Assembly (NCBI GenBank): GCA_041489155.1 | Contig: JBGPQP010000003.1 | Span: 47,744 to 111,743, forward strand | Source: Candidatus Aenigmatarchaeota archaeon | Lineage (GTDB): Archaea; Aenigmatarchaeota; Aenigmatarchaeia; QMZP01; QMZT01 | Length of the DNA: 64,000 bases | Reading direction: 5' to 3' | Shown: positions 1-64,000 of the stretch, piece by piece | Numbering within the stretch: the stretch's first letter is position 1 | Layout: every line of letters begins with the position of its first letter | The notes under the pieces: generated by a model | What the model saw: the letters and a program-made list of their open reading frames with translations, nothing else | Told to the model about the DNA's origin: nothing | Databases searched by the model: none | Program-made: the position numbers and the translations under genes

Positions 1-279
1 AAGGACTTTCATGAAGCCTATGAGCAGAATAAGGTCAACGCCTCTCTTGTCGAGTTCGTGCGCAGCAGCCTTGTCGAACAGCACCTGCTTGCCTCCCTCG
101 TACTCGAGGAATATCGCGTCAATGCCGTGCGATCTCGCCCTTTCAAGAATCGGCGCGTCCTCCTTGTTCGAGACGACGCAGACAATCTGCGCGTCCAACT
201 GCCTCTTTTCGATCGCGTCTATAATCGCCTGCATGTCCGTTCCTTTTGTCGAACCCAGTACGCCAAGTTTTATCGTCAT
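1..279 (-). CDS. purN: Phosphoribosylglycinamide formyltransferase (5' part; runs off the window start)
   Basis: Not in the ORF track. My translation is MTIKLGVLGSTKGTDMQAIIDA...VVSNKEDA...VDLILLIGFMKVL, a typical PurN N-terminus. GGTGG SD upstream; lies downstream of purD/folD. Confidence 0.9.
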   Translation of the reverse strand, partial: MTIKLGVLGSTKGTDMQAIIDAIEKRQLDAQIVCVVSNKEDAPILERARSHGIDAIFLEYEGGKQVLFDKAAAHELDKRGVDLILLIGFMKVL

Positions 280-368
280 CACACACCACCCACCTACCAA
301 ATTAGTATGATATATAATCCAAATTGTTTTTGTCTTTTAAAAATTAAATTCTATAAAATCCTGAGAAA

Positions 369-593
369 TTATAACTGTACCTTTAGCCCAGCTTGTCTAT
401 TGTTCATCTTTTCAATGATAGCTTTAATAGCAGGTTCATATGAGCCCGAGATAGTGAGTGTGGCTTCTCGTTCGTCAATCCCCATGTATGGCGGACAACA
501 ATTCCTTCTTAAGTAATTTGACTTGATCATATCTCTTGCGACGTATAATTGGCCTATGTACCTTTTTGAGTTGACAGCGAGCTTAAAACTCAT
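369..593 (-). CDS. Small AT-rich hypothetical protein
   Basis: 74-aa ORF filling the AT-rich gap between folD and purN; no recognised motif. Confidence 0.45.
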   Translation of the reverse strand: MSFKLAVNSKRYIGQLYVARDMIKSNYLRRNCCPPYMGIDEREATLTISGSYEPAIKAIIEKMNNRQAGLKVQL

Positions 594-635
594 CTTAACT
601 TAAAGGTAGTTAAATTATTTAAATATTGCGTACAG

Positions 636-1487
636 CTATTTCTGGAGCATTCTCTCCGCAGAAATGACGGTGTTCTCGAGGACCATCGCGACCGTGAGAG
701 GGCCGACGCCGCCGGGTACGGGCGTGATGTAAGAGGCGACGTTCCTAACGCGGTCGAAATCTACGTCGCCGAGTATCCTGCTGCCCATGCGGTTCGTCCC
801 CACGTCGATGACTACCGCGTCCTTCTTGACCATATCAGCCGTGACGAAATTCGCCTTACCCACCGCAGCGAAAAGAATGTCCGCATTTTTCGTGTGGCTT
901 TTCAAATCGCTTGTCTTCGAGTGGCACATCGTCGCTGTGGCGTTCCTTTTTATGAGCATGAACAGCAACGGCTTGCCCACGATGTTGCTCCTGCCGATGA
1001 CGACGGCGTTCTTTCCCTCGATGGGAATGCGTTCATGTTCGAGCATCTTCATTATACCCTTCGGCGTGCAAGGCTCGAATGTTTCGTCGCCTGCCATGAG
1101 CCTGCCGAGGCTGCAGGTGGTCAGGCCGTCAACATCTTTCGTGATTGTTATGGTATCGAGGATTTTCTGCTCGTCCATCTGCGAGGGCAGCGGAAGCTGC
1201 ACGAGTATGCCGTGGACATACCTGTCTGCGTTGAGTTTTTCTATGAGCCTTATCACGTCCTCCTGCTTCGCATTTCTGCCGAACATGTGGAGTTCGGCTT
1301 TCATCCCGGTCTCTTCCGAAGCCTTCATTTTTGCCTTTACGTAAATTTCCGAAGCGGCGTTGTCGCCGACAAGAAGTATGTCAAGTTTCGGCGTTATGCC
1401 TTTCTTTTTCAGAGTATTGATGCGGCTCCTGAGTTGGCCGAGAATTTCAGCTGAAATCTTCCTGCCATCAAGAATTTTCGCTGCCAT
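636..1487 (-). CDS. folD: Methylenetetrahydrofolate dehydrogenase/cyclohydrolase
   Basis: GILVQLPLP, KDVDG, PCTPKG, GRSNIVGKP and TPVPGGVGP motifs. Confidence 0.97.
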   Translation of the reverse strand: MAAKILDGRKISAEILGQLRSRINTLKKKGITPKLDILLVGDNAASEIYVKAKMKASEETGMKAELHMFGRNAKQEDVIRLIEKLNADRYVHGILVQLPLPSQMDEQKILDTITITKDVDGLTTCSLGRLMAGDETFEPCTPKGIMKMLEHERIPIEGKNAVVIGRSNIVGKPLLFMLIKRNATATMCHSKTSDLKSHTKNADILFAAVGKANFVTADMVKKDAVVIDVGTNRMGSRILGDVDFDRVRNVASYITPVPGGVGPLTVAMVLENTVISAERMLQK

Positions 1488-2794
1488 TATTTCGACCTTA
1501 TCGCTTCCATGTGCCTTATGCGTTTCTCGATGAGCGCTCTGGTGCCTATGTCGGGCCTGTGGAACACGTTCCCCTTCACGGACCTTATTGCTTCTTCTGC
1601 AATCCTCTCAGCCTGCCAGAAATCGCTGGAAATGCCGACGAAAGCGATTGCCCTCGAGCCGCTCATGTAAAGCCCGTCAGGTTTCTGGTCAACTGACGCG
1701 AAGTACATCCTGGCGGCAGTCGAAGACGGGACTTCTACCTTCTCCCCCCTGACGGGGTTGTCCGGATAGCCTTTCGGTACCACGTATTTGCAGACAGTCG
1801 CTTTTTTATCGAACATCGCTCCGGTTTTCGAAAGGTTGTTTATGACGCCGTAACACAGGTCTATGAAGTCGCTTGTGAGTATCGGAAGCACGTTCATCGT
1901 TTCCGGGTCGCCGAGCCTCGCGTTGTATTCGAGAAGCTTGATGCCGTCTTTCGTTACCATGAAGCCTCCGTACATGACCCCCCTGTAAAGCGTTCCGGTC
2001 TCTTTCAGTATCGCTTTCGCCACCAGTTCGGTTATCCTGTGGGCCTCTTCTATCTCGCTTTTAGTGATGAAAGGTAGCAGATGGTCGGAGCAGGAATACG
2101 AGCCCATGCCGCCGGTGTTCGGTCCCTCGTCGTTGACGTACGCGCGCTTGTGATCTTGGGCAGGCGGGCTGTCGAGCACGAAGCGTCCGTCCGTGAAGCT
2201 CTGCAGAGAGAACTCCTCGCCCTCCAGCTTCTCTTCCACTATCACCGAGGCATGCTGTTTCAAAACCTCTTCCGCATACCTCAGGGCGTCATTAACGTCC
2301 TTCAGGTGTTCGCCGTGCACCATCACTCCCTTGCCACCCGTGAGGCCGTCGGGTTTCACGACGAATGAATCGAGCGACTGCAAAAACTCTTTAATGCCAT
2401 CCATGCTGGTGAAGGCCCTGAACTCCGGCAGGCCCGGAACCCTGTGCTTTTCCATGAGCAAACGAGCGAAAGATTTCGAGGTCTCGAGTCTCGCCAAGTC
2501 CTTCGTCGGGCCGACCGAAGGGATGCCGATCTTCGCCAGCGCGTCCACCACGCCGTAGTCAAGCGGCGCCTCAGGGCCGACGACGCAGAAATCCGCGGCA
2601 ACATGCCTTGCGAAACTGGTTATCCTTTCAAGGTCCTTGTAATCGCCCTGCTCGCATTTCTGCGACAGCGAGCGGATCCCCGGGTTGTTTGATTTCATGT
2701 AGGAAAAAAGCTCGTGATGCTGCGGAGAATTGCGTATCGCCTCGGCGATCGAGTGTTCCCGGGCGCCGTTGCCGACGAGCAGCACTTTAATCAT
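1487..2794 (-). CDS. purD: Phosphoribosylamine-glycine ligase
   Basis: VGNGAREH, VGPEAPL, LETSKSF, GKGV, GPNTGGMG and EYNARLGDPE motifs. Confidence 0.97.
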   Translation of the reverse strand: MIKVLLVGNGAREHSIAEAIRNSPQHHELFSYMKSNNPGIRSLSQKCEQGDYKDLERITSFARHVAADFCVVGPEAPLDYGVVDALAKIGIPSVGPTKDLARLETSKSFARLLMEKHRVPGLPEFRAFTSMDGIKEFLQSLDSFVVKPDGLTGGKGVMVHGEHLKDVNDALRYAEEVLKQHASVIVEEKLEGEEFSLQSFTDGRFVLDSPPAQDHKRAYVNDEGPNTGGMGSYSCSDHLLPFITKSEIEEAHRITELVAKAILKETGTLYRGVMYGGFMVTKDGIKLLEYNARLGDPETMNVLPILTSDFIDLCYGVINNLSKTGAMFDKKATVCKYVVPKGYPDNPVRGEKVEVPSSTAARMYFASVDQKPDGLYMSGSRAIAFVGISSDFWQAERIAEEAIRSVKGNVFHRPDIGTRALIEKRIRHMEAIRSK

Positions 2795-2846
2795 ACCAAG
2801 ATATTCGATTACTGGTTTTTAAAAATAATGCAGACAGATTGTTAGT

Positions 2847-3500
2847 ATGGAACGCGACAGAGGCAACATCGAGCCGAAGAAAATCCAGGAGTTCGCCGAC
2901 CTACGCGGCAAGGAAGTCCTTGAGATCGGCTGCGGAGACGGGCGCATTTCGCGGTTTCTCGCGAAGGCCGCGAAAAGGCTGACCGCGATAGACCCTGATG
3001 CAAAGGCGATAGAGAAAGCGAAACTCAAAACCGCTGACGCGGATTTCAGGGTCGGCTCAGGTGAGAGCTTGGAATTCGGGAACGAGGCTTTCGATATCGT
3101 CGTCTTCACCCTCTCTCTCCATCACCAGGACGCAGCTAAGGCGGTGGCAGAAGCGCGCAGGGTTTTGAGGAAAAACGGCCAGTTGCTAATCATCGAGCCT
3201 GCACATGACGGCGAGGTTCAGAAACTTTTCAATCTGCTGCGGAGTGAGAGGCACGATCTTAAAAACGCGCTCGAAACGATAAGAAAAAGCGCCTTCTTTC
3301 CCGAAAGGGAAGAGACGTTTTTCACCACGTGGTCCTTCGCTGACAGGGAGGAATTGTACCAGCGCTATTTCGAGCATTACGGCGCGCCGAGGGATGAAAG
3401 GATAATCTACGAGATAAACAGCTTCCTCGGCGCGAAGATAAACGAGAAGCCCATCATCCTCAGCGACAAGCTGCTGATTTTTTCCCTGCGGAAGAAATGA
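2847..3500 (+). CDS. Class I SAM-dependent methyltransferase
   Basis: VLEIGCGDG motif I, FDIVV, LHH, RVLRKNG. Confidence 0.9.
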   Translation: MERDRGNIEPKKIQEFADLRGKEVLEIGCGDGRISRFLAKAAKRLTAIDPDAKAIEKAKLKTADADFRVGSGESLEFGNEAFDIVVFTLSLHHQDAAKAVAEARRVLRKNGQLLIIEPAHDGEVQKLFNLLRSERHDLKNALETIRKSAFFPEREETFFTTWSFADREELYQRYFEHYGAPRDERIIYEINSFLGAKINEKPIILSDKLLIFSLRKK

Positions 3501-3542
3501 ATCGGTTTTCATTTTATATGCTCATTTTCATAATTTTTCTTT

Positions 3543-4517
3543 ATGATATGCCTAGGCATAGAATCCACCGCGCACACCTTCGGCATCGGCATCTGCGACG
3601 GTAAAGGCAAAGTTCTCGCTAACGAACGCTCGGTTTACAAGCCGAAGGCTGGCTGGGGCATCATCCCGATGGATGCGGCGAAGCATCACGAGGAAGCTAA
3701 ACAGCCAGTGCTTCGTGCGGCGCTGGAAAAGGCGAATTTGAGAGCGGAAGACATCGACGTAATCGCATATTCGCGCGGGCCCGGACTGCCACCGTGTTTG
3801 TACAGAGGTCTGGAACTTGCAAAAGAGCTTTCACAAAAACACAAGCTTCCGGTTGTGGATGTCAACCACTGCATCGCGCATGTAGAAATCGGAAGACTCA
3901 CTTCGAAGTTCAAAGACCCGGTCGTCGTTTACGTTTCCGGTGGCAACACGCAGATTATCTCCTTCGCTTCCGGCCGCTACCGCGTGTTCGGCGAATGCAT
4001 GGACATGGGAATCGGAAACGCTCTCGACAAGTTCGGCCGCGCGGTCGGCCTCGACTTCCCGCAGGCGCCGAAAATCGAGCAGCTGGCGAAGGGAGGCAAA
4101 TGGACCGAGCTGCCATACGTCGTCAAGGGAATGGATCTTTCCTTCTCGGGCATCGTGACAGAATGCATCAAAAAACATCATAAAGGCGAGAAGCTTGAAG
4201 ATATCTGCTATTCGATTCAGGAGGTCTTCTTTTCAATGTTGACAGAAGTCACGGAACGTGCGCTTGCGCATCTCGGCAAGGACCAGGTCCTGCTCACAGG
4301 CGGCGTCGCAGCGAACATGCGCCTGCAGGAAATGCTGAACAAAATGTGCGAAGAGCGAGAAGCGAAGTTCAAAGTGGTGCCGCGCGAATATTCGGGCGAC
4401 AACGGCGCGATGATTGCATGGAATGGCATTCTTGCCAGCAAGTCTGGGCAGAAAAAAGAAGCGAAGGACATCGACCCGAGATGGCGCACGGACGACGTTG
4501 AAATACCCTGGCTCTAA
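3543..4517 (+). CDS. kae1: KEOPS tRNA N6-threonylcarbamoyltransferase Kae1
   Basis: LGIESTAHT, GPGL, VNHCIAHVE, YVSGGNTQ, GGVAAN and DNGAMIA motifs. Confidence 0.97.
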   Translation: MICLGIESTAHTFGIGICDGKGKVLANERSVYKPKAGWGIIPMDAAKHHEEAKQPVLRAALEKANLRAEDIDVIAYSRGPGLPPCLYRGLELAKELSQKHKLPVVDVNHCIAHVEIGRLTSKFKDPVVVYVSGGNTQIISFASGRYRVFGECMDMGIGNALDKFGRAVGLDFPQAPKIEQLAKGGKWTELPYVVKGMDLSFSGIVTECIKKHHKGEKLEDICYSIQEVFFSMLTEVTERALAHLGKDQVLLTGGVAANMRLQEMLNKMCEEREAKFKVVPREYSGDNGAMIAWNGILASKSGQKKEAKDIDPRWRTDDVEIPWL

Positions 4518-4524
4518 ACTCCCT

Positions 4525-5937
4525 TCATTTTGCCTTGCGGTTGTTTATGTAGAAAGCGATGTTTCTCTCGTCACGATCAGCGCTGCAGGAGATGAACTTT
4601 TTCTTTACTGGGTATATGCCGTTGAAGCATGCCTTGCATGTGTCGGAGTGTCCTATTGCCTCGTCGAGCTCCTCTATAGTAGGATAGCAAACGCGGTCGG
4701 CATTAAGCTTCTTGGCCACCTTTTCTCCTATCTCTTCCACGGAACCGGTCAGCCCCTGGGCGGCGAACGTTTTGCCGCTTGGATCTTTCACGCACGGGTG
4801 GGAGAGAGGCGGGCAGGATATGACGGTGACGATTTCTTTCGCTCCCGCGTTCCTGAGCTTGTAAATCATGCCGTCCCTCAGGACGGTTCCCCTCACGATC
4901 GAATCATCACCGATAGCGACCTTTTTCCCCTTTATGAATTCCTTGTTCACGAAGAACTTGACGCGTGCGGCCATTTTCCTTTCCTCCGGGTTCTCGACTT
5001 GGAAAGTCCTTTTGGCCCCCGGGTTCTTTATGAAAATTTCTTCGAAAGGTATGAATGCTTTCTTGATGTCGCAAAGACCCTGATGATATCCGATTGCAAC
5101 GCCTCTCCCTGAATCCGGCGAAGCCAAGACTAAGTCGACGTCGAGAGGGTACCTTCTGGCGAGTTTTTTGCCGAGGTCTTTCCTCACGGCGTAGACATTC
5201 CTTCCCTCGATAACCGAGGTCGGGTCGGCAAAATACACCCATTCGAACGCGCAGTGCGCATGCACGTCTTTCTTGAGAACGCGCGTCTCCATGCCGTCTT
5301 TGGATATGACTATTATTTCCCCTGGTTCCACGTCCTTTATCAGTTCCGCTTCCAGCAAGTCCAGCGCCTTGGTTTCGGAGGCTATCACGTATGTCTTGCC
5401 CTTTTTGCCTAGGCACAGCGGCTTAATCCCTTTCGGGTCCCTGAAGGCTATCAGGTAAAACTTCCCGCCTTTTCTGGCGGCTATGACCACGTTGTAAGGG
5501 CCCCTGCCCTCGAGCTTTTCCATCACTTTCTCGGCAGCCGAGTAGAAATTTCCCGTTTCCTTGAGATAATCCAGGAACAATGTCCTCATCACGCTGTCAT
5601 GCTTTTTCTCGCCGAAGCCCAGCAGCACGCCGTCCATTGCCAGGGAGATGTCGACGTTCTGGTCGCCCCACTGCTCTGTGGGCTGCAGGTCCCCGCTCCT
5701 TTCATAAAGCGTGTGGCCTATGCCGATGAACGGGCTCATTTTCTCCAGTTGCGCGAGCTTGTCCTTGAGGAAGTAATAAACAAGGCCCTCTCCAGTGAGC
5801 GTGCGGAAGTACTTGCTGTCGTTGACGCTCACACCGCAGCCCTCTTCTCCTCTGTGCTGCAGGGCTGTGAGGCCGTAAAACAAGTCGCTCATTATGTTCT
5901 TGCCGTCGACAGAAAAGATCCCGATTATTCCCGACAT
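4525..5937 (-). CDS. purF: Amidophosphoribosyltransferase homologue with a degenerate glutaminase site
   Basis: LQHRGEEG, RDPKGIKPL, ASET, CAFEWVYFA and the PRPP motif DDSIVRGT. The N-terminus is MSG rather than MCG. Confidence 0.9.
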   Translation of the reverse strand: MSGIIGIFSVDGKNIMSDLFYGLTALQHRGEEGCGVSVNDSKYFRTLTGEGLVYYFLKDKLAQLEKMSPFIGIGHTLYERSGDLQPTEQWGDQNVDISLAMDGVLLGFGEKKHDSVMRTLFLDYLKETGNFYSAAEKVMEKLEGRGPYNVVIAARKGGKFYLIAFRDPKGIKPLCLGKKGKTYVIASETKALDLLEAELIKDVEPGEIIVISKDGMETRVLKKDVHAHCAFEWVYFADPTSVIEGRNVYAVRKDLGKKLARRYPLDVDLVLASPDSGRGVAIGYHQGLCDIKKAFIPFEEIFIKNPGAKRTFQVENPEERKMAARVKFFVNKEFIKGKKVAIGDDSIVRGTVLRDGMIYKLRNAGAKEIVTVISCPPLSHPCVKDPSGKTFAAQGLTGSVEEIGEKVAKKLNADRVCYPTIEELDEAIGHSDTCKACFNGIYPVKKKFISCSADRDERNIAFYINNRKAK

Positions 5938-6024
5938 TTTATTATCTTGACAGCGATATTTTTAAATCTGTGTGTCGGCGCATAGACGGAATTGAGGCTT
6001 TGAGACTAGTCGGATAAAAAAGAT

Positions 6025-6207
6025 TTAACAGGGAGTTGGTGCTTCTTTAATTTCTTGCGCTATCTTGCTGAGACCCTTTCTGGCGACGTGTGGATAGATA
6101 ATACCGGTTTCAACGTAAGGCTGCCTTGCAAGCACGGCATCAGCCTCCATTTGAACAAAAAATTTTCTGAGGCCAAATTTACTGTCTATTTCTTCCGGGG
6201 TCATCAT
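6025..6207 (-). CDS. Small hypothetical protein
   Basis: 60-aa ORF with a GGTGG SD-like element, in an AT-rich gap. Confidence 0.4.
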   Translation of the reverse strand: MMTPEEIDSKFGLRKFFVQMEADAVLARQPYVETGIIYPHVARKGLSKIAQEIKEAPTPC

Positions 6208-6321
6208 ACCACCTGATAGATTCTTGAAATCTAATATTTAAATACTTGATTAATGTAATTTCTTTTTAGTGATTACAAAATAAAACAGTTCGCTTTTATT
6301 TTCCTCTGTCATTTTATATCC

Positions 6322-7605
6322 ATGAGAGTCGCGATTTTGTCGGATTTCCACTTCGGTTTCGGGGATGGCAGCGAACGGGCGAATGACCCGTACGACGCCT
6401 TCAAGGAAGCGATAGAGAAAGCGATGGGCTGCGACCTGATAATCTTCGCGGGCGACATCTTCGATAACCGCAGCCCCGACGCAGAGACCCTGACCAGGGC
6501 GATGGAGCTGATGATACCTCCGCTGCTCACGCAGACGGGCGTTAAGCTGATGCAGGGCATAGGCAAGGATGTTTCGAAGGTTTCTGAAATGGCGCTCATG
6601 GGCATCCCCATCGTCGCGATCCACGGGACGCATGAAAGGCGAACGAAAGGCCTGCTCAATCCGGTCGAAGCGCTGGAGAAGGCGGGCTTCCTGATATATT
6701 TGCACTGCAACGGCGTCGTTTTCGATAAGGACGGCACGCGCGTCGCGATACAGGGCATGTCAGGCGTGCCAGACCAGTACGCGGAAAGCGTATTGTCAAA
6801 CTGGAATCCCGCGCCGGAGCACGGCTGCTTCAACATCCTCATCCTTCACCAGTCGATAACAGAGTTTCTCTACGCACCGCACACACTCGACCTGAACAAG
6901 CTCCCGAAAGGCTTCGATGTCTATGTCGACGGCCATATCCACGAGGCGAAGGAAAGCGAATACGCAGGAGGGACGTTCCTGCTTTCCGGTTCGCTTGTCC
7001 CGACGCAGATAAGAGAGGAATCGGAGAAGCCGAAGGGCTTCTGGATAATCGAAACCTCGCTGCGCGACGAGATAAAGGATTCGCCCGTCCTCCAGAAAGC
7101 GAGAAAATACCTCAAGAACGGCTACGCAATCTACTGGATCGAGCTTGGGCACCAGAGAAAGGTTTACGTGCGCTCATTCGAAAACCCGGACATCGAAACC
7201 GTAGAGGCCGAGCTGGGCAAAATCGTGAAAGAAAACCCGCAGAGGAAGCCCATCGTAAGAATCGACTTCAAGGGCAGGGTCAGCCCGACGCTCGCGGATG
7301 AGATAGAGATGAAATTCGGCGCAAAGGCGATACTTTCGCTGAAAAGGGAAAAAGAGGAAAAGGCGCTTCCCACCAAGACGCTGGAGGAGCACAAGCTGTC
7401 GGTCGAGGAGCTGGGCAGGAAGATACTGATGGAGAATCTTGCGAAAGCAGGTCTTGAGACCAAGGCTTTCGAATCCCTTTTCGAGCTGCTGTCCGCAGGC
7501 AAAAGCGATGAAGCGATGGCGCTGCTCGAAAAAGCGTCGCTCAAAGAGGAAAAACCGAAAAACGTCAAACAAACTAGGCTTTTTCTGGCAGGCAAGAGGC
7601 AGTAG
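6322..7605 (+). CDS. mre11: Mre11/SbcD-family DNA repair nuclease
   Basis: Metallophosphoesterase motifs SDFH, GDIFD, GTHE, LHQ and GHIH, plus a C-terminal capping region. Confidence 0.8.
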   Translation: MRVAILSDFHFGFGDGSERANDPYDAFKEAIEKAMGCDLIIFAGDIFDNRSPDAETLTRAMELMIPPLLTQTGVKLMQGIGKDVSKVSEMALMGIPIVAIHGTHERRTKGLLNPVEALEKAGFLIYLHCNGVVFDKDGTRVAIQGMSGVPDQYAESVLSNWNPAPEHGCFNILILHQSITEFLYAPHTLDLNKLPKGFDVYVDGHIHEAKESEYAGGTFLLSGSLVPTQIREESEKPKGFWIIETSLRDEIKDSPVLQKARKYLKNGYAIYWIELGHQRKVYVRSFENPDIETVEAELGKIVKENPQRKPIVRIDFKGRVSPTLADEIEMKFGAKAILSLKREKEEKALPTKTLEEHKLSVEELGRKILMENLAKAGLETKAFESLFELLSAGKSDEAMALLEKASLKEEKPKNVKQTRLFLAGKRQ

Positions 7606-7670
7606 AACAAATAAGCAATTTATACTATGCGAACCCAACAATATATATAAAGGCTGTATAGGGTGTCATT

Positions 7671-8240
7671 ATGGTCGAGTTTCACATAAAGGTCGAAAAT
7701 GTAGTCGCCTTTGCTGTTTTAGGCAAGAGAATCGTGCTCAACAAGCTCGTTGAAAAAATGGGCAACACCGAATACGAGCCCGAACAGTTCCCGGGCCTCG
7801 TCTACAGGATAAAGGACCCGAGGGCGGCTGCGCTTATTTTCTCGTCAGGCAAGATAGTCTGCACCGGAGCGAAGAGCATAGCTATGGCAAAGGAAGCCAT
7901 GAGGAAAATCGTGCAGGACATAAAGAAGACAGGCACCGCCATGCCGACGAAGTTCAACATAAACATAGAGAACATAGTCGCGTCGACTAAAATCGACGTC
8001 AAGCCAAGGCTCATGCTCGAGGAAATCGCCATGTCGCTCGAGGAAGTGGAATACGAGCCCGAACAGTTCCCCGGCCTTGTTTACAGGATGAAGAGCCCGC
8101 GAACCGCTTTCCTGCTTTTCGGCTCGGGCAAGATAATCTGCACGGGCGGCCGCAGCCTGGAGGACATAAACACTGCACTGAACAACTTCAAGAAGCGGCT
8201 GGAAGGGATAGGCCTGAAAATCAAGCCGGCGAAAGACTGA
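7671..8240 (+). CDS. tbp: TATA-box binding protein
   Basis: Two repeats of YEPEQFPGLVYR...LIFSSGK/LLFGSGK...CTG. Confidence 0.98.
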   Translation: MVEFHIKVENVVAFAVLGKRIVLNKLVEKMGNTEYEPEQFPGLVYRIKDPRAAALIFSSGKIVCTGAKSIAMAKEAMRKIVQDIKKTGTAMPTKFNINIENIVASTKIDVKPRLMLEEIAMSLEEVEYEPEQFPGLVYRMKSPRTAFLLFGSGKIICTGGRSLEDINTALNNFKKRLEGIGLKIKPAKD

Positions 8241-8290
8241 TTCTCTGGCAACGCAAATAACATTTAAGCAGCCGGGACAAATTCTTTAAC

Positions 8291-9202
8291 ATGGATGCTT
8301 TTGACAAGATAATCCGCGACATAAGGACCGTTAAAATCCAGGGCGCCGAGAATATCGCCATAAGCGCGGTCAAGGCACTCGAGTACCGCGGCTCAAAAAT
8401 AAAGACGCATTCGGCGGCGAAGTTCTTTTACGAAATCGAGGCAGCGAAGCGCCAGCTTTTCGCTTCCAGGCCGACAGAACCGCTTATGAGGAATTCGCTT
8501 TTATACATAATCGATTCCCTGAAATCCGACAGCAACAGCGTTCTCGATCTCAAGAAGTCGCTGCGCAACCTTTCCATCGAGGTTTTGAACCACTTCGAAC
8601 ACGCGAGGCAGAGAATCGCGGAGATAGGGGCGAAGAAAATCGAGAACGGCATGATAGTCTTCACCCACTGCCATTCCTCGACCGTGATGCTGATCCTGAA
8701 GGCGGCGAAGGCGAAAGGCACGCGCTTCGCGGTTTACAACACGGAAGCTCGCCCGCTCTTGCAGGGAAGAATCACCGCGAAAGAGCTCGCCAAGATGAAA
8801 ATCCCCGTCACCCATTTTATCGACTCCGCGGCAAGGATTGCGCTGAAGAAGGCCGACATCTTCCTTATGGGTTTCGACGCTGTGACGACGACGAGGGTCT
8901 ACAACAAGATCGGCTCGGAGCTGTTCGCCATAATCGCAGACAAATACGATGTCCCGATATACGCCTGCGGCGACGCGTGGAAGTTCGACCCGGAGGGCAT
9001 CGCGGGCTGCGAGGAGAAAATCGAGCTCCGCCCTTCCAAGGAAATATGGCCCTCAGCGCCGAAGGGCGTCAAAATCGAAAACCCGTGCTTTGAAAAAATA
9101 AATCCCGAACTCATCACAGCGATAATCTCGGAGCTAGGCGTCTACACCCACGAGAACTTCGTCGAGGAAGTGAAGAAGGCGTATCCGTGGCTTTCTGAAT
9201 AA
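8291..9202 (+). CDS. Ribose-1,5-bisphosphate isomerase (eIF2B-like family)
   Basis: IQGA, SRPTEP, THCHSSTV, EARP, NKIGS and NPCFE motifs. Confidence 0.85.
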   Translation: MDAFDKIIRDIRTVKIQGAENIAISAVKALEYRGSKIKTHSAAKFFYEIEAAKRQLFASRPTEPLMRNSLLYIIDSLKSDSNSVLDLKKSLRNLSIEVLNHFEHARQRIAEIGAKKIENGMIVFTHCHSSTVMLILKAAKAKGTRFAVYNTEARPLLQGRITAKELAKMKIPVTHFIDSAARIALKKADIFLMGFDAVTTTRVYNKIGSELFAIIADKYDVPIYACGDAWKFDPEGIAGCEEKIELRPSKEIWPSAPKGVKIENPCFEKINPELITAIISELGVYTHENFVEEVKKAYPWLSE

Positions 9203-9305
9203 AAATAATGTCGATATATGCTGGTTTTATGGCAACAAAAAGCTTTAAATATCATGAATCCAAGTATTAACTATCAATAAGTAATAAAATATAAATGGTG
9301 AGGAT

Positions 9306-10100
9306 ATGCCTGAGGTTTTTCAATACGGTTCTAATCTGAGCAAGGATCGCTTTACTAGTAGGATGTTGCAGGGTGAATATAGGCCCGTGAGTGATCTTGG
9401 CAGATATGATTTAAATGGGTGCGAAGTCGTATTTGATGTTCCCAGTCAAACCGTACGCGTAGCTGCTGACATGATACCTTCTCAGCCTTCTTCACGTGCT
9501 GTCGGAAGAGTTTGGGGCATAACAAAAAAACAATTTGAAACTCTCAAAGGATTCGAGGGTCCTCGTTATAGAGAGGAAAGAATACAGATACCCGGAGTTG
9601 GCAATGCAATAACGTTTGTTGGCACGGATGATGCCAGAAGAATTTTCAGAGCACAACATTCTGGCGAGTTGCCTACAGGAGAGTATCTTCATCACATCAT
9701 AACCGGACTTAATGATCCTAACGTAAGAGCAGAAATAGAATATATAAGTCAAATTATAGGAAAAGGAAGACCAAATCTCTCTGGAAGTAGAAGAGATGTC
9801 AGGCAAACCTTTGACAACCCTAGAGAATTTATGACATCTTCAATCGGAATCGACAGAAATTTAAGAGACGATTTGGGAGTAGGAGTAGGAGATTTTGTTC
9901 GGGTACATTATGATAGAAATTGGCTTAATCTTCAGGTAAGAAAGGCCCCAATAGAATTAGTCGATTCTACTCTGTCACCCGTAACTCTTTCAAGAAAAGC
10001 TAGAGAATTTCTTGGCATGCGACCCGTTTCGCAAAGGGACGCGGAAAGCTTCAGAACAATATATCCTGGATTATCCATCACCAGATTAGAAAATTTATAG
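9306..10100 (+). CDS. Gamma-glutamylcyclotransferase-like domain fused to a putative double-psi beta-barrel-like C-terminal domain
   Basis: FQYGSNL and L..FEG..Y motifs. The C-terminal IGIDRNLRDDLGVGVGDFVRV...VTLSRKAREFLG resembles CDC48-N/DPBB patterns. AT-rich. Confidence 0.6.
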   Translation: MPEVFQYGSNLSKDRFTSRMLQGEYRPVSDLGRYDLNGCEVVFDVPSQTVRVAADMIPSQPSSRAVGRVWGITKKQFETLKGFEGPRYREERIQIPGVGNAITFVGTDDARRIFRAQHSGELPTGEYLHHIITGLNDPNVRAEIEYISQIIGKGRPNLSGSRRDVRQTFDNPREFMTSSIGIDRNLRDDLGVGVGDFVRVHYDRNWLNLQVRKAPIELVDSTLSPVTLSRKAREFLGMRPVSQRDAESFRTIYPGLSITRLENL

Positions 10101-10149
10101 AACTGGTCTCTCAACCAAACTTTTTATGACCTCGTTCAATTCAATAACT

Positions 10150-11724
10150 ATGAGCTTCGTGAGCCATCCGATGATCAGGCCGAATGCGATAGAGTCGAGA
10201 CTCTACCAGGAAGCGATAGTCGGCAGGGCGGCAGCGAACGACCTGCTCTGTGTGTTGCCAACGGGATTGGGCAAGACTCCTATAGCCATCGTTTTAGCCG
10301 TTCACCGCCTTGAGAAATTCCCGGGCTCTAAGGTACTGGTCATGGCGCCGACCAAGCCGCTGACCGAGCAACATCTGCATTCTTTCATGCGGGCGATAAA
10401 TCTGCCGGATGAGGAGTTCGTCCTGGTCACAGGAAAGACAAAGCCTGGCAGCAGGCAGGAGCTTTACAGGAACGCCAGAATAATTTTTGCCACGCCGCAG
10501 ACCATCGAGAACGATCTGGAAGGGGGAAGGATAAACCTGGAGGACTTCTCCCTCCTGGTCTTCGACGAGGCGCACCATTCGATAGGAGATTACGCTTACC
10601 CTTACATAGCTAAGGCGTATGCCGGGCAGGCGAAGAACCGCAGGATCCTCGGCCTGACAGCATCCCCGGGCGGGACGAAGGCTAAGATAAAGGAGATCAT
10701 GGACAACCTCGGCATCCGCGAGGTCGAGATACGGACGGAGAAAGATTTCGATGTGGAGCCGTGGGTGCAGGAGAAGCATGTGGAATGGGTCTACGTCAGG
10801 CTGCCGGACGCCTTCGTTGAACTGGGCAAAACGCTCAGAAAAGCCTATATGGACAGGCTGGAGAAGCTCAGGAAAATAGGCTTCAACAAGCCCGTCGGCA
10901 TCATAAGCAAGCGTGACCTTCTGGCGCTGCAACAGAAGCTCATGGCCAGCCCCTCGCGCGACTACACCAAGTTCTGGGGCGTTTCGCTGGTCTCGCAGGC
11001 GATAAAGCTCGAGCACGCGCTCGGCCTGCTTGAGACGCAGGGCATAACATCGCTCTGGAACTACTTCAGGAAGCTGTCTTCAAGCAAGGCAAAATCGTCA
11101 CGGAGCGTGCTGAAGGACAAGAACGTGATAAAGGCGATGAAGCTATCCGAAGCGCTGGAGGCCGAAGGCCGCAAGCATCCGAAGATGGCGAAGCTCAGCG
11201 AGCTCGTTAGCTTCCAGCTGCGCGAAAAACCCGCCTCGAAAATCATCCTGTTCGCGAATTACAGGGAGATGGTCAGGGAGCTAGTCAAGACGCTGTCCAA
11301 TGTTGAAGGCGCGAGGCCTGGCGAATTCATGGGACAGAAGGAAGGGATGACGCAGAACGAACAGAAGCAGCGCATACAGGAGTTCAAGGACGGCATCTAT
11401 AACATACTGGTAACCACATCAATCGGCGAGGAAGGAATTGACATACCGGAGATGGAGCTCGCGATTTTCTACGAGCCCGTCCCTAGCGAAATTCGTTCGA
11501 TTCAGCGGCGCGGACGAGTGGGGCGAACGAAAGTCGGCAGGATAATCATACTCATGGCCAAGGGCACGAGGGACGAAGCGTATTACTGGACCGCGCAGAG
11601 AAAGGAAAGCATCATGAGGAAAACGCTGTACGAGATGAAGGAGGAATCACGATTCCCGGAGGTGCCGACGCGTCAAAGAAGAAAGATTGCCAAGAGAAAT
11701 CAGAGTAGTTTATCGGATTTCTGA
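10150..11724 (+). CDS. hef: Hef/FANCM-like DEAH helicase (no C-terminal ERCC4 nuclease)
   Basis: LPTGLGKT, APTKPL, DEAHH, GLTASPG, EEGIDIP and QRRGRVGR motifs. Confidence 0.9.
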   Translation: MSFVSHPMIRPNAIESRLYQEAIVGRAAANDLLCVLPTGLGKTPIAIVLAVHRLEKFPGSKVLVMAPTKPLTEQHLHSFMRAINLPDEEFVLVTGKTKPGSRQELYRNARIIFATPQTIENDLEGGRINLEDFSLLVFDEAHHSIGDYAYPYIAKAYAGQAKNRRILGLTASPGGTKAKIKEIMDNLGIREVEIRTEKDFDVEPWVQEKHVEWVYVRLPDAFVELGKTLRKAYMDRLEKLRKIGFNKPVGIISKRDLLALQQKLMASPSRDYTKFWGVSLVSQAIKLEHALGLLETQGITSLWNYFRKLSSSKAKSSRSVLKDKNVIKAMKLSEALEAEGRKHPKMAKLSELVSFQLREKPASKIILFANYREMVRELVKTLSNVEGARPGEFMGQKEGMTQNEQKQRIQEFKDGIYNILVTTSIGEEGIDIPEMELAIFYEPVPSEIRSIQRRGRVGRTKVGRIIILMAKGTRDEAYYWTAQRKESIMRKTLYEMKEESRFPEVPTRQRRKIAKRNQSSLSDF

Positions 11725-11736
11725 TCAGGTTAAATG

Positions 11737-12693
11737 TTATATTCGAATGTGGCGTAATTCACCTCTCGTGTATAGTGTTCTCCGTAAACGAAACAAAGCC
11801 CTTTGCCTAAGCTGACTAATTCGTACAGGTGTGACATCATATTTCCAAGCAAGTTGTCTAGTTTTCCCTAAATCAATGTTATCAGTAAACTTGAAACTCA
11901 CAACATCGCCATGTTTTCTGCCTTTTTCTACTGTTTTTATTATTCCAAATGATTCTAATAGATGTTCTGGAACATCTGAAAGAGGACCATATTTAGATTC
12001 AACGTATTTTAAAATTTCAGACCTATCCACGGGTTCAGTAGTTAAATTGTTTCTATTAAAATCATAATATTTTTCAATTATTGAAAATTCTCTCTCGGGA
12101 AGTGAGGATAGAGCTGAGTTCAAAGCCATGCACAACCTTTCTTCAAAATCAATCTCAGATGATGTTTTTTTAGATAAAATTAAGTCTTTATACCACCACT
12201 GATCTTCTTCTGTGGGTACTGGCCATTTGTCCACCAAGTTTAAAATAATACCAGCCAGACATTTTCTCATATACAGATCGTAATTCTTATCTTTGCCCGA
12301 TGTGTGTTTTCTCTGGTTACCTAAAAATTGTATAAACGCTTCCTGAATAATATCTTCCCTGTCCTCTTCTGTCGTATCCGACCTTTTTTTGTATTCCACA
12401 CAATTGTCGAATATTCTCTTCATTATTTCCAAAACCTTACCGGTTTCCATGTTTTTTTCCAACTTTCCAATTCCATTAGTGTATCCTAAAATTTTCATTT
12501 CCTCTCTCGTGGTCAAACCAAGTTCTTTCCTAACATGGGAAGGATTGCTATCGAAAAAATGTTTATAAACATCACTATGTCCTGCATCGCTTATTTCATA
12601 GATATTAGGATTCCTTCGGTTTTTTGTACAAAATCCTAAGTAAAACTCTAAAAATTCATCCCTCTTTCCCAAACATATTTCTGTATTTGCCAT
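11737..12693 (-). CDS. Sigma-70-like protein (region 2-like and region 4-like segments)
   Basis: DREDIIQEAFIQFL (region 2), ALSSLPEREFSIIEKYY (4.1) and QLAWKYDVTPVRISQLRQRALFRLR (4.2). AT-rich island. Confidence 0.65.
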   Translation of the reverse strand: MANTEICLGKRDEFLEFYLGFCTKNRRNPNIYEISDAGHSDVYKHFFDSNPSHVRKELGLTTREEMKILGYTNGIGKLEKNMETGKVLEIMKRIFDNCVEYKKRSDTTEEDREDIIQEAFIQFLGNQRKHTSGKDKNYDLYMRKCLAGIILNLVDKWPVPTEEDQWWYKDLILSKKTSSEIDFEERLCMALNSALSSLPEREFSIIEKYYDFNRNNLTTEPVDRSEILKYVESKYGPLSDVPEHLLESFGIIKTVEKGRKHGDVVSFKFTDNIDLGKTRQLAWKYDVTPVRISQLRQRALFRLRRTLYTRGELRHIRI

Positions 12694-12805
12694 ATTTCCA
12701 ATTCAAATTAAATTCTAAGATTTAAATAAGCTACTATCTTATAGTAGTTAATAATTAAAACACCACAAAAAGTTATTTTAAATCATGTAGCATAATAGTC
12801 TAATT

Positions 12806-14182
12806 ATGTATTCTCACGAAATACAGCGGCTTCTCGGGCACAAGAACATCGCCATTGGCGACAGGGTCCTCGTCCAGAAGGACGGCAAAAAGCACGAGGG
12901 CCTGCTCATGCCAAAGCCTTCCCACGGCGACGAGAGAACGGTTCTCATAAAGCTTGACAGCGGCTACAACGTCGGCTTCGATATAACCGGCCTCGTGATT
13001 TCGAAGGCGCATTCGAAAGAGCCGAAAGACGTGAAAGAAGAGGCGAAATACGAATTCGGCAGGACGAACAAAGAGCTGCTTGAACTGAAGTTCGATGCGA
13101 ACAAGCCTAAGGTCGCGCTAATCTCGACCGGCGGCACCATTGCTTCGCGGGTTGATTACAGGACAGGAGGCGTCTACGCTGTCGAGAATCCCAAGGAGCT
13201 CCTGCACAACATACCCGAGCTTTCTCACATAGTTAATCTCGAGATGTTCAGCCCGATTAAGAAGATGAGCGAGGATCTCGACCCTGAGGACTGGCAGCAC
13301 ATCGCCAGGGAGGTCGCTAAAGAGTTGAACGCCGGAAAAAAGGGTGTGATTGTAACGCACGGCACGGACACGCTGCATTACACTTCCGCTGCGTTATCAT
13401 TTTTCCTTCAGAATCTCGGCAAACCCGTCGTCCTTGTAGGCGCGCAGAGGTCGAGCGACCGGGGCTCGAGCGACGCCGGCCTGAACATCATCTGCGCGGC
13501 GCACGTCGCCGTGTCTGACATCGCCGAGGTCGGGACGTGCATGCACGGCAGCACGAATGACGCATACTGCCATTTCATCCGCGGGACGAAGGTGCGCAAG
13601 ATGCACACGACCAGGCGCGACGCCTTCCAGCCGATAAACGAGCCCGCGCTGGCGAGGGTCTTCGCTGATGGCAGGATCGATATAATCAACAAGAACTTCA
13701 GGAAAAGAGATGACAAGAAGAAGGTGGAGGTCGACGCAAAAATCGACCCGAACGTCGCGATACTCAAGGTCTATCCCGGCTCGCACTCGAATGTGATCGA
13801 TTATCACATCAGGAACGGGTGTAAAGGCTTCGTCATCGAGGGGACCGGCATGGGCCACGTGCCTACTGAAGTCTCGAAAAAGCCTTGGACCCTTGCGATA
13901 AAGAAGCACTCGGAAACCATCCCGTTTGTCATAACCTCCCAGACAATTTACGGCAGGGTAAACCCATACGTCTACACGAACCTGCGCAAGCTGTTCATCG
14001 ATTCCGGAGCGATTCCTGGCGAGGACATGACCAGCGAAACTGCGTATGTCAAGCTCATGTGGGTGCTCGGCAAGACAAAGAGTATGGAGAAGATACGCGA
14101 GATGATGCTTACGAACTACGTCGGTGAAATCACCAGCCGCACGGAAACCGACGCCTTTTCTGCAGAGGGATTGAATGAGTGA
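12806..14182 (+). CDS. gatD: Glu-tRNA(Gln) amidotransferase subunit D
   Basis: KLDSGYNVG, TGGTIASRVDY, HGTDT and QRSSDRGSSD motifs. Confidence 0.97.
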   Translation: MYSHEIQRLLGHKNIAIGDRVLVQKDGKKHEGLLMPKPSHGDERTVLIKLDSGYNVGFDITGLVISKAHSKEPKDVKEEAKYEFGRTNKELLELKFDANKPKVALISTGGTIASRVDYRTGGVYAVENPKELLHNIPELSHIVNLEMFSPIKKMSEDLDPEDWQHIAREVAKELNAGKKGVIVTHGTDTLHYTSAALSFFLQNLGKPVVLVGAQRSSDRGSSDAGLNIICAAHVAVSDIAEVGTCMHGSTNDAYCHFIRGTKVRKMHTTRRDAFQPINEPALARVFADGRIDIINKNFRKRDDKKKVEVDAKIDPNVAILKVYPGSHSNVIDYHIRNGCKGFVIEGTGMGHVPTEVSKKPWTLAIKKHSETIPFVITSQTIYGRVNPYVYTNLRKLFIDSGAIPGEDMTSETAYVKLMWVLGKTKSMEKIREMMLTNYVGEITSRTETDAFSAEGLNE

Positions 14183-15326
14183 GATTTTAACTAAAAAGTT
14201 GCACAAAAATTCAGATAGAAAATTTTCGCTTATTTTAGCTAAACCCAAAAATAAGGCAGACGTTCCTAAAAATTTGTGGGAAAAATCAAAAAGGATAGTG
14301 GTTAATCGATTTCGTGAAGAATATGTACCTCTTTATCTCTTAAATTCATATAAGATTAAGATAGATAAGTTGGTTGTGAACAACACATACGGAAGGCCTA
14401 TTAAATTTGTTACGGAATTAACAGAGGATTTCGCAAAAATAATAGGTGCTATTTGTTCGGATGGCCATATAACAACTAAATCAAAAGCTGATTATATCAT
14501 ACAGTTGGTCGATTCCGACAAAACAGCAGTCATAGCTTTTCAGAAATGGATTGAAAATATATTTGGTAGAAAGTATACTGTCAATAAGGACTATACATCG
14601 AACTCGTGGAGAATAGATATAAACAACAAGATCATAGGCCGTTACTTGGTTGATGTTATAGGGCTCCCTACCAATAAAAAATCTGATACTGTAAGATCAC
14701 CAAAAGTTATAATGAGAAGTACTTCAGATATTCAAAAGGCATTTTGCGTTGGAGCTTTAACTTTCGATGGAGGAATAGACATAAGCGGTAATATAGAATT
14801 TTTAACACGTAGCAAACAATTCTATTTGGATATTGTTAGAATCCTGAAAAGATTGAATATCGATGCGTACTACAAAAAAACAAGCGATAAAAACGGATTT
14901 TGGAGGTTCCATTTGTGCAGATCATCCCCAGAATATAAAAAATGGTTGCAACTTTTTGAAAAGGGAACAGAGAAATGGGAAAAAATAAAAGAAAACGTAA
15001 ATGGTTTCAAAAAGATACCAACTTCGGAGAACGAAGTTCTTGAAACATTCAGCAGAGTATTCCCCTCTAAAAACAGAAGCTTTGTAAACATCTCTGATTT
15101 TTTTAATTGCCTAAAGAAAGCTGGAAATTGTAATATAGAGGAACTAACGAAGAAATTAAATATAGATAAAACCACAACAAATAAATATAGAAAAGTTCTG
15201 AAAGATTGCAATATAATACGCGAAGAACACATTGAGGGCAAGAAATATAAAATAGAGATATGCTTCAATAAAAATATACACGAATGGAGAATACCAAAAA
15301 GGTCTTATAATGGAATTGGATTATAA
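14175..15326 (+). mobile_element. Free-standing LAGLIDADG homing endonuclease-like gene with a C-terminal HTH
   Basis: Two motifs, FAKIIGAICSDGHI and AFCVGALTFDGGI. Strongly AT-rich; overlaps both gatD and gatE. Confidence 0.8.
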
Positions 15327-17196
15327 AAAAATGGGTCTTAAATGTGGCATTGAGGTGCATAAACAGCTAGACACGGAACGCAAGCTTTTCTGCAACTGCA
15401 GGGCGCGCTTTTCCGAGGCGAAGCCGCAGGCAGAGGTTGTGCGGAAACTGCGAGTGGTCGCCGGCGAGACCGGCGAAATCGATGTGGCGGCGCTGGGTGA
15501 AGTTGCTAAAGGAATCGAATTCGTCTACAGGGTTTATCCCGATGAGACCTGCCTCGTCGAACTGGACGAAGAGCCAATTCATTCTCTTAATTCCGAAGCG
15601 CTTGATATTGTCCTCACCATAGGCGGACTTCTGAAGTGCGAGGTGCCAGAGGAAATCCACGTGATGAGGAAGACTGTTTTGGATGGTTCAAACACTTCCG
15701 GCTTCCAGAGGACGGCGATTGTTGGGTTGGACGGAAAAATGAAAACGTCTTTCGGCGAGGTCGGCATAGAAAACCTGTGCCTCGAGGAGGAGAGCTGCCA
15801 GATAATGGGGAGAGAGGGGAACCGCGTGTTTTATGGCCTGGACAGGCTTGGCATCCCGCTCGTCGAGATTGGCACTTCGCCCGATATCCGCTCGCCAGAA
15901 CAAGCGAGAGAAGTCGCTGAGAAACTTGGCATGATAGTGCGCTCGACCGGGAAGGTGAAGCGAGGCCTCGGCACGATCAGGCAGGACATAAATGTTTCCA
16001 TCGCGGGCGGCGCGAGAGTCGAGATAAAGGGTGTGCAGGAACTGAGGATGATTCCCAAGTTCGTCGAGAACGAGGCGCTGAGACAAAAGGCGCTGCTTGA
16101 GATAAGGAATGAGCTGAAGAAAAAAGGCTTCAAGCCGGTTAGGCCGAAAGTTGTTCATGTTTCCCACATATTCAAAGGTTCTGAATCGAAGATAACGAAG
16201 GACAAGGCAACGTATGCGATTCTCATTCCAGATTTCGCGGGCTTCATGAAAAGGCAAATCACGCCCACGAGAACGCTTGGGAATGAGATAGCGAATTACG
16301 TGAGAGCGCATTCCGACCTGAAGGGCATAATCCACAGCGACGAGGAACTCGAGAAATACAAGCTGGGCAAGGAATTTGGGAAACTCAGAACGGCGATGAA
16401 AGCGCATCATGGCGACACGCTCATAATCGCGGTCGGCGAGAAGGAAGCAGTTCAAAGGACCATGGACGTCGTTGCCCGGAGAATAAACCAGCTTACTGAA
16501 GGCGTTCCGAAGGAAGTGCGAAAAGCGCTTGAAACGGGTGAGACGGAATACATGCGTCCCCTTCCGGGGTCGGCCAGGCTTTACCCGGAGACCGACATAC
16601 CGCCGATACGCATCACCCGCAAGAAGCTCGCTGAGATTCGAAGAAATCTGCCCGAGCTGCTCGCTGAAAAGGAGGAGAGGCACAAGAAAGAGATAGTCGA
16701 GAAGTTCAGGCTAAGCGAGGAGATAACCAAGCAGCTGGTAAAGGCCGGCAAGAAAAAGCTTTTCGATGCGCTTGTGCAGACGGGCGCTGACCCGAAGGTG
16801 ATAGCCACCACGCTGACCTCAACGCTGCCTTATCTGAAGAAGAGCGGCGTCGCAATCGATAAGCTCGAGGAACGCCATTTCGCCGCGCTTTTCGTGAAAT
16901 TCAGGGAAGGACATCTGACGAAGGAAGCGCTTCCTGATGTTCTGAAAGAGCTTGCCGCCCATCCCGGCATCGACATAGAGAACGCAATAAGGAAAACGAA
17001 AATTGTCTCGCTCAAGCTGGACGATCTTAAGAAGATAATCCAGAAGACCATTGAAAAGAACAGCGAACTGGTCGGTGACGAGCGGGGCGAGAAAGTCTTG
17101 CTGGGCCTGGTCATGCAGGTGGTCAGGGGCAAGATCGACCCGACCATCGTAATGAGTGAGCTTGAGATTGCATTAAGAAAAATCAAACAAAAATAA
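15310..17196 (+). CDS. gatE: Glu-tRNA(Gln) amidotransferase subunit E
   Basis: GIEVHKQL, DGSNTSGFQRT, DRLGIPLVEI, RGLGTIRQD and YPETDIPP motifs. Confidence 0.97.
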   Translation: MELDYKKMGLKCGIEVHKQLDTERKLFCNCRARFSEAKPQAEVVRKLRVVAGETGEIDVAALGEVAKGIEFVYRVYPDETCLVELDEEPIHSLNSEALDIVLTIGGLLKCEVPEEIHVMRKTVLDGSNTSGFQRTAIVGLDGKMKTSFGEVGIENLCLEEESCQIMGREGNRVFYGLDRLGIPLVEIGTSPDIRSPEQAREVAEKLGMIVRSTGKVKRGLGTIRQDINVSIAGGARVEIKGVQELRMIPKFVENEALRQKALLEIRNELKKKGFKPVRPKVVHVSHIFKGSESKITKDKATYAILIPDFAGFMKRQITPTRTLGNEIANYVRAHSDLKGIIHSDEELEKYKLGKEFGKLRTAMKAHHGDTLIIAVGEKEAVQRTMDVVARRINQLTEGVPKEVRKALETGETEYMRPLPGSARLYPETDIPPIRITRKKLAEIRRNLPELLAEKEERHKKEIVEKFRLSEEITKQLVKAGKKKLFDALVQTGADPKVIATTLTSTLPYLKKSGVAIDKLEERHFAALFVKFREGHLTKEALPDVLKELAAHPGIDIENAIRKTKIVSLKLDDLKKIIQKTIEKNSELVGDERGEKVLLGLVMQVVRGKIDPTIVMSELEIALRKIKQK

Positions 17197-18531
<1,335 letters not shown>

Positions 18532-18550
18532 TCAGACGTCGGGCGGAAAG

Positions 18551-19357
18551 CTACAGATAGCATTTCATCTTCTCGCCGCTCACGCCTGCGTAAAGCTCTA
18601 TGTAAGGCTTCACGGGGCTCGAATTTATCTTCTTGAGCAGAACTTCCTCGACCTGGAAGAAGCCGACAGGCGAGTCCATCTCCACCGTTATCTTTATCGG
18701 CCGTTTCTGGCCTTTTTCAATCGTGACTTTATGGATCGAGGTGGATGAATATTTGTGTATGTCGCCCATCTTGCCCATGGCGGATTCCTTGATTATCATG
18801 GGTATGCGCGCGCGGCCTTTCTCCATGTCGCAGCCGTCCGCGATAAGTATTATGCCCGCCTCGAGCGAGTCGATCTTCTGACCGCCCATGTGGCCTAGAA
18901 TCCCCTCTATCGCCATCGAGCGCACGATAACCTTCTGTTCAACGTCGTCCTTGTAAACGTGCCCGAGAATCCTGTCAAGAATCGGCACTGCAAAAAGGGA
19001 AGCCGCATTCTCGTGCTTTTCGCGGCCGACGCTCATGCCTATGTCGTGCAGGAATGACGCCAGCATCACGGCGATCTTGCTGTCCTCGAACGAGCCCGCG
19101 CCCTCGCTCTCGAGATTGAGCTTGATGCCTGCCCTGTTCAGCAGGTCGATCATGGCCAGCGCGTTAATCACGACTTTCCTCATGTGCACAGGGCCGTGGT
19201 CGTTGTAGCCCAGTCTCTTTATGGAAACCGTGTTGGCGTAGTCCTGCAGGCAGTCGATTTCCCTGTCTTTCAGCATCAGCTCGGCGATTTTCAGCGGCCT
19301 GCCTGAAAGCATCTTCAGGATCTTCTCATCCATGACAGTCTCTTTGGGTGATGTCAT
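18551..19357 (-). CDS. HD-domain phosphohydrolase
   Basis: NDHGPVH, FLHDIG and ADGCD motifs. Confidence 0.85.
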   Translation of the reverse strand: MTSPKETVMDEKILKMLSGRPLKIAELMLKDREIDCLQDYANTVSIKRLGYNDHGPVHMRKVVINALAMIDLLNRAGIKLNLESEGAGSFEDSKIAVMLASFLHDIGMSVGREKHENAASLFAVPILDRILGHVYKDDVEQKVIVRSMAIEGILGHMGGQKIDSLEAGIILIADGCDMEKGRARIPMIIKESAMGKMGDIHKYSSTSIHKVTIEKGQKRPIKITVEMDSPVGFFQVEEVLLKKINSSPVKPYIELYAGVSGEKMKCYL

Positions 19358-19401
19358 ACTATCTCCTTGTTTTTCACAGAATAAAAATAAACTACAGTTC
19401 G

Positions 19402-20874
19402 TCAGCCCTCGGAGCCGCCCCAGTAATTGGGGGCTTCCTCGGTTATTATCACATCATGCGGATGCGATTCTTCGACGCCTTCTTTCGTCACGCGGATGAA
19501 CCTCGCCTTCCTTTTCATCTCGTTTATGCTGGCGCAGCCGCAATAGCCCATCGAAGAACGCAGGCCGCCGACCATCTGGAAAACCATTTCACCGACGCTC
19601 CCCCTGTAGGGCACGACTCCTTCCACGCCCTCCGGGACGAATTTCACGGCCTCGCTCTGGCCGTACCTGTCCTTTGAGCCGAGCTGCATCGCCTTTACAG
19701 AACCCATCCCCCTGTACTTCTTGTACTTCCTTCCGCCCATGTGAACGATTTCGCCCGGTGCCTCCTCGGTGCCGGCGAAAAGGGAGCCAATCATCACCAC
19801 GCTCGCGCCGGCGGCAATCGCCTTGGCGATGTCGCCAGAATTCCTTATGCCTCCGTCGGCTATCACCGAGATTTTGCGTTTTTCCGCTGCATCGGAGCAT
19901 TCCTGCACCGCGGTTACCTGCGGCACCCCGATGCCGGCGACGATTCTCGTCGTGCATATCGAGCCCGGCCCGATGCCGACTTTAACAGCGTCAGCGCCTG
20001 CCGCTATAAGATCACGGGTGCCTTCCGCTGTAGCCACGTTCCCCGCTATCACGTCAATGTCATGTGCCCTTTTCAGCTGCCTGACCATTCTTATCACGTT
20101 CTCGCTGTGGCCGTGGGCCGTGTCGACCGTCAGGATATCAACGCCGGTCTTTATCAACGCCTCGGCCCTCGCCGTGTCGAACGGCCCTATTGCCGCTCCC
20201 ACGAGAAGACTCCCTTCCCTGTCCTTGGATGCATGCGGGTACTTCTGGGTCTTCTTAAGGTCAGCGAAGGTTATAAGGCCTTTGAGTCTCCCTTTCTCGT
20301 CCACTATCGGAAGCTTTTCCACCTTGTGTTTGTTCATGATTTCCACGGCTTCAACCAGGTCGGCCCTTCTTGTGATTATCGGATTCTTCGTCATCATGTT
20401 CCTTACCTTCTCGTTCGGGTCGTTTTTGAACCACATGTCCCTGCTGGTGAGAATGCCGACGACTTTCCCGTTCTCCACAACTATGAAACTCCCTACGCCC
20501 GTTTTCTTGGAAACTTCCCAGACCTTCGCAAGGGTGTCGCCCGGAGCAACTGTCAGAGGATTGCGAATTATCCAGGACTCGGATTTCTTTACCCTCCCGA
20601 CTTCCTCCGCCTGCTTCTCGACGGGCATGTTCTTGTGTATTATGCCCATCCCGCCTTCCTGCGCCAGGGCGATGGCCATCTGAGATTCAGTGACAGTGTC
20701 CATCGCAGCGCTCATGATGGGTATGTTGAGAGAAATCCTTTTCGTCAGCCTGGTCTTGGTGTCAACGTCCTTGGGGATGACGCTTGATCGTCTTGGTACT
20801 AGCAGAATGTCATCGAACGTCAACGCTATCTTCCTTCTGAGCCTTTTCATCCGCGCACCTTTCCTCCAATCCAT
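19402..20874 (-). CDS. guaB: IMP dehydrogenase
   Basis: [18 protein letters not shown] pair, [10 protein letters not shown] and YRGMGS motifs. Confidence 0.98.
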
Positions 20875-20988
20875 GTACTTCCGTCTGGGTGTTGCTTTGA
20901 GAAGATTATTGACTCGTGGTTTTTAAAGTTTTCCCCTCCCGACTGGACAATTGAAAACGTTTTATCTGTCCTCAGGCAAAAAAATAAT

Positions 20989-22404
20989 ATGATAGGTTTC
21001 TTTTTCACGGCCTTGGCTTTCATTATTCTGGTATTTTTTATCGCAAGACCGGTTTCAATAAATGTCCCAGGCCTTGGCCGGAAGCTGAAGTTAGACTACG
21101 CCGCAGGTAGCGTAATTGGCGTTTCCCTTTTGCTGCTGGCAAGCGTCCTTGCGCCGCATCAGGCCTTCGCCTCGCTCATCGGCCGGCCGGGCTTCAGCCC
21201 TTACACGATAATCATCCTTTTCATGGCCGTCGCCTACATAGCGATTTCCCTCGACAGCACCGGCTTCTTCGAATACCTGGCGCTCAAGATAGCCAAGCGC
21301 TCCGGTGGCGACGGGCGCAAACTGTTCTTCTATTTCTACTTCCTAAGCGGCTTCATCACGCTTTTCACGTCCAACGATATCGTAATCCTTACGCTCACGC
21401 CGATCATCTTCTACTTCGGCAAGCATGCGAAAATCAAAGTCCTGCCGTATCTCATCGCCGAGTTTTTTGCGGCAAATATCTGGAGCATGTTCCTTTACGT
21501 GGGCAACCCCACGAATATAATCGCGGCTTCAGCGAGCGGCATAGGCCTGATAGAATACAGCGTATGGATGATACTTCCAACGATAGCAGCCGGTCTCTCC
21601 TGCCTGGTACTGCTTTACTTCGTCTTCAGGGAACAGGTAAGCTTCAAATTCAAAGTCCCTCACGTTAACCCAGACGATTTCCTCAAGGACAGGCGCTGCG
21701 CCTTCGTGACCTTCACCGTCTTCTGCCTGACCCTGGTCACCCTCAGCCTTTCGCCTTTCATCGGTGTTGAGATGTGGGTGGTATCTCTGTTATTCGCCGT
21801 TGCGCTGTTCATTTACGACACGGGCAGCGCCTTCAGCGAATACTACAACGAGAAGATGACCTTCTACCACGTGTTCAAGCGCTATGTGCTGCGCCACAGG
21901 ACGAAGATATACCAGTTTCGCCTGCACCTCATAGCAGAGAGGATGCCGTGGAAAATCGTTCCCTTCCTCCTGTGCTCCTTCGTGATGGTCGAGGCGCTTG
22001 TCGTGAGCGGCGTTACCGATGCCGCAGCGGCATTCTTTTCTTCGATATCTGCCAACATATTCATGGCGGTCCTGTCCATGGGCTTCCTTTCCAGCCTAGC
22101 GGCGAATCTCGTCAACAACCAGCCGATGACCGTCCTCTTCACGAAAATCACTGAGAGCAGCCAGTTCGCCATGCCTGCAAGCACAAAGCTTGCCTCTATA
22201 TTCTCGCTTATAATAGGCAGCAACCTCGGAGCGAATATCACGCTCATCGGCGCCCTCGCAGGCATAATGTGGTCGAAAATCCTGAAGGACAAGAACCAGA
22301 CGGTCACCTACCGCGGCTTCGCCGAGCTCGGCTTCCTCGTTATGCCTTTGGTCATCCTTGCCGCCTGCGGCGTGCTTGCGCTGGAGTTCTTTTTCTTCGG
22401 CTAA
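20989..22404 (+). CDS. ArsB/NhaD (IT superfamily) anion transporter
   Basis: Multiple TM segments; SNDIVILTLTP, GNPTNII, NNQP and GSNLGANIT.IGALAG motifs. Confidence 0.85.
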   Translation: MIGFFFTALAFIILVFFIARPVSINVPGLGRKLKLDYAAGSVIGVSLLLLASVLAPHQAFASLIGRPGFSPYTIIILFMAVAYIAISLDSTGFFEYLALKIAKRSGGDGRKLFFYFYFLSGFITLFTSNDIVILTLTPIIFYFGKHAKIKVLPYLIAEFFAANIWSMFLYVGNPTNIIAASASGIGLIEYSVWMILPTIAAGLSCLVLLYFVFREQVSFKFKVPHVNPDDFLKDRRCAFVTFTVFCLTLVTLSLSPFIGVEMWVVSLLFAVALFIYDTGSAFSEYYNEKMTFYHVFKRYVLRHRTKIYQFRLHLIAERMPWKIVPFLLCSFVMVEALVVSGVTDAAAAFFSSISANIFMAVLSMGFLSSLAANLVNNQPMTVLFTKITESSQFAMPASTKLASIFSLIIGSNLGANITLIGALAGIMWSKILKDKNQTVTYRGFAELGFLVMPLVILAACGVLALEFFFFG

Positions 22405-22510
22405 GCCATTTTGCGGGTTGCATGTTTGATGTCCCTTGGGACAGACCTGCGTCTGCGAAGGTTCAAAACAAAAAGAAAAAGAAAAGATTGTATCGTTGGC
22501 CATCTCTGCT

Positions 22511-22831
22511 TTACTTTGCTTTTGTTATCGTGTAGACTTCCTTGAGAGCCACTATCAGCGCTGCACCTGCTACGAAGGCGACGAATGCGGAAAGCATCCC
22601 GCCCACCATCGTACCAAGAGTCGTGTGTAATGCTGAACCGACAAGCATAAGCGCGACAGTCCCCAGAAGGAACTTCTGCACTTCCCCGCCTGTGACGTTA
22701 AGGAATCCTACAATGATTCCAAGCACGGCGAGGGCTGGAAGTCCGTAAACTCCCAGGTCGAAAAACCCTGCAATCACTGAAATTACTATTCCAACGATAA
22801 ATGCATATCTACCGACTGTTTCCATGTTCAT
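22511..22831 (-). CDS. Small multi-pass membrane protein
   Basis: Hydrophobic 106-aa ORF (LGIIVGFLNVT..E...FL); TATA-like element upstream. Confidence 0.75.
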   Translation of the reverse strand: MNMETVGRYAFIVGIVISVIAGFFDLGVYGLPALAVLGIIVGFLNVTGGEVQKFLLGTVALMLVGSALHTTLGTMVGGMLSAFVAFVAGAALIVALKEVYTITKAK

Positions 22832-23115
22832 ATAAATCTATATTTGGTTGCACCTATATAAATCTTTCTCTCTGTAACTGTTAACTGTTATAATATTTGT
22901 TGAATATTCAGCTTCTACGGCCGCGAAAGCACGAGTCTAACCTTTATAAAGGTAAGTCCCATATTAATCAACTAAAAGCGAAAAACGGCGTTAGGGATCA
23001 TGCGCCTCTTGGCGGTGAATGCTAATTCTGTTTTTTGTCTATTGAAACGTGTAAACCGCAAGTAGACAACGTTTACTTCAATAAAAGTTTACATGCTTTA
23101 GAAGGAGTGATAGAG

Positions 23116-24402
23116 ATGTCATTTGAAAAATTAGGAATAGAGCCGAGGATACTTGATATTCTCAGGAAGGCGGGTTTTGAAAAACCGATGCCCATACAAA
23201 GGGAGTGCATACCTCTCGTAAAACAGGGGAAGGACGTCATAGCCCAGTCGGAAACAGGGTCGGGCAAGACGCTCGCTTTCGCGATACCCATAATGGAGAA
23301 AATCGAGCAGGGCAAAGGCATACAGGCCCTTGTCGTCACGCCGACTAGGGAACTTGCGAACCAGATAACAAAGGAGTTTCTCAAGCTGACGGCGTACAAG
23401 ATGGCCAACATAACGAGCGTTTACGGAGGTGTGTCCATCGAACCCCAGATAAGTTCGCTTAGGACGGCGGATGTCGTCGTCGGCACGCCGGGCAGGATAC
23501 TGGACCATCTAGAGAGAAGGACCATAAATCTCTCAAACGTGAAGTACCTTGTCATCGACGAAGCTGACCGCATGCTCGACATGGGCTTCATAGACGACGT
23601 GGAGAGGATCGTAAGCTACACGCCGAGAAGCCGCCAGACCATGCTGTTCAGCGCGACCATACCCGGGCCAGTGTATGGCATAAGCCAGCGCTACATGAAG
23701 AATCCAATAGCGATAGAGACTGAAAGGCATGTCAAGCCGGAGTTTCTCCGCCAGATATATTATGACGTCATGGAGAACGAGAAGTTCTCTGTCCTTGTCC
23801 ATCTTATACAACAGGAAAAGCCGAAGCTCGCGATGATTTTCTGCGGCAAAAGATCGACAGCGGACGCAGTCGCGAGAAACCTGCAGATGCAGGGCATAAA
23901 CGCGAGGGTGATACACGGCGGGCTCGAGCAGAACAAGCGCGAGCGCATAATAAGCGACACGCATGCTGGCAGCGTTCAGGTGCTTGTTGCAACGGACGTC
24001 GCTTCGCGCGGCCTCGACATAAAGGGAGTGACGCACGTCTTCAACTATGACGTTCCAGCGAAGAAGGACGATTACATCCACAGAATAGGCAGGACCGCGC
24101 GCGCCGGCAAGTCTGGCATCGCGATAACCATCCTTTCAGACTCGGACTACGACAACTTCCGCAGGATACTCAGGGACAACATGGGCCTCAACGTCGAGGA
24201 AGGCGCAAAAGAAGACTTCAGGCGCATCCCGTTCAATCCGCGCGCAGGCCGCGAGTACAGAGGCGATGGTTATCATCAGGGAAGCCATTACGGAGGCGGG
24301 GGACAACATGGCCATCGTCATGCCCGTGACAGCCACAGAAGCTACGGACATCGCAGCAGTGAGCATGAGCATCGCAGCAGCTGGAGATCCCGCAGCCGTT
24401 AG
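23116..24402 (+). CDS. DEAD-box RNA helicase
   Basis: TGSGKT, PTRELA, DEAD, SAT and HRIGRTAR motifs; GGAG SD before the ATG at 23116. Confidence 0.96.
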   Translation: MSFEKLGIEPRILDILRKAGFEKPMPIQRECIPLVKQGKDVIAQSETGSGKTLAFAIPIMEKIEQGKGIQALVVTPTRELANQITKEFLKLTAYKMANITSVYGGVSIEPQISSLRTADVVVGTPGRILDHLERRTINLSNVKYLVIDEADRMLDMGFIDDVERIVSYTPRSRQTMLFSATIPGPVYGISQRYMKNPIAIETERHVKPEFLRQIYYDVMENEKFSVLVHLIQQEKPKLAMIFCGKRSTADAVARNLQMQGINARVIHGGLEQNKRERIISDTHAGSVQVLVATDVASRGLDIKGVTHVFNYDVPAKKDDYIHRIGRTARAGKSGIAITILSDSDYDNFRRILRDNMGLNVEEGAKEDFRRIPFNPRAGREYRGDGYHQGSHYGGGGQHGHRHARDSHRSYGHRSSEHEHRSSWRSRSR

Positions 24403-25151
24403 GTTTTTTTGAAAAAGATTATTCTGGCGGGTTTCCCGCCTTTTTTTATAATCACTACGTCGCCTTTCTCTAGCCTGCATGCCTGCTCTTCCTGGCCGTC
24501 AGAGCAGACTTCGCCTTCCTTGCTCTTGCAGGTTATCGTAACCTTGCCCTTGGCCATCGTTATCGCGCCTTTTCTGAGCCTTCCTTGGTAAGGAGCGACT
24601 GCCACAACGCCAAACCTGCCCGGCGTGTCGAAAGGCTTCGCGCCAGCCGCCTTTGCGTAGGCGTAGGAGCCGCTTGGCGTGTAAACTATTATGCCTGAAT
24701 TCCTTTCCCTCGTTTTCCTCCCGTCTATCGCCAGCTCCGCTTCCATCAGCCTTCTCACGTATATCGGTGAGACCAGCACCTCGTTTATGGACTGGAAGGG
24801 CATCTTCGTGTTGCTTATCACGGTTTCCAGCCTGGTGAACTCGCGGATGAAATAGTCCTTCCCTTCCCTGCCGCCGAACAGCTTCCGCGCCTTATTTACG
24901 AAATCCCTGCCTGTCGCCGTCGAATAATGCCCGACCGACTTGCCGGGGTTTATGCTGAACATGGGGCACTCGAGGAACGACTGGTGCTTCAGCATCGTAC
25001 CATCGCCGCCGACCATTATGGCGAGGTCGCAGTCCTGCGGCTCGTCGAAGACGTATGCGATGCCATGCTCCCTGAGAATGGAACAGAGCTTGAGCACTAT
25101 CTGCTCGCCGTATTCCCTTTTCCACGTTATGTAGACTTTCGAGAATTCCAT
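24399..25151 (-). CDS. NAD(+) kinase family protein
   Basis: GGDGTML, INE and TPSGSYAY..AAG motifs. Confidence 0.85.
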   Translation of the reverse strand: MEFSKVYITWKREYGEQIVLKLCSILREHGIAYVFDEPQDCDLAIMVGGDGTMLKHQSFLECPMFSINPGKSVGHYSTATGRDFVNKARKLFGGREGKDYFIREFTRLETVISNTKMPFQSINEVLVSPIYVRRLMEAELAIDGRKTRERNSGIIVYTPSGSYAYAKAAGAKPFDTPGRFGVVAVAPYQGRLRKGAITMAKGKVTITCKSKEGEVCSDGQEEQACRLEKGDVVIIKKGGKPARIIFFKKT

Positions 25152-25360
25152 GCTTTCGCCCGTCGTCCGCGCCAGATAAACTAATTTTGTCCGCGGTTCT
25201 ATATATTCATTTTATAGAGTCCTGCCTTTGCCCCGGCTGCCGGCAAATTACCCAAAATTAAGTAAAATTAACCACTATTCGATGACAAAAATATTTATAA
25301 ATATATAATATAATTAATTAGTAACGATTCGAAGATTTCAACTACCAGAGGTGTTTGTGG

Positions 25361-26737
25361 ATGGATTTCGGCTTTGAAGGCTTCGACTCCGGTTTCACCG
25401 GTTTTGACGTGGATGTAGAAGAGTTTCAGGTCAGCAAAAAGAAGAAATATGACAGGATATGGAAAGTCGGTTTCGGCGGAAGCGTGTGTTCAAAACCCGT
25501 CATACTCAATGACGTAATATACTTCGGCTCCCTCGACCACAACGTTTATGCTATTGATATCAAAACGGAAAAAGAGGTCTGGAGATTCAAGACCAACGGC
25601 ATAATATTGGATTCTTCCCCGACGATACACAATGGTGTATTGTTTATAGGATGTTTTGGCGGAACCATTCATGCAATAAACATTCGGACAGGCAGGGAAG
25701 TGTGGAATTACAAGGCAGGAGGAGAGATAAACTGCAGGCCGCTTGTCTGGAACGGCGCGGTTTATTTCACGTCGAAGGACGGTTTTCTTTACGCCGTATA
25801 CGAAACGGGAGGGAAGGAAATCTGGCGCTTCCGGACAGGAGACGAAATGGTTTCATCTCCCACTGTCCACAAAGGCAAAATATTCATCGGTTCTTATGAC
25901 GGCAATCTTTATTGCATCAAGGAGGATACAGGCAAGGAGCTGTGGAGATTCAGAACAGGGGCGGAGATAGAGAACGATGACCAGTTCCTCATACACGAAG
26001 ACATCATCTACTTCGGAGGCTTTGACAATTTCCTTTATGCGGTTGATATCGAAACCGGCAAGGAAATATGGAGGTTCAGGACCGGCAAGTATGGCAACAA
26101 CAGCGTTCCAGTGATTCATAACGATGTTCTTTACCATGGAAGCAGGGACGGCATTTTTTACGCGCTTTCGCTTGAAGGCAAGGAGATATGGAGGTTCAAG
26201 GCGGGAGCGGAGATAACGGACAAGGGCCCGCTCGTATACAGGGGCAGGATTCACTTCGGGTGTGGCGACGGGAACGTGTATTGCTTGAGCACCGAAGGAG
26301 AGGAAATATGGCGTTACAAGACGGACGGAGGCGTGTACACTTCGATAGTCGAGCATGAAGGGGTCCTATACTTCGGCAGCTGGGACTGCCACCTGTATGC
26401 GCTGGACGCGGACACAGGCAGGGAAATTTGGAGGTTCACGACAAGCACGCTAACAAAAGCCCCATTACCTCCTGCATACGAATGCTTCGAGATGGAAATC
26501 AAAAAGGAAACGCACATAGAAGAGGCCATGGGAGACAGCAGGTACAAGAAGAAAAGGGAAGAGACATCGTCCCTATCAGATTATCATATTACAAGCGAAT
26601 ACCACACGGAATCGGAGTACAAGCAGAAATCAGAGTACGATACGAACTGGGTCATGTTTGAAGATGTCATGGAAGGAGAGGAATTATGTCTTTTGGATTC
26701 GAAGGTTTCGCATCCTCGGATTTTGAGACCGAGCTAG
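25361..26737 (+). CDS. PQQ-like beta-propeller repeat protein, copy 1
   Basis: Repeated LYA.D..TGKEIWRF blades; GAGGTG SD; no signal peptide. Confidence 0.9.
   Translation: MDFGFEGFDSGFTGFDVDVEEFQVSKKKKYDRIWKVGFGGSVCSKPVILNDVIYFGSLDHNVYAIDIKTEKEVWRFKTNGIILDSSPTIHNGVLFIGCFGGTIHAINIRTGREVWNYKAGGEINCRPLVWNGAVYFTSKDGFLYAVYETGGKEIWRFRTGDEMVSSPTVHKGKIFIGSYDGNLYCIKEDTGKELWRFRTGAEIENDDQFLIHEDIIYFGGFDNFLYAVDIETGKEIWRFRTGKYGNNSVPVIHNDVLYHGSRDGIFYALSLEGKEIWRFKAGAEITDKGPLVYRGRIHFGCGDGNVYCLSTEGEEIWRYKTDGGVYTSIVEHEGVLYFGSWDCHLYALDADTGREIWRFTTSTLTKAPLPPAYECFEMEIKKETHIEEAMGDSRYKKKREETSSLSDYHITSEYHTESEYKQKSEYDTNWVMFEDVMEGEELCLLDSKVSHPRILRPS
26645..26702 (+). repeat. 58-nt direct repeat at the propeller 1/2 junction; second copy at 29280-29337
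   Basis: aactgggt(c/t)atgtttgaagatgtca(t/c)ggaaggagaggaattatgtcttttggattcga; 56/58 identical. Confidence 0.9.
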
Positions 26738-28041
26738 AGGATTTCAGCGTGAAGAGGATCGGCAAGTTCGACAGGATGTGGAAGATTACCGAAGGCGGCA
26801 GCATAGCCCATTCCATACTGCACGACGGCATGGTTTACTTCGGTTCTTGTGACAGAAATGTTTACGCCGTTGATTGCAAGAGCGGCAAGGAGATATGGAG
26901 GTTCAAGACCGGAGGACCTGTAACAGCAATGCCCTTTTTTAAGGAAGGCGTGCTTTACATAGGCTCGCATGACGGCAAATTCTATGCGCTTGAAGCAAAG
27001 AGTGGAAAGGAGATGTGGAGATTCAACGCAGGCAGCGAGATATTTTCCGGTTCATTCGTTCATGAGGGCATGATTTTCTTCGGCTGCAGGAGCGGTTATT
27101 TTTACGCGCTGAACACCGAAGGCGAAGAGCTCTGGAGGTTCAGGACGGGCAGCGAAATAGTCTTCAATCCCGTCGCCGCAAATGGAAAGGTTTTCGTGGG
27201 CTCGTTCGACAGGAACCTTTATTGCTTGGACTTCGAAAACGGCAAAGAACTCTGGAGGTTTAAGACAGGAGACATCGTGCACGCTGACATCATGCCGCTG
27301 GTTCTGGAAAATATGATTTACTTCGCTTCTTTTGACAGCTATCTGTACGCAGTCGACGTTACAAGCGGCAAGGAGATATGGAGGTTCAAGACAGGAAAAT
27401 ACGGAAATGCAGGAAGTCCCGTGTGTTACAGAGGAGTCATCTACCACGGTTCCAGAGACGGAATTCTTTATGTCCTGACTCTTGAAGGCAAAGAAATGTG
27501 GAGATTCAAGACGGGAGGCATGCTAGAATCTCCACCTCTAGTCAAGGATGCTTATGTTTATCTGACTTCCGAGGACGGGAATGTTTACTGCCTAAATCTC
27601 GATGGGAAAGAGCTGTGGAGGTTCAAGGCCGGAGGAGCGATTTACACCTCGCCTAAATTCTACAAAAACGTTCTTTACATTGGCTCATGGGACTGCCATC
27701 TTTATGCGCTGAATCTCAGGGGGGAAGAAATCTGGAGATTCGCAACAAGCTCTCTCGTTCCAGCACAAATACCGCCGGCCCACGAGGCCTTCAAGATGGA
27801 GATATCAAAAACGTTTGAAAGCGATACCATTGAAGAAAAGGACAAATACAAGGCGAAGAAAGACGAGACAATCTCGCTTTCCGACTATCACGTCAAAAGT
27901 GAATATCACACGGAAAGCGAGTACAAGCAGAAGAGTGAATATGAAGCCAACTGGGTTATATTTGAAGGAGTTCTAGAAGGTGAACAGATATGGACTTCGG
28001 ATTTGAAGATCTTGACACCGGCTTCTCGGCTTTCGACGTAG
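26686..28041 (+). CDS. PQQ-like beta-propeller repeat protein, copy 2
   Basis: Same repeats and same terminal motifs as copy 1. Confidence 0.9.
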   Translation: MSFGFEGFASSDFETELEDFSVKRIGKFDRMWKITEGGSIAHSILHDGMVYFGSCDRNVYAVDCKSGKEIWRFKTGGPVTAMPFFKEGVLYIGSHDGKFYALEAKSGKEMWRFNAGSEIFSGSFVHEGMIFFGCRSGYFYALNTEGEELWRFRTGSEIVFNPVAANGKVFVGSFDRNLYCLDFENGKELWRFKTGDIVHADIMPLVLENMIYFASFDSYLYAVDVTSGKEIWRFKTGKYGNAGSPVCYRGVIYHGSRDGILYVLTLEGKEMWRFKTGGMLESPPLVKDAYVYLTSEDGNVYCLNLDGKELWRFKAGGAIYTSPKFYKNVLYIGSWDCHLYALNLRGEEIWRFATSSLVPAQIPPAHEAFKMEISKTFESDTIEEKDKYKAKKDETISLSDYHVKSEYHTESEYKQKSEYEANWVIFEGVLEGEQIWTSDLKILTPASRLST

Positions 28042-29372
28042 ACGTAGAGGAAGTCGTGGTGAAGAAGACGAAGACTTACGACAGGGTATGGAAGACAACC
28101 ATGGGCGGGAGCATAGACAACAACCCGCTGATGCATGAAGGGATTATCTACTTTGGCGCGTGCGACGGCCAAGTCTATGCGGTTGATGCAGGAAGCGGCA
28201 AAGTCATCTGGACGTTCAGGACGAGCGACACCATAGTCGGCTCCTCGCCCGCGCTTTTCGGGAACTCGATAATCATAGGATCGTACGACGGGAACCTCTA
28301 CAGGATAGATTTGGAAAAAAGGGATGCGGTCTGGGTTTTTAAAACCTCGGGCAAGATATTCAGCTCGCCGTTTGTATACGGGGAAAACGCCTATTTCGGC
28401 TCGATGGACGGTAACGTTTATGCGGTCAACTGCGAGGTCGGCAAGGAGACCTGGAGATTCAGGACGGGCGGGGAGATAGCGTCATCGCCGCTGGTTGAGA
28501 ACGGAAAGGTGTACATCACATCTTACGACCATAACATGTATTGCTTGGATGCTGAAACAGGAAAGGAATTGTGGAGGTTCAGGACAGGGGACGAGATGAT
28601 AAACAACATACCCTTCATAGTACACAGGGGAGTTCTCTATTTTGGCAGCCTAGACAATTATCTTTACGCTGTTGACTGCAACACAGGCAAGGAGCTGTGG
28701 AGATTCAAAGCTGGCAAATACGGCATCGGAGGCAGCATGCCAGTCGTCCACAAAGATGTGCTTTACTTCGGTACAAGGGACGGGGACTTTTTTGCCCTCA
28801 CTCTTAGAGGTAAGGAGCTCTGGCGCTTCCGCGCGGGCGAGCCGATAATCGGACAGCAGCCAAGGATTTACAATGGCATGATAATTTTCGGATGCGAGGA
28901 CGGCAACATTTATTTCCTTGATATCAAAGGCAAGGAAATAGGAAGATTCAAGACAGGCGGAAGACTTTACGGAAAGTTCCTTTTGCATGAAGGCAAGATA
29001 TACATCGGCAGCTGGGACTGTTATCTTTATTGCATAGATACTGAGAACAGGAAGGAAGTATGGAGATGCCCGACGTCGACAATGGTGCAGGCCTACATAC
29101 CGCCGGCACACGCCTCGTTCAGCGTCGAGATAAAGAAGGGCGTGCATATAGAAGACGCTGTCAGCGAGGACAAATACAGGTCGAAAAAGAAGGAAGAAGT
29201 TGTTTCCCTTTCTGATTATCACGTGAAAAGCGAATATCATACGGAAAGCGAGTACAAACAAAAATCAGAATACGATACTAACTGGGTTATGTTTGAAGAT
29301 GTCACGGAAGGAGAGGAATTATGTCTTTTGGATTCGACACTTTTGAATCCGGTTTCTCGGATTTTGATGTAG
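27990..29372 (+). CDS. PQQ-like beta-propeller repeat protein, copy 3
   Basis: Same repeats and same terminal motifs as copy 1. Confidence 0.9.
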   Translation: MDFGFEDLDTGFSAFDVDVEEVVVKKTKTYDRVWKTTMGGSIDNNPLMHEGIIYFGACDGQVYAVDAGSGKVIWTFRTSDTIVGSSPALFGNSIIIGSYDGNLYRIDLEKRDAVWVFKTSGKIFSSPFVYGENAYFGSMDGNVYAVNCEVGKETWRFRTGGEIASSPLVENGKVYITSYDHNMYCLDAETGKELWRFRTGDEMINNIPFIVHRGVLYFGSLDNYLYAVDCNTGKELWRFKAGKYGIGGSMPVVHKDVLYFGTRDGDFFALTLRGKELWRFRAGEPIIGQQPRIYNGMIIFGCEDGNIYFLDIKGKEIGRFKTGGRLYGKFLLHEGKIYIGSWDCYLYCIDTENRKEVWRCPTSTMVQAYIPPAHASFSVEIKKGVHIEDAVSEDKYRSKKKEEVVSLSDYHVKSEYHTESEYKQKSEYDTNWVMFEDVTEGEELCLLDSTLLNPVSRILM

Positions 29373-30685
29373 ACGTTGAAGAAGTGACGATGAGGAAGAC
29401 CAAGAAGTTCGACCGCGTATTCCGCGTCGGCTTCGGCGGCAGCATAAACCAGAAGCCGCTTATTTTGGGCGATATCATCGTTTTCGGCTCCATGGACCAT
29501 TACCTTTATGCGGTTAATCTGGAGACCGGCATGGAAGCATGGAGGATGAAGGCGAACGGCATCTTCATGGAATCGTCGCCCGTGACAGACGGCGAGACGG
29601 TTTTCATTGGCAGTTATGATTATTGCCTTTACGCAGTTGACCCCGAAGACGGCGGCATCAGATGGAGGTTCAGAACAGGAGGCGAAATCCTAGGCACGCC
29701 CGCACTGGACGAAAAGCATGTTTACATAGGTTCAAGGGATGGAAGCTTTTATTGTCTGGACAAAGAGTCGGGCAAAGAACTTTGGAGGTTCAGGACAGGA
29801 GACTGGGTTGTAGCGAGCGCATTTGTCGATAAGGGAAGGGTCTACATAGGCTCCTTTGATGGCAATTTCTACTGTCTCGACAAGCGCACAGGCAAGGAGA
29901 TATGGCGCTTCAGGGCCGGTGCGGAGATATACGATGTCTACCCTGGTAATGTAATGAATGGCAGAATTTTCGTTCCATGTTTTGACAACAACCTCTACTG
30001 CATCAATGCGGACAACGGCAAGGAAATATGGAGGTTCAGGGTCGGCAGATACGGCACTGCAACTGCGCCAGCCGTCTACAAAAACGTGCTTTACCAGGAA
30101 TCAAGGGACGGCATCCTTTACGCCCTGACGCTTGATGGCAAGGAGATCTGGAGATTCAAGACAGGCGGCCTCATAGGGATGCCTGTCATAAAAGAGGACA
30201 GGATCTATGTCGGCTCGGCTGACAAGAATCTTTACTGCGTAGATCTGCATGGAAAAGAGCTATGGAGATTCAGGACTGACGGAGATGTTTTCTGGTGCCC
30301 TGTGATAAAAGGCAACGTGATATACTTCACCTCTTGGGACTGCCACCTTTACGCCGTAGATTTGGAAACGCGCAAAGAGTTGTGGAGGTTTGCGACTTCC
30401 ACGTTGTCGCAGGCCGAGTGGCCTCCTGCGTACGAAGGCTGGGAAGCAGAAATAAAGAAGGGAATGCACATAGAGGACGCAATAACAGAGGAAAGATACA
30501 AGGCCAGGAAAAAGGAGAACGTGGTTTCACTCTCCGATTACCACGTTGCCAGCGAGTATCATATGGAATCTGAATATAAGCAAAAGTCTGATTACAGCAC
30601 TAACTGGGCTATGTTCGAGGAAGACCTGATTACAGGGTTCATTCAGGCAGAGAGTATCAACATTCTGCAGAAATTTATGAAGTAA
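29321..30685 (+). CDS. PQQ-like beta-propeller repeat protein, copy 4
   Basis: Same repeats and same terminal motifs as copy 1. Confidence 0.9.
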   Translation: MSFGFDTFESGFSDFDVDVEEVTMRKTKKFDRVFRVGFGGSINQKPLILGDIIVFGSMDHYLYAVNLETGMEAWRMKANGIFMESSPVTDGETVFIGSYDYCLYAVDPEDGGIRWRFRTGGEILGTPALDEKHVYIGSRDGSFYCLDKESGKELWRFRTGDWVVASAFVDKGRVYIGSFDGNFYCLDKRTGKEIWRFRAGAEIYDVYPGNVMNGRIFVPCFDNNLYCINADNGKEIWRFRVGRYGTATAPAVYKNVLYQESRDGILYALTLDGKEIWRFKTGGLIGMPVIKEDRIYVGSADKNLYCVDLHGKELWRFRTDGDVFWCPVIKGNVIYFTSWDCHLYAVDLETRKELWRFATSTLSQAEWPPAYEGWEAEIKKGMHIEDAITEERYKARKKENVVSLSDYHVASEYHMESEYKQKSDYSTNWAMFEEDLITGFIQAESINILQKFMK

Positions 30686-30697
30686 AAAAGCCTGACC

Positions 30698-31777
30698 CTA
30701 ATCGGCGACATGAGGCAGCAGGTTCGCTTTTTTCGTCAGCCACCATACAATTAAGGTTGCCACTATCGTACAAATAGCAAGAACCGGAATGTACCAGTAG
30801 ACGTCGTCAGCAGTGAACTGGAACATGGGATTGCCGGCGATGGTCGCGATGGTGTTCGGGACCAGCAGCGCGGTGCCTATTATCGCAAGATACGCCGCCA
30901 GCAGCGCGAGGCGGTTGTTGAGAATCTGGAGCTGGTTATTGTATATTGATTGCAGCACTTCGAGGCCGCTGGCAAGGACCTCGCTCAGGTGCTCGGCAAG
31001 GCCGATGTGCGAATGCACCTCGCCGACCAGGCCGCTAAGCCGGTCAAGTATTTTGGAATCATCCGTGAGCAAATCAGGGTCGCCGTAGCGTATCGAGTTC
31101 AGCGCATCCACGGTTGACCACATCCCCCCGAGATAGACGATGAGCGCGTGCTTCATCTGGTGTATCTTGGGACCCAGAATCTGCCGCGGCGTTTTGGGAT
31201 CCGAAAGTTCCTCGCTCATCTTGTCTCCCAACTCTTCTATCTCCCTCAGGTGGTCGAAGTTGCGCGAGTTATTTTCATCGATTATGCGAATCAGAAGCAT
31301 CGTTATCTTGTCGTTCTGCAAAAGACCTTCAGGAAGCTTTCTCAGCAGGGTTTCAGCGTATCTTCTCACGCGGAAAAACCTTTTGGTTTCAATCGTGTGT
31401 ATCGTGAAGATTACGTTCTGCTTTATGAAAATCAGGAGAGGATCTATGTCCACTTCGAAGCCCTTGACTTTCAACGCGGGAAGCAGAATGCCGACCTCGT
31501 TGCCAAAATCCTCGTAGCCGCTTCGGGAGGATTTAATGATTTTCTTGGCAAGCTGCTCGGTAAAGCCCAGCGATGTTGCGACTTCAACGCTTTCAGTTTC
31601 AAAGTCGCTCACAACGTAATCTATCCACGCTACGGTCGCTTCTTTTATCAGCGGGCAAAAATCCTTTACGTTGTCCGACTCCTTGCACCTCGTCTCGCCG
31701 CTTTCGTAAAGCGCTGCGCAGAAGCCGCGGTTTTCAAAAACCGAATCCTTGTTTTCCCCTTCATTCGCGTTTTCCAT
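30698..31777 (-). CDS. CorA-family divalent cation transporter (atypical; no GMN seen)
   Basis: Soluble N-domain with WID, long helices and two C-terminal TMs; AGN appears in place of GMN. Confidence 0.75.
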   Translation of the reverse strand: MENANEGENKDSVFENRGFCAALYESGETRCKESDNVKDFCPLIKEATVAWIDYVVSDFETESVEVATSLGFTEQLAKKIIKSSRSGYEDFGNEVGILLPALKVKGFEVDIDPLLIFIKQNVIFTIHTIETKRFFRVRRYAETLLRKLPEGLLQNDKITMLLIRIIDENNSRNFDHLREIEELGDKMSEELSDPKTPRQILGPKIHQMKHALIVYLGGMWSTVDALNSIRYGDPDLLTDDSKILDRLSGLVGEVHSHIGLAEHLSEVLASGLEVLQSIYNNQLQILNNRLALLAAYLAIIGTALLVPNTIATIAGNPMFQFTADDVYWYIPVLAICTIVATLIVWWLTKKANLLPHVAD

Positions 31778-31810
31778 ATTTTACTATCGTTTCGGGAAAT
31801 ATAAATCCCT

Positions 31811-32410
31811 TTAAATGCCCAGAAATCTTTCGGCGATTTTTTTCACATCCTCGAATACTTCATCCTTAGTCCTGTCGCCGTTTACCACGAAGAAGCGCTC
31901 GTCCTTCGCCATTCTGTGATACGCGTCCCTAACCTTGCGCAGCAGCTCGACCTTCTCGAGCCTGTCGTCCGGTCTCGCCCGCTTCCGCTGCAGCGAAATC
32001 TCGGGTGCGATATCGATGAAAATCACGAGGTCCGGCTTCCTCACGTTCTCATGCAGCTTCCTTATCCATTCCGGCTTAACGCCGAATATCGCCGATTCGT
32101 AGGCGATTGTGGAATAATAATATCTGTCCGAGACGACAGTCTTGCCATCCGCCAGCGCGGGCAGAATCGTTTTCTTCAGATGCTCGAAGCGGTCGGCCGT
32201 GTAAAGGAGAGCAATTGTCTCGCCACTTTTCAACTCGAACTTGCCCGCGAGCCAGTCTTTCACGAGCCTGCCTGCCGGATTATCCGGGCTCGGCTCCTCC
32301 GTGTAAAGCACTTGCGCGCCTTTCTTGCGCAGATGCCCGCACAGCAACTGTGCCTGAGTCGCCTTGCCGGATTTATCGATGCCCTCGAACACGATGAACT
32401 TGCCCTGCAT
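31811..32410 (-). CDS. tmk: Thymidylate kinase
   Basis: FIVFEGIDKSGKATQ, DRYYYS..AY and PDLVIFID motifs. Confidence 0.95.
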   Translation of the reverse strand: MQGKFIVFEGIDKSGKATQAQLLCGHLRKKGAQVLYTEEPSPDNPAGRLVKDWLAGKFELKSGETIALLYTADRFEHLKKTILPALADGKTVVSDRYYYSTIAYESAIFGVKPEWIRKLHENVRKPDLVIFIDIAPEISLQRKRARPDDRLEKVELLRKVRDAYHRMAKDERFFVVNGDRTKDEVFEDVKKIAERFLGI

Positions 32411-32438
32411 AAAGAACAATAATATTTTTACAATTTAA

Positions 32439-32975
32439 TTAATAAGGCACATTCTTAAGATTCAGAAGATACGCCACGAAGTTCGCTGACAGATGGATTA
32501 TCGGCGTCATTACCAGAAGTATAACAATCCATTCCCATTTTAATGCGACCACAAGGCTAGCGAAGACAAGCATTCCAGCTATGAAGTCGAGTTGGTCCAG
32601 CAGCGGCGCCGGCCTGCCGCGTGCGATGCCAAGACGTCTTTTTATCGCTGAGCCTCCGATGTCGCCGAGCATCGCGCCGAGGCCCATCACGAAGCCGAGC
32701 AGCGGTGTCATGGGAACGATATCGAGCAGAACAGGCGACAGGTTCCATGGCAGAAGCGGAGCGACGAACATCTGGAACATCGCGACGAGCATCGCGACAA
32801 TCACTCCTAGCGCCAGACCTTCCCACGTTTTGCCTGGTCCAAAAATCTGCTTGCCCCGCCACGTGCGCCCGCCATCTATCGCTCGTTTTCCTTTTGCAAG
32901 CATGCATAATCCGTTCGCTCCGTAGGCAGGCCACATGAGCCAGACGGCTTCGACGAACGTGTAGATGTCTATCAT
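32439..32975 (-). CDS. carS: CDP-archaeol synthase
   Basis: PAYGAN, IDGG, GPGKTWEG, GDIGGSAIKRR and LLDQLDF motifs. Confidence 0.93.
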   Translation of the reverse strand: MIDIYTFVEAVWLMWPAYGANGLCMLAKGKRAIDGGRTWRGKQIFGPGKTWEGLALGVIVAMLVAMFQMFVAPLLPWNLSPVLLDIVPMTPLLGFVMGLGAMLGDIGGSAIKRRLGIARGRPAPLLDQLDFIAGMLVFASLVVALKWEWIVILLVMTPIIHLSANFVAYLLNLKNVPY

Positions 32976-33904
32976 AATGCCAACAACCCAGCGAGTTTAT
33001 CTATGTTTTCAATAACATATTTTGGCTTAGCTGTCTTTAATTTACCGGCGAGTTTAGGGTCGGCCAGTGCCTTTTCATCAACAGGCATCGAAACCCCGTC
33101 TATCGTCCTCGCGTCAGCCATGTGCAGCGAGCCGAGAGGAACGCGCGCCAGCTTGCCGGACGGCGTCTGTGAAGGGTCGATGCTCAGAACCTTTGGAAGC
33201 TTTTCATGGCCTCCCATTACGTTTATTTTCAGTTCTTTCTTTATCTGTTCTGCCCATCTGCCGGTGAAGCTCGCGAGTGGGTCGCTCTTTGAGAACATGA
33301 AATATTTGTCATAGAATGAGCCAGGCCTCGGTTTGTCGAGCATTATGTAAACATGGAAAGAGCTGCCCGTCCAGGAAACGAACGGTTCGGCTTTGCCAAT
33401 CAACTTTGCCAGGTTCTCGTCTTTCCTGACAATCTCGCAGAAAGCTTTTGTGACCTTTTGTGCCGTTTCAAGAAGAACGCCTTCACCTCTGTCCATGTCG
33501 AAGAATATGCGGTCTATCGGCTTTCCTGCGCCTTCGCAGTTCGCCGCATAGAAAAAATCCATGAGCTTGCGCGGAGGGAAGTAGGACCATACCAGTTTCT
33601 GCTTTTCAGTAAGCTGATTCTCAACGTCCTTGAGATGATGCTTGCCGCGAACTTCGAGGAACTCCGGTGTTATAGCCTCCACGAAATCTTCGATGAACAG
33701 CTTCGGTTTGTTGGAGCCGCGGTTCAGGAAATATTTTATGTTACCCTGCGGCAGCCATACTTTCGATGCGAGTTCCTTGCCGTGCAGGAATTTTTTCAGT
33801 TTCTCGCCAGCGATTCCATAGAGCAGGAGGACGTCGATATCTCCGTATGGCCTTACCACGTCCTTAACCTCTTTTGCTAGGCTTGAAAGTGAATTCATGG
33901 TCAT
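32972..33904 (-). CDS. Archaeo-eukaryotic primase-fold protein, LigD polymerase-like
   Basis: IDRIFFDMDRG (motif I DxD), TGSSFHVY (motif II) and SIDPSQ..GKL.RVP.SL (motif III-like). Coupled to the LigD phosphoesterase gene. Confidence 0.7.
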   Translation of the reverse strand: MTMNSLSSLAKEVKDVVRPYGDIDVLLLYGIAGEKLKKFLHGKELASKVWLPQGNIKYFLNRGSNKPKLFIEDFVEAITPEFLEVRGKHHLKDVENQLTEKQKLVWSYFPPRKLMDFFYAANCEGAGKPIDRIFFDMDRGEGVLLETAQKVTKAFCEIVRKDENLAKLIGKAEPFVSWTGSSFHVYIMLDKPRPGSFYDKYFMFSKSDPLASFTGRWAEQIKKELKINVMGGHEKLPKVLSIDPSQTPSGKLARVPLGSLHMADARTIDGVSMPVDEKALADPKLAGKLKTAKPKYVIENIDKLAGLLAL

Positions 33905-34272
33905 AATCTAACCTTGAAAAACAGCCAGTTTTTCGCCCCGGCTTTCTTGAATTTCAGCAGCACGTATTCGCCGCGCAGCTTCTTGCCGTTCATTCTGACG
34001 ACGATTTTGTCATCAGTTTTTTCAACAAGGTCATACGTCCCCCTGTCCCAGATTTTCACCTTGCCTGCGCCATAGCTGCCTTCTGGTATCGTGCCCTCGA
34101 ACTTCGCATACGCCAGTTCATGGTCTTCGACCTGAATGGCCAGCCGCTTTACATTCGGCTCGAGAGGCGGCTCTTTCGGGACAGCGAAACTCTTCAGAGC
34201 GCCGTCCATCTCAAGGCGCAGGTCCCAGTGGAGATGCTTCGCATGATGCTCATGCACGACAAATACGGGCAT
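33901..34272 (-). CDS. Stand-alone LigD 3'-phosphoesterase module
   Basis: FVVHEHHAKHLHWDLRLE, SFAVPK, RLAIQVEDH, FEGTIPEG.YGAG and WDRG motifs. Confidence 0.93.
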   Translation of the reverse strand: MPVFVVHEHHAKHLHWDLRLEMDGALKSFAVPKEPPLEPNVKRLAIQVEDHELAYAKFEGTIPEGSYGAGKVKIWDRGTYDLVEKTDDKIVVRMNGKKLRGEYVLLKFKKAGAKNWLFFKVRL

Positions 34273-34315
34273 CTTTAAGTTTTATATAATGAATATAAAA
34301 TAATCGGTATTATAT

Positions 34316-34387
34316 GGGCTCGTAGCTCAGGGGTAGAGCGCTCGGCTCGCATCCGAGAGGCCTCGGGTTCAAATCCCGACGAGTCCA
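34316..34387 (+). tRNA. tRNA-Ala(CGC)
   Basis: Cloverleaf; anticodon loop CT-CGC-AT; G3:U70 alanine identity pair; GGTTCAAAT T-loop. Confidence 0.95.
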
Positions 34388-34435
34388 TATATTTTAAATA
34401 GACGATTCAAAGTTAATGGAAATCAAGTGGTTTTT

Positions 34436-35140
34436 ATGACCAAATTCCTTTACGTGACCGATGTACATGGCACCGTAGAAATCTATGAAAGGATGTTCGA
34501 GCTGGGCAAAGCGAAGGACATCGATTTCCTGGTTTTCGGCGGGGACATAACCTCAGGCAACGACCCGAACGGCCAGAGATTCTTTCTCGGGTTTTACCTA
34601 GTGAAAAGGCTGAAGGAGTTCACGAAGCAGAGGAAGAAGCCGGTTTTCATAATGATGGGCAACGACGATTTTTCATCCAATGCCCGCATGCTCAAGAAGG
34701 CAGGCAGGCAAAAAATCGCGAACATACTGCACAACAGGTTTTTCAGGGATGATGGCATCAATATCGCAGGCTACCCCTTCATAAACCCCACGCCCTTCCT
34801 TCTGAAAGACTGGGAAAAGAGCGAGAAGGAGATTGCGAGGGATCTTGAAAAATTGTCCGCAAAGCTCGAGCCCGAGAAAACGATTTACGTATTTCACGCG
34901 CCGCCTTACGGAACGAAGCTCGACATCCTTTGCAACGGCCAGCACAAAGGCAGCAAAGCGGTCCTGGGCTTCATAAAGAAGAACCAGCCCGTGCTGACGC
35001 TGCACGGCCACATACACGAAGCTCCCGAGGTTTCCGGGACGATGAAAGAGAAGATAGGCAGGACGCTCTGCATCAATCCAGGCAACGGGAAAATAATATC
35101 AGTCGACCTCGATGGCATGAAATTAAAAGAAATGCAGTGA
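34436..35140 (+). CDS. Icc-like metallophosphoesterase
   Basis: TDVHG, GGD, GNDD, HAPP, GHIHE and NPG motifs. Confidence 0.9.
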   Translation: MTKFLYVTDVHGTVEIYERMFELGKAKDIDFLVFGGDITSGNDPNGQRFFLGFYLVKRLKEFTKQRKKPVFIMMGNDDFSSNARMLKKAGRQKIANILHNRFFRDDGINIAGYPFINPTPFLLKDWEKSEKEIARDLEKLSAKLEPEKTIYVFHAPPYGTKLDILCNGQHKGSKAVLGFIKKNQPVLTLHGHIHEAPEVSGTMKEKIGRTLCINPGNGKIISVDLDGMKLKEMQ

Positions 35141-35198
35141 AAGATAATTTTTTAAAGCGTTTTTCCAATTTTTAACGGGTTGATTTGTTGTGGTGAAG

Positions 35199-35321
35199 AT
35201 GTCTGAGTTGATTGAAAAAAGCATCTGCAGGAAATGCGGCATAGTTTTCAAACGCGCCAGCGAATGCCCGAGGTGCGGCAAGAGCGACGGGCTCGATGTT
35301 TACTTCGAGGCGAAGGAATAA
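35199..35321 (+). CDS. 40-aa CxxCG zinc-finger microprotein
   Basis: Not in the ORF track. MSELIEKSICRKCGIVFKRASECPRCGKSDGLDVYFEAKE; GGTGA SD. Confidence 0.75.
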   Translation: MSELIEKSICRKCGIVFKRASECPRCGKSDGLDVYFEAKE

Positions 35322-35353
35322 GGTTTATTTCTGGGTAGCAATATAATATAATA

Positions 35354-35602
35354 ATGGTATTCCAGACGCTGAACAAATTGAAATGGACTGGCAAGCTTGA
35401 CAGGGCCGTTATAGTTTTCATACACAGGGGAGCGGAAAACGACAGGAAAACTATTCATGGGCATCAGCTCACAAGCATAAAAAAGTCGCATTTCTGTTAC
35501 AAGGATAGGGGCCGCGAAACCCACATACCGAACCACAGGGTCCTGGAGATACGCCTGGATGGCGAGATACTATGGAAGAAAAGAACCATTCCAAAAGGAT
35601 GA
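35354..35602 (+). CDS. DUF504-like (RNA repair-associated) small protein
   Basis: LNKLKW, IHRGA and IPNHRVLEI...G.ILW motifs. Confidence 0.8.
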   Translation: MVFQTLNKLKWTGKLDRAVIVFIHRGAENDRKTIHGHQLTSIKKSHFCYKDRGRETHIPNHRVLEIRLDGEILWKKRTIPKG

Positions 35603-36069
35603 TAACCTGCTTCAAATTCCCGGAGGAGGGCAGGTCGCTCAGGAAATGGAAGAAGGTCCGCCACCCGCTGAGGGTCCTCTTCAACTACATGGTAATAACC
35701 GCGTGCAAATTCCTTCCCGACATCGAATTCAAGAACCGTCTTTACAGGAGGACGGGCATGAAGATAGGTAAGAACGTAAAGATATACGGTTCCAATCTCG
35801 ACGTATTTTTCCCCGAATTGATAGAAATAGGCGACAACTGCACCATAGGCTCTTTCACATCCATCCTGACCCACGAATTCGTCAACGGCCATTACACGAA
35901 AGGGAGAGTGAAGATAGGCAGCGATGTTCTCGTGGGGACGATGACTCTTGTACTCCCGGGCGTTGAGATAGGAAATCGCGCGAAGATTGCCGCATACTCG
36001 CTGGTGAACAAAAGCGTGCTGCCCGACGCCTTCGTAGGCGGAGTGCCCATAAGAGAGATAGCTACATGA
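35572..36069 (+). CDS. Hexapeptide-repeat acyltransferase
   Basis: GMKIGKNVKI, IEIGDNCTIG, LPGVEIG and GGVP motifs. Confidence 0.88.
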   Translation: MEEKNHSKRMITCFKFPEEGRSLRKWKKVRHPLRVLFNYMVITACKFLPDIEFKNRLYRRTGMKIGKNVKIYGSNLDVFFPELIEIGDNCTIGSFTSILTHEFVNGHYTKGRVKIGSDVLVGTMTLVLPGVEIGNRAKIAAYSLVNKSVLPDAFVGGVPIREIAT

Positions 36070-36680
36070 GATTCGGGAAATTCTCGGAGCTCTCCGGAAG
36101 AATTCTGGGCAACAAAAAAATTCTGCTTTTTCTTGCAATAGCCAATATCGCCGGCTTTTTTGCAGGCATCTATTTTTACCGGGAGCAGTTGGCGGGCTCG
36201 AACCCGCTGCTCTGGATAGTCATAATGGACTCGCCGATCTCCGTCCTCCTTTTTGCCGTTGTCTGCATGCTCCTTTATTTCAACAAAAAAATACCCGAAG
36301 CGCTCAAGCTTTTCGCTTCCGTATACGTGATAAAATACGGCATCTGGACGATGCTTACGCTCTGGCTCTACCGGAGCAATTACGTCATCCCGGTAGACCA
36401 GATTATAGGCGTTGCGGATTTCATTCTTCACTTCGGCATGGTGCTGGAAGGCATTGTGCTGATCCCCAAAATCAGGCCGAGAATCCGCGATACTCTGGTC
36501 GCGCTCTTGCTTTGCCTCACAAATGATTTCTTCGATTACTTCCTAGGGACAGTCACGAGAATACCGACGACGTACATAGACTTTCTTATGCTGGAAAGCT
36601 TCGCGGTGAGCATCATTTTAACGCTTTCTATTTTTATCTGTCAAAGAACGGCAGGCTCGAAGGCAAGCTCGAAATTGTAG
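36066..36680 (+). CDS. DUF1405-like membrane protein
   Basis: Y..QL, DSP, KYGIWT, H.GM..E and ND..DY motifs. Confidence 0.75.
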   Translation: MRFGKFSELSGRILGNKKILLFLAIANIAGFFAGIYFYREQLAGSNPLLWIVIMDSPISVLLFAVVCMLLYFNKKIPEALKLFASVYVIKYGIWTMLTLWLYRSNYVIPVDQIIGVADFILHFGMVLEGIVLIPKIRPRIRDTLVALLLCLTNDFFDYFLGTVTRIPTTYIDFLMLESFAVSIILTLSIFICQRTAGSKASSKL

Positions 36681-37492
36681 AGCCGCTGGAGCCTGGGACT
36701 GAATTTTAGCAGATCCCTGCTTCCGTCTAGGATGCTTTCCAGAACTTTCCCGCTTATCGGGATGTAAGAAGTGTGGCTTCCTGACACTAGCCTTCTTGTC
36801 TTTATCTGCCTCTCGTTCAAGCCTATTTCAGGAGTTGAAAAATTTACAAGCTGGAGATTTTTTGCCGCAAAATCCCTTGCCTCTTCCGGAGTAGGCCGTG
36901 ACAGAAAATTCAGCACCCAATATTGTTTTGGTATTTCGCTATCAGGATTCGCTTTTGCTGAGAAAAGAACGGCTGTTGCGTCACGCTCAAGCTTCTTCAC
37001 TTTTGCCACGTCTTCATCCTCCAGGACCTCGTCGCATGTAGCTAACCTAAACAAGTCTGTCCTGTAATCCGGCATTTCAAGAGTTTTCGCCTTCGCCTTA
37101 CGCCCGCATGACCTCGGTAGACCCATGCACTTCAGAAGCCTCGCCATGTATGCCCCGCCTTCTTCTGCCATGGACAGCACCGACCCGTGATTTCCCTTTG
37201 TCGGCTTTATCTTTGTTTTCAGACTCAGTTTTTCCATTATGTTCTTTTCTATGCGCTCAAGCGTTTCTTCATTGCCCGATATGTTAACGTCCTTTCTCGC
37301 GACGCAGCCGGAGTAGAATGCGAAATTGGCCAGGACGTTAAGGAAACTGAAATTCCCGTCAACATAGAGAGGGAGCAGTCCCCTTTCTTTGAGAAATTTG
37401 TAGCATGCAGTGGCATATTTACAATTGGGCCTGTCGTAAGTGCCTTCTATGACATCAAAGGGTGAAACAAGCGAATAATTTCTCAATTTCAT
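36641..37492 (-). CDS. Hypothetical protein, possibly a degenerate LAGLIDADG-like protein
   Basis: LANFAFYSG and MARLLKCMGLP..GRK...MPDY weakly resemble LAGLIDADG core segments. Confidence 0.55.
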   Translation of the reverse strand: MKLRNYSLVSPFDVIEGTYDRPNCKYATACYKFLKERGLLPLYVDGNFSFLNVLANFAFYSGCVARKDVNISGNEETLERIEKNIMEKLSLKTKIKPTKGNHGSVLSMAEEGGAYMARLLKCMGLPRSCGRKAKAKTLEMPDYRTDLFRLATCDEVLEDEDVAKVKKLERDATAVLFSAKANPDSEIPKQYWVLNFLSRPTPEEARDFAAKNLQLVNFSTPEIGLNERQIKTRRLVSGSHTSYIPISGKVLESILDGSRDLLKFSPRLQRLYNFELAFEPAVL

Positions 37493-37525
37493 TAAAAGAC
37501 GTTTCGTGCAAGTTTTAAATTCCCA

Positions 37526-38560
37526 TCATTTTCCAGAGCAGGAAACCCTGAAGTTCTCGCCGTGCTCTCTGACAGCGAATTTCGAGCCCAGGAATTTCTC
37601 GCACAGCCAGATGTTGGTCTTGACGTGCTCCGTGAGGTCGGGTATGAGGATTTCGGATTTGCCGTGGGCGAGCGCCATGAAAGGAATCAGCTGGTCGGCG
37701 AGATGAAACCCGACCGTCGAGCCGTAGTCCATTTCTTCCTTAAGCTTGAACGCAGCCTCCTCGCCGACGACCTCCGCCGGCTTCCTCTCCTCGCCGACAT
37801 GATCGCCCGAAAGGATGCAGCCCGTCGAGGTTTTCGCCCAGACGACGAAGACGGAGCCAGGAGATTTCGCTTCAACATAAAGCGGCTTTATCTCGACTCC
37901 CTTCTCCTTCCTTATTATCCTGTGGTAGCCTGCTATCTGGCGTTCTGCAACGTTCCTGTTTTTCAGCGACGAGCTGGCGATGGAAAGGCCGTCTATAGTC
38001 TCCACTTTGCCAGGCTCGGTCATTACCAGCGGCAGGATTTTCTTCGCCGGGCTGATCTCGAACTGCACGTCGCTGCCGCCTTCTGGATAGAAGCCGTGCC
38101 TTTTGACTGTGAACTTCGCCTCGATGCCCATCCTTTCAAGGATTGGAAAAAGCACGTTCTCAAGATAATAGATGGGTGGCGCCCAGAGACTCGCTGTCGA
38201 GCCGCCTTTTATGCTGAGGACGGTTTTGCCGCTGGCCAGAAGCGCGGGGATCATTACAGCATAACCCAGGAGGCCGATGGAGCCGGCGGTCTCGATGTTG
38301 ACATCGAAGCTGCCGTGCTTTATTTTTCCCGGCCTGAATTCGATTTCCTTCGAGCCGACTTCGTCGCCTTTCAGGCTCGCCGAGCATATCTTTGCGATCG
38401 TCCTCACGGCCTCGAGATGCTGGTGGTGCAGGCCGGGGCTCGGCCGTTTCGCGCGGATGTCTGTTATCTTTATCGGTTTTCCGGTGAGCGCTGAGAAAGC
38501 GACCGCAAGCCGAACTATCGTTCCAGAACCGCTGCCGTACTCGCCGGGGATTTCAAGCAT
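37526..38560 (-). CDS. rtcA: RNA 3'-terminal phosphate cyclase
   Basis: IRAKRPSPGL, TAGSI.L, GFYPEGG, AEVVGE, HLADQL and H..TN motifs. Confidence 0.92.
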   Translation of the reverse strand: MLEIPGEYGSGSGTIVRLAVAFSALTGKPIKITDIRAKRPSPGLHHQHLEAVRTIAKICSASLKGDEVGSKEIEFRPGKIKHGSFDVNIETAGSIGLLGYAVMIPALLASGKTVLSIKGGSTASLWAPPIYYLENVLFPILERMGIEAKFTVKRHGFYPEGGSDVQFEISPAKKILPLVMTEPGKVETIDGLSIASSSLKNRNVAERQIAGYHRIIRKEKGVEIKPLYVEAKSPGSVFVVWAKTSTGCILSGDHVGEERKPAEVVGEEAAFKLKEEMDYGSTVGFHLADQLIPFMALAHGKSEILIPDLTEHVKTNIWLCEKFLGSKFAVREHGENFRVSCSGK

Positions 38561-38608
38561 GATTATAATTTGTCTTGGGAATTAAAAATAGGTTTCATTT
38601 TCGGCGTC

Positions 38609-39859
38609 TCATGCAACCTTGAAGGTTTCGCCGTTTTTCGGCGCTTCCGCGTCGAAGCCCTTCGCCTTCAGCTCCTCGGCGAATTCCGCTGTCTTCTCTC
38701 CGTGAACCAGAAGGATTTTCCTCGGGTTGACTTTTTTGTAGAATTCAATCAGATGGTCGTGGTCGGTGTGCGCGGAGAAATCAAGGAACTCGATGCGCAT
38801 CCTTGGCCTGACTTCCAGGTCGCCAGCGACGAACTTGCCCGTGTCGAGAAGCTTTCTGCCGCCGGTTCCCGGTACTTGGTATCCCGTGAGAATAAGGGTG
38901 CAGTCCTCCCTGTCGTACAGGTTGGACAGGTAGCTGACGACAGGCCCGCCGTTGAGCATCCCTGCCGTGGTGAGAATGGCGCACGGGTTCTGTATTATCC
39001 TCTCCCTTTCGCTCGCCCTCGTGACCTTCCTTGCCATGGAAAACGCCTTCTGAAGTTTCTTGTAATCTCTTATGCTTTTCGGGTGGCGGAGAATCGCCTC
39101 CGTCGCTCTTGCGCCCATGCCGTCTATGTAAAGGGGAACGCCCAGGTCATGCAGGATCATCAGCAGCTCCTGCGTCCTTCCCACGGCGAAAGCGGGAATG
39201 ATACAAACGCCTCCCGCGTAAACAGTTTCCTGCACCTTTTTTCTGAGCGCGTCTTCAATCGATTTCCTGTCCGGGTGGTTCATGTACGAGTACGTGGATT
39301 CGGATATGAGGACGTCAATGTCCTTGAAGTCCGTGTACGCGCCGTTCATAAGATGCGTGCCGAGGAATTTGATGTCGCCCGTGAAAAGCACGCGCTTGCC
39401 GCGGCTTTCGAGAAGCGTAGTCGCGCTTCCGGGAATGTGGCCCGCGCTCTGGAAGCTTACCGAAGAGAGGGTGAAATCGTCTTTTTCGCCCGGCTTGAGG
39501 AAAACCGCGTTCTTTTCGAGCTGGCGGATGTCGTCCATCGTGAAATCCAGGTTGTCGCATTCCCTCTTCTGCAGCTTCAGCGAGTCGCGGAGGAGGATGG
39601 AGAGCAGGTCGAAGGTCGCCGGGTCAGCGGTTATCGCGCCCCCATATCCGAGATTGTAAAGCTGCGGAAGGAGACCTGAATGGTCGAGATGCGCATGCGA
39701 TACAAATACGCGGTCGAAATTTATTTCCGGCTGTATGGGTTTTCCCCAGGATTCCACGTTGATGCCGTATTCCCAGAGGAATTTCTCGGCGCCCGTGTCT
39801 ACCAGAATGCCCATCCTGCCTACTTCCCTGCAGCCGCCCAGAAAGCGCAGTTCGATCAT
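38609..39859 (-). CDS. MBL-fold beta-CASP ribonuclease
   Basis: GG..EVGR, SHAHLDH, AGHIPGS, ESTY, FAVGRTQE, FSAH and LVHGE motifs. Confidence 0.93.
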   Translation of the reverse strand: MIELRFLGGCREVGRMGILVDTGAEKFLWEYGINVESWGKPIQPEINFDRVFVSHAHLDHSGLLPQLYNLGYGGAITADPATFDLLSILLRDSLKLQKRECDNLDFTMDDIRQLEKNAVFLKPGEKDDFTLSSVSFQSAGHIPGSATTLLESRGKRVLFTGDIKFLGTHLMNGAYTDFKDIDVLISESTYSYMNHPDRKSIEDALRKKVQETVYAGGVCIIPAFAVGRTQELLMILHDLGVPLYIDGMGARATEAILRHPKSIRDYKKLQKAFSMARKVTRASERERIIQNPCAILTTAGMLNGGPVVSYLSNLYDREDCTLILTGYQVPGTGGRKLLDTGKFVAGDLEVRPRMRIEFLDFSAHTDHDHLIEFYKKVNPRKILLVHGEKTAEFAEELKAKGFDAEAPKNGETFKVA

Positions 39860-39989
39860 ACAATTACCAGTCAGTTAAGTAGTTTAATGGTCAAGCATTT
39901 TAATAAATGTCTTTGCATGCTATTATTTTTTATCAGCTTTCTTTGTGGCTGAAAACACGGCTATAAAACGCTTTCGATAAACCCCCTCG

Positions 39990-40526
39990 TCATCGCCTTG
40001 ACGGAATTCCCGCGCCAACCCTTTTGGTCAGCAGATAGCCTACGTCAAAACTCAGCATGCCAAGGAATATTATCCATTCTCCGGTTAACAGGGAAACCAT
40101 AAACGCGGTAAGCTCGAATACCAGCCTGTATTCGAAAACTTTTTTGAGGAGGCCTTTCATTTTTCCCTGGTCGGCCCTGTCGTTCCCTATTTCATCTACA
40201 AGGCCCGCGGCAAGGAAAACAGAAATCATGACGATGTCTATCTTGGGGAAGCCCCATATGCCCAGAAAAAGGAACATGGCCGCAATGCCTATGTTATGCG
40301 GTCGCTGGTCTATTTTCTTTGTCAGCAGGACCGCGAGAACAGCTGCAAGGCCAAGCGGAGCGAGAAGGGGATGAGTCGCAATTATGTACGCTATCATAAC
40401 GCCGTACACTATGCCGGTCAGGTATGAGAAGGCTCTCCTTATTTCCAAGCCTTCATCCGCTATAAGATCGGCGAACTTTGTGAGAACACCTGCTATGAAA
40501 ACCGGTATAAGTATTAAAAAATCCAT
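39990..40526 (-). CDS. Hypothetical membrane protein
   Basis: Hydrophobic ORF with K.AD..DE, KID..H and DE.GND motifs. Confidence 0.75.
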   Translation of the reverse strand: MDFLILIPVFIAGVLTKFADLIADEGLEIRRAFSYLTGIVYGVMIAYIIATHPLLAPLGLAAVLAVLLTKKIDQRPHNIGIAAMFLFLGIWGFPKIDIVMISVFLAAGLVDEIGNDRADQGKMKGLLKKVFEYRLVFELTAFMVSLLTGEWIIFLGMLSFDVGYLLTKRVGAGIPSRR

Positions 40527-40535
40527 AGCAAAACC

Positions 40536-41456
40536 TCACAGAAACTCCGAAATCAAAAGCGGAAAAACGATGCTTGCGTCGCCGTCGATGGTGACATGAT
40601 TCGCGCGCTTTTTTATCTTGCCCCACGAAATCGCCTCGTTCGTTCGAGCGCCAGACAGCGAGCCGTCCCATGGCTGCGACGTCGTAACGTAAACCGCATA
40701 ATCCAGCCCGCCCCTGATGAGGTTGACGCCGAGCACGTGATGCTTCGATATGCCTCCGCCGAGTATTATGCCTCCGGTCTTCTTCGCGGTAAGGACAATG
40801 TTGGCCAGGCTTTTCATGTCACCCGTCACGTCGATGACGAAATCCTTGTGGTCCTGCTTGAAAAAATACGACTGGAGCCCTATAGCAGAATCGGTTATCC
40901 CGGGAGAGAAAACAGGGATTCCATTTTTAGTCGCCCAGTAGAGGAACGAGTTCTTGTCTCTCGTCATCCGTCCGAGTTCCATCGCTATTTCGCTCGGGCA
41001 GGTCGCCTTGTTTTTCCTGTACAGCCTCGTGAAAAGCGGCTGGATTTTCTTTTCGAGGAAAACGTAGCGCTCTGTCGGGACGATTATGTTGCCTATCCTG
41101 TTCATCCCCTTCCTGTGCAGCTCTTTGTCGTCAAGATTGAAATCGCCGAGCAGGTAAGGCCGGAACGAGCGGATGAAATCATGCTCTATCGCGCCGCCCG
41201 TCGTGATTATCGCGTCCACCAAGCGACGCTCGCACATCCTCGCGAAGAGCGAGCGCATGCCGGAAGCAACCATGTTGGCGGTGAACGCAAGAAAGACGGT
41301 TGCTTTATCCTTGCGCATGCGCCTCATGATTTCCACGCCCTGTGCGAGGTTGGTCGCCTGAAAGCCTGCCAAGCGCATCTGCGCTATTAGCTTGTTCAGG
41401 CTCACACCTTCAAGATCGTAGTCCCTTATCTTGTCCATGCTTCTCAATTGGAGCAA
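40536..41456 (-). CDS. dys: Deoxyhypusine synthase (start may be 41438)
   Basis: GFQA, NRIGN, GGGISKHH, DGSLSGA and EAISWGK motifs. Confidence 0.95.
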   Translation of the reverse strand: MLQLRSMDKIRDYDLEGVSLNKLIAQMRLAGFQATNLAQGVEIMRRMRKDKATVFLAFTANMVASGMRSLFARMCERRLVDAIITTGGAIEHDFIRSFRPYLLGDFNLDDKELHRKGMNRIGNIIVPTERYVFLEKKIQPLFTRLYRKNKATCPSEIAMELGRMTRDKNSFLYWATKNGIPVFSPGITDSAIGLQSYFFKQDHKDFVIDVTGDMKSLANIVLTAKKTGGIILGGGISKHHVLGVNLIRGGLDYAVYVTTSQPWDGSLSGARTNEAISWGKIKKRANHVTIDGDASIVFPLLISEFL

Positions 41457-41471
41457 CGTCTTAATAAAATC

Positions 41472-41819
41472 CTATTCAGGGCCTGCGAATTTCCAGAACT
41501 TCCACGTCGGCTTGCCGAAGAACGAGAGGAACAAGACCATCACCATCAGGAAGAGCACGATGATGAATATCGTCATCGCAATGTAGGTCATCGCGAGCGC
41601 CGCGCCTTCGCCGAGGGAAAATACGAAAATGAGCGAGGCAAGCAGAATCGCTACGATGAAGAAGGCGATCCTCTCGCGCCTCCTAGGCTCGCGTTTTGCC
41701 TTCCTTCTGAAAAAAATGACCAGGAAATAATACACGACGATAAAAATCAGCAGCGCAGCCAGCAGGCTGAAGAAGCCGACAGACCAGAGGAATCCGATGC
41801 CCGCCTCCCATGGACCCAT
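41472..41819 (-). CDS. Hypothetical membrane protein
   Basis: Three hydrophobic segments with a basic loop. Confidence 0.65.
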   Translation of the reverse strand: MGPWEAGIGFLWSVGFFSLLAALLIFIVVYYFLVIFFRRKAKREPRRRERIAFFIVAILLASLIFVFSLGEGAALAMTYIAMTIFIIVLFLMVMVLFLSFFGKPTWKFWKFAGPE

Positions 41820-41882
41820 AATTAATATTTGCGTGGGAATTTTAATAAGACTTCCAGAACAACAATATAGTATAGTGATGTA

Positions 41883-42959
41883 ATGGATTTGCAGGAAAGA
41901 CTCAGGTTGATTTCTCAGGTTGGCGAGGAAATCGTCACGCATGATGAGCTCAAAGAACTTTTAAAAGAAAAGCCGCATCCGATCGCCTACGATGGCTTCG
42001 AGCCGAGCGGACGAGTTCATATAGCACAGGGCATACTGCGCGCCATCAATGTGAACAAGATGACCCTCGCTGGCTGCCGCTTCAAGATGCTCGTCGCGGA
42101 CTGGCACGGCTGGGCCAACAACAAGATGGGCGGCGATCTCGAGAAAATCCAGACGGTCGGCAAGTACCTGATAGAGGTATGGAAGTCCTGCGGCATGGAC
42201 CTGGACAACGTCGAGTTCGTATGGGCATCAGAGCTCGTAAAAGACGACGATTACTGGAAGAAGGTAATGCAGGTCGCGAGAAACACGACCGTCAGCCGCA
42301 TCGTCCGCTGCGGCCAGATAATGGGCAGGGAAGATGCGGAAGTCCAGCAGGCTTCGCAGATACTTTATCCGTGCATGCAGGCCGCGGACATATTCCAGCT
42401 GAAGGCGGACATCTGCCAGCTCGGCATGGACCAGCGCAAGGTCAACATCCTCGCTCGAGAGATTGGCCAGAAGCTAGGCTACTGGAAACCAGTGATAGTA
42501 TCGCATCATATGCTGATGGGTCTCGGCGAGCCAGCCAGCAAGGAAAAGGATGCTGCCGAGCGGGCGATAGATCTGAAAATGTCAAAGAGCAAGCCGGAAA
42601 CTGCGATATTCATGACGGACACGCAGGAGGATGTTGAAAGGAAAATAGGCAAGGCCTACTGCCCGCAGAAAGAGGCAAGAGACAACCCGGTGCTCGAATA
42701 CTGTAAGTACATCGTTTTCGAGAAGTTCAGGACGTTGGACATCAAGAGGGCTGAGAAATTCGGAGGCGACATCACATTCGCCAGCTACGCTGAGCTAGAG
42801 AAGGCTTACGTTACCGGCGTGCTCCACCCGATGGACCTGAAGGCGGCCGTCGCTTCCAAAATAAACGAGCTGCTAGACCCGGTCAGGCAGCATTTCGAGA
42901 AAAACGCGAAGGCGAAGGAGCTTCTCGAGAAAGTGAACAAGCTGGAAGTGACCAGATAA
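41883..42959 (+). CDS. tyrS: Tyrosyl-tRNA synthetase
   Basis: YDGFEPSGRVHIAQG, YPCMQAAD, GMDQRK and KMSKS motifs. Confidence 0.97.
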   Translation: MDLQERLRLISQVGEEIVTHDELKELLKEKPHPIAYDGFEPSGRVHIAQGILRAINVNKMTLAGCRFKMLVADWHGWANNKMGGDLEKIQTVGKYLIEVWKSCGMDLDNVEFVWASELVKDDDYWKKVMQVARNTTVSRIVRCGQIMGREDAEVQQASQILYPCMQAADIFQLKADICQLGMDQRKVNILAREIGQKLGYWKPVIVSHHMLMGLGEPASKEKDAAERAIDLKMSKSKPETAIFMTDTQEDVERKIGKAYCPQKEARDNPVLEYCKYIVFEKFRTLDIKRAEKFGGDITFASYAELEKAYVTGVLHPMDLKAAVASKINELLDPVRQHFEKNAKAKELLEKVNKLEVTR

Positions 42960-42975
42960 AAAACGGGATGCGCGG

Positions 42976-43668
42976 CTAGTCCAGAATCCATTCCACGTAA
43001 ACGGCAACTTCCCTGATGCCGAATTTTATCTTGCGCAGGTCAGCGCCTTCGATTTCCTTTTTGGGATATATCCAGTAAGCAGAAAGCAGGACGTCGTAGC
43101 CGATCTTTTCATGCGTCCTTAAGTAGCAGCGGAGCTTCTTTATGTAATCGCATATGTACCATTCCCTTGTGCGGGGCTTTTTGTATTCCTTCCTCTTTAT
43201 CGACATCAGTATCTCGATCCATCCCTTCGCGACTCTTCTGTGGCCTATCTTCAGCATCGCTTCTATGTCTTCCTTTATGGACTTTATGTCCCCGTGCGAG
43301 AGGCGGACGACATCGTACGGCGGCGTATGGGAATGGTAGCCTCCGACTATTTCCGCCTCGAAGGAGTCAATCGTCCTCAGCACGCGTTTGAAGGCCGCTA
43401 TGTTGCCGTGCGTCACTTCCGAGGGCGTGCGCCTTTCCATCTGGAAGGGGTAGACGTTCTTTATCGACACCACGTTCTTCTTCTCGCCTTTTATTGCCTT
43501 GAAGGTCTTGTGTCCCAGCAGAACGCCGTTGGTCTCCCTGTTGTAGACCTCTATCGCAGAAGTAATGAGTTCCTTGAAGGCATGGCTTTCTATGAAGATG
43601 TCACGCATATCGTTTTCCTGTTTTCTCTTTGTTTTCACCGACTTCTTTCTGCGGGGCTTTTTTTTCAT
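42976..43668 (-). CDS. JAB/MPN (JAMM-like) domain protein
   Basis: ETNGVLLG...VGGYHSH...LSHGD motif. Confidence 0.7.
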   Translation of the reverse strand: MKKKPRRKKSVKTKRKQENDMRDIFIESHAFKELITSAIEVYNRETNGVLLGHKTFKAIKGEKKNVVSIKNVYPFQMERRTPSEVTHGNIAAFKRVLRTIDSFEAEIVGGYHSHTPPYDVVRLSHGDIKSIKEDIEAMLKIGHRRVAKGWIEILMSIKRKEYKKPRTREWYICDYIKKLRCYLRTHEKIGYDVLLSAYWIYPKKEIEGADLRKIKFGIREVAVYVEWILD

Positions 43669-43739
43669 GTTTTATAATTCGCTTTACCCGTTAAATATCC
43701 TTCCCTTGCTGCCAACTCCAGAAAATCCTGCACACAAGG

Positions 43740-43747
43740 TTTATAAA
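43740..43747 (+). promoter_or_regulatory. Putative TATA box of the leader/HTH/trpB2 unit
   Basis: TTTATAAA about 25-30 nt upstream of the ATG at 43770. Confidence 0.55.
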
Positions 43748-43769
43748 AATAAGCCGCCAAGTAATTGTC

Positions 43770-43862
43770 ATGATGAATGAAGCGATACCTGGAAACGCGA
43801 ATGCGAATTCTTTACTCATGGGTATCGCAAGAAAGCACATTTATTTTTGGATGAAGCTCTAA
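43770..43862 (+). CDS. Putative 30-aa leader peptide ending ...HIYFWMKL
   Basis: My translation; ATG at the expected transcription start; overlaps a hairpin at 43849-43871. Confidence 0.45.
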   Translation: MMNEAIPGNANANSLLMGIARKHIYFWMKL

Positions 43863-43909
43863 GCTTCATCCCAAGCTTCTGCATCTAATTCCCAAAGAGG
43901 GGTTTGAGG

Positions 43910-44287
43910 ATGATTCTGCAATATTACTCCGGGCTGAAAGAGGATTCTTGCGAACTGAGCGTCAACGAGATTTTCAGCGTTGCGCTGCGGCTAGCCGGCA
44001 GGTGCCTTAACGGCAAGAGGATCGAAATCCTCCGCATGATAGCCGAACAGGACGGAGCGAGGACGATAACCTCGACCGTCGACCACATATCGGAAGAGCT
44101 GGGCTGCCCGAAATCGACCGTATGGATCAACGTGAACATGCTTAAAGAGCTCGGCCTCATAGAGAACGGCCGCGGCAATCCTGTAAGAGTGACGAAGGTG
44201 GGCGAAATACTGCTCAGGCAGATTGAAGACGACAAGGGGAAAGGTAAATTTGCTGAAAAGGCAATTACGAAAGGTGCTGGCGTATGA
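43910..44287 (+). CDS. Winged-helix transcription regulator
   Basis: IEILRM...ISEELGCPKSTVWINVNMLKELGLI...VTKVG. Confidence 0.8.
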   Translation: MILQYYSGLKEDSCELSVNEIFSVALRLAGRCLNGKRIEILRMIAEQDGARTITSTVDHISEELGCPKSTVWINVNMLKELGLIENGRGNPVRVTKVGEILLRQIEDDKGKGKFAEKAITKGAGV

Positions 44288-44317
44288 AGCATTATACCAA
44301 ACACATGGCTGGGAAAG

Positions 44318-44545
44318 ATGGCGCAAAAAAATATTCGGAAGAAGGGGCTCCTGTTGCGGGCTCTCGAAGACGGGATGTTAAAAGCGATAGAACTTTCAGC
44401 AGCCGGCATTGTAATCGGCCTCGAGCCGCAGGTGATCTTGGTTTCGTCCACTGCGGTCTTCGCGGGCTCCCTGGCCTACAAGGCAGTAATGCTGAAGGTC
44501 TCGGAGAATTCGGAAAAGAAGCGAGTGCAAGTGTTAAGGAGGTAG
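44318..44545 (+). CDS. Small hypothetical protein
   Basis: 75-aa ORF in operon position, with a hydrophobic stretch. Confidence 0.45.
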   Translation: MAQKNIRKKGLLLRALEDGMLKAIELSAAGIVIGLEPQVILVSSTAVFAGSLAYKAVMLKVSENSEKKRVQVLRR

Positions 44546-44549
44546 GAGC

Positions 44550-44753
44550 ATGAGGAGAATTGTACTGACTTCACAGTATGGAGGTCCGGGCTCGGTTATG
44601 ACAGAAAGGGGAGGCTCTTATTTCGTCCCTAGCAGTTACGGCAATGAAAAAACCACAGTAGGCAACGAGCCTTCCGATTCGATGAGTCCGTTGAAAAACC
44701 TGATACCTGCGGCGGACATGGTTTCGGCAGATAGCCAGCAAACTGTGGCGTAG
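44550..44753 (+). CDS. Small hypothetical protein
   Basis: 67 aa; strong GGAGG/GGAG SD. Confidence 0.45.
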   Translation: MRRIVLTSQYGGPGSVMTERGGSYFVPSSYGNEKTTVGNEPSDSMSPLKNLIPAADMVSADSQQTVA

Positions 44754-44821
44754 GGCAGGCATTTGTATCATAGGAGGTGCTAGTATGAGAACGCATAGGG
44801 AAAAAGAAGAGAAAAGCAAAG

Positions 44822-46126
44822 GTGGTGAACTCTGGCTTCAGAGTCGATTTGAATGAGAACGAAATGCCCAGGCATTTCTACAACATTCTGCCAGACCTGC
44901 CAGAGCCGCTGCCGATGCCGCTGAATCCGGCGAGCGGTGAACCAATAAGACCTGAAATGCTGGAGCCCTTGTTCTGCAAAGAGCTGATAAGACAGGAATT
45001 CGCTGAAGAAAAGTTTGTGAAAATACCCGTAGAGCTGAGAGAGCTTTTTCTGAAGATAGGAAGGCCTCGCCCTCTGTGCAGGGCAACCAGGCTCGAACAC
45101 GCGCTCAAGCTGCCTGGAGACGTGCGCATATTCTACAAGCGCGAGGATTTGTCGCCAGTCGGTTCGCACAAGCCGAACACAGCGCTAGCGCAGGCTTATT
45201 ACGCGGCCAAAGCCGGGGTGGAAACGCTCACGACGGAGACGGGCGCGGGCCAGTGGGGTTCGGCGCTTGCGATGGCCTGCGCTTTTACCGGAATGAAATG
45301 CATCGTGTACATGGTCAGGGTGAGTTACGAGAAAAAGCCGTACAGAAAATTCCTCATGGGCCTGTTCGGCGCGGAAGTTCACCCTTCACCGAGCGATACG
45401 ACAGCGATAGGCAGGAAGATTCGCGAGCGCTTTCCAGACACGCCAGGCTCGCTTGGCATAGCGATTTCCGAGGCGATAGAAGTCGCGGCGAAAAACGAGA
45501 AAGCGAACTACTCGCTGGGCAGCGTGCTCAATCACGTGCTCATGCACCAGACGGTGATAGGCCTCGAAACGCAAAAGCAGTTTGAAATTATCGACGAGAA
45601 GCCTGATGTCGTGATAGGCTGCGTTGGAGGGGGGTCGAATTTCGCCGGTCTCGCCTACCCGTTCATTGCTGAAAAGCTTGCGGGGAAAAACGATTGCGAT
45701 TTCGTCGCCGTCGAGCCGGACGTCGTCCCGAGCATGACGAAAGGCGAGTACAAGTATGACTTCGGCGACACCGGCAAGCTTACGCCGCTGCTCAAGATGT
45801 ACACGCTGGGATGCGAATTCATTCCTGACGCGATACACGCCGGCGGCCTGCGCTACCACGGTTGCGCGCCGACGCTCAGCCTGCTGAAAAAATTGGGCAT
45901 AGTAAAAGCGGTAGCCTACGGCCAGAAGGAAACGTTCGAGGCAGGCAGACTTTTCGCAAGGAGCGAGGGCATCATCCCCGCGCCTGAGACGAACTTCGCT
46001 ATCAAGGCGGCGATAGACAAGGCATTGCAGGCGAAGCAGGCGAAGGAGAATAAAACGATTGTATTCAACCTGAGCGGCCACGGCCTGCTCGATCTGCAGG
46101 GCTACCACGAGGTGCTGGACATATGA
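44822..46126 (+). CDS. trpB2: Tryptophan synthase beta chain, TrpB2 type (start uncertain)
   Basis: [45 protein letters not shown] and NLSGHG motifs. Confidence 0.95.
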
Positions 46127-46197
46127 CTTAAAAACGAGCAAAATAAATACTGAGCAGTTCAAATATAGAATATTAAAGAAGCTTTACAGGTGCCAGA

Positions 46198-47313
46198 ATG
46201 AAAATCGAGATAAACCCATGGGGCTCGACGGATGTCAAGGACTACGACAAGATGTGCGAGGAGTTCGGCATCCAGCCTTTCGCGCCTCTGCTGAAGAGAA
46301 TGAAGGAGCCTCATCTACTCATGAGAAGAGGCATCGTTTTCGGCCATCGCGATTTCGACAAGATTCTCGACGCGCTGCAACGAAAAGAGAGTTACGCGAT
46401 GCTCACGGGTCTCATGCCTTCGGGCAAATTCCATCTCGGGCACAAGATCCTCGCCGAGCAGATAATCTACCACCAGCAGGTGCTCGGCGCGAAGGTGTTC
46501 ATCTGCGTCGCCGACATCGAAGCGTATAACATGCGCATCGACAACATGGAAGAGCTGAGGAGGATAGCGATAGAAGAATACCTGCTCAACTACATAGCCC
46601 TCGGCCTCGAGCCGAAGAATTGCGAGTTCTATTTCCAAAGCGCGCGTTCGAAAAACCCGGACCAAGCCAACGCTTTCTACCGCCTCAGCGGCATGGCCGC
46701 GAGAAAGGTGACGTTCAACGAGATGAAGGCCGTCTACGGAGAAATCACTCCCGGCAAGGTCATGTCGGTCATGACTCAGGTCGCGGACATCCTGCATCCG
46801 ATGCTCCCGCAGTTCGGAGGCTACAAGCATGTAGTCGTGCCTGTCGGAGTCGACCAGGACCCGCACATCCGCCTGAGCAGGGACATCGCCTCGCGCTTCT
46901 ATAAGGAATTCAAGTTCAATCTGCCAGCTTCGACTTATCATGCTTTCATAAAGGGTCTCAAGGGCGGGAAGATGTCGAGCTCTGACCCGTATTCCTACAT
47001 CGCCCTCACAGACGACCCGCAGACAGCGAAAACGAAGATAGTGAAATACGCCTTCTCCGGCGGCCGCGATACGCTTGAAGAACACAGGAAGAAGGGAGGC
47101 GTGCCCGAAGTCGACGTCTCATATCAATATCTTTATTCCCAGTTCGAGCCGGACGACAAAAAGATAAAGCAGATTTACGACGACTACAAATCCGGCAGGC
47201 TGCTTAGCGGCGAACTGAAGCAGATGCTGATAGAGAAGATGCAAGCCTTCCTCGCCGAGCACGCCAGGAAGAGGGAGCACGCAAGGAAGCAGTTAGACAA
47301 GTTCTTAAAATAA
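46198..47313 (+). CDS. trpS: Tryptophanyl-tRNA synthetase
   Basis: TGLMPSGKFHLGH, VPVGVDQDPH, KMSSS and AFSGG motifs. Confidence 0.96.
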   Translation: MKIEINPWGSTDVKDYDKMCEEFGIQPFAPLLKRMKEPHLLMRRGIVFGHRDFDKILDALQRKESYAMLTGLMPSGKFHLGHKILAEQIIYHQQVLGAKVFICVADIEAYNMRIDNMEELRRIAIEEYLLNYIALGLEPKNCEFYFQSARSKNPDQANAFYRLSGMAARKVTFNEMKAVYGEITPGKVMSVMTQVADILHPMLPQFGGYKHVVVPVGVDQDPHIRLSRDIASRFYKEFKFNLPASTYHAFIKGLKGGKMSSSDPYSYIALTDDPQTAKTKIVKYAFSGGRDTLEEHRKKGGVPEVDVSYQYLYSQFEPDDKKIKQIYDDYKSGRLLSGELKQMLIEKMQAFLAEHARKREHARKQLDKFLK

Positions 47314-47332
47314 AGCCGCCTAAATATTCTAT

Positions 47333-47470
47333 GCGGGGGTTCCCGAGTGGCCAAAGGGGCAGGACTTAAGTCTGTTTGGCTTAAGTTATGAGGTCTTCTG
47401 ACCTGTGATTAAGCTCTTTAAGAAATCCTGTGGCTTAGTGCCTTCCGGAGTTCGATTCTCCGCTCCCGCA
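47333..47470 (+). tRNA. tRNA-Leu(TAA) with a 54-nt intron at 37/38 (47371-47424)
   Basis: Acceptor stem GCGGGGG/CTCCCGC; anticodon arm CAGGA-CT-TAA-G^A-TCCTG; long variable arm; intron TTAA pairs with the anticodon (BHB-like). Confidence 0.92.
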
Positions 47471-47554
47471 TTCTTCTTATTTTTCAAATTTCGATAAACC
47501 TTTCTCTGAAAAAGGTTCAAAATAAAAGAAAAAGACAACGAACTGCTTCGCTGT

Positions 47555-47911
47555 TTACTTGACCAGTTTTATGTCGATTGTTGAGACATTAAGCTGCATG
47601 TTGTTTTCTGCCTGTATCCTTTCTGTCCCTATGTCTATCGAGTGCTTGACGTTGTTGACGAACCTGTTCCTGACGACCTCCACGACATCGACTGCCCTGG
47701 AAATCGCCCTGCCTCTTGCCTTTATGTGCACTTCCTTCGCTCCCTGCGAGAACTGTGTTATCACTGCCAGCACATAAGACATCGTCGGTTTCTGCCCGAC
47801 AAACACTGTGTTGTCATCCGCTCTTGACCTCACTCTTTCAGGTCTTTCGTTTCTTGGTTCGCTCTTTGCCTCACTTCTTGCTTCCTTGGTTTCCTTCTTT
47901 TCTTCTGCCAT
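47555..47911 (-). CDS. albA: DNA/RNA-binding protein Alba
   Basis: [15 protein letters not shown] and [14 protein letters not shown] motifs; GGAGGTG SD; N-terminal extension. Confidence 0.96.
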
Positions 47912-48017
47912 GCTAAGCACCTCCTAAATCACTTGGTGTTTGTTTTCGCTATCGTCCGCTAGCTTTCTTGCTAGTATTGTTAATTAAGTTTATGGAAAGA
48001 GTATTTAAAAGTTAAGG

Positions 48018-50090
48018 TCATGCTCCGTAGAATTCTTCAAGGCTGCCAGTTATCGCTTCTCCTATCCTTTCCTGTTGCGTCGGGTCGTTGAGCAGATTGG
48101 CTTCCTGCAGGTTGCATATGAAAGCGGTTTCTATCAGCACAGCAGGCATCCTCGCATCCATGAGGACGCCGAGATCAGCGCCTCTTATGCCCCTGTCGGC
48201 GGTCCCCAGCGTGTTGACCAGCAGAGGTTGTATGTCTTCGGCGAGCTGCCTACTGCTCTGAAACATTGCATTGGAGCTGTAGCAGTTGCCTACGTTGCAT
48301 ATGTCAAGCACACGATTGTTTTCGGCGTCAGCCGAACACAAGCAATAAACAAAGGTCTCAGTTCCCACGCCATTACAGTTTTGGTCGCTGTTCGCATGTA
48401 TGCTTATGAAGATGTCCGCGTTGTTGTTATTTGCGACCGCCGTTCTCGCTGCGAGGTCAAGACTGGAGTCATCGTTTCTCGTGTATATCACCCTTGCCCC
48501 TCTGTTTGTCATTTCTGCGCCTATCATCCTTGCTATCTGGAGGTTCACTTCCCTTTCCACTATGTTTGTTCCGGATGGGCCCAGAGCACCCGGATCCCCT
48601 CCGCCATGGCCGGGGTCCAGCACGATTGTCCTGCCGGCGAGCGTAAGGCCAGGAGCTGTCGTGCCTCCTGGCGGCGTGGTTCCGCTTGGCGGAGTAGTTG
48701 TCCCGCCTGTGCCAGAAGGAGTCTGGCATAAAGACCATTTTGACTGCAGCTCATTGCCAACATACTCAGCCAGGGCCTTGTAACCGTCGGAGTTAAGATG
48801 TAGATGATCTCCGGCATCGTATCCTGCTATCAGCTTGTCCGTATCGCCTTCCTCCGTTTTTTCGTAGGCATCAATGACATCATAACCTGAACCTTTCAGC
48901 CATGTGTTAACCTCATCAATTTTTTGCTGCTTCGTCGCATCCCAGTTGGCGGAGTCTTTGCAGGGAAGAAGTGTGAGATAGACGACATGCACCTTCTTCT
49001 TGTCTGCCTCTTCGTGGATTTTTTGGAGGTTACTAATCACGTCATTCGCGCTTGCTCCGCCAGCTATGTCGTTGACTCCGCCCAGAACAACGACAGTATT
49101 ATACTTACCGTTCTCAGCGATGTCGCTGTTTTTCGTTATGTTGTCCAGCATCTGCGCCGTGGTTCTGCTAACCTCAGCGTCGCTGAAAATCACGTTTGGG
49201 CATATCGGTTTGTTGACCAGGTAAGGAGAGTACCCCATCGTGAGGGAATCTCCTAGCAGCAGGGTTTTGCCCGCGCTGCCGGCCGGGGCGCAAGATTTTC
49301 CGAAGTTCACCAGGAAGACCATGCTTATCGGCTCGAAGGCAATGCTTGCTCCGTTGGCAATAGGGAAAGTTTTTGACGTATCGGTTACCTTGACAGTCAC
49401 CGTGCAAGGTTCTGTTGCGTTGTCAGAGGTGGCGACGATTTCATAGCTGCCCTCTTTCGTGTTCAGCGTGCTTGTGCAGCCTTTTATCCTCCCGGCGACA
49501 TCTATCGCCTTTTCATGCAGGGAGAAAAAGTCGAACCCGTACACATTCTCCATCTTTGATGAAATTTCAACCATTATCGTTTCCCCGCCGACGCCATGGC
49601 TGGCGGTCTCTTTCAGGTAAATTGTCCTGTCACCTTCGGTGCTGACGTTCATGCCGGAGGCAGTTTCTGTGATGTTCATGCCCGGTTCGCTGAAGTGCGG
49701 CAGGACGACGTCCTTGCCCATGAAACTGTAGAAAGCATTGGTGCCGCTTGTGTAGCCGTTAAGGTTTTTCAGTATCTCAGTCTTGAGATTCTTTTCAATC
49801 TCGTTTTTATCCTTAACGAGCTCACATGCGCTTCCTCCGCTTTTTTTGCCTAGGTCGTACATCGCCTGGTAAACAGAGTAGGTCAGTGCGGTTTTTGCAT
49901 ACACTCTTGCGAACTTCAGGGCGTATTCGGCAGTGTAGACGTTGCTTTTTGCCTGTATTTCTGTTTTCTTGCTCGAACCTATTACAGTGCCAAAGAGCGG
50001 CAAGGAAACGGACAGCGCTCCCACTACCATTATCAGAGCTATAAGGAATCCTATTATGTAAATTATACCTTCCTGTCCTTTCATTGCCAT
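48018..50090 (-). CDS. Pilin-like N-terminus + SGNH/GDSL esterase + N-acetylmuramoyl-L-alanine amidase (Amidase_3)
   Basis: MKG|QEG followed by a hydrophobic helix. SGNH motifs GDSLT, GGVND and DHLH. T/P/G-rich linker. Amidase motifs LDPGHGG.DPGA, EREVNL, SIHAN and PAVLIETAF. Confidence 0.9.
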   Translation of the reverse strand: MAMKGQEGIIYIIGFLIALIMVVGALSVSLPLFGTVIGSSKKTEIQAKSNVYTAEYALKFARVYAKTALTYSVYQAMYDLGKKSGGSACELVKDKNEIEKNLKTEILKNLNGYTSGTNAFYSFMGKDVVLPHFSEPGMNITETASGMNVSTEGDRTIYLKETASHGVGGETIMVEISSKMENVYGFDFFSLHEKAIDVAGRIKGCTSTLNTKEGSYEIVATSDNATEPCTVTVKVTDTSKTFPIANGASIAFEPISMVFLVNFGKSCAPAGSAGKTLLLGDSLTMGYSPYLVNKPICPNVIFSDAEVSRTTAQMLDNITKNSDIAENGKYNTVVVLGGVNDIAGGASANDVISNLQKIHEEADKKKVHVVYLTLLPCKDSANWDATKQQKIDEVNTWLKGSGYDVIDAYEKTEEGDTDKLIAGYDAGDHLHLNSDGYKALAEYVGNELQSKWSLCQTPSGTGGTTTPPSGTTPPGGTTAPGLTLAGRTIVLDPGHGGGDPGALGPSGTNIVEREVNLQIARMIGAEMTNRGARVIYTRNDDSSLDLAARTAVANNNNADIFISIHANSDQNCNGVGTETFVYCLCSADAENNRVLDICNVGNCYSSNAMFQSSRQLAEDIQPLLVNTLGTADRGIRGADLGVLMDARMPAVLIETAFICNLQEANLLNDPTQQERIGEAITGSLEEFYGA

Positions 50091-50515
50091 GTTATCATCT
50101 CTACATATCCGGTTTTCCCGCCAGGCATCGGGATGGTGCTCTTCAGCAGGGTCGATGCAGGCGGCTCGCCTGATTTTTTGACAAGTTCGCCTGAGCTCTT
50201 CGCTTTGACATAGTAGTTTTTGTATGTCGCAAGCGTCTCGTCCATCTGCCTGCTCAGCTCAGGAGGCATGTTCGTCGCCTCGAACATGCCTATCACCTCG
50301 GCGTTTGTGTACTCGCCTTTCCTGGCGTTAAGGAAGCCGAGAATCGAGCTTCCCTCGTCCTCCATTTTCAGGACTATGTCCACATCGCCTCTTATTTTTA
50401 TGATGTTGCCTATGTTGAAGATGTACAGCAGAAGGATGACCAGAAATATACCTCCGCCTACCACAAAGGTCAGCGCCACGGCTTCCAGGGGTGAACCTCC
50501 CTTAAATTTCGACAT
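50081..50515 (-). CDS. Pilin-like membrane-anchored protein
   Basis: MSKFKG|GSPLE followed by a hydrophobic helix (class III signal-like, with E at +5). Confidence 0.7.
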   Translation of the reverse strand: MSKFKGGSPLEAVALTFVVGGGIFLVILLLYIFNIGNIIKIRGDVDIVLKMEDEGSSILGFLNARKGEYTNAEVIGMFEATNMPPELSRQMDETLATYKNYYVKAKSSGELVKKSGEPPASTLLKSTIPMPGGKTGYVEMITWQ

Positions 50516-50939
50516 AGAGACCCCCCACGCTTACTGTGCCATCAGCGTGCTCTATAGAGACAAATATCATGTGGTCGTAGTCGGATAAAGTGTCGGTATC
50601 AGCGAAGCCCCATTTCCTCCCGCTCCCGAAATCCGTCACCGCCGCGTCTATCGACGGCTTTTCTATGCCGCACACTTCCTTTATCTCCTTGTCCCTGTTG
50701 CTGTCGAGGAAGTTCTCTGTTATGAAATAATCCTTGTCGCCGCTAAGCCTGACGAAGCAGTATGCGACAGAATGGGCGGCCTCGACTTTCTTGATGTCGT
50801 CCATCGCCGTCTTTACCGCCCCGCTGATTTCAACGTTGCCAATCACTATAAGTATGAGGCCAGCTATGCCTGCGGCGAACAGCAGCGATTTGTAGACGTT
50901 CTCTAAATCCGTATACCCCAAACCTTTCTTTGTCATCAA
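50502..50939 (-). CDS. Pilin-like membrane-anchored protein
   Basis: MMTKKG|LGY... followed by a hydrophobic helix; Cys pair. Confidence 0.65.
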   Translation of the reverse strand: MMTKKGLGYTDLENVYKSLLFAAGIAGLILIVIGNVEISGAVKTAMDDIKKVEAAHSVAYCFVRLSGDKDYFITENFLDSNRDKEIKEVCGIEKPSIDAAVTDFGSGRKWGFADTDTLSDYDHMIFVSIEHADGTVSVGGLYVEI

Positions 50940-50944
50940 TCCAC

Positions 50945-52129
50945 CTAACAGAACATGAACTGCTCGTAATAGCCGTTCACGTTTTTAACGTAACTGACTA
51001 TGCGGCTGTTGACTCTTTTTTCAAGCACGTCCCACGTGCAAGGGTATGTGCCGCCGCTGCCGCCCGGAACGCAGTTGTTTATCACCACGCCTGGCCCTCC
51101 GTTGTAAGAGCCCGAGACCAGCCTGATAAGATTTTTATCGTCAATGTACGCGTACTGCTTGTCCTGTATCATCTTTACAAGGTACTCCAGATATTTTACC
51201 CCGTATTCTATGCTCGCCTTCGGGTCATACAAACCCTCCGGTTGTCCTGTGTACTTCATTTCCACCGCAGTCGTATAAAGCGTCTGCATCAGGCCGTAGC
51301 TCGCCGATATTCTGGTTTGGGCGATGTATTTGGTATAATCCCTTCCGGCCTCCTTTTCACCGCTCCTCGCGGGATTCTGCCTGAACCACTCCTCTATCGT
51401 CATTCCGTTTGCGGCCGTCATCACGTATTTCTGGTCATAGTTCTTCAGTTTCCCGTCTTCCTGCAGCTTGTAATCGTAATTTGGCTCGTATCTGTAGGCG
51501 TTCTTGTTCCAGTTGCTTTCCTGCTCGATTATGGCTGCCACGAGATTTGCCGCACCGGGTATCAGGTTTTGCAGCTCGCTTGCTCCGAGCACCTCGAAGA
51601 GCACGCCGCTATGTGCGTCGGGAATGCAGCCGCCTGCCTGGGAAAACGAAGAAAAGCCGCTTATCTCGACCAGTCCGCCCGGCACCTTTTTCAGCATGAT
51701 CACCCTCACGTCTGGGAGCGCCAGCTTGCCTGTCGTCTGGTCGACCTTCACGTCGCCTATTATGGGTACCTTGTCGCCGCTTATCTTGTCGCCGGTCCCG
51801 TAATACTTGAGCTGCACGTAATAATTGCCTATGGTCTTGAGCCCGAGGCTGGAAAGGAACTTCTTTATCGCGCCGTACCTTTCTATGTTTATATCATACG
51901 TATCGTTCAGGTCCTTGATTATCGAGCCGCTGTCCATCGACGACAGGAAAGAGACGTAAGTCGCTATGTCGTTCGCTATCAGCGCCATCTTCCCCTCAGG
52001 GCTGCTCTGGAGGGTCGCCTCGGTCTTGGAGTAGAGCGTTGTGACGAGCACTCCGACGAGCAGGATTGAGCTTATAAAAACTATCATTATGCTTACGGCG
52101 AGCGAGGCTGCTTTCATGACCATATTCAT
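50945..52129 (-). CDS. Membrane-anchored/pilin-like protein with a C-terminal SLT lytic transglycosylase domain
   Basis: MKA|ASL followed by a hydrophobic helix. SLT motifs AIIEQES, SYGLMQ, LYDP..SI.YGVKYL, SYNGGPG and YV..V. ATGA overlap with the upstream gene. Confidence 0.9.
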   Translation of the reverse strand: MNMVMKAASLAVSIMIVFISSILLVGVLVTTLYSKTEATLQSSPEGKMALIANDIATYVSFLSSMDSGSIIKDLNDTYDINIERYGAIKKFLSSLGLKTIGNYYVQLKYYGTGDKISGDKVPIIGDVKVDQTTGKLALPDVRVIMLKKVPGGLVEISGFSSFSQAGGCIPDAHSGVLFEVLGASELQNLIPGAANLVAAIIEQESNWNKNAYRYEPNYDYKLQEDGKLKNYDQKYVMTAANGMTIEEWFRQNPARSGEKEAGRDYTKYIAQTRISASYGLMQTLYTTAVEMKYTGQPEGLYDPKASIEYGVKYLEYLVKMIQDKQYAYIDDKNLIRLVSGSYNGGPGVVINNCVPGGSGGTYPCTWDVLEKRVNSRIVSYVKNVNGYYEQFMFC

Positions 52130-52689
52130 GCACATTCTGTTACAGAGCGGATTACTTCATCGCTGCTGGCAGGTGACTTGAGATCTATCGTCTTTATGCC
52201 CTTGCTGTCCGTGAAGATTTGATACCTGAAGCAGTAGGATCTTCCTCCTTCCAGCACAAGGTGGTTCCCGCCCGCCGGCAGCTGGAATCTGTAGGGTATG
52301 CCGATGCAGTAAGGGTTGTCCGCGACAGCGCTTTCGGTGCTGAGCCATGCGTAATCGAAGACCACGAGTATGTGCGAGGGCTTGGTGATGTCGCATTTAA
52401 GATTGCCCAGCGAAAAGCCGCCTATCTTGCTCGCCTCCATCCAGTTGTTGGTGACGATTATCTTTTTCACGCAGCTGCCCGCTATCACCGGCTGGTATCC
52501 GCTGTCCTTGTCCTGGCCGAACTGCCTGAAAAGCGAATGGAAGGCCTCGTTGACATCGAGGCCGCATTTGTCGTACTTGATTGCGTTTATCGCATAGAGA
52601 ATCGAAGGCAGTACGAAAAGGCAAATCATCACGATTACGAAAACGAAAATAATCTTTTCCTCTATGGCCAGCGTGCCAACCCTGCTCAT
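52126..52689 (-). CDS. Pilin-like Cys-rich membrane-anchored protein
   Basis: MSRVG|TLAIE followed by a hydrophobic helix; several Cys. Confidence 0.65.
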   Translation of the reverse strand: MSRVGTLAIEEKIIFVFVIVMICLFVLPSILYAINAIKYDKCGLDVNEAFHSLFRQFGQDKDSGYQPVIAGSCVKKIIVTNNWMEASKIGGFSLGNLKCDITKPSHILVVFDYAWLSTESAVADNPYCIGIPYRFQLPAGGNHLVLEGGRSYCFRYQIFTDSKGIKTIDLKSPASSDEVIRSVTECA

Positions 52690-52733
52690 AAAATTATTTT
52701 ATTTCCGGAAACTTAAAAACCAATGAAGTGCCG

Positions 52734-52874
52734 TCAGGGTTTGAAGAGGAACGGGAATATCTTGCTAAGCACAGCAGTCCAGCCGCCTGACATGTAGACT
52801 ATTAAGGCTATTGCCCCCATGAGGAGGACGAGGCCGATCAGCACGTCCAGAAACGGTAAGGAGCCTTTTTTCAT
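52734..52874 (-). CDS. 46-aa micro-pilin-like protein
   Basis: Not in the ORF track. MKKG|SLPFLDVLIGLVLLMGAIALIVYMSGGWTAVLSKIFPFLFKP; GGTGA SD. Confidence 0.7.
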   Translation of the reverse strand: MKKGSLPFLDVLIGLVLLMGAIALIVYMSGGWTAVLSKIFPFLFKP

Positions 52875-52887
52875 GCCAGCATCACCA

Positions 52888-53001
52888 TCACATCACGCCC
52901 ATCAACTTCAGCGAGGCCAAGATAGCTATGACCACCATCAGCAGCGTAAGCATCTGCAGACCATGCGCCGCAATCAAGTCCCCCAGACCAAAGCCTCTCA
53001 T
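52888..53001 (-). CDS. 37-aa micro-pilin-like membrane peptide
   Basis: Not in the ORF track. MRG|FGLGDLIAAHGLQMLTLLMVVIAILASLKLMGVM; TTTAAA element upstream. Confidence 0.55.
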   Translation of the reverse strand: MRGFGLGDLIAAHGLQMLTLLMVVIAILASLKLMGVM

Positions 53002-53110
53002 GATATCTTATTGGTTTTGGGATTTTAAATCCGCTTCAGAGCATAACAGAAGCGGATATGTGAAGGCTGGATATTCTAGCATTTAAGAAAGATTGTTCCA
53101 AATATTAATC

Positions 53111-54943
53111 ATGAAAGGCCTCGTTGACGAGAACGGCAAAATACTGGTTGAGGTCCTGATGTTCATGGTATTTTTCGCCTTCGGCGCCGCGATGTTGCTC
53201 GGCGCCTCGAAGCCTGTCGCAGGCTCGCAAAACTGGGTATGCAGCATCATACCCTGCCCCTTCGACAAGACCGCTTTTTACACGCAGACCGCGAACGAGT
53301 CCGCGGAAGCGGTCTGGTGCGCGATAAACTCGGTGGCGATGGGCAAGACCGACGAATCAGAGAGATGCATAAAATACGTCGAGGGCAAGGCGCCGCAGCA
53401 GTTCGCGAAAGATGCGAATGACAAGGTCATAAAATCGACCGCGGCAACCTTCAGCTGCAGCGTGGGCAAAGTGGATAAAAAGGTGGATGAAGCAAAAGGC
53501 AGTTTTTCCTGCGTTGTGACACAGTTCGAGCTGCCGCAGGACGTCTCGAAAACCAACAAGCTATTGCCCGGCTACGGTGACCCCAAATATCTCGTCTATT
53601 TCAACGAGTTCCCCGACGGCGAAGACGAGTCTTGGTCAACTTGGGCTGCCGTAAATGTCTTATTAACAGTCATACCAGTGGGTAAAATCCCTATTATAGG
53701 CAAGTTTGCTGAAGGCATTATCATGAAACCGCTTAAACTTTTAGGGAAAGGAGTTCTCAAATTAGGGAGTAAAACAATCGAATGGGCGGGAGGAAAGCTC
53801 GCTTTGAGAGCCGCTGAGTTTGAAATAAAAGAAAACGGAGAAATTTTCGTCAAAGGAATGTTAAAATCAGCTGCAGGCAAAATTGTTGGCAACAGTGTTA
53901 TATGGTATGACGGAGCAGAAGCGGCTATTGAAAAAACATTAGTCAGCGATATCGAAAGGGCTGCGGTGAAGGAAGGAATAGAAAAGACAGGCGTCGGCAT
54001 CGCTGGCAAAACCAGATATTATGCGCTTACATGGCTGGCGAGGGCTGCCGAGAAAGGGAGGCTGAAATATTTCTCAGATGATATAACCAAGATGTGGGTC
54101 AAAGCCGCCAACAAGGCAGGCCTTCTGACCGATGATGCCGTCGAATACCTTGTTAACAACAAGATAATCGAAAACAAGGGTCTGATAGCCTTCGTTGCCG
54201 AAGAGGAGCAAAAAGTCTTGGCAAACGAATTTACTCCGCTTCTGCAGAAACTATCAAAGAGCGGAGTCGCACAGCAGGATATAGATCAGATTGTAACTGT
54301 TCTGGAAAAAAGCCTGAAATCAGGCGGCGTTTCACCCATGACAGCTCAGGACCTTATAGAGCTACAGAAGGTCGCCGCTCCCAGCCTGGCGCAGAAGCTT
54401 GTAACTGCAGGAGTGGTGAGGCCAGGCGTGACTGCTTTCATACTTACGCCCAAATACATACTCGTTGGAAACACGGTAGGAGAAGGTCTCCAGTCCATTG
54501 ATGAAGTACTGGGCCAGAAATATCTTGCTGAAAACATCAAGGAAAAGACGCTGTTATTCAAGGACGCTGACCAGAGGATTGCCAGGCAGTTGCCTTTCAC
54601 GCAACCAATCTCCTTTTTGGAGACGGTAAAACTCAGAAAGCCAGTGCTGGAAAAGGACAAAAACTTTTATCTTGCAAGCCCATGCAAGGCCGATTTGTAT
54701 GTATGGAAATCAACCGACACAAATATATGCAAGGACGGCAAAAGAAGTTGCGTGTTGGTCAACGTCGACTTTAAAGATTATGGCAAGAACATGGACGCCA
54801 ATTTCTGCTACACCATGGGCGGACCGATAGGTGGAGGATTTCTAGGCCTAACACCTTGGCCGTGTCACGGCGTTGCATATCTAGATCAAGTTCCTCTGGT
54901 CAGCGATTTTTTAGACTGGATAGGCGTCGGTGAAAAATGCTAA
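53111..54943 (+). CDS. Large membrane-anchored protein with an MKG pilin-like start, Cys-rich flanks and a central helical domain
   Basis: MKG|LVDE followed by a TM segment; Cys-rich N- and C-terminal parts; Cys-free K/A/G-rich core. Confidence 0.75.
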   Translation: MKGLVDENGKILVEVLMFMVFFAFGAAMLLGASKPVAGSQNWVCSIIPCPFDKTAFYTQTANESAEAVWCAINSVAMGKTDESERCIKYVEGKAPQQFAKDANDKVIKSTAATFSCSVGKVDKKVDEAKGSFSCVVTQFELPQDVSKTNKLLPGYGDPKYLVYFNEFPDGEDESWSTWAAVNVLLTVIPVGKIPIIGKFAEGIIMKPLKLLGKGVLKLGSKTIEWAGGKLALRAAEFEIKENGEIFVKGMLKSAAGKIVGNSVIWYDGAEAAIEKTLVSDIERAAVKEGIEKTGVGIAGKTRYYALTWLARAAEKGRLKYFSDDITKMWVKAANKAGLLTDDAVEYLVNNKIIENKGLIAFVAEEEQKVLANEFTPLLQKLSKSGVAQQDIDQIVTVLEKSLKSGGVSPMTAQDLIELQKVAAPSLAQKLVTAGVVRPGVTAFILTPKYILVGNTVGEGLQSIDEVLGQKYLAENIKEKTLLFKDADQRIARQLPFTQPISFLETVKLRKPVLEKDKNFYLASPCKADLYVWKSTDTNICKDGKRSCVLVNVDFKDYGKNMDANFCYTMGGPIGGGFLGLTPWPCHGVAYLDQVPLVSDFLDWIGVGEKC

Positions 54944-54989
54944 GATTGTATCGAGAAATGTTTTTAAATTTCATCACATTTTTTGTGGA

Positions 54990-55562
54990 TTATACAACAC
55001 CGTTATTATAAAGATTGTTTATAGAAGGTAAGAAGTTCCCACCTCTAGTAGATATTTTTAAAGAATCTCTCATGCTTCCGTTTATATTTAAATCGGCTTG
55101 CATCATCTCAACTGAAGAATTACTCCTAATATTAATGATTGTCACATTACTTATATCTTGGGGGTATTTTTCTAAAAGTCTTCTGGCCTGTGTTCTAAAT
55201 TGATCAATGCTTCTAAACAAACCTAAATCCCCCCTGCCCCCTAGGTTCGTTCCCATTACTTTTAAAAGGTCTTCCTCTTTTCCTGGATTTGTTCTAACAT
55301 GCTGAAGCATGTCGTAAAAGGCATAAACAGCTTTTTTGGGCGTGTTAAAATCGTATGACGCATCAGGAATTCCATCGACGTAAAGAGTTTCGCCGATGCC
55401 GTAATTGCCACCGGCCGCGGCCGAGCCAGAAGCCCCATTCGCTTGAGGAGTTTTGCCGGTGCCGTAATTATTGCTGCCAAACGCCTTTCTTCCCAAAAGC
55501 AGCGTACCGGCAGCTGTACCCAATCCTAACCCAAGAAAATGCCTTCTTGTTATGTTTCCCAT
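54990..55562 (-). CDS. Secreted protein with a twin-arginine signal peptide
   Basis: ITRRHFLG followed by a hydrophobic stretch and KAFG; AT-rich. Confidence 0.7.
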   Translation of the reverse strand: MGNITRRHFLGLGLGTAAGTLLLGRKAFGSNNYGTGKTPQANGASGSAAAGGNYGIGETLYVDGIPDASYDFNTPKKAVYAFYDMLQHVRTNPGKEEDLLKVMGTNLGGRGDLGLFRSIDQFRTQARRLLEKYPQDISNVTIINIRSNSSVEMMQADLNINGSMRDSLKISTRGGNFLPSINNLYNNGVV

Positions 55563-55756
55563 AATTCCACATCCTTATTTTTAATTATGGCTTTAAGCTT
55601 AATTTTTACCACCTTTAAGTGGTTTTTATATTGAGCATAGCCAATGCTCATGTCGTTATTAAAATTTTGAATTTGGGGGTTTAAAAACCTTTTTGACCCC
55701 CTACCAGCCCTGAAAAAAGCCCTTTTTGGCTGCGGAGAGGGAATGTGGCCGGTAGA

Positions 55757-56077
55757 TCACGGTTTCCACGTGTTGAACGGGCACTTGGATACTAAGACTT
55801 TGTTGACCTCTTCGCATTTGCAGCCGCCCTTCGCGGCCAGTATCTGGGCGCAGCTCCTGGTCTCGCCCGTCACCTGGTTCCTGTACTTGGGTACGTTCCA
55901 GGTTCCCGGCTCTTTGCCCATGGCGGGGCAGAAGGTGTTGAACTCGGCTATGCACAGGTTTTCTTCCTGCGTGAAGCCGGTCGTTATGAAAATCTGGTTG
56001 CTGAAGAAGACTATCACGACTGCTGCGCAGACCATCAATACGATGGCGACAACAAGAATCTGTATTGGCATCTCCAT
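55757..56077 (-). CDS. Pilin-like Cys-rich small protein
   Basis: MEMPIQILVVAIVLMV hydrophobic N-terminus; C...C...P.TW.V...SC pattern shared with the neighbouring gene. Confidence 0.75.
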   Translation of the reverse strand: MEMPIQILVVAIVLMVCAAVVIVFFSNQIFITTGFTQEENLCIAEFNTFCPAMGKEPGTWNVPKYRNQVTGETRSCAQILAAKGGCKCEEVNKVLVSKCPFNTWKP

Positions 56078-56127
56078 ATTAAATAATTGGGAAAAGGCAA
56101 ATAAAAGATTTCGGCTTCATTCGCCGT

Positions 56128-56442
56128 TTATGGCATGGCAGGTACGGTGAAACCGCAGCTTTGGCACGTGGTGCTGCATGTACCGCCTATCAGGGCCTGG
56201 CATGACATAGTTTTTACTTCATTCGAGCCGGACTGCCTGACGTTCTTGGTCGCGACCGACCACGTCGGAGACAGCTGCCCGGTTGCCCTGCATGACGCGC
56301 CGCCCTCGTTGGCGCACTGGCTTCTTGCCGTGCTCATATCCGCAACTCCTATCATGCCTGTTCCAAAAATAGTCAGCATCACAAGCGCAACAACCAGAAT
56401 CACTATCGCAGTGACCACGAGCTCAAGCGACATCCTCGGCAT
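56128..56442 (-). CDS. Pilin-like Cys-rich small protein
   Basis: MPRMSLELVVTAIVILVVALV N-terminus; paralogous Cys pattern; GAGGTG SD. Confidence 0.75.
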   Translation of the reverse strand: MPRMSLELVVTAIVILVVALVMLTIFGTGMIGVADMSTARSQCANEGGASCRATGQLSPTWSVATKNVRQSGSNEVKTMSCQALIGGTCSTTCQSCGFTVPAMP

Positions 56443-56523
56443 AAAAACACCTCAACCCCTCAATATTTATAGTTTGATTAAGGTCATTTATAAAGTTTGG
56501 TTTTTGCTGCGGAGGACGCGTTA

Positions 56524-56685
56524 TCAGCCAGTTTTGATGGGCACACCCAGGTCTTTGAAGAAGTTGAATATGCCCTGCAGCATGTCGTTGGATTTGCCCG
56601 ACCAGGCGCCGGAAAGGGCCAGAAGTATGACCAGCGTCACTATCATCAGTAGCATAACCACTACAATCTTCATCGGGAATTCCAT
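56524..56685 (-). CDS. 53-aa pilin-like peptide
   Basis: Not in the ORF track. MEFPMKIVVVMLLMIVTLVILLALSGAWSGKSNDMLQGIFNFFKDLGVPIKTG; GGAGG SD. Confidence 0.7.
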   Translation of the reverse strand: MEFPMKIVVVMLLMIVTLVILLALSGAWSGKSNDMLQGIFNFFKDLGVPIKTG

Positions 56686-56780
56686 GCTTAATTATTCCTC
56701 CAGCGCGCTTAATAATCTGCATTCCCCGCGCGGCGTTTGTGACGTTTCAAATATAAAATTTGGCAGCACAATATTATAAC

Positions 56781-57488
56781 ATGTCGAAAAAACTGATTGA
56801 AGCCGCACTATTCATGTCCTCAAGGCCGATGACGCACGAGGAAATCGCCAAGATAACGGGCGTCCCTGTCAGAAGCCTGGAGAAGCATCTGGCCCAGCTG
56901 CAGAAGGAATACGCCGAGAAGGGCGTCGAAATCATCCGCGGCCCCGAGGGATGGTATATGAGAGTCAAGCCTGAGCTGCTACCCAAGGTCGCGCACCTCA
57001 CGCCCTATTCCGACCTGAAGGACGGCCACAAGCGCACGCTCGCGCTGGTCGCGTACAAGGAGCCGGTCAAGCAGAGCGACGTCGTTCATATCCAGGGCAA
57101 CAAGGCCTACGCTTACGTCAAGTTCCTGCGCAAGAAAGGCCTGATAAAATCCGAAAAAGAAGGCAGGACAGCGAACCTCATGATCACAAAGGAATTCGAG
57201 CGCTATTTCGGCCTCGGGCGCGCGAAGATAAAAGAAATGCTGCGCCAGTCGATGGAAGCGGAGAAGGCGAAGGCGGATGAAAAACCAAAAGCCGAGGCGA
57301 AGCCTCTGCCGGCGGCAAAGCCGGAAGCTGCCAAAACGCCGCCCACGAACGTGCAGTATATAGAAGTAAGGAAAGAACAAAAGCAAGAAGAGGACGGAAA
57401 ACCTGAGGAAAGGAAAGTCGTAATAAGGAAATCCAGGAAGACCACGCCTGCCGGAAGAATCGGCACGCGAAGGCCGGCCGTCAGCTAG
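56781..57488 (+). CDS. scpB: SMC-Scp complex subunit ScpB
   Basis: LIEAALF, TLALVAYKEPV and TKEFERYFGL motifs. Confidence 0.92.
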   Translation: MSKKLIEAALFMSSRPMTHEEIAKITGVPVRSLEKHLAQLQKEYAEKGVEIIRGPEGWYMRVKPELLPKVAHLTPYSDLKDGHKRTLALVAYKEPVKQSDVVHIQGNKAYAYVKFLRKKGLIKSEKEGRTANLMITKEFERYFGLGRAKIKEMLRQSMEAEKAKADEKPKAEAKPLPAAKPEAAKTPPTNVQYIEVRKEQKQEEDGKPEERKVVIRKSRKTTPAGRIGTRRPAVS

Positions 57489-57572
57489 AATTTTTTCCTG
57501 CGGGTCCTATTTGTTTGCGAGCAAGTCAAACATAAATTAACCAATATAAGATAGCTCGCTCAACATTTAGTT

Positions 57573-60140
57573 ATGAGGGCATGGGTTTTGTTTTTAGCGG
57601 TTGCAATATTGTTATCATTCTCGCCTTTCCAGGCGGAAGCGGTGAGCCAGAACTGCGCGCCTACAGCGGGCGACTGGTTCGTTAACGAAACAGTCTTCTG
57701 CGAGAACGAGGACATCGTGTTCAGCGGCAGCCTGCTCGTCAACGCTTCGGGCAACATAACCTTCCTGAATTCGAAGCTTGGCTTCAACTCGAGCACGGAC
57801 GGCGAGTTCGGCATAGAGGTGAACGGCTCATTCTATTTGATAGGCTCGAGGATAGCGAACAGTTCGGATACGAACAAGGCTTACACCTTCTTTTCAAACG
57901 CCGGCGCGCAGGTAGAGATGCGCGATTCCGTGATATATCACTGCGGCTACGGCACAACCGACAGCAAGAAGATGGGAGTTTATCTGAAATCAGACGGCTC
58001 CAACATCACCAACATGACCTTCACCGGCAACAACGCAGCGCTTATGGTCGTTTCAAACGGCAACAACATCTCGGGCAGCCGCATGAGCGCCAACAAATAC
58101 GGCCTCGATATCAGAGGGTCGGGCAACACCATCACCAACAACACGATATCGGCCAATAGCATCTATCCTCTTTATCTTTTTGGCGGGAGCGTCGTTTTCA
58201 GCAACAACGTCATCGAGGACAACACAATGGATGACTACATCTTGTTCGAGCTGAACGCCTCGCTGATAAGCGGCAACCGCTTCTCCCGCAACTCGGAAGG
58301 CATCAAAATAACGGGAAGGAACGACAACGTGACCGGCAACCTTTTCAGCCTCACCAACAGCACTGCTGGCAGCGCTGTTTATTTTTCGGATGCTGAAAAC
58401 ATAAGATTCACCAGCAATACGCTCCTTGATAACAGCGTCTATGGCGTCTACTTCCAGCGCACCAAAAACACGGTGATGGAAGGAAACCACATAAACAGGA
58501 CCAGCAGCATGGACTTTTACCTGCTTTCCGCTGCGAACAACATCATGAGCAATAATAACTACACCAAACTGGTGAGGAAATGGAGGCTTGACCTGCGGGT
58601 GTTGGACAACAACAATACCGCTGTCGGGCTCGTGAGCGTCACAATAAGGAATAATTTATCAATGTCAGTTTTCAGCGGTTCTACAGATACGCAAGGAAGG
58701 ATTAATTATCAAATCATCACGGAATTCATGCAGAATGAGTCCGGTGCCTGGAATTACAACCCGTTCTCAGCGAATGCGAGCAAGACAGGGTATTACGGGA
58801 ACTCGACCGCCTTCAACCTGACGAGCGACCTCTCGCTTGTGATGATAATCACCCCCGTTCCGCCTCCGCCGGAAAACGAAACCTTCAACTTCACGGTAAT
58901 CTCGCCTCTTAACGACACCTACACGAAGCGCAACCTTACGACTACTGGCATGCTCCTGCTCTCGGTAAGCAGCGAAAAGAATATGAGCTGGTGCAATTAT
59001 ACGTTCGGCAACGCTTCAGCCGAGCTTACCAAGACGGACCCGAAAGATTTCCGCGCCTACATAAACGTCAGCGCTTTCGAAGGCGCATACGCGGTTGGCT
59101 TTGTCTGCAGCTCTGTCGACGGGATAACGAATTCGACGGAGGCGTATTTCTCGATCTATCCAGCATATGAATGCACCGACAACGACGAATGCGACAGCGA
59201 CCAGAGATGCCTCCTTTACACGTGCGTAGATCTCGAATGCGGCTGCGGCTACGCATCGAATCATGCATGCATCGATTACGCATGCTGCAAGGACAGCGAC
59301 TGCAGCGGCAACCAGACCTGCGACCTGGAGGGACACGTGTGCGCCGCGGTTTCGTGCGGGTGCCCTGAAAAAATATCCAATCACCAGTGCAGCATACCGC
59401 TCGGCTACTGCTGCAACGACCTCCTTTGCGAGGAAAACGAGACCTGCGAGGACCACGCATGCGTGGAAAGGACGCTTTCCTTCAGAATGCCCGAAACCCT
59501 GGTTTACGGGGAAAATGTCACCGTACTGGTCTTGGACCAGGACGACAACCCTGTCAGCAACGTGGGCATAGACGTCAAATACCCTGACGCCGACCCGCCA
59601 ATAATAGAGTCTTATTACACCGACGTGAACGGCAAGGCCGAGATCCCGATAAAATACTGGGGCAGGGTCAATTTCATTGCCCGCAAGGCGAAATATTTCA
59701 CAGGCCTTTCTAACGCCCAAATCCCCGAGCCCATGAACTGGCTTTTCGTGCTTGAGATAATAGTCCTCATAGGCGCTGTAGCGGGCATAGCTGTGATAGC
59801 GCCGAAGTTCATAAAGAAGGGCGGCGTTTCGCTCGGCGGGCTCGGCGGAGGGCCGTTCAAGCTCGAGAAAACGGTTAGCGGTAACCGCGTGATGCTCACG
59901 CTGGTCAACAAGACCAAGAAGAAGCTGCAGGACATAACGGTCCGCGATTCCGTCCCCAACGGCGCGTTCCTTGACAGCAGGCTGATGCCCAAGGTCGAGC
60001 CCTTCGATCAGGCAAACGTGATGCTCACGTGGGAAATTCTCGAGCTGGGGCCGAAGGAAGAGGTGACAATCGAATATGAAGCCCGCGCCACCAACAAGGG
60101 CTTCTCCGTGCTGTGCGACAACAAGGAATACAGGGCCTAG
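57573..60140 (+). CDS. Cell-surface protein: signal peptide, parallel beta-helix, Cys-rich repeats, TM helix and a cytoplasmic C-domain
   Basis: Asn-rich NosD-like repeats, many NxS/T sequons, three C..D.DC...Q/E.C repeats and a TM helix near the C-terminus. Confidence 0.85.
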   Translation: MRAWVLFLAVAILLSFSPFQAEAVSQNCAPTAGDWFVNETVFCENEDIVFSGSLLVNASGNITFLNSKLGFNSSTDGEFGIEVNGSFYLIGSRIANSSDTNKAYTFFSNAGAQVEMRDSVIYHCGYGTTDSKKMGVYLKSDGSNITNMTFTGNNAALMVVSNGNNISGSRMSANKYGLDIRGSGNTITNNTISANSIYPLYLFGGSVVFSNNVIEDNTMDDYILFELNASLISGNRFSRNSEGIKITGRNDNVTGNLFSLTNSTAGSAVYFSDAENIRFTSNTLLDNSVYGVYFQRTKNTVMEGNHINRTSSMDFYLLSAANNIMSNNNYTKLVRKWRLDLRVLDNNNTAVGLVSVTIRNNLSMSVFSGSTDTQGRINYQIITEFMQNESGAWNYNPFSANASKTGYYGNSTAFNLTSDLSLVMIITPVPPPPENETFNFTVISPLNDTYTKRNLTTTGMLLLSVSSEKNMSWCNYTFGNASAELTKTDPKDFRAYINVSAFEGAYAVGFVCSSVDGITNSTEAYFSIYPAYECTDNDECDSDQRCLLYTCVDLECGCGYASNHACIDYACCKDSDCSGNQTCDLEGHVCAAVSCGCPEKISNHQCSIPLGYCCNDLLCEENETCEDHACVERTLSFRMPETLVYGENVTVLVLDQDDNPVSNVGIDVKYPDADPPIIESYYTDVNGKAEIPIKYWGRVNFIARKAKYFTGLSNAQIPEPMNWLFVLEIIVLIGAVAGIAVIAPKFIKKGGVSLGGLGGGPFKLEKTVSGNRVMLTLVNKTKKKLQDITVRDSVPNGAFLDSRLMPKVEPFDQANVMLTWEILELGPKEEVTIEYEARATNKGFSVLCDNKEYRA

Positions 60141-60211
60141 ATGCTTATTTCTTCTTTTGCAGTCAAGCGAAGCGGAAAACTTTTAAATACTATATATGAA
60201 TATTAGATACT

Positions 60212-60487
60212 ATGCCAACGAGAAGCAGGCGATCAAGGACGTTCAGGAAAATCAAGGTAAGGACGCCCGGCGGCAGAACGGTCATGCATTACGGCGAGAA
60301 GAAAAACGCCTTCGCGAAATGCGCCGTGTGCAAGAAGCCTTTGTCAGGCGTGCCCATCGGAAGGGATTCGGACATAGCGAAACTCTCGAAGTCCGAGCGA
60401 CGCCCTGAACGGCCGTTCGGAGGACATCTGTGTCCGTCATGCTCGCGCAGGGAAATCAAGAAGAGACTCTTCGAGTCAGTCCAATAG
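60212..60487 (+). CDS. rpl34e: 50S ribosomal protein L34e
   Basis: RTPGGR, CAVC and RPERPFGGHLCPSC motifs. Confidence 0.96.
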   Translation: MPTRSRRSRTFRKIKVRTPGGRTVMHYGEKKNAFAKCAVCKKPLSGVPIGRDSDIAKLSKSERRPERPFGGHLCPSCSRREIKKRLFESVQ

Positions 60488-60510
60488 GCGACTATTAGGA
60501 GGTAAGGTTT

Positions 60511-60993
60511 ATGTTCGATATAGGAAGAATATGCATGAAGACCGCCGGCAGGGAAGCCGGCAGGTATTGCGTCGTTGTGGCGAAGGAAAAGGACAAAGAG
60601 TTCCTTTTGATAACCGGGCCGAAAGCAGCGACGAAGGTGAGGAGAAGGAAGTGCAACATCAATCACCTTGAGCCGACGCCTTTGAAGATAGAGATAAAGG
60701 AGAACGCGCCGGACGAGCACATTCTTGAAGCCTATGAAAAGGAAGACATCTATTCGAAGCTCAGGATTCTGAAGCCGGGCGAGGTGCCTGTCGAAAGGCA
60801 GCGCAAGGAAGAAAAAGCGGAAGAGAAACACGAGGAAAGCAAAGAGCGCGAAGAGAAGGCCGAGCACGCGCATGAGCACAAAGCAGAGAAGAAAGAGCAC
60901 AAACACGAAGAACACAAAGAGCACGAGCACAAGGCTGAACACAAGGAAGCAAAGCCCAAGAAAACGCGCGCCAAGAAAGCGAAGAAAGAGTAA
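60511..60993 (+). CDS. rpl14e: 50S ribosomal protein L14e with a His/Glu/Lys-rich tail
   Basis: IGRICMKTAGREAG, LITGP and VRRRKCNINHLEPT motifs. Confidence 0.95.
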   Translation: MFDIGRICMKTAGREAGRYCVVVAKEKDKEFLLITGPKAATKVRRRKCNINHLEPTPLKIEIKENAPDEHILEAYEKEDIYSKLRILKPGEVPVERQRKEEKAEEKHEESKEREEKAEHAHEHKAEKKEHKHEEHKEHEHKAEHKEAKPKKTRAKKAKKE

Positions 60994-61056
60994 AGCCTTC
61001 CATTTAAATTTTATTTACGCTTTTTATCAGAACTAATGGCTAGAATAATCTGCTTT

Positions 61057-61509
61057 TTATGTAGAGACCAGCATGCCGCCGGCTCCCATCGCAGCGTAGG
61101 TGTGTATCAGCGACGCGAGCGAGTTTAGTATGCCCTGCGCCTCGCCGAAATCTATCTTTATGCTCCTCGGCTCGATTATTTCAATCGCCGAAGGCCCGTA
61201 GTTCATCACGATGTAAACAAGCCTGTCGAAGTTCTCGGCGACCATCTCCAGGTCGACCACCTGCGAATATCCCTTCGGCACGTTGGGCAGCGGGGTGTCG
61301 ACTTCCTCAAGCCCCCTGAAATCTTTTTTATAAACCAGGATGTTCTTTTCCCTCTCCATTTTTTCCAGGTGTTTCCTCAGGGCGGAATCAGCGGTTTCAC
61401 CGGATATCGCCAGCGCTTCTATCATCATGCCCACGCGTATCCAGCCGTCCTTCACCCGTCTCTTCGACTCCTCTTCCTTCTTTTTGTCGAGTATCGCCTT
61501 TTCTGCCAT
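61057..61509 (-). CDS. Conserved hypothetical protein
   Basis: Well-formed ORF containing NYGPSAIEIIEP. Confidence 0.75.
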   Translation of the reverse strand: MAEKAILDKKKEEESKRRVKDGWIRVGMMIEALAISGETADSALRKHLEKMEREKNILVYKKDFRGLEEVDTPLPNVPKGYSQVVDLEMVAENFDRLVYIVMNYGPSAIEIIEPRSIKIDFGEAQGILNSLASLIHTYAAMGAGGMLVST

Positions 61510-61541
61510 GCAATCACAATATAGTTCTTTTGTCACCACTG

Positions 61542-62576
61542 CTATTTAAAACGTTTTGCCTTCCTGCTCCACTCCATTCCCTTCAGGTCGATTTTCGTCC
61601 CGCACTTGGGGCATTTCTCCTCGAGCGAGAGGACAGAGAAGCCCATCCTCTCGATTGCCTTTGCGCCGCATTTCCAGCAGTACGTGGATTCGTATTTGTT
61701 CCCTAAAACGTTCCCGGCATAGACCCATCTCAGGCCGGCCTTTCTTGCGATGGCGACGGCTTTCTCCAGCGTAGCAGCCGGCGTTGGCTTCGCGCTGGTC
61801 AGCCTGTACTGCGGATAGAACGCGGAAAAATGCAGAGGGACGCTTTCGCCGAGATTTTCCGCCACCCACATCGAAAGCTTTTTTATTTCTGCGGGTGCGT
61901 CGTTGCGGCCGGGTATTATCAGGTTCGTGACCTCCATCCACACCCCGTTTTTTACGTATGCCTTGAGCGCGTCGAACACGGGCTTTATCCCGATGCCGCC
62001 GCAGACCTTCCTGTAGAACTCGTCGTCTCCTTTAAGGTCAACATTAACCGCATCCAGATACCTTGCCATCGTCCTGATCGGCTCGGGATTCGTGTAGCCG
62101 TTCGAGACCCACACGTTATACAATCCTTCATTTTTCGCGAGCTTCATGATGTCAAGCGCGTATTCGTAGAAAACGGTCGGCTCCGTGTATGTATAAGCAA
62201 TGCCTTCGACGCCATGCTGCTTCGCGAGCGCTATAATCTCTTCGGGGTACATCTCCTCGCCCTGTATCTCTCCGTATTCCTGCGATATCGAGGAGTTCTG
62301 GCAGAAGCTGCAGCGCAGGTTGCAGCCGACCGTCGCGAGCGACAAACACCGCGTCGCCGGCGCGAAGTGGAAAAGCGGCTTCTTCTCTACCGGGTCTATG
62401 GCAATCGAAATCGCCTTGCCATAGACCAGCGAGCAGAGCCTTCCCTTCACATTTCTCCGCACTCCGCAGAAGCCCGTCTCGCCTTCGGCGATCACGCAGA
62501 AGCGCGGGCACAGCTCGCATCCGACCTTCGAGGTAGCGAGCTTCCTGTAGAACATCGCTTCTTTCATAGTGCTCAT
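61542..62576 (-). CDS. amrS: AmmeMemoRadiSam-type radical SAM enzyme
   Basis: CELCPRFC, DPVEKKPLFHF, GCNLRCSFCQN, YTYTEP and PLHF motifs. Confidence 0.92.
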   Translation of the reverse strand: MSTMKEAMFYRKLATSKVGCELCPRFCVIAEGETGFCGVRRNVKGRLCSLVYGKAISIAIDPVEKKPLFHFAPATRCLSLATVGCNLRCSFCQNSSISQEYGEIQGEEMYPEEIIALAKQHGVEGIAYTYTEPTVFYEYALDIMKLAKNEGLYNVWVSNGYTNPEPIRTMARYLDAVNVDLKGDDEFYRKVCGGIGIKPVFDALKAYVKNGVWMEVTNLIIPGRNDAPAEIKKLSMWVAENLGESVPLHFSAFYPQYRLTSAKPTPAATLEKAVAIARKAGLRWVYAGNVLGNKYESTYCWKCGAKAIERMGFSVLSLEEKCPKCGTKIDLKGMEWSRKAKRFK

Positions 62577-62618
62577 TTCAAGATTGTTTCGCCGTTTAAA
62601 AAGTCAGCTTCTTCGGGT

Positions 62619-63401
62619 CTACGCGGGCGCGACGAAGCCGTCGACTATGACCTTCCCTCCGAACTCCTTGGTCACTTCCTCCGCCTCTTCCGTGAGCCTG
62701 TTGAGGGAGAATTCATTTTGCCTGGCCCCGACGATCAGGATCAGGAACGGCGTCTTGCCTGCCTTTATCAGCCTGCCGAAGCCCTGGCTGCTCGTTGCCG
62801 CGGTTAAGGTCAATGAGAGTTCCTTCATCGCGGTCTCCGCGTCGCTGTGATAGCGCCTGCTTATGACGAACGCTGGCGGCAGCCCGATGACTTCGAGCTT
62901 CGAGTTGTCGAAGCTTCCGGTGCCATCGTAGACTGCCAGCCTCGCCATGTTGAAATGCGGCAAAGCGAGGATGTGACCCATGTAAGGGATGTTCGCTTTC
63001 TTCGCCATTCTTTTCGCGTAGAACATGCCGTAGTTGTCGGGGTTCTCATAAAATTTTTTCATGTTTTCGCTGAGGTCCTCAAAGGCTATGGCTGCTGCGC
63101 TGCAGCCGGTATGGCTGTATATGCCTTCGGCGCGCGCCCTCCTGAGCATGTCAACGCCCTTCTCCTCATCCATCAGGATTACGGGCCCGGCGGCGTGCAG
63201 GCCGCCCGGCGTACGGTCGTCTATGCAGCGGAAGCACCTGTCTTCCAGCCGGAAGATGTCTTTCAGCGTCGCGATGCTCTCGAAGTGCAGCCCGAGGCCG
63301 CCCCTTTCGTGCAGCGCGTAAAAATTTCTGAGGATACCTTCCTGCGCCTGGAAAAAATCACGTACCATCTCCCTCCTGTCGAAGAAGTCGCTCATACGCA
63401 T
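62619..63401 (-). CDS. Putative Zn-binding protein with beta-carbonic-anhydrase-like CxDxR...HxxC ligands
   Basis: CIDDR...SHTGCSAA; start uncertain. Confidence 0.55.
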   Translation of the reverse strand: MRMSDFFDRREMVRDFFQAQEGILRNFYALHERGGLGLHFESIATLKDIFRLEDRCFRCIDDRTPGGLHAAGPVILMDEEKGVDMLRRARAEGIYSHTGCSAAAIAFEDLSENMKKFYENPDNYGMFYAKRMAKKANIPYMGHILALPHFNMARLAVYDGTGSFDNSKLEVIGLPPAFVISRRYHSDAETAMKELSLTLTAATSSQGFGRLIKAGKTPFLILIVGARQNEFSLNRLTEEAEEVTKEFGGKVIVDGFVAPA

Positions 63402-63493
63402 CCGTCCATGCCGCAGCAAAAAGGCGTCTTCATTGTGAAGAATTGAAAAGGAGATTAAAAAATAAAAAATGCCGCCGCAAAAATCGCGCCGGT

Positions 63494-64000
63494 TCAAGCG
63501 GGTGCCGTGAAGCCGTCGAGAACGACTCTGTCCTTGTAGTTCCTGACCAGCGGCCTCAGCTCCATCTTCAGTCTGAACTGCGAGAACTTCACGTCCCTGG
63601 AGTTCCCTACCGCTATGACGACAAGCGGCTCCTTCTGCGTCACCAGGTCTCCGAAGCCGTGCGCTCCGAGCACGATGTCAAGCGCTATTTTTGTCTCGTT
63701 CAGCGCGTCCTCCGCGTCCCGGTGGAAAAAGCGGCTTATGACGAAGCCTTTCGGGAGCATGGCGTTTCTCGACGGGTTGAACTTCCCGGTCCCATCGTAA
63801 TAAATCACTCTCGCCACGTGCATGCCGCTCGGCCTTTTCATCTGGCTGATATTTATGTGTTCATGCCTGACGCCAAGCTCTTCGGCCATTTCCTCAAGCA
63901 TCACCCTCGCGTACTGGTCGGCCCTTGAAGAATCCTTCCCGTTCTTCGCGGCGAACAGCTTCGCCGCCCCGCACTCGTCGTGGCTCGTTATGCAGTCCAG
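63494..64000 (-). CDS. Tandem paralogue of the preceding gene (starts outside the window)
   Basis: Frame is open to the window end (LDCITSHDECGAAK). Shares YDGTG.F, FVISR, GFG.L and DGF.APA. Confidence 0.75.
   Translation of the reverse strand: MDCITSHDECGAAKLFAAKNGKDSSRADQYARVMLEEMAEELGVRHEHINISQMKRPSGMHVARVIYYDGTGKFNPSRNAMLPKGFVISRFFHRDAEDALNETKIALDIVLGAHGFGDLVTQKEPLVVIAVGNSRDVKFSQFRLKMELRPLVRNYKDRVVLDGFTAPA

Follow-up and report, generated by a model that had tools for sequence, protein, structure and literature searches.

Why should an archaeon that apparently makes no murein encode, within one operon, murein hydrolases fused to proteins that begin like type IV pilins? The question is raised by positions 48018..56685 of the window, that is, the whole 64,000-nucleotide stretch of a Candidatus Aenigmatarchaeota contig analysed here, for which the original prediction had proposed a candidate pilus-displayed system for lysis of bacterial walls, with minor pilins as carriers of the enzymes. 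As predicted, eleven genes with an N-terminal helix are clustered in this region, and eight of them bear the expected leaders, in which K/R-G/A precedes the helix. The five genes thought to form an operon (52689 to 48018) are indeed joined by overlaps of 10, 14 and 10 nt or by a 5-nt gap, and the run of coupled minus-strand genes extends further, to seven (53001-48018), all of whose products begin with a short basic leader followed by a single hydrophobic helix (Table 1). The nearby gene g190 (54990-55562) encodes a weak TAT-type signal, not a pilin-like leader.

Table 1. Features of the locus (a slash marks the end of the leader)
Feature	Position	Strand	Description
g690	48018..50090	-	leader MAMKG/Q + helix; scaffold, esterase, linker, Amidase_3
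g690 conserved scaffold	aa 1-265, 49296-50090	-	family alignment
g690 SGNH/GDSL esterase	aa 279-439, 48774-49256	-	Pfam Lipase_GDSL_2, 6e-12
g690 linker, Thr/Pro/Gly	between esterase and Amidase_3	-	
g690 Amidase_3	aa 489-685, 48036-48626	-	Pfam, 4e-49
g144	50081..50515	-	leader KFKG/G + helix + small alpha/beta scaffold; no enzyme insert
g145	50502..50939	-	leader KKG/L, 10 polar residues, helix, small scaffold; start at ATG 50936 likelier, preceded by GGTGG
g396	50945..52135	-	leader MKA/A + helix, scaffold aa 1-~190, SLT
g396 SLT lytic transglycosylase	aa 196-353, 51077-51550	-	Pfam, 4e-14
g187	52126..52689	-	leader SRVG/T + helix; extracellular domain with six conserved cysteines (alignment)
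46-aa ORF	52734..52874	-	MKKG/S + one helix; tiny pilin-like protein
37-aa ORF	52888..53001	-	MRG/F + one helix; opens the minus-strand operon
g616	53111..54943 (listed start TTG 53093)	+	large protein, leader MKG/L, divergent from the operon
g106	55757..56077	-	small Cys-rich protein, N-terminal helix, without K/R-G/A here; g104 paralogue
g104	56128..56442	-	small Cys-rich protein, N-terminal helix (MPRMSLELVV...), without K/R-G/A here
g53	56524..56685	-	53 aa, one helix, without K/R-G/A here

The peptidoglycan-enzyme domains that end two of the operon proteins retain their catalytic residues, as originally proposed. In g396, the catalytic Glu206 of the SLT domain is unchanged in 17/17 aligned homologues and G281 is also invariant; in the amidase of g690, the segments DPGHGG, ...E..., SIHAN and LIE line up with the chains 4rn7 and 1jwq. 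Together with the Pfam matches, these sequence features support the view that the two domains, which profile searches identify as the sole SLT and the sole Amidase_3 of the genome, are intact murein-type hydrolases. The GDSL, GxND and DxxH blocks of the esterase are readable as well; among solved structures, those nearest to it belong to generic GDSL lipases and to enzymes of the sialate O-acetylesterase type, not to a known peptidoglycan esterase.

In bacteria, SLT and M23 enzymes frequently work for machines that span the envelope, and the enzymes described here could likewise act on the wall of the archaeon itself or of an archaeal host, reshaping pseudomurein or a similar polymer to make room for pili. 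We consider this very improbable, even though the genome does contain a Mur_ligase_M gene (C3:45041-45445) and all cultivated DPANN have archaeal hosts, according to the available text of PMC11291902. That gene is the only Mur-ligase-like one, and no SEDS protein was found in the genome (89.65% completeness), in agreement with the premise that the organism makes no murein; searches for SLT, Amidase_3 and M23 gave no match in four archaeal control genomes. Moreover, SLT, Amidase_3, M23, YkuD, M15_4 and PG_binding_1 act on MurNAc-peptide chemistry, which pseudomurein lacks.

Outside its own lineage, the nearest relatives of the amidase domain are bacterial (30-43% identity), as might be expected if the locus were an artefact, be it a chimeric contig, contaminating bacterial DNA or a lysis cassette of viral origin. 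The probability of this appears negligible. The operon sits between archaeal alba/trpS and scpB, and the recurrence of the same order in relatives bears out the assumption of a non-chimeric contig; the GC content stays even along the region; two independent sediment metagenomes (X3 and X4) contain identical short contigs over 29/30 and 25/30 bins; and a profile of the g690 scaffold (g690N) matches 83 of the 90 other genomes of the order (families f1-f6).

The conserved element of the locus is not the enzymes but the non-enzymatic N-terminal scaffolds, a point missed by the original prediction; the enzymes are swappable cargo on these scaffolds, which was likewise absent from its reading. The g690N profile finds matches in 142 of the 371 genomes of the phylum and, among 1.84 billion proteins, retrieves 353 representatives in which the match always starts at the N-terminus; the 97 longer members of the family include 12 with SLT, 9 with PG_binding_1, 4 with Amidase_3, and 1 each with M23, YkuD and M15_4. 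Across 20 relative loci, SLT is present in 16/16 relatives of g396 (two near the cut-off) and PG_binding_1 on 5 homologues of g690, whereas two giant homologues combine Amidase_3 with YkuD/PKD in one case and with Peptidase_C25 in the other; M15_4 is among the cargo in sister loci too. The g144 relatives detected by BLAST in these loci (n=18) are 317-408 aa long and contain Peptidase_M23 (16/18) or Glucosaminidase (2/18), and, judging by coordinates, 43 of the 49 genomes of the order with an M23 match have it less than 600 bp away from that of the scaffold. The present genome is atypical, which had also been missed: g144 has no M23 insert, and a profile search found M23 nowhere in the genome. 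Instead, this genome encodes the predicted esterase-amidase fusion, the whole g690 architecture being found elsewhere only in protein cluster P0002.

The other subunits have relatives as well. The g144 scaffold has a conserved terminal strand, IPMPGGKTGYVEM, and that of g145 two invariant cysteines and a conserved C-terminal strand, G.LYVEI; eight g145 relatives hold an insert of ~130 aa with no Pfam match, and the nearest ESM Atlas clusters of this protein are unnamed archaeal proteins (score 0.93). An iterative HMM search yielded 16 homologues of g187 in the 20 relative loci, and in 16/16 loci 1-2 tiny ORFs (34-71 aa), likewise with K/R-G and a helix, are found upstream of the g187 homologue; the 37-aa ORF has look-alikes in relatives (MKGF..G...helix...GYI). 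Homologues of g106 (9), which gave no family match in Pfam, and of g104 (13) are also encoded in relative loci. The two proteins are, respectively, a candidate filament subunit and a candidate major filament subunit, and in more distant relatives g104 has the leader MKG/LSL or MKA/MSM. For g53, there is one BLAST homologue, with look-alike ORFs of 49-59 aa at the same position in loci L053 and L054. The scaffolds are 22-42% identical to those of relatives, compared with 80-88% for TrpS and 68-74% for ScpB in the same relatives, and such apparently fast evolution is typical of interaction surfaces. Comparison of the scaffolds with each other using hhalign revealed no detectable kinship (probabilities 4-47%).

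Are the scaffolds pilins? Their short basic leaders fit the class III pattern, as predicted, and are conserved. K/R-G/A stands right before the helix in 76 of the 85 family members, checked by eye against the alignments (g187, 13/17; g396, 13/17; g145, 13/13; g144, 18/19; g690, 19/19), with K-[GA] in 18/18 rows of the g690 scaffold alignment, versus 39 of the 183 ORFs with an N-terminal helix and <=2 TM in the genome background, a rough figure from a crude scan (1255 ORFs in 1.13 Mb) that, with strict spacing, flagged just three operon proteins. Because this rough scan gives about one leader per 29 kb genome-wide, eight within 9 kb at the locus are beyond chance. The alternative is a membrane-anchored ectoenzyme complex without a filament, in which the N-termini are uncleaved signal anchors with positive-inside charge, the proteins act on the bacterial wall at tight cell-cell contact, and the nearby pilus genes serve adhesion only. 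We regard this as possible but doubtful. Members of the g145, g396 and g187 families have 1-10 polar or charged residues between K-G and the helix, which departs from textbook class III signals, and the curated pilin and class III models of Pfam and NCBIfam match none of the locus proteins (g396 aa 10-84 gives a weak ArlG-like match, E 6.5e-4, under the cut-off), both of which would suit an anchored complex; however, the positive-inside rule does not require the G/A that so regularly follows K/R.

The structural models point in both directions. With all fold scores below Z 8, the range that the comparison tool calls common for unrelated folds, the best match of the g690N model (pLDDT 82) is GspK (Z 7.4, rmsd 2.9, 96 aa), and type IV pilins or pseudopilins make up 16 of the 50 matches listed, whereas the g144 model, with a disordered linker after the helix, best matches Cache/PAS sensor domains (Z 7.0), with 0 pilins among the 50 matches listed; Foldseek found nothing at E <= 0.001. 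By these models, the g690 scaffold looks like a minor pseudopilin, which argues against a complex without a filament, and the g144 scaffold like a Cache/PAS sensor domain carried by a single-pass membrane protein, which argues for it. The claim that the carriers are minor pilins thus gains from the GspK-like scaffold of g690 and loses on g144 and the curated models.

A prepilin peptidase, a pilus ATPase and a platform, which the original prediction required, are all encoded in the genome, with two A24 prepilin peptidases (Peptidase_A24), five T2SSE ATPases above the cut-off and six T2SSF proteins. What is new here is that, in four sister genomes analysed gene by gene (G036, G027 and G033 of family f6; G023 of f2), the operon lies directly behind a FlaI/TadA-type filament ATPase and platform, in the one-strand order ATPase, platform, g616-like gene, small pilin-like genes, enzyme-bearing scaffolds, alba. 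The sister ATPases are ~750-870 aa long (T2SSE, 1e-14 to 1e-17) and the platforms ~700-720 aa, with 9 TM. Their orthologues in this genome (65-66% and 51-58% identity, respectively, over the full length) are a 751-aa ATPase, with a weak BasE match (3e-19) far under the cut-off, and a 701-aa, 9-TM platform, both on another contig (C4). One platform orthologue scores over the T2SSF cut-off (27.1 bits), and downstream of it a pilin-like protein with M23 is encoded. In 14 genomes belonging to four families, the coordinates place platform and scaffold 4.6-13 kb from each other on one contig and the same strand. The g616 protein, for which Pfam and NCBIfam searches gave no match and the ESM Atlas nothing useful, is a homologue of the 836-962-aa protein encoded after the platform gene in sister families (BLAST against loci L053-L056, E 6e-15 to 7e-9). 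Given the position of the operon in the sister genomes and the orthologues on C4, a link between the operon and type IV filament machinery is supported by gene order. The fixed order, with no unrelated genes between motor and carriers, speaks against a membrane-anchored complex without a filament, for which it can be said, in turn, that the ATPase and platform are unlinked to the operon in this genome and near-universal in the phylum (352 of 371 genomes). Since they are far more widespread than the scaffolds, it may be the small pilin-like genes, and not the enzyme carriers, to which their position next to the operon relates.

The reading that we favour, with moderate confidence, is that the window encodes the subunit half of a T4F-type surface apparatus that is conserved across a DPANN order and carries murein-directed modules. 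Of the proposed pilus-displayed wall-lysis system, the intact enzymes, the class-III-like leaders and the motor linkage have held up, and a pilin-like fold of the g144 scaffold has not. A tiny archaeon of the symbiont type thus keeps conserved pilin-like surface proteins that carry wall-cutting enzymes and, in sister lineages, are encoded directly behind a pilus motor, suggesting an apparatus with which bacteria are opened or fed upon. Probably, five to seven proteins with class-III-like leaders serve as scaffolds, and murein-directed modules are added at their ends or placed within loops; in this genome, these modules are SLT on g396 and the SGNH esterase plus Amidase_3 on the GspK-like g690. 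One of the two A24 prepilin peptidases would cleave off the short leader; a broad substrate range is attributed to PibD in the available text of PMC4858521. The 751-aa ATPase and the 701-aa platform would then build the subunits and the small pilin-like proteins into a pilus or a short pseudopilus, such that the enzymes would be exposed beyond the archaeal envelope and kept in contact with a bacterial cell. On this cell, the esterase may strip putative O-acetyl groups that obstruct the transglycosylase, which would cut glycan strands, while the amidase would remove peptide stems, so that the sacculus would be opened locally. We infer display on the pilus tip, a bacterial target and, further, that this target is a living bacterium.

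Alternatively, the same apparatus could digest released muropeptides or the wall remains of dead bacteria, supplying an auxotrophic cell with amino sugars and amino acids. The small genome (1.13 Mb) and the detection of the DNA of this organism, in a metagenome search, in sediment and wetland metagenomes only would be compatible with scavenging, and feeding on dead-cell peptidoglycan has been proposed for Pacearchaeota in the text available of PMC11537232. We nevertheless consider it unlikely: with every enzyme anchored to a scaffold, the reach would be limited to material touching the cell, and the cargo swaps at species level within one genus (M23, glucosaminidase, esterase-amidase) look more like adaptation to particular partners.

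Literature searches found no published description of such a system. As far as the accessible text goes, Strock et al. 2025 (PMC12352652), on archaeal peptidoglycan hydrolases that kill bacteria, describe modular secreted enzymes with a catalytic plus a wall-binding domain in 175/3706 archaeal genomes, with two enzymes, from a haloarchaeon, tested. There, as here, archaea without murein encode murein hydrolases of bacterial ancestry that are read as acting on bacteria; unlike there, the enzymes are fused here to conserved N-terminal scaffolds, in a multi-gene operon with an apparent link to a filament motor, and the two carriers of this genome, g690 and g396, have no recognised wall-binding domain. 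The words pilin, class III, operon, SLT and Aenigma do not occur in the main text of PMC12352652, and DPANN is named in its reference list only. Another case of GH23/SLT in DPANN is that of the large extracellular proteins with SLT domains found in Woesearchaeota and Pacearchaeota (Castelle et al. 2021, PMC8204110; Vigneron et al. 2022, PMC9723730), for which binding or degradation of bacterial walls has been proposed, but, in the available portions of these papers, they are single giant proteins of up to ~3000 aa, from other lineages, and scaffold families, a multi-enzyme operon and filament machinery are not described.

In its organization, the locus resembles the minor pseudopilin and minor pilin tip complexes of bacterial type IV filaments (GspK-GspI-GspJ of the T2SS, PDB 3ci0; T4P minor pilins with a large non-pilin partner), with operons of four to six different subunits, of low abundance and with short leaders and N-terminal helices, next to which small candidates for the major subunit and a large partner protein are encoded. 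The g690 scaffold best matches GspK and then other pseudopilins, and a FlaI/TadA-type ATPase and a polytopic platform are directly upstream in the sister families. In contrast to the bacterial complexes, the locus is archaeal, its proteins show no recognisable sequence similarity with bacterial minor pilins, the subunits bear catalytic murein-hydrolase modules, the g144 scaffold does not look pilin-like, and the tip location is a putative one. The use of prepilin-type leaders by functional proteins other than pilins is not without precedent: in the bindosome (Bas system) of Sulfolobus, PibD processes functional proteins that have class III signals and are served by a dedicated T4F ATPase and platform, although the cargo there consists of sugar-binding proteins for uptake, in another lineage and with no homology to the carriers described here. 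In the modular type IV pilins of Streptococcus sanguinis, functional modules are similarly grafted on a pilin moiety; the modules known there are adhesive, and the host bacterial, whereas here they are enzymatic and the host archaeal. The minor pilin 7o5y of S. sanguinis is among the fold matches of g690N (Z 4.9, also below Z 8).

The genes for the candidate wall-degrading enzymes belong to an array of seven minus-strand genes that spans 53001-48018 and whose junctions are overlaps of 10, 14 and 10 nt or a gap of 5 nt, in agreement with the coupled operon of the original prediction. Divergent to this operon is g616, which probably starts at the ATG at 53111, and beyond it lie three small proteins that also begin with a helix, g106, g104 and g53. 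The short basic leaders that had drawn attention to this cluster are all present in the window: K/R-G/A precedes the helix in g690, g144, g145, g396, the 46-aa and 37-aa ORFs and g616, and R-V-G in g187. The flanks of the locus are archaeal housekeeping genes, namely a trpB-like gene, trpS and alba on one side and scpB on the other, in a genome of 1.13 Mb (39 contigs, 89.65% complete). A chimeric contig, the hazard raised at the outset, is not indicated: GC content is uniform throughout the region, synteny is conserved among relatives, and identical contigs in two sediment metagenomes of other studies cover 29/30 and 25/30 bins; these contigs are short, and no independent study supplied one that spans the whole locus. 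The probability that the locus is an artefact appears negligible. The listed sequencing runs with this organism are DNA metagenomes of sediment and wetland only, with no RNA runs among them.

Coordinates of the genes and other features discussed in the text (positions in the window unless a locus of a relative or of another contig, L###, is given)
Feature	Position	Strand	Description
37-aa ORF	52888-53001	minus	short basic leader, one hydrophobic helix
46-aa ORF	52734-52874	minus	short basic leader, one hydrophobic helix
g187	52126-52689	minus	short basic leader (R-V-G), one hydrophobic helix
g396	50945-52135	minus	short basic leader, one hydrophobic helix, C-terminal SLT domain
g145	50502-50939	minus	short basic leader, one hydrophobic helix
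g144	50081-50515	minus	short basic leader, one hydrophobic helix
g690	48018-50090	minus	short basic leader, one hydrophobic helix, Lipase_GDSL_2, Amidase_3
g190	54990-55562	minus	190 aa
Surface protein	57573-60140	plus	855 aa
tRNA-like sequence	47333-47470	plus	between trpS and alba
LysM + Amidase_3 protein	L033:1675-3225		G017, 516 aa
Broken SLT carrier	L036:5784-6421		G004, three short ORFs
Large protein of contig C4	L058:4371-10643		2090 aa
ATPase orthologue with intein	L059:14899-17472		G276, more distant relative

Two other origins were considered and rejected. The conserved chromosomal synteny speaks against a lysis cassette of a prophage or virus and against a conjugation-type VirB1/VirB8 module; no VirB4 or coupling protein is encoded nearby, and the VirB8-like rows returned by Foldseek are insignificant. 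One gene inside the locus, g190, carries a weak twin-arginine signal (RRHFLGLGLG) and is likely a recent insertion because none of 20 related loci (0/20) has a homologue.

The enzymatic domains themselves score above their Pfam cut-offs. The SLT domain of g396 (PF01464, GH23) reaches 52.6 bits (cut-off 21.3; 4e-14), and E206 of its IIEQES segment, which we take to be the catalytic glutamate of the E-S motif, is invariant in 17/17 aligned homologues, as is the glycine of GLMQ. The Amidase_3 domain of g690 (PF01520; 4e-49, 167.4 bits) is full-length, covering profile positions 1-173 of 174, and its segments DPGHGG, VEREVN, SIHAN and LIETAF, presumably the source of the zinc ligands (His, Glu, His) and the catalytic glutamate, align to the corresponding stretches of chains 4rn7 and 1jwq. 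In the Lipase_GDSL_2 domain of the same protein (PF13472; 6e-12, 46.8 bits against a cut-off of 32.9), the SGNH blocks I (GDS, in LLLGDSLT), III (GxND, in LGGVNDI) and V (DxxH, in GDHLH) are readable. The solved chains nearest to this esterase are the GDSL-like lipase 3p94 (3e-7) and SGNH hydrolases (7tog), along with 6njc, a sialate O-acetylesterase/lysophospholipase L1 (6e-6); none of them bears the name of a peptidoglycan esterase. On general grounds, the g690 esterase may strip from MurNAc the O-acetyl groups that would otherwise stand in the way of the transglycosylase. Just two protein clusters hold the fusion of esterase and amidase, that of g690 itself and one other (683 aa, 66% identity), the remaining matches being bacterial amidases throughout, with 30-43% identity over approximately half of the query.

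Genome-wide, these are the sole SLT and the sole Amidase_3; M23 was not found in the genome, and Pfam detected no PG_binding, LysM or SH3 in g396 and g690, that is, no recognized wall-binding domain. The search for SEDS in the genome was negative as well and that for Mur-ligase-like genes yielded a single one, so there is no sign of murein synthesis in the portion of the genome that is represented, approximately 10% being unseen, in line with the premise that archaea do not make murein.

When relatives were searched with the enzyme proteins, the matches were syntenic and lay mainly in the N-terminal, non-enzymatic parts, with g396 aa 1-170 matched in 19/41 genomes and g690 aa 1-265 (hereinafter g690N) in 37/41. 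The conserved element is the scaffold, as we denote these parts, and not the enzyme that it carries as cargo. The survey of synteny that had been called for uncovered a recurrent block in 20 related loci, comprising scpB, small helix-first genes, a large g616-like protein, the five-gene operon and alba. Among 73 homologues from these 20 loci that were analyzed with Pfam, SLT is present in all homologues of g396 (16/16, two of them near the cut-off), those of g144 contain Peptidase_M23 (16/18) or Glucosaminidase (2/18), and five of g690 contain PG_binding_1; two giant g690 homologues end in Amidase_3, one with PKD and YkuD and the other with Peptidase_C25, and in one relative LysM occurs in a neighbouring amidase. 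Alignments place the cargo either after the scaffold or between the scaffold body and a final strand that is conserved (in the g144 family, IPLPGG..G.VEL); g144 of the window is a bare scaffold from which the insert is missing cleanly and in frame. Even among species of one genus, the cargo varies between M23, glucosaminidase, PG_binding_1 and none, and scaffold identity is 22-42% for pairs of genomes that share 80-88% identity in TrpS. In G017, a separate LysM and Amidase_3 protein lies among the small pilin-like genes, so the amidase can come from a neighbour instead of a fusion. In G004, of the same genus, the SLT carrier is split into ORFs of 66, 59 and 94 aa beside an intact M23 carrier and an intact g690-type scaffold, and may represent a pseudogene or an assembly error.

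The g690N profile matches 142/371 genomes of the phylum and 83/90 other genomes in families f1-f6 of the order; among 1.84 billion representative proteins it gives 353 matches at E <= 0.001, all aligned from the N-terminus. In the 97 longer members among the best 150 of these 353, the recognized cargo is almost entirely murein-directed: SLT in 12, PG_binding_1 in 9, Amidase_3 in 4, GDSL in 2, and M23, YkuD and M15_4 in one each. PKD, fn3 and M64 likewise turned up once each. M23 is found in 124/371 phylum genomes and 49/90 genomes of the order and, judging by coordinates, lies <600 bp from a scaffold match in 43 of the 49. Action of the enzymes on an archaeal polymer we consider very improbable.

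For the claim that the carriers are pilins, the evidence is divided. In its favor, K/R-G/A occurs ahead of the helix in 76/85 members of the five scaffold families, as counted by an automated scan in which misses at the edges of the scanned segments were corrected by eye from the alignments, against a background of 39/183 N-terminal-helix ORFs in the genome, a figure from a crude scan (greedy ORF calling, ORFs <45 aa excluded) that missed g145 and g187. The typical pilin candidates of the genome possess the same KGQ-type site. The helix is present in all members and follows the site immediately in the g690 and g144 families; to the detriment of the claim, 1-10 polar residues come in between in the g145, g396 and g187 families. 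The model of g690N (pLDDT 82, pTM 0.72; helix broken at aa 30-38) is best matched in structure by the pseudopilin GspK (3ci0_K; Z 7.4; 96 residues at rmsd 2.9), and type IV pilins and pseudopilins occupy 16 of the 50 listed rows and cover both halves of the model. Also in favor is a sub-threshold match of the g396 N-terminus to ArlG in NCBIfam (19.7 bits against a cut-off of 110). On the other side, every Z of the g690N comparison is below 8, and Foldseek against the PDB returned nothing at E <= 0.001, its top rows, MRP1/2 and PURA, being disregarded (TM-scores <= 0.16). In the g144 model (pLDDT 76), a disordered linker joins the helix to a Cache/PAS-like domain, with pilins in 0 of 50 listed rows, and no curated model of pilins or class III signals in Pfam or NCBIfam matches above its cut-off: Pfam gave no pilin family for the carriers at E <= 0.1, and NCBIfam had no match for g144, g187, g616 and g104. 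Comparisons between scaffold families with hhalign gave no indication that these families are paralogues (probabilities 36%, 4% and 47%). Profiles from the scaffold alignments of g690, g145 and g187, run against PDB sequences, produced nothing or chance-level rows (PCNA, E 0.03-0.5; gp26, 0.15). In the ESM Atlas, g145 falls in unnamed archaeal clusters, DUF7287 being the nearest named family (score 0.85, a lead only), and the best score of g616, 0.77, is uninformative.

The same leaders and helices could belong to a membrane-anchored complex that functions independently of a filament, an arrangement that accommodates the Cache/PAS-like domain of g144 and leaves aside both the likeness of g690N to GspK and the gene order of the sister genomes, and which we regard as rather unlikely. 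A type IV filament would depend on assembly machinery, and the search for it in the genome, suggested in the original prediction, was productive, with two Peptidase_A24, six T2SSF matches and five ATPases that pass the T2SSE cut-off, none of them in the window. We compared the coordinates of ATPases and scaffolds in 41 relatives and read four loci gene by gene. In all four (G036, G027 and G033 of family f6 and G023 of f2), a single strand encodes, in this order, a T2SSE ATPase (~750-870 aa), a platform (~700-720 aa, 9 predicted TM segments), a g616-like protein, small pilin-like genes, enzyme-bearing scaffolds and alba; the cargo includes M23, Glucosaminidase, M15_4, SLT and Amidase_3+YkuD. 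The orthologues of this motor in the genome under study are located on another contig, C4, unlinked to the subunit genes of the window: a FlaI/TadA-like ATPase of 751 aa, which fits no named equivalog in NCBIfam and is 65-66% identical over the full length to those of the four sister genomes, and a platform of 701 aa (51-58%, also full length), with a weak T2SSF match (23.6 bits) and no match in NCBIfam. The platform orthologue of G231 exceeds the T2SSF cut-off (27.1 bits) and has an M23-bearing pilin-like protein downstream. Judged by coordinates alone, 14 genomes from four families have platform and scaffold within 4.6-13 kb of each other, sharing contig and strand. The platform is present in 352/371 genomes of the phylum, so the motor is a phylum-wide system and its phyletic co-occurrence with the scaffolds is uninformative. 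In two more distant motor loci, Pfam found no enzyme among the subunits. Most simply, the filament system would be ancestral, and its accessory subunits would have gained modules directed at murein, a process carried furthest in this order.

Several peculiarities of the machinery genes deserve mention. On C4, the ATPase and the platform, adjacent in the sister families, are separated by a gene for a 2090-aa protein that has a class-III-like leader (MKGFMKINLAAF...) and is unmatched in Pfam and NCBIfam. An intein (Intein_splicing, 7e-34), equipped with a LAGLIDADG homing endonuclease, splits the ATPase orthologue of G276. The A24 prepilin peptidase matches are divided between C6 and C22. Contigs C22 and C28 have ~39.5-39.8% GC against ~46-55% for most others and could represent a mobile element or wrongly binned DNA.

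Taken with the gene order, the scaffolds and their cargo probably constitute, although we say so with restraint, a surface apparatus linked to a type IV filament that presents murein hydrolases to bacterial walls. Its purpose might be the scavenging of wall debris, which would fit either architecture and which we deem quite unlikely. A broader and tentative proposal, possible rather than probable, is that in this order the near-universal filament machine of the phylum has become a cross-domain 'can-opener' pilus or pseudopilus, the minor subunits of which make up an interchangeable set of murein hydrolases (transglycosylase, endopeptidase, amidase, glucosaminidase, carboxypeptidase and esterase), re-equipped in each species for the wall chemistry of particular bacteria. 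Were this the case, archaea would have evolved an enzyme-armed type IV filament without a bacterial counterpart, and the whole order would live or prey on bacteria rather than archaea; we know of no host for DPANN archaea of the Aenigmarchaeota type, and all cultivated DPANN known to us are attached to archaea. Order-wide, fast-evolving murein hydrolases in filament subunits of organisms that do not make murein predict physical interaction with bacteria, which can be tested at the bench. If the apparatus is real, the type IV filament superfamily gains a role in enzyme delivery, and fixed scaffolds with swappable cargo amount to a natural library of wall-cutting enzymes.

In the main texts searched, we found no published description of this operon; DPANN loci in a supplementary figure of PMC13705601 could bear on it. 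Strock et al. 2025 (PMC12352652) surveyed 3706 archaeal genomes, report modular hydrolases in 175 of them and tested two from a haloarchaeon; these enzymes combine a catalytic with a wall-binding domain, whereas g396 and g690 have no recognized domain of the latter kind, and PG_binding_1 is present in the g690 homologues of 5 relatives. The terms pilin, class III, operon, SLT and Aenigma never occur in the main text of that paper. Individual large SLT proteins are reported from Woesearchaeota and Pacearchaeota by Vigneron et al. 2022 (PMC9723730) and by Castelle et al. 2021 (PMC8204110), feeding on peptidoglycan is speculated upon in a section of PMC11537232, and peptidoglycan, murein and hydrolase go unmentioned in the portions available of the surveys of archaeal type IV filaments PMC4858521 and PMC13705601.

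Two features at the borders of the locus may be recorded. The surface protein beyond the operon combines a Sec-type signal, right-handed beta-helix/NosD repeats, Cys-rich repeats, a C-terminal TM segment and a DUF11-like end, and adjoins scpB in three relatives too (33-38% identity). The tRNA-like sequence, for which neither ARAGORN nor Rfam gave a match, has a potential acceptor (GCGGGGG...TCCCGCA), a GGAGTTCGATTCTCC T-arm, a UAA anticodon context and an insert of ~50-70 nt; contigs from other metagenomes lack 47-69 nt here (joints 47355/47373 to 47421/47425), and this is probably an intron-containing tRNA-Leu that both programs missed.

Follow-up and report, generated by a model that had tools for sequence, protein, structure and literature searches.

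Modular type IV pilins have been described in bacteria such as S. sanguinis (Raynaud et al. 2021, PMC8179133): its PilC bears a lectin module, its PilB one of the vWA type. This work reports peptidase modules among 264 architectures, and the terms 'archaea' and 'peptidoglycan' are absent from it. The protein described here shares with these pilins, as presented there, a class III signal peptide and a pilin module to which a short linker joins a functional one. It differs in being archaeal, in having a larger, two-lobed carrier that neither Pfam nor InterPro marks as a pilin, in the murein-directed nature of its enzyme modules, and in the presence of several carriers per operon. The best structural match of the carrier is GspK, as seen in the GspK-GspI-GspJ complex (3ci0) at the tip of the type II secretion system (T2SS). 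GspK holds a foreign domain in its pilin sheet, and M23 and PG_binding_1 domains are likewise inserted within carriers of the family studied here. The identity to GspK is only 9%, which amounts to no sequence similarity, and the present locus has no T2SS context.

That some archaea encode murein hydrolases is already in print. Woldo and Danwoldo of Halogranum salarium are archaeal peptidoglycan hydrolases (Strock et al. 2025, PMC12352652), and GH23 transglycosylases are known from Woesearchaeota (Vigneron et al. 2022, PMC9723730). Both studies read the secreted murein hydrolases of archaea as a sign of antagonism toward, or predation on, bacteria. The feature in common with the present locus is that archaea without murein encode secreted murein hydrolases. 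The survey by Strock et al. required a classical wall-binding domain together with Sec/Tat signals (PMC12352652), while that by Vigneron et al. covered large GH23 proteins only (PMC9723730). Neither main text contains 'pilin' or 'pili', nor 'amidase' (for Strock et al., 'Amidase_3'), and 'SGNH' is absent from the main text of Strock et al. In the literature searched, no description was found of what is seen in this archaeal order, namely hydrolases placed on a conserved family of prepilin-like carriers within one operon.

Two groups of SGNH esterases are relevant for comparison. Ape1 of Neisseria and Campylobacter acts together with lytic transglycosylases, which require a free C6-OH on MurNAc and depend on prior de-O-acetylation; Ape1 is bi-modular, combining an SGNH domain with a CBM35 (10.1101/2021.09.23.461501). 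Acetyl-xylan esterases of the FjoAcXE type remove acetyl groups from carbohydrates and have their active site exposed at the surface (PMC9105624).

The gene under study lies in a window of 64,000 nucleotides, by which the whole stretch of DNA analysed is meant, from a tiny archaeon of the symbiont type that belongs to the Aenigmatarchaeota (DPANN). It is a real open reading frame encoding 690 residues, and the database gene call for the same frame (P0002) starts at Met3 and yields 688 residues. The product is probably a modular prepilin-like surface protein, encoded last in a conserved, translationally coupled operon of carriers that bear anti-murein enzymes. It consists of the following parts.

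48018..50090, minus strand: whole gene, modular and prepilin-like, with carrier module, SGNH domain, linker and Amidase_3 domain
50001..50090, minus strand: prepilin-type (class III) signal and hydrophobic helix, residues 1-30, MAMKG followed by QEGIIYIIGFLIALIMVVGAL (from sequence, alignment A3 and model)
49296..50090, minus strand: carrier module, residues 1-265, of an uncharacterised DPANN family; predicted fold two-lobed and pilin-like (from relatives, AF2 and VIA-align)
48774..49256, minus strand: SGNH (GDSL_2) esterase domain, residues 279-439 (from Pfam)
48645..48728, minus strand: linker rich in Thr, Pro, Gly and Ser, residues 455-482 (from sequence)
48036..48626, minus strand: Amidase_3 domain, residues 489-685 (from Pfam)

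The initial annotation had proposed a pilin-like N-terminus followed by an SGNH domain, a linker and an Amidase_3 domain, and this order is borne out. The linker contains TPPSGTTPPGGTT at residues 466-478, and a similar linker is present in P0003, which shares 62% identity. P0003 and P0002, the protein itself, are the only full-length relatives among 139 matches; a search of the genome contigs with the whole protein for related loci found no relative. All three parts compared with the metagenome relative L068 are under purifying selection, with dN/dS values of 0.15 for the module, 0.13 for the SGNH domain and 0.29 for the amidase. The base composition gives no signal of recent transfer, with a GC content of 0.513 at 48001-50000 and a range of 0.41-0.56 over the window. 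A single-sequence AF2 model of the whole protein was discarded because of its pLDDT of 37.9.

A class III signal consists of a short leader ending in K/R-G/A and a subsequent hydrophobic helix of about 20 residues. The 690-residue protein has such a leader, MAMKG before QEGIIYIIGFLIALIMVVGAL, in which K-G precedes Q and the hydrophobic helix follows; K4 is found in at least 90% of the rows of alignment A3 (31 homologues), and the AF2 model of the module places the helix at residues 6-29. That the first 265 residues form a conserved carrier family had been overlooked in the initial annotation. Of 61 related genomes, 52 contain a match to the family; a smaller alignment (A5) leads to nine related loci, and the module contains a conserved Cys204/Cys229 pair; Pfam has no family for it. 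The module was modelled with a pLDDT of 86.9 and a pTM of 0.77. In VIA-align, pilins and pseudopilins make up 14 of the best 22 rows, headed by GspK (Z 7.5, rmsd 2.9 over 96 residues) and including EpsI/J (Z 6.3) and a competence pilin of T. thermophilus (Z 5.9); Z does not exceed 7.5, a middling range in which, according to VIA-align, models lacking a clear counterpart often fall. A Foldseek search of the PDB with this model gave no match at E <= 1e-3.

Like a modular pilin, the protein places its functional domains behind the N-terminal module, namely the SGNH domain, the linker and the Amidase_3 domain after residues 1-265. Attached domains were detected in 7 of 32 module proteins of relatives scanned with Pfam: PG_binding_1 in four, and SLT, SGNH and the combination PKD+YkuD+Amidase_3 in one each. 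The present gene thus brings two new enzyme domains, an SGNH esterase and an Amidase_3, to the carrier system. Filament machinery is encoded in the genome, with two Peptidase_A24, five T2SSE and six T2SSF matches, the latter two counted over the cut-off. No ATPase, platform or peptidase gene stands beside the operon in the window; all of them are located on other contigs. The earlier label 'pilin' is supported by the leader and helix, by the modelled pilin-like fold and by the two prepilin-peptidase homologues in the genome.

The 690-residue gene closes a conserved operon of overlapping genes for prepilin-like proteins, and itself shares 10 nt with the gene upstream of it. The other members, from the head of the operon, are listed below.

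52734..52874, minus strand: prepilin-like open reading frame of 46 residues, MKKG followed by SLPFLDVLIGLVLLMGAIALIV, candidate short pilin at the operon head
52126..52689, minus strand: membrane-anchored protein of 187 residues, first long gene of the operon, kept in relatives
50945..52135, minus strand: SLT-bearing prepilin-like protein of 396 residues (Pfam SLT at residues 196-353, E 4e-14)
50502..50939, minus strand: prepilin-like protein of 145 residues, MMTKKG followed by LG, kept in the operon of relatives
50081..50515, minus strand: prepilin-like protein of 144 residues, the M23 carrier without M23 (alignment A7)

The 46-residue frame has no Pfam family, and pilin-like frames of 76-125 residues stand in its place in relatives. 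The partner SLT gene postulated in the initial annotation exists in the same operon, at 50945..52135 on the minus strand. Its product contains the strings EQES, GLMQ and YNGG and has SLT-bearing homologues in relatives; NCBIfam gives only sub-threshold matches to MltF and ArlG for it and none for the other operon proteins. The gene order of 187-residue protein, SLT carrier, 145-residue protein, M23 carrier, module and Alba is found in the relatives G017, G013, G004, G002, G036 and G045.

An aspect missed earlier is that the operon usually carries an M23 peptidase, which is absent here. The 144-residue protein corresponds to the carrier of a Peptidase_M23 protein of about 330 residues in relatives, from which the M23 insert of about 190 residues is cleanly absent (alignment A7), and a search of the whole genome for M23 gave no match. 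L068 shows the same loss and likewise possesses SGNH and Amidase_3. In this sublineage, the M23 endopeptidase appears to have been replaced by the amidase as the peptide-cutting enzyme. As a whole, the operon forms an island of strong divergence, with nearly identical sequence on either side, a pattern that diversifying pressure on surface structures would produce.

The Amidase_3 domain is matched with E 4.1e-49 and 167.4 bits (cut-off 27), covering model positions 1-173 of 174. His494 (DPGHGGGD), Glu512 (VEREVN), His565 (SIHANS) and Glu654 (LIETAF) align with identical residues of the C. difficile amidase (4rn7) and CwlV (1jwq), so that the His, Glu, His and catalytic Glu named in the initial annotation are all in place. 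We take the first three to be metal ligands and Glu654 to be the catalytic residue. The domain belongs to the same family as these two enzymes, AmiC (4bin) and phage endolysins, and has all of the metal-binding and catalytic residues. It differs from them in a Cys-rich insertion of about 27 residues, seen relative to 4rn7 and 1jwq, in the attached pilin-like carrier, and in missing all NCBIfam equivalog cut-offs (CwlD with 108.8 versus 221.55; AmiA, AmiB and AmiC far below). The phage endolysin families phrog_435 and phrog_2742 are matched as well.

The SGNH domain matches Lipase_GDSL_2 with E 6.1e-12 and 46.8 bits (cut-off 32.9), and NCBIfam has no match for this part. The three blocks reported in the initial annotation are present: block I is GDSLT (280-284) with the nucleophile Ser282, block III is GGVND (337-341) with Asn340, and block V is DHLH (428-431) with Asp428 and His431. 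The remark that the glycine of block II is not evident was also correct, as Ser308 (EVSRTT) occupies this position. Glycine is found there in P0003 and in the G045 homologue, and serine in 3 of 32 short homologues (P0166, P0229, P0190). The combined alignment A2, in which block I was misaligned for the short SGNH homologues, was left out of folding.

The SGNH domain has the fold and the Ser/Asp/His triad in common with Ape1, with serine in block II. The domain nevertheless shows no sign of belonging to the Ape1 family. There is no inserted CBM35: Pfam reports no CBM, and its SGNH match runs unbroken over 161 residues. In a profile search of the PDB, acetyl-xylan esterases, GDSL proteins of Bacteroidetes, TesA, PAF-AH and sialate O-acetylesterase rank first and PatB appears at E 5e-6, while Ape1 is not among the best 60 of 103 matches. 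The closest solved SGNH structures among these best 60 of 103 are the FjoAcXE-type esterases (7tog, 7toh, 7toi, 7toj; PMC9105624) together with 9kr0 and 9kqz, at E 5.5e-41 to 8e-31. In contrast to the FjoAcXE type, which has a GNSI motif and an N-terminal glucuronoxylan-binding CBM, the present domain has a GDSL motif, no CBM, and a bacterial-wall rather than a plant-polysaccharide context.

Pfam scanning of 125 of the 149 nearest relatives of the SGNH domain revealed eight fusions to murein hydrolases, namely to SLT in P0140, P0188, P0220, P0239 and P0259, to M15 in P0135, to M74 in P0189 and to M23 in P0236. P0220 additionally contains a CE4 deacetylase, and P0135 weakly matches the carrier module too (E 1e-4). 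The majority of the near relatives have no second recognisable domain. P0140, P0150, P0188, P0239 and P0259 join an SGNH domain of the same clade to SLT and a pilin-type membrane segment; unlike the present protein, they use another pilin type (T4SS/VirB2-like, PF18895) and have no amidase. As far as domain architecture can tell, the fusions, which occur in unrelated proteins, lend indirect support to a tie between this SGNH clade and murein hydrolases. A role as O-acetyl-peptidoglycan esterase is plausible from the sequence, and O-acetyl-peptidoglycan as the actual substrate has a little less than an even chance; this is the least certain step of the explanation.

In the preferred reading, the operon proteins would be processed by the prepilin peptidase of the genome. 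The carriers would then be displayed on the cell surface, either in a short pilus or pseudopilus tip complex or by plain membrane anchoring. Their enzyme domains would act jointly on bacterial wall material, whether that of a host, of prey or of debris: the SGNH domain may take the O-acetyl group off C6 of MurNAc or off another acetylated envelope glycan, the SLT domain would cleave the glycan strands, and the amidase would remove the stem peptides.

The most serious competing view of the SGNH domain is that it deacetylates a different glycan of the bacterial envelope (capsule, O-antigen, teichoic acid or a secondary wall polymer) and does not unblock the SLT enzyme. Phage tail-fibre esterases act in this manner to reach or recognise the wall, and tail-fibre markers occur in 5 of the 125 scanned relatives, as Peptidase_S74 in P0168, P0180, P0183 and P0185 and as Mtd_N in P0230. 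Moreover, tail-fibre, tail-spike or tail-protein PHROGs match stretches outside the SGNH domain in 4 of 33 relatives (P0130, P0151, P0159, P0161). The presence of phage tail-fibre proteins among the near relatives suggests other envelope glycans as substrate, and the acetyl-xylan esterases 7tog, 7toj and 9kr0 and a sialate O-acetylesterase, the closest solved structures among the best 60 of 103, are in line with it. This view is nonetheless rather unlikely, as the same SGNH clade is fused to five different murein-cutting families and the domain has, in this protein, a murein-associated carrier on one side and a murein amidase on the other. Ser308 in place of the block II glycine could also mean that the domain is weak or inactive, serving as a spacer or for binding, or that it favours acetyl transfer. 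According to a review (PMC9487903), this Gly-to-Ser change also occurs in SpOatA-C of S. pneumoniae, whose oxyanion hole has two components. Both variants are very unlikely, given that Ser, Asn, Asp and His are all intact, that serine recurs in the three short homologues, that the dN/dS of the SGNH domain versus L068 is as low as 0.13, and that the oxyanion contact is made by a backbone amide. Scarcely more can be said for a lipase or phospholipase directed against the membrane of a target cell, which is slightly less probable still. The Pfam family is named GDSL-like lipase, phrog_6102 is labelled 'lipase', and TesA and PAF-AH are among the PDB profile matches, but the top solved relatives (best 60 of 103) are carbohydrate acetyl-esterases, and the fusion partners comprise enzymes of the wall and modules that bind glycans, none of them membrane-active.

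Other alternatives concern the operon as a whole. The enzymes could form a membrane-anchored feeding tool that digests the free wall debris of dead bacteria in sediment for amino sugars and peptides, with neither a pilus nor a specific host. No filament machinery adjoins the operon, the organism is found in sediment metagenomes, and the genome of 1.13 Mb implies reliance on outside building blocks. Set against this are the prepilin-type start kept in every operon protein, the pilin-like fold of the module, and the marked divergence of the operon amid near-identical flanks, so that pure feeding is regarded as unlikely. That the archaeon remodels a layer of its own, made of murein or pseudomurein, is highly improbable, as nothing beyond the presence of the hydrolases speaks for it. 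No FtsW/RodA match and no murein synthesis genes were found in the genome, and the single Mur_ligase_M match is FolC (346.5 bits, cut-off 162.65); the genome is 89.65% complete, so that absence is not proof. As no genes for murein synthesis were found, the enzymes seem to be directed outward, against the walls of bacteria.

The preferred reading of surface-exposed carriers with anti-murein enzymes suggests bacteria as the prey or food of this lineage. In a bolder version, put forward tentatively, Aenigmatarchaeota might possess a 'wall drill', a type IV-filament-like tip complex of four to five minor-pilin-like carriers with exchangeable anti-murein enzymes (SLT, M23, amidase, SGNH deacetylase, YkuD, PG-binding) that opens the walls of living bacterial hosts. 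The locus would then be a recombining, fast-diverging cassette that swaps its enzyme domains in an arms race against O-acetylation and other modifications of the wall. A 'wall drill' would provide an archaeal phylum without known hosts with bacterial hosts and a concrete contact apparatus. Should the SGNH domain act on O-acetylated murein, it would be a counter-measure to a widespread protection of bacterial walls, and would represent a new type of O-acetylpeptidoglycan esterase, distinct from Ape1. As the domains are small and soluble, this idea can be tested directly.

Within the genome, at its completeness of 89.65%, the only SLT, SGNH and Amidase_3 matches are those of this operon. The organism occurs in sediment metagenomes, and pieces identical to the window are present in two further sediment sequencing runs.

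The prepilin-like SGNH-amidase fusion is a real feature of the window, encoded by a single reading frame.

48018..50090, minus strand, prepilin-like SGNH-amidase gene, open over 690 codons

The public protein collection contains the same protein (P0002) with 688 aa, starting at Met3. Pfam assigns residues 279-439 to Lipase_GDSL_2 (E 6.1e-12, 46.8 bits against a cut-off of 32.9) and residues 489-685 to Amidase_3 (E 4.1e-49, 167.4 bits, model positions 1-173 of 174). The SGNH blocks named in the initial annotation are located at residues 280-284 (GDSLT), 337-341 (GGVND) and 428-431 (DHLH), and the linker it described, TPPSGTTPPGGTT, at residues 466-478. The amidase residues it had singled out, namely His494, Glu512, His565 and Glu654, align with identical residues in 4rn7 and CwlV (1jwq). 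Its remark that no block II glycine is apparent also holds, as Ser308 occupies this position, whereas Gly is present in the closest homologue, P0003, and in one more distant archaeal homologue. The same architecture, proposed to be sought in other archaea, was found in P0003, with no third case in a collection of 5.8 billion proteins: the full arrangement of module, SGNH and Amidase_3 is limited to the protein itself and P0003, and the remaining matches align to the amidase part alone (13-38% of the query).

Compared with 4rn7 and 1jwq, the Amidase_3 domain carries an insertion of about 27 residues with four cysteines (CLC...C...C; window 48270-48350, minus strand, residues ~581-608), which is also kept in P0003. 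The insertion may lie roughly where E. coli AmiA/B/C carry their self-inhibiting helix. In these enzymes, the helix is released by M23-like (LytM) activators.

As judged from sequence matches, the N-terminal 265 residues constitute a separate family of their own. Queried with the whole protein, 52 of 61 related genomes gave matches, nearly all of them within residues 1-265 and mostly in stand-alone reading frames of ~250-420 aa. In the 31-sequence alignment of this carrier module, the K-G/A leader is conserved and precedes a hydrophobic helix; further features are a YSVYQA motif, an invariant Tyr113 and a Cys204/Cys229 pair. The AlphaFold2 model derived from it is confident (pLDDT 86.9, pTM 0.77) and predicts two lobes, each made of helix plus sheet, besides two long helices and a membrane helix spanning residues 6-29. 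Foldseek returned nothing for the model at E <= 1e-3. In the exhaustive VIA-align search, the top match is GspK, the pseudopilus tip of type II secretion (Z 7.5, rmsd 2.9, 96 residues), followed by EpsI/EpsJ (Z 6.3), a Thermus competence pilin (Z 5.9) and XcpV/XcpW (Z 5.3), all of these Z values falling where, according to the tool, models that lack a clear match often score. Pilins or pseudopilins account for 14 of the 22 best rows, and both lobes match pilins. A pilin-like fold is thus suggested by the model, not proven. Two Peptidase_A24 homologues, several T2SSE ATPases and several T2SSF platform proteins are encoded elsewhere in the genome, none of them on the contig of the operon. As a lead only, the 30 nearest clusters listed by the ESM Atlas are hypothetical archaeal (DPANN) proteins of ~250 aa without a Pfam family.

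The fusion gene is the last of an operon, with the following genes upstream.

52734..52874, minus strand, prepilin-like reading frame of 46 aa, upstream of the 187-aa gene
Upstream of the SLT carrier, minus strand, 187-aa protein, start R-V-G
Between the 187-aa and 145-aa genes, minus strand, 396-aa SLT carrier, SLT at residues 196-353 (E 4e-14)
Between the SLT carrier and the 144-aa gene, minus strand, 145-aa protein, prepilin-like start
50081-50515, minus strand, 144-aa protein, prepilin-like start, M23 insert missing

Going down from the 187-aa gene, the coding regions first overlap by 10 nt, then leave a 5-nt gap, and overlap again by 14 nt and by 10 nt at the last two junctions. Every operon protein begins with K/R-G/A and a hydrophobic helix, except the 187-aa one (R-V-G). 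Relatives keep the order of 187-aa protein, SLT carrier, 145-aa protein, a ~330-aa protein bearing Peptidase_M23, and module, followed by Alba. Alignment with these M23 carriers shows that the 144-aa protein is their equivalent minus the ~190-residue M23 insert, which is cleanly missing, while the final strand TIPMPGGKTGYVEMITWQ is retained. Peptidase_M23 has no match anywhere in the window's genome. L068, a metagenome contig with the P0003 gene in an equivalent operon, has likewise lost M23, its upstream carrier being 146 aa long; both loci thus combine missing M23 with present SGNH and Amidase_3.

The enzyme domains on the carriers are exchangeable. Among 32 module proteins of relatives scanned with Pfam, 25 have no family above cut-off. 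PG_binding_1 is inserted between the helical part and the sheet of the module in four (L011 in G003, L051 in G014, L052 in G001 and L053 in G022; 23.8-32.8 bits against a cut-off of 23). One protein each ends in SLT (G046, 623 aa, E 2e-27) or SGNH (G045, 521 aa), and one carries PKD, YkuD and Amidase_3 (G036, 1203 aa). In other proteins of the order, Amidase_3 is fused with LysM (G017) or with Peptidase_C25 (G011).

Genomes with a match to each domain, among 61
SLT, 32
Peptidase_M23, 37
Amidase_3, 4
Lipase_GDSL_2, 15; in the operon's last gene only for G000 and G045

Comparison of window 48018-52874 with L068 1-3492 gives an operon dS of 1.2-2.7 (values above about 1.5 being saturated and only rough), whereas the neighbouring Alba and TrpRS genes stay at 0.19-0.38.

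Divergence between the window and L068 (amino acid identity, dS, dN/dS; dS rough where saturated)
TrpRS (flank), 97.8%, dS 0.38
Alba (flank), 94.1%, dS 0.19
SLT protein, 61%, dS 2.7
145-aa protein, 39%, dS 1.9
144-aa protein, 49%, dS 1.7
Module, 61%, dS 1.9, dN/dS 0.15
SGNH, 61%, dS 2.1, dN/dS 0.13
Linker, dS 0.84
Amidase, 74%, dS 0.67, dN/dS 0.29

Module, SGNH and amidase are all under purifying selection, so that all three parts are probably functional. Faster protein evolution is ruled out as the cause of the operon's divergence, as synonymous divergence is several times that of the flanks. The same excess suggests that recombination exchanged the cassette for a more distantly related allele and that one edge of the exchange falls near the linker, where dS drops, down to 0.67 for the amidase.

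Among 1.84 billion representatives searched, 1,940 relatives of the SGNH domain reach E <= 1e-3, only P0003 lying below 1e-30. Against solved structures, the profile of the SGNH clade best matches FjoAcXE-type acetyl-xylan esterases and their kin (9kr0, 7tog, 7toj; E 5.5e-41 to 8e-31), followed in order by unnamed Bacteroidetes GDSL proteins, TesA, PAF acetylhydrolases and sialate O-acetylesterase. PatB reaches E 5e-6, the best 60 of 103 matches do not include Ape1, and the protein contains no CBM35. This ranking and the missing CBM35 place the domain with the short-acyl or carbohydrate esterases within the superfamily; an assignment to Ape1 cannot be made.

The fusion partners of the clade point two ways, towards murein and towards other envelope glycans. 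Of the 149 best relatives (P0003 aside), 125 were scanned with Pfam, the other 24 being 330 aa or shorter; no second domain was recognised in most of the 125, and eight carry a murein-cutting one. SLT is fused to SGNH in P0140, P0188, P0220, P0239 and P0259, all but P0220 also having a T4SS_pilin segment; P0220 combines a CE4 polysaccharide deacetylase with SGNH and SLT. Proteins other than archaeal pilin carriers also pair SGNH with a transglycosylase in this way. The other three of the eight are P0135 with Peptidase_M15, P0189 with Peptidase_M74 and P0236 with Peptidase_M23; P0135 also matches the carrier module, though weakly (E 1e-4). In P0150, which is not one of the eight, T4SS_pilin is accompanied by a weak match to SLT (E 0.0083). 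O-acetylated murein, the substrate proposed in the initial annotation, is tentatively retained as quite possible. Another acetylated envelope glycan is less likely, albeit in line with phage tail-fibre markers (Peptidase_S74 or Mtd_N) on five of the 125 relatives and with non-SGNH tail-fibre, tail-spike or tail-protein regions in four of 33 scanned against PHROG. The remaining probability is shared by action on lipid substrates and inactivity. The block II serine is not disqualifying: it recurs in 3 of 32 short homologues, and the active C-domain of S. pneumoniae OatA has the same substitution, according to a review (PMC9487903).

In the proposed mechanism, the leader would be cut by a class III signal peptidase, and the operon proteins would be shown on the surface, either as a minor-pilin-like tip complex or membrane-anchored, to act jointly on a bacterial wall. 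The SGNH domain would strip O-acetyl groups, SLT would cut the glycan and the amidase would take off stem peptides. It is established that lytic transglycosylases require a free MurNAc C6-OH, which Ape1-type esterases supply; by analogy, we infer that this logic may carry over to SGNH and SLT here. The operon holds the only Amidase_3, SLT and Lipase_GDSL_2 matches of the genome (1.13 Mb, 39 contigs). FtsW/RodA has no match in this 89.65% complete assembly, and Mur_ligase_M is matched solely by FolC (346.5 bits; cut-off 162.65). As far as an assembly of this completeness can show, the cell thus contains nothing of its own for these enzymes to act on.

Murein hydrolases of DPANN and other archaea (PMC9723730, PMC12352652) and modular pilins of bacteria (PMC8179133) are already in print. 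A survey published in 2026 on archaeal type IV filaments (PMC13705601) lacks the words transglycosylase, hydrolase, M23 and amidase. Literature searches turned up no account of archaeal prepilin-like carriers that bear murein-directed domains, although supplementary tables of published work may be relevant. What sets this case apart is the combination of SGNH with Amidase_3, the loss of M23, the broader association of the SGNH clade with murein hydrolases, and a locus that diverges as an island.

Several neighbouring genes were also observed. Just upstream of the 46-aa reading frame, a possible tiny prepilin-like one of 37 aa (window 52888-53001, minus strand; MRG/FGLGDLIAAHGLQMLTLLMVVIAILASL...) was read by eye. 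A divergently transcribed gene (53093-54943, plus strand) encodes a 616-aa protein that has a prepilin-like start, MFQILIMKG/LVDENGK..., followed by a hydrophobic helix, and matches no Pfam or NCBIfam family; G017 encodes an 885-aa pilin-like protein at the equivalent place (L017 6750-9407). At 54990-55562 (minus strand), a 190-aa protein without a family match begins with a twin-arginine-type signal, RRHFLGLGLGTAAG. Finally, the gene at 57573-60140 (plus strand) encodes a NosD-like right-handed beta-helix protein of 855 aa that includes an Ig-like domain and may act as a surface protein that degrades polysaccharides; a similar 843-aa protein is encoded close to the operon in G017 (L017 6-2537).

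Follow-up and report, generated by a model that had tools for sequence, protein, structure and literature searches.

A conserved archaeal operon joins a lytic transglycosylase and other murein-directed modules to scaffold proteins with pilin-style N termini

The window, by which we mean the whole stretch of 64,000 nucleotides analysed here, holds five closely packed genes of the same orientation (junctions, −14 to +5 nt), the second of which encodes a protein with an SLT lytic transglycosylase domain. The genes, the parts of their products and their neighbours are listed by position in the window, with the basis of each assignment in parentheses.

48036 to 48626, minus strand: gene 5, residues 489-685, Amidase_3 N-acetylmuramoyl-L-alanine amidase (Pfam, E = 4.1e-49)
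48759 to 49256, minus strand: gene 5, residues 279-444, SGNH/GDSL esterase module (Pfam Lipase_GDSL_2, E = 6.1e-12)
49287 to 50090, minus strand: gene 5, residues 1-268, scaffold module common to orthologues of 257-408 aa (E = 1.8e-53 to the orthologue in relative G017)
50081 to 50515, minus strand: gene 4, 144-aa bare scaffold (orthologue comparison)
50502 to 50939, minus strand: gene 3, 145-aa scaffold protein with a KKG leader and helix (E = 4.4e-23 to the G017 orthologue)
50945 to 52135, minus strand: gene 2, scaffold plus SLT lytic transglycosylase, 396 aa (ORF; AF2 pLDDT, 88.8)
51077 to 51550, minus strand: gene 2, SLT/GH23 catalytic domain, Pfam residues 196-353 (Pfam and Foldseek)
51095 to 51109, minus strand: gene 2, motif III, SYNGG, residues 343-347 (sequence motif)
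51284 to 51295, minus strand: gene 2, motif II, GLMQ, residues 281-284 (sequence motif)
51311 to 51493, minus strand: gene 2, RYEP...AQTR insert of 61 aa, residues 215-275 (between motifs I and II)
51515 to 51529, minus strand: gene 2, motif I, IEQES, residues 203-207, with catalytic Glu206 (sequence motif)
51620 to 52135, minus strand: gene 2, residues 1-172, leader, hydrophobic helix and beta-sheet scaffold module (AF2 model and scaffold profile)
52126 to 52689, minus strand: gene 1, Cys-rich protein of 187 aa that starts with a helix; immediately upstream of the SLT gene in every case (ORF)
52734 to 52874, minus strand: 46-aa membrane peptide with an MKKG leader, possible sixth member (directly upstream of gene 1)
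53093 to 54943, plus strand: 616-aa divergent protein with an MKG leader and helix (conserved neighbour, no family match)
55757 to 56077, minus strand: 106-aa small protein in the style of its 104-aa neighbour (ORF)
56128 to 56442, minus strand: small Cys-rich protein of 104 aa, SLELVV and helix at the N terminus (conserved neighbour, no family match)

All five operon proteins begin with a pilin-style leader and a helix. In the alignment of gene 1 proteins (A8), C99 and C153 were invariant and C42, C73 and C128 nearly so, a pattern that would agree with an extracellular location. The SGNH module of gene 5 scored 46.8 bits with Lipase_GDSL_2 (cut-off, 32.9), its GDSL, GxND and DxxH blocks are visible, and its sequence matches in the PDB were to a GDSL-like lipase, SGNH hydrolases and a sialate O-acetylesterase (E = 1e-6 to 6e-4); operon context alone suggests that it may serve as a peptidoglycan O-acetylesterase. 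The Amidase_3 module (167.4 bits; cut-off, 27) aligned to 4rn7, 1jwq (CwlV) and 4bin (AmiC), and its DPGHGG, SIHAN and LIE(T) segments, which we take to be the zinc and catalytic motifs of this family, aligned with 4rn7 and 1jwq. No recognised wall-binding domain was found in the operon proteins of the window. Among the neighbours, small ORFs resembling the 46-aa MKKG peptide were found at the loci of relatives (L008 and L011), and the counterparts of the 616-aa protein in relatives are 849 to 973 aa long.

For gene 2, the first-pass annotation had used a start at 52129, which is Met3, gives a protein of 394 aa and overlaps the stop of the upstream gene as ATGA. The profile search that it had proposed as a check returned PF01464 (SLT) at an E value of 4e-14 (52.6 bits; curated Pfam cut-off, 21.3), with residues 196-353 aligned to model positions 14-103 of 117, and the protein scored 51 bits with this profile in a genome-wide scan. 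All three SLT motifs that had been named are present at the residues listed above, and E206, G281, Y344 and N345 were invariant in all 39 aligned relatives, with Q284 nearly invariant. Foldseek searches with the AF2 model gave a probability of 1.0 to the lysozyme-like fold of Slt70, MltF, MltC and MltE (E = 6.9e-4 to 8.8e-3 for 1qte, 5aa4, 4c5f and 4hjy, with 1qte [Slt70] and 5aa4 [MltF] both at 6.9e-4), and fold matches in BFVD were to phage tail lysins and LT_GEWL proteins. Sequence, catalytic residues and fold support the assignment of gene 2 to the bona fide SLT/GH23 lytic transglycosylases, with predicted activity. The protein shares with the bacterial family 1 enzymes (Slt70, MltC, MltE and MltF) the E-S, GLMQ and (A/S)YNxG motifs and the lysozyme-like fold; it differs from them in its structured 61-aa insert between motifs I and II, in having an archaeal scaffold in place of a lipobox, superhelical or ABC-like modules, and in being made by an organism without a wall of its own to remodel.

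The genome is an Aenigmatarchaeota (DPANN) metagenome-assembled genome (MAG) of 1.13 Mb that is 89.65% complete. That the SLT domain belongs to an archaeon, as had been proposed, was confirmed by the genes for Alba, ScpB, TBP, GatD/GatE and archaeal aminoacyl-tRNA synthetases (aaRS) on the same contig. The accompanying claim that the producer has no substrate of its own held as far as a genome of this completeness allows: a profile scan found no FtsW/RodA, penicillin-binding protein (PBP) transpeptidase or MurB, no genes for murein or pseudomurein synthesis were found in the MAG, and the sole Mur-ligase-family match (Mur_ligase_M) was rejected as evidence of wall synthesis, as it is FolC (346.5 bits; cut-off, 162.65). 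Since the genome is 89.65% complete, these searches do not prove that wall synthesis is absent. AnmK was likewise not found, and matches to MurQ were below the cut-off. Genes for pilus machinery are present on other contigs (two Peptidase_A24, at least five T2SSE and six T2SSF, the T2SSE and T2SSF matches being above the cut-off), and the operon itself has no linked assembly ATPase.

Gene order was identical in all eight relatives fetched. The scaffold profile (residues 1-172) matched 52 of 301 Aenigmatarchaeota genomes, all of them in four families of one order, and SLT was found in 18 of the 22 genomes of the same family. Of the 23 relatives with an SLT match, 18 had, as read from coordinates, an M23 match on the same contig and no more than 2 kb away. 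In the gene 4 orthologues, M23 (five of six scanned, and also a seventh) or glucosaminidase (one of six) is inserted ahead of the last strand (IPxPGGxxGxVE), and gene 5 orthologues carry a PG_binding_1 insert in three of seven cases. Compared with these relatives, gene 4 of the present genome is bare and gene 5 has gained the SGNH esterase and Amidase_3. These modules in the operon, together with M23, glucosaminidase and PG_binding_1 in the operons of relatives, lend support to the earlier proposal that the target is foreign murein; the substrate would be foreign because the cell, in which no wall-synthesis genes were found at 89.65% completeness, makes no murein.

An insertion of about 60 aa between motifs I and II had been described as unusually long. 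Its length was correct (61 aa, with 74 residues between E206 and G281), but it is no oddity of this gene, since all 15 aligned members of a subfamily share it, with R-Y-E-P, W and A-Q..R invariant in 15 of 15. Block-mean pLDDT over the insert was 76 to 97 (AF2). The RYEP insert is the hallmark of a rare, conserved SLT subfamily. The two halves of the gene 2 protein gave different affinities. By blastp, all 27 non-RYEP orthologues scored at least 38 bits with its N-domain and at most 48 bits with its head, whereas the seven RYEP-type proteins all scored 60 to 112 bits with the head and at most 34 bits with the N-domain. The gene 2 protein fell outside the RYEP clade in the scaffold tree (SH-aLRT, 99) and inside it in the head tree from which the insert columns had been removed (SH-aLRT, 96); it sits on a long branch in each tree, and AU tests left the opposite groupings unrejected (P = 0.36 and 0.34). 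Gene 2 is likely, though not proven, to be a chimera of a family-type scaffold and a RYEP-type head. A contig scan across wider genomes yielded 34 loci, of which a single one, L026 from an Aenigmatarchaeota MAG, extends over the insert; the remaining 33, mostly from Bacteroidota and Ignavibacteriota, match chiefly the region of motif II. As to a phage origin of the head, tblastn against 50,697 phage records gave no match, and PHROGs returned only generic SLT, endolysin and tail-lysin families, and none for 4 of 12 queries. Among 12 pattern matches in IMG/VR there was one weak locus.

The N-terminal region had been called pilin-like. A short leader, a hydrophobic helix (residues 3-65 or 6-65) and a beta-sheet module (strands at residues 70-161 or 70-162) were indeed recovered in the AF2 model, but no pilin family or fold was matched, and "pilin-like" denotes a resemblance only, as we could not demonstrate that the scaffolds are homologous with type IV pilins. 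Foldseek of the scaffold alone against the PDB gave no match at E ≤ 0.001 (best, 0.53); a wide search with VIA gave at best a Z score of 5.5, which covered the helix only and was tied with coiled coils, the archaellins 7txi and 8qx4 being among these matches; and the Atlas leads for a pilin match all scored below 0.9. Pilin families of Pfam and NCBIfam were not found in the 5 window proteins or in 10 small neighbour proteins, nor in 27 proteins of relatives at E values up to 0.1, and the only pilin hint was a sub-threshold match to ArlG (E = 6.5e-4; 19.7 bits; cut-off, 110). The leaders differ among the genes. That of the SLT protein (MVMK-AASLAV) has K-A and lacks Gly at the expected site, and K-G occurs in 9 of 15 SLT orthologues but often 6 to 10 residues ahead of the helix; genes 3 to 5 have KKG, KGG and MKGQ, and K-G lies immediately ahead of the helix in seven of eight gene 4 proteins. 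Pairwise hhalign comparisons of the five scaffolds gave at best a 61% probability over 41 columns (alignments A4 and A6) and 2 to 28% otherwise, so that common descent of the five is not shown by their sequences. The 104-aa Cys-rich protein, for which homologous small ORFs were found at five further loci (L070, L071, L075, L076 and L077), is a candidate filament subunit.

Domain identities, conserved catalytic residues, the structure and conservation of the operon, the exchange of modules and the failure to find wall-synthesis genes together point to a surface-displayed, possibly pilus-displayed, kit of exchangeable heads for opening bacterial murein, a reading that we regard as probable. For its remaining elements, namely export, processing, filament assembly, substrate and bacterial partner, we infer the following. 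Five proteins would be exported, each composed of a short basic leader, a hydrophobic helix and then a scaffold module, the first two resembling those of archaeal prepilins, and catalytic or binding heads would be fused to, or inserted into, these scaffolds. The SLT head would cleave MurNAc-beta-1,4-GlcNAc with Glu206 as acid/base, the Amidase_3 head would strip stem peptides, and the SGNH esterase may remove 6-O-acetyl groups that otherwise block lytic transglycosylases; in relatives, M23 or glucosaminidase, plus PG_binding_1, would act in the corresponding places. The kit would be displayed at the cell surface, perhaps along or at the tip of a type-IV-pilus-like filament assembled by one of the unlinked pilus machineries of the genome, and would open a local breach in the wall of a bacterium once the archaeon is attached to it. 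The DPANN known in culture have archaeal hosts, which counts against a bacterial partner. We put forward only tentatively the bolder version, in which one Aenigmatarchaeota order builds a pilus-like organelle, with scaffolds as its minor subunits and, on these, exchangeable heads that cut or bind murein (SLT, M23, glucosaminidase, amidase, esterase and PG_binding_1). Were it true, the organelle would be a cellular counterpart of the phage tail-tip drill, with heads swapped between lineages as bacterial targets change; the lineage would live or prey on bacteria, not archaea; and the scaffolds would form a new class of enzyme-bearing archaeal pilins.

How far a filament is needed depends on what the helices do. 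The same enzymes could act on the same substrate with no pilus at all, the helices being uncleaved signal anchors to the archaeal membrane and the leader style reflecting a common export route only. The missing Gly at the expected cleavage site of the SLT leader, the want of any pilin family or fold match, the weak hhalign agreement between the five scaffolds and the distance of the operon from any pilus ATPase all speak for such anchors. With one helix as its only tether, however, a 396-aa protein would hardly reach the wall of a neighbour through an S-layer, K-G adjoins the helix in seven of eight gene 4 proteins, and five co-transcribed leaders of one style beside conserved small helix-first proteins look like a filament set; we hold simple anchoring to be possible but doubtful. 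A use in feeding rather than breaching, by digestion of free murein fragments or dead walls in sediment for amino sugars and amino acids, appears improbable. It would suit the small genome, the occurrence of the window DNA in sediment metagenome runs, the soluble muropeptides that these enzymes would release and the metabolic dependence given as typical of DPANN in PMC8204110. The runs listed as containing this DNA include no RNA. Yet the 1,6-anhydro-MurNAc product would have no visible use, because AnmK was not found and MurQ stayed below the cut-off in this 89.65%-complete genome; the enzymes appear anchored rather than freely secreted; and phage tail-tip lysins such as phi29 gp13 are built in this way, as a glycan cutter paired with an M23 peptidase, in line with the tail-lysin matches in BFVD.

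That the SLT head acts on some other polymer, for instance a chitin-like glycan or the wall of a host archaeon, we judge quite unlikely. GH23 also includes chitinases, the matched MltE structure 4hjy contains chitopentaose, the RYEP insert could reshape the groove, and no wall-binding domain in the proteins of the window points to murein; against this, every one of the operon partners (Amidase_3, M23, glucosaminidase and PG_binding_1) is directed at murein, and pseudomurein has neither the MurNAc C6-OH nor the beta-1,4 bond on which the reaction of lytic transglycosylases depends. If the gene were a bacterial contaminant of the MAG, a lysis gene of a prophage or a transferred gene in decay and without function, this would account for an SLT domain of a bacterial and phage family and for the RYEP-type SLT of 27% identity on a viral contig (the weak IMG/VR locus, L025), but we give these readings next to no credence. 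Contamination and prophage were rejected on synteny, with archaeal flanks (Alba, ScpB and aaRS) and a gene order kept in eight relatives; the phage records gave no match and there are no phage genes nearby; and the catalytic residues are invariant and a 94%-identical copy of the gene occurs in another metagenome (L078).

SLT proteins of DPANN have already been published, as has the idea of DPANN lytic transglycosylases aimed at bacteria, and the operon is a refinement of that idea, not a new principle. Exported SLT/GH23 proteins of murein-less DPANN were proposed to bind or degrade bacterial walls (PMC8204110, 2021), and GH23 was reported in Woesearchaeota (Vigneron et al. 2022, PMC9723730); the likeness lies in an SLT/GH23 domain, here predicted to be exported, in DPANN without murein. 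The published cases are single giant proteins of up to 3,000 aa from other phyla, unlike the 396-aa protein described here, one product of a five-gene scaffold operon that is restricted to a single Aenigmatarchaeota order and has exchangeable partner enzymes; its SLT is of the RYEP-insert subtype. A survey of modular archaeal peptidoglycan hydrolases read these as anti-bacterial tools with a patchy distribution and domain shuffling, and required a known wall-binding domain and considered Sec/Tat signals only (Strock et al. 2025, PMC12352652). The window proteins fall outside that definition because they have no wall-binding domain and carry a prepilin-style leader, and the design of scaffold plus exchangeable head was missed by the survey. 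In the openly readable main texts of the literature we found no description of murein hydrolase heads on pilin-style scaffolds in DPANN.

Virion-associated lysins of phage tails, for example phi29 gp13 (lysozyme plus M23) and PRD1 P7, open the wall locally with glycan and peptide cutters mounted on a penetration structure. The operon resembles them in pairing a glycan cutter with a peptide cutter that would open a wall from outside; it differs in that the enzymes are cellular and spread over separate scaffolds of an operon that has no phage genes nearby. Modular type IV pilins with grafted modules, such as PilB and PilC of Streptococcus sanguinis, likewise join a pilin-style N terminus to an extra functional domain, although pilin homology is not demonstrated in the present case. 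VirB1 and FlgJ, examples of lytic transglycosylases dedicated to the pili and secretion systems of bacteria, cut the wall of their producer, unlike the present enzyme, whose organism has no such wall. Hosts are known for only a minority of DPANN, and an operon that is conserved across an order, and in which every module that can be recognised cuts, modifies or binds the murein of bacteria, is concrete, testable evidence for these Aenigmatarchaeota engaging bacteria. The design also points to a source of compact murein hydrolases, among them the RYEP-insert SLT subtype.

The SLT-domain open reading frame noticed in the first-pass annotation was confirmed: it spans 50945 to 52135 on the minus strand (396 aa), and its product matched Pfam SLT (PF01464) with an E value of 4e-14 and a score of 52.6 bits (cut-off, 21.3). 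The start at 52129 corresponds to Met3 of this frame, shares an ATGA with the stop codon of the preceding gene, and is also the start of P0001, an identical copy of the protein. All three SLT motifs were located (IEQES, residues 203 to 207; GLMQ, 281 to 284; SYNGG, 343 to 347), and Glu206, Gly281, Tyr344, and Asn345 were invariant in 39/39 aligned relatives. The insertion between motifs I and II, initially put at about 60 aa, measured 61 residues (RYEP to AQTR), with 74 residues between Glu206 and Gly281. The C-terminal half of an AlphaFold2 model (mean pLDDT, 88.8; alignment of 39 sequences) matched Slt70, MltF, MltC, MltE, and goose-type lysozyme (Foldseek probability, 1.0; best E value, 6.9e-4) and also resembled phage tail lysins and LT_GEWL proteins in structure.

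Five minus-strand genes, with the SLT gene in second place, overlap by up to 14 nt or lie at most 5 nt apart:

52126-52689, minus strand, gene 1, 187 aa
50945-52135, minus strand, gene 2 (SLT), 396 aa
50502-50939, minus strand, gene 3, 145 aa
50081-50515, minus strand, gene 4, 144 aa
48018-50090, minus strand, gene 5, 690 aa
gene 5, residues 279-439, minus strand, SGNH/GDSL esterase (Pfam E value, 6.1e-12)
gene 5, residues 489-685, minus strand, Amidase_3 (Pfam E value, 4.1e-49)

All five proteins start with a short basic leader followed by a hydrophobic helix, and the gene 5 amidase, aligned to solved amidases, retained the metal-binding motifs. The gene order, ending at Alba, was kept in 8/8 relatives with fetched loci; small helix-first proteins, a large MKG-leader protein, and ScpB lie near the operon in relatives as in the window. 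A profile built from the first 172 residues of the SLT protein (the scaffold) was searched against 301 genomes sampled across the phylum and detected the module in 52, all within four families of one order (17/22, 28/35, 2/3, and 4/11 genomes), and in none of the other families searched (e.g., 0/58 and 0/34). Some scaffold copies lay in short frames that lacked an SLT head.

The N-terminal region had been called pilin-like, a description that its predicted architecture fits. The SLT model begins with a 60-residue helix followed by a six-stranded sheet, and K-G is present in the leaders of genes 3 to 5 and of 9/15 SLT orthologues (K-A instead in the window SLT leader). Pilus-machinery genes (two A24 peptidases, at least five T2SSE ATPases, and six T2SSF proteins) were all on other contigs, and a crude custom screen found prepilin-style N termini in 35/1,124 open reading frames. 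No pilin family in Pfam or NCBIfam matched the operon proteins, relatives' proteins, or small neighbors, a sub-threshold ArlG hit being the sole hint; a fold search with the scaffold gave no significant match, an Atlas search gave weak leads and nothing stronger, and hhalign detected weak similarity among the operon scaffolds. We therefore term the N termini pilin-style, a resemblance, and claim no membership in a pilin family.

Contig 3, which contains the window, belongs to an assembly of 1,132,937 bp in 39 contigs (89.65% complete, 1.37% contaminated) and carries genes for Alba, ScpB, archaeal TyrRS/TrpRS-type synthetases, GatD/GatE, and TATA-binding protein; the closest named relatives of the SLT protein are from Candidatus Aenigmatarchaeota. 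FtsW/RodA, PBP transpeptidase, and MurB_C were not found in this 89.65%-complete genome, and pseudomurein ligase models scored far below their cut-offs. The sole Mur_ligase_M match, considered as a wall-synthesis enzyme, is FolC (346.5 bits; cut-off, 162.65). Within the limits of a 90%-complete genome, murein and pseudomurein would both be absent from the cell, in agreement with the earlier proposal that the enzyme has no self substrate.

Most likely, the five proteins would be presented as a group after export, either at the membrane surface or on a pilus-like filament, and would target the murein of a contacting bacterium. The SLT head would cleave the glycan, the esterase would remove 6-O-acetyl groups, which block lytic transglycosylases, and the amidase would strip stem peptides; the M23 or glucosaminidase heads and the PG_binding_1 modules of relatives would have an equivalent purpose. 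Such activity could serve feeding on murein or breaching of the bacterial wall, and breaching fits better because, in this incomplete genome, AnmK was not found and no MurQ match exceeded the cut-off of its model.

Among relatives, the heads vary at fixed sites. In a Pfam scan of relatives' operon proteins (n = 27), gene 4 orthologues carried Peptidase_M23 (5/6) or glucosaminidase (PF01832; 1/6, in relative G012), and a seventh orthologue, from G007, contained M23 by a separate profile search and alignment. Comparison of window gene 4 (50081-50515) with relatives' loci L070:10976-11971 and L071:4529-5611 placed these domains just before the final strand of the scaffold, IPxPGGxxGxVE; the window protein is a bare scaffold that retains this strand, and the flanking scaffold is kept in all. 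PG_binding_1, found in 3/7 gene 5 orthologues, is inserted within the protein, and the esterase-amidase of the window extends its gene 5 protein at the C terminus. Relative G017 has a separate LysM and Amidase_3 protein 5 kb upstream. Across 41 genomes (the window's own and 40 relatives), matches were as follows:

SLT, 24/41 genomes
M23, 27/41 genomes, none in the window's own
Amidase_3, 4/41 genomes

Match coordinates placed SLT and M23 no more than 2 kb apart on one contig in 18/23 SLT-positive relatives; a glycan cutter paired with a peptide cutter is therefore the conserved core. In the window's genome, an amidase plus an esterase has taken the place of M23. In G036 (same order, no SLT match), M23 (362-aa frame) and Amidase_3 (1,208-aa frame) are separated by about 3 kb (C3:179398-183454) and may be another version of the kit. 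In G004 (same genus, 4 contigs), the scaffold-SLT gene is present only as several short frames of 67 to 110 aa (C2:260795-261750), reflecting either a decayed copy or assembly indel errors.

The RYEP insert, judged by alignment, is the hallmark of a rare SLT subfamily: 15 aligned members share invariant R-Y-E-P, one Trp, and A-Q..R, and about a dozen matches among 1.84 billion representatives (37 to 48% identity) run through it. Some are Aenigmatarchaeota scaffold fusions, and others are small proteins encoded on short metagenome contigs. An IMG/VR viral contig encodes a 170-aa RYEP-type SLT (L025:2685-3197) that matched no PHROG family; by eye, the genes beside it include one for a terminase-like ATPase and others of phage style. 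Among 50,697 phage records, the head had no match. Same-family and same-genus orthologues of the SLT protein are without the insert. By blastp, 27/27 non-RYEP orthologues scored at least 38 bits to the window scaffold and at most 48 bits to the window head, and 7/7 RYEP-type proteins scored 60 to 112 bits to the head and at most 34 bits to the scaffold. In line with this, the window protein fell outside the RYEP clade in the scaffold tree (SH-aLRT, 99) and inside it in the head tree with insert columns removed (SH-aLRT, 96). AU tests, however, left the opposite groupings standing (P = 0.36 and 0.34), and the branch of the window protein is long; we therefore grade a head exchange in this protein as likely but short of proof.

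SLT/GH23 proteins of Woesearchaeota and Pacearchaeota, also DPANN, are already read as tools against bacterial walls in PMC8204110, PMC9723730, and PMC10936187, and bacterial killing by archaeal modular murein hydrolases is shown in PMC12352652. The survey there demanded a known wall-binding domain plus Sec/Tat signals; the window's proteins have neither. New are a scaffold operon of five genes that is specific to one order of Aenigmatarchaeota, murein-directed heads that are cleanly inserted, lost, and exchanged at fixed sites, and the RYEP-insert SLT subtype; a literature search found no description of scaffold operon, head exchange, or subtype.

Divergent from the operon, 53093-54943 (plus strand) encodes a 616-aa MKG-leader and helix protein without any family match, homologues of which (849 to 973 aa) adjoin the operon in three relatives. 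A 190-aa protein (54990-55562, minus strand) carries RRHFLGLGLG, a weak twin-arginine-like signal (Pfam TAT_signal E value, 0.0059, below cut-off), and otherwise matched no family. The stretch from ScpB to the operon encodes, as it does in relatives, small helix-first proteins of 46 to 106 aa, some Cys-rich:

55757-56077, minus strand, small helix-first protein
56128-56442, minus strand, small helix-first protein
56524-56685, minus strand, small helix-first protein
52734-52874, minus strand, small helix-first protein

Spurious longer plus-strand frames (55743-56150 and 56135-56779) hide such genes in a longest-ORF view. Directly after ScpB, 57573-60140 (plus strand) encodes an 855-aa secreted right-handed beta-helix/NosD-like protein, and proteins of 781 to 833 aa with similar N termini occupy this position in relatives G008 and G014. 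Elsewhere in the window, four overlapping PQQ-like propeller paralogues span 25355-30685, and a gene at 14175-15326 is situated between gatD and gatE.
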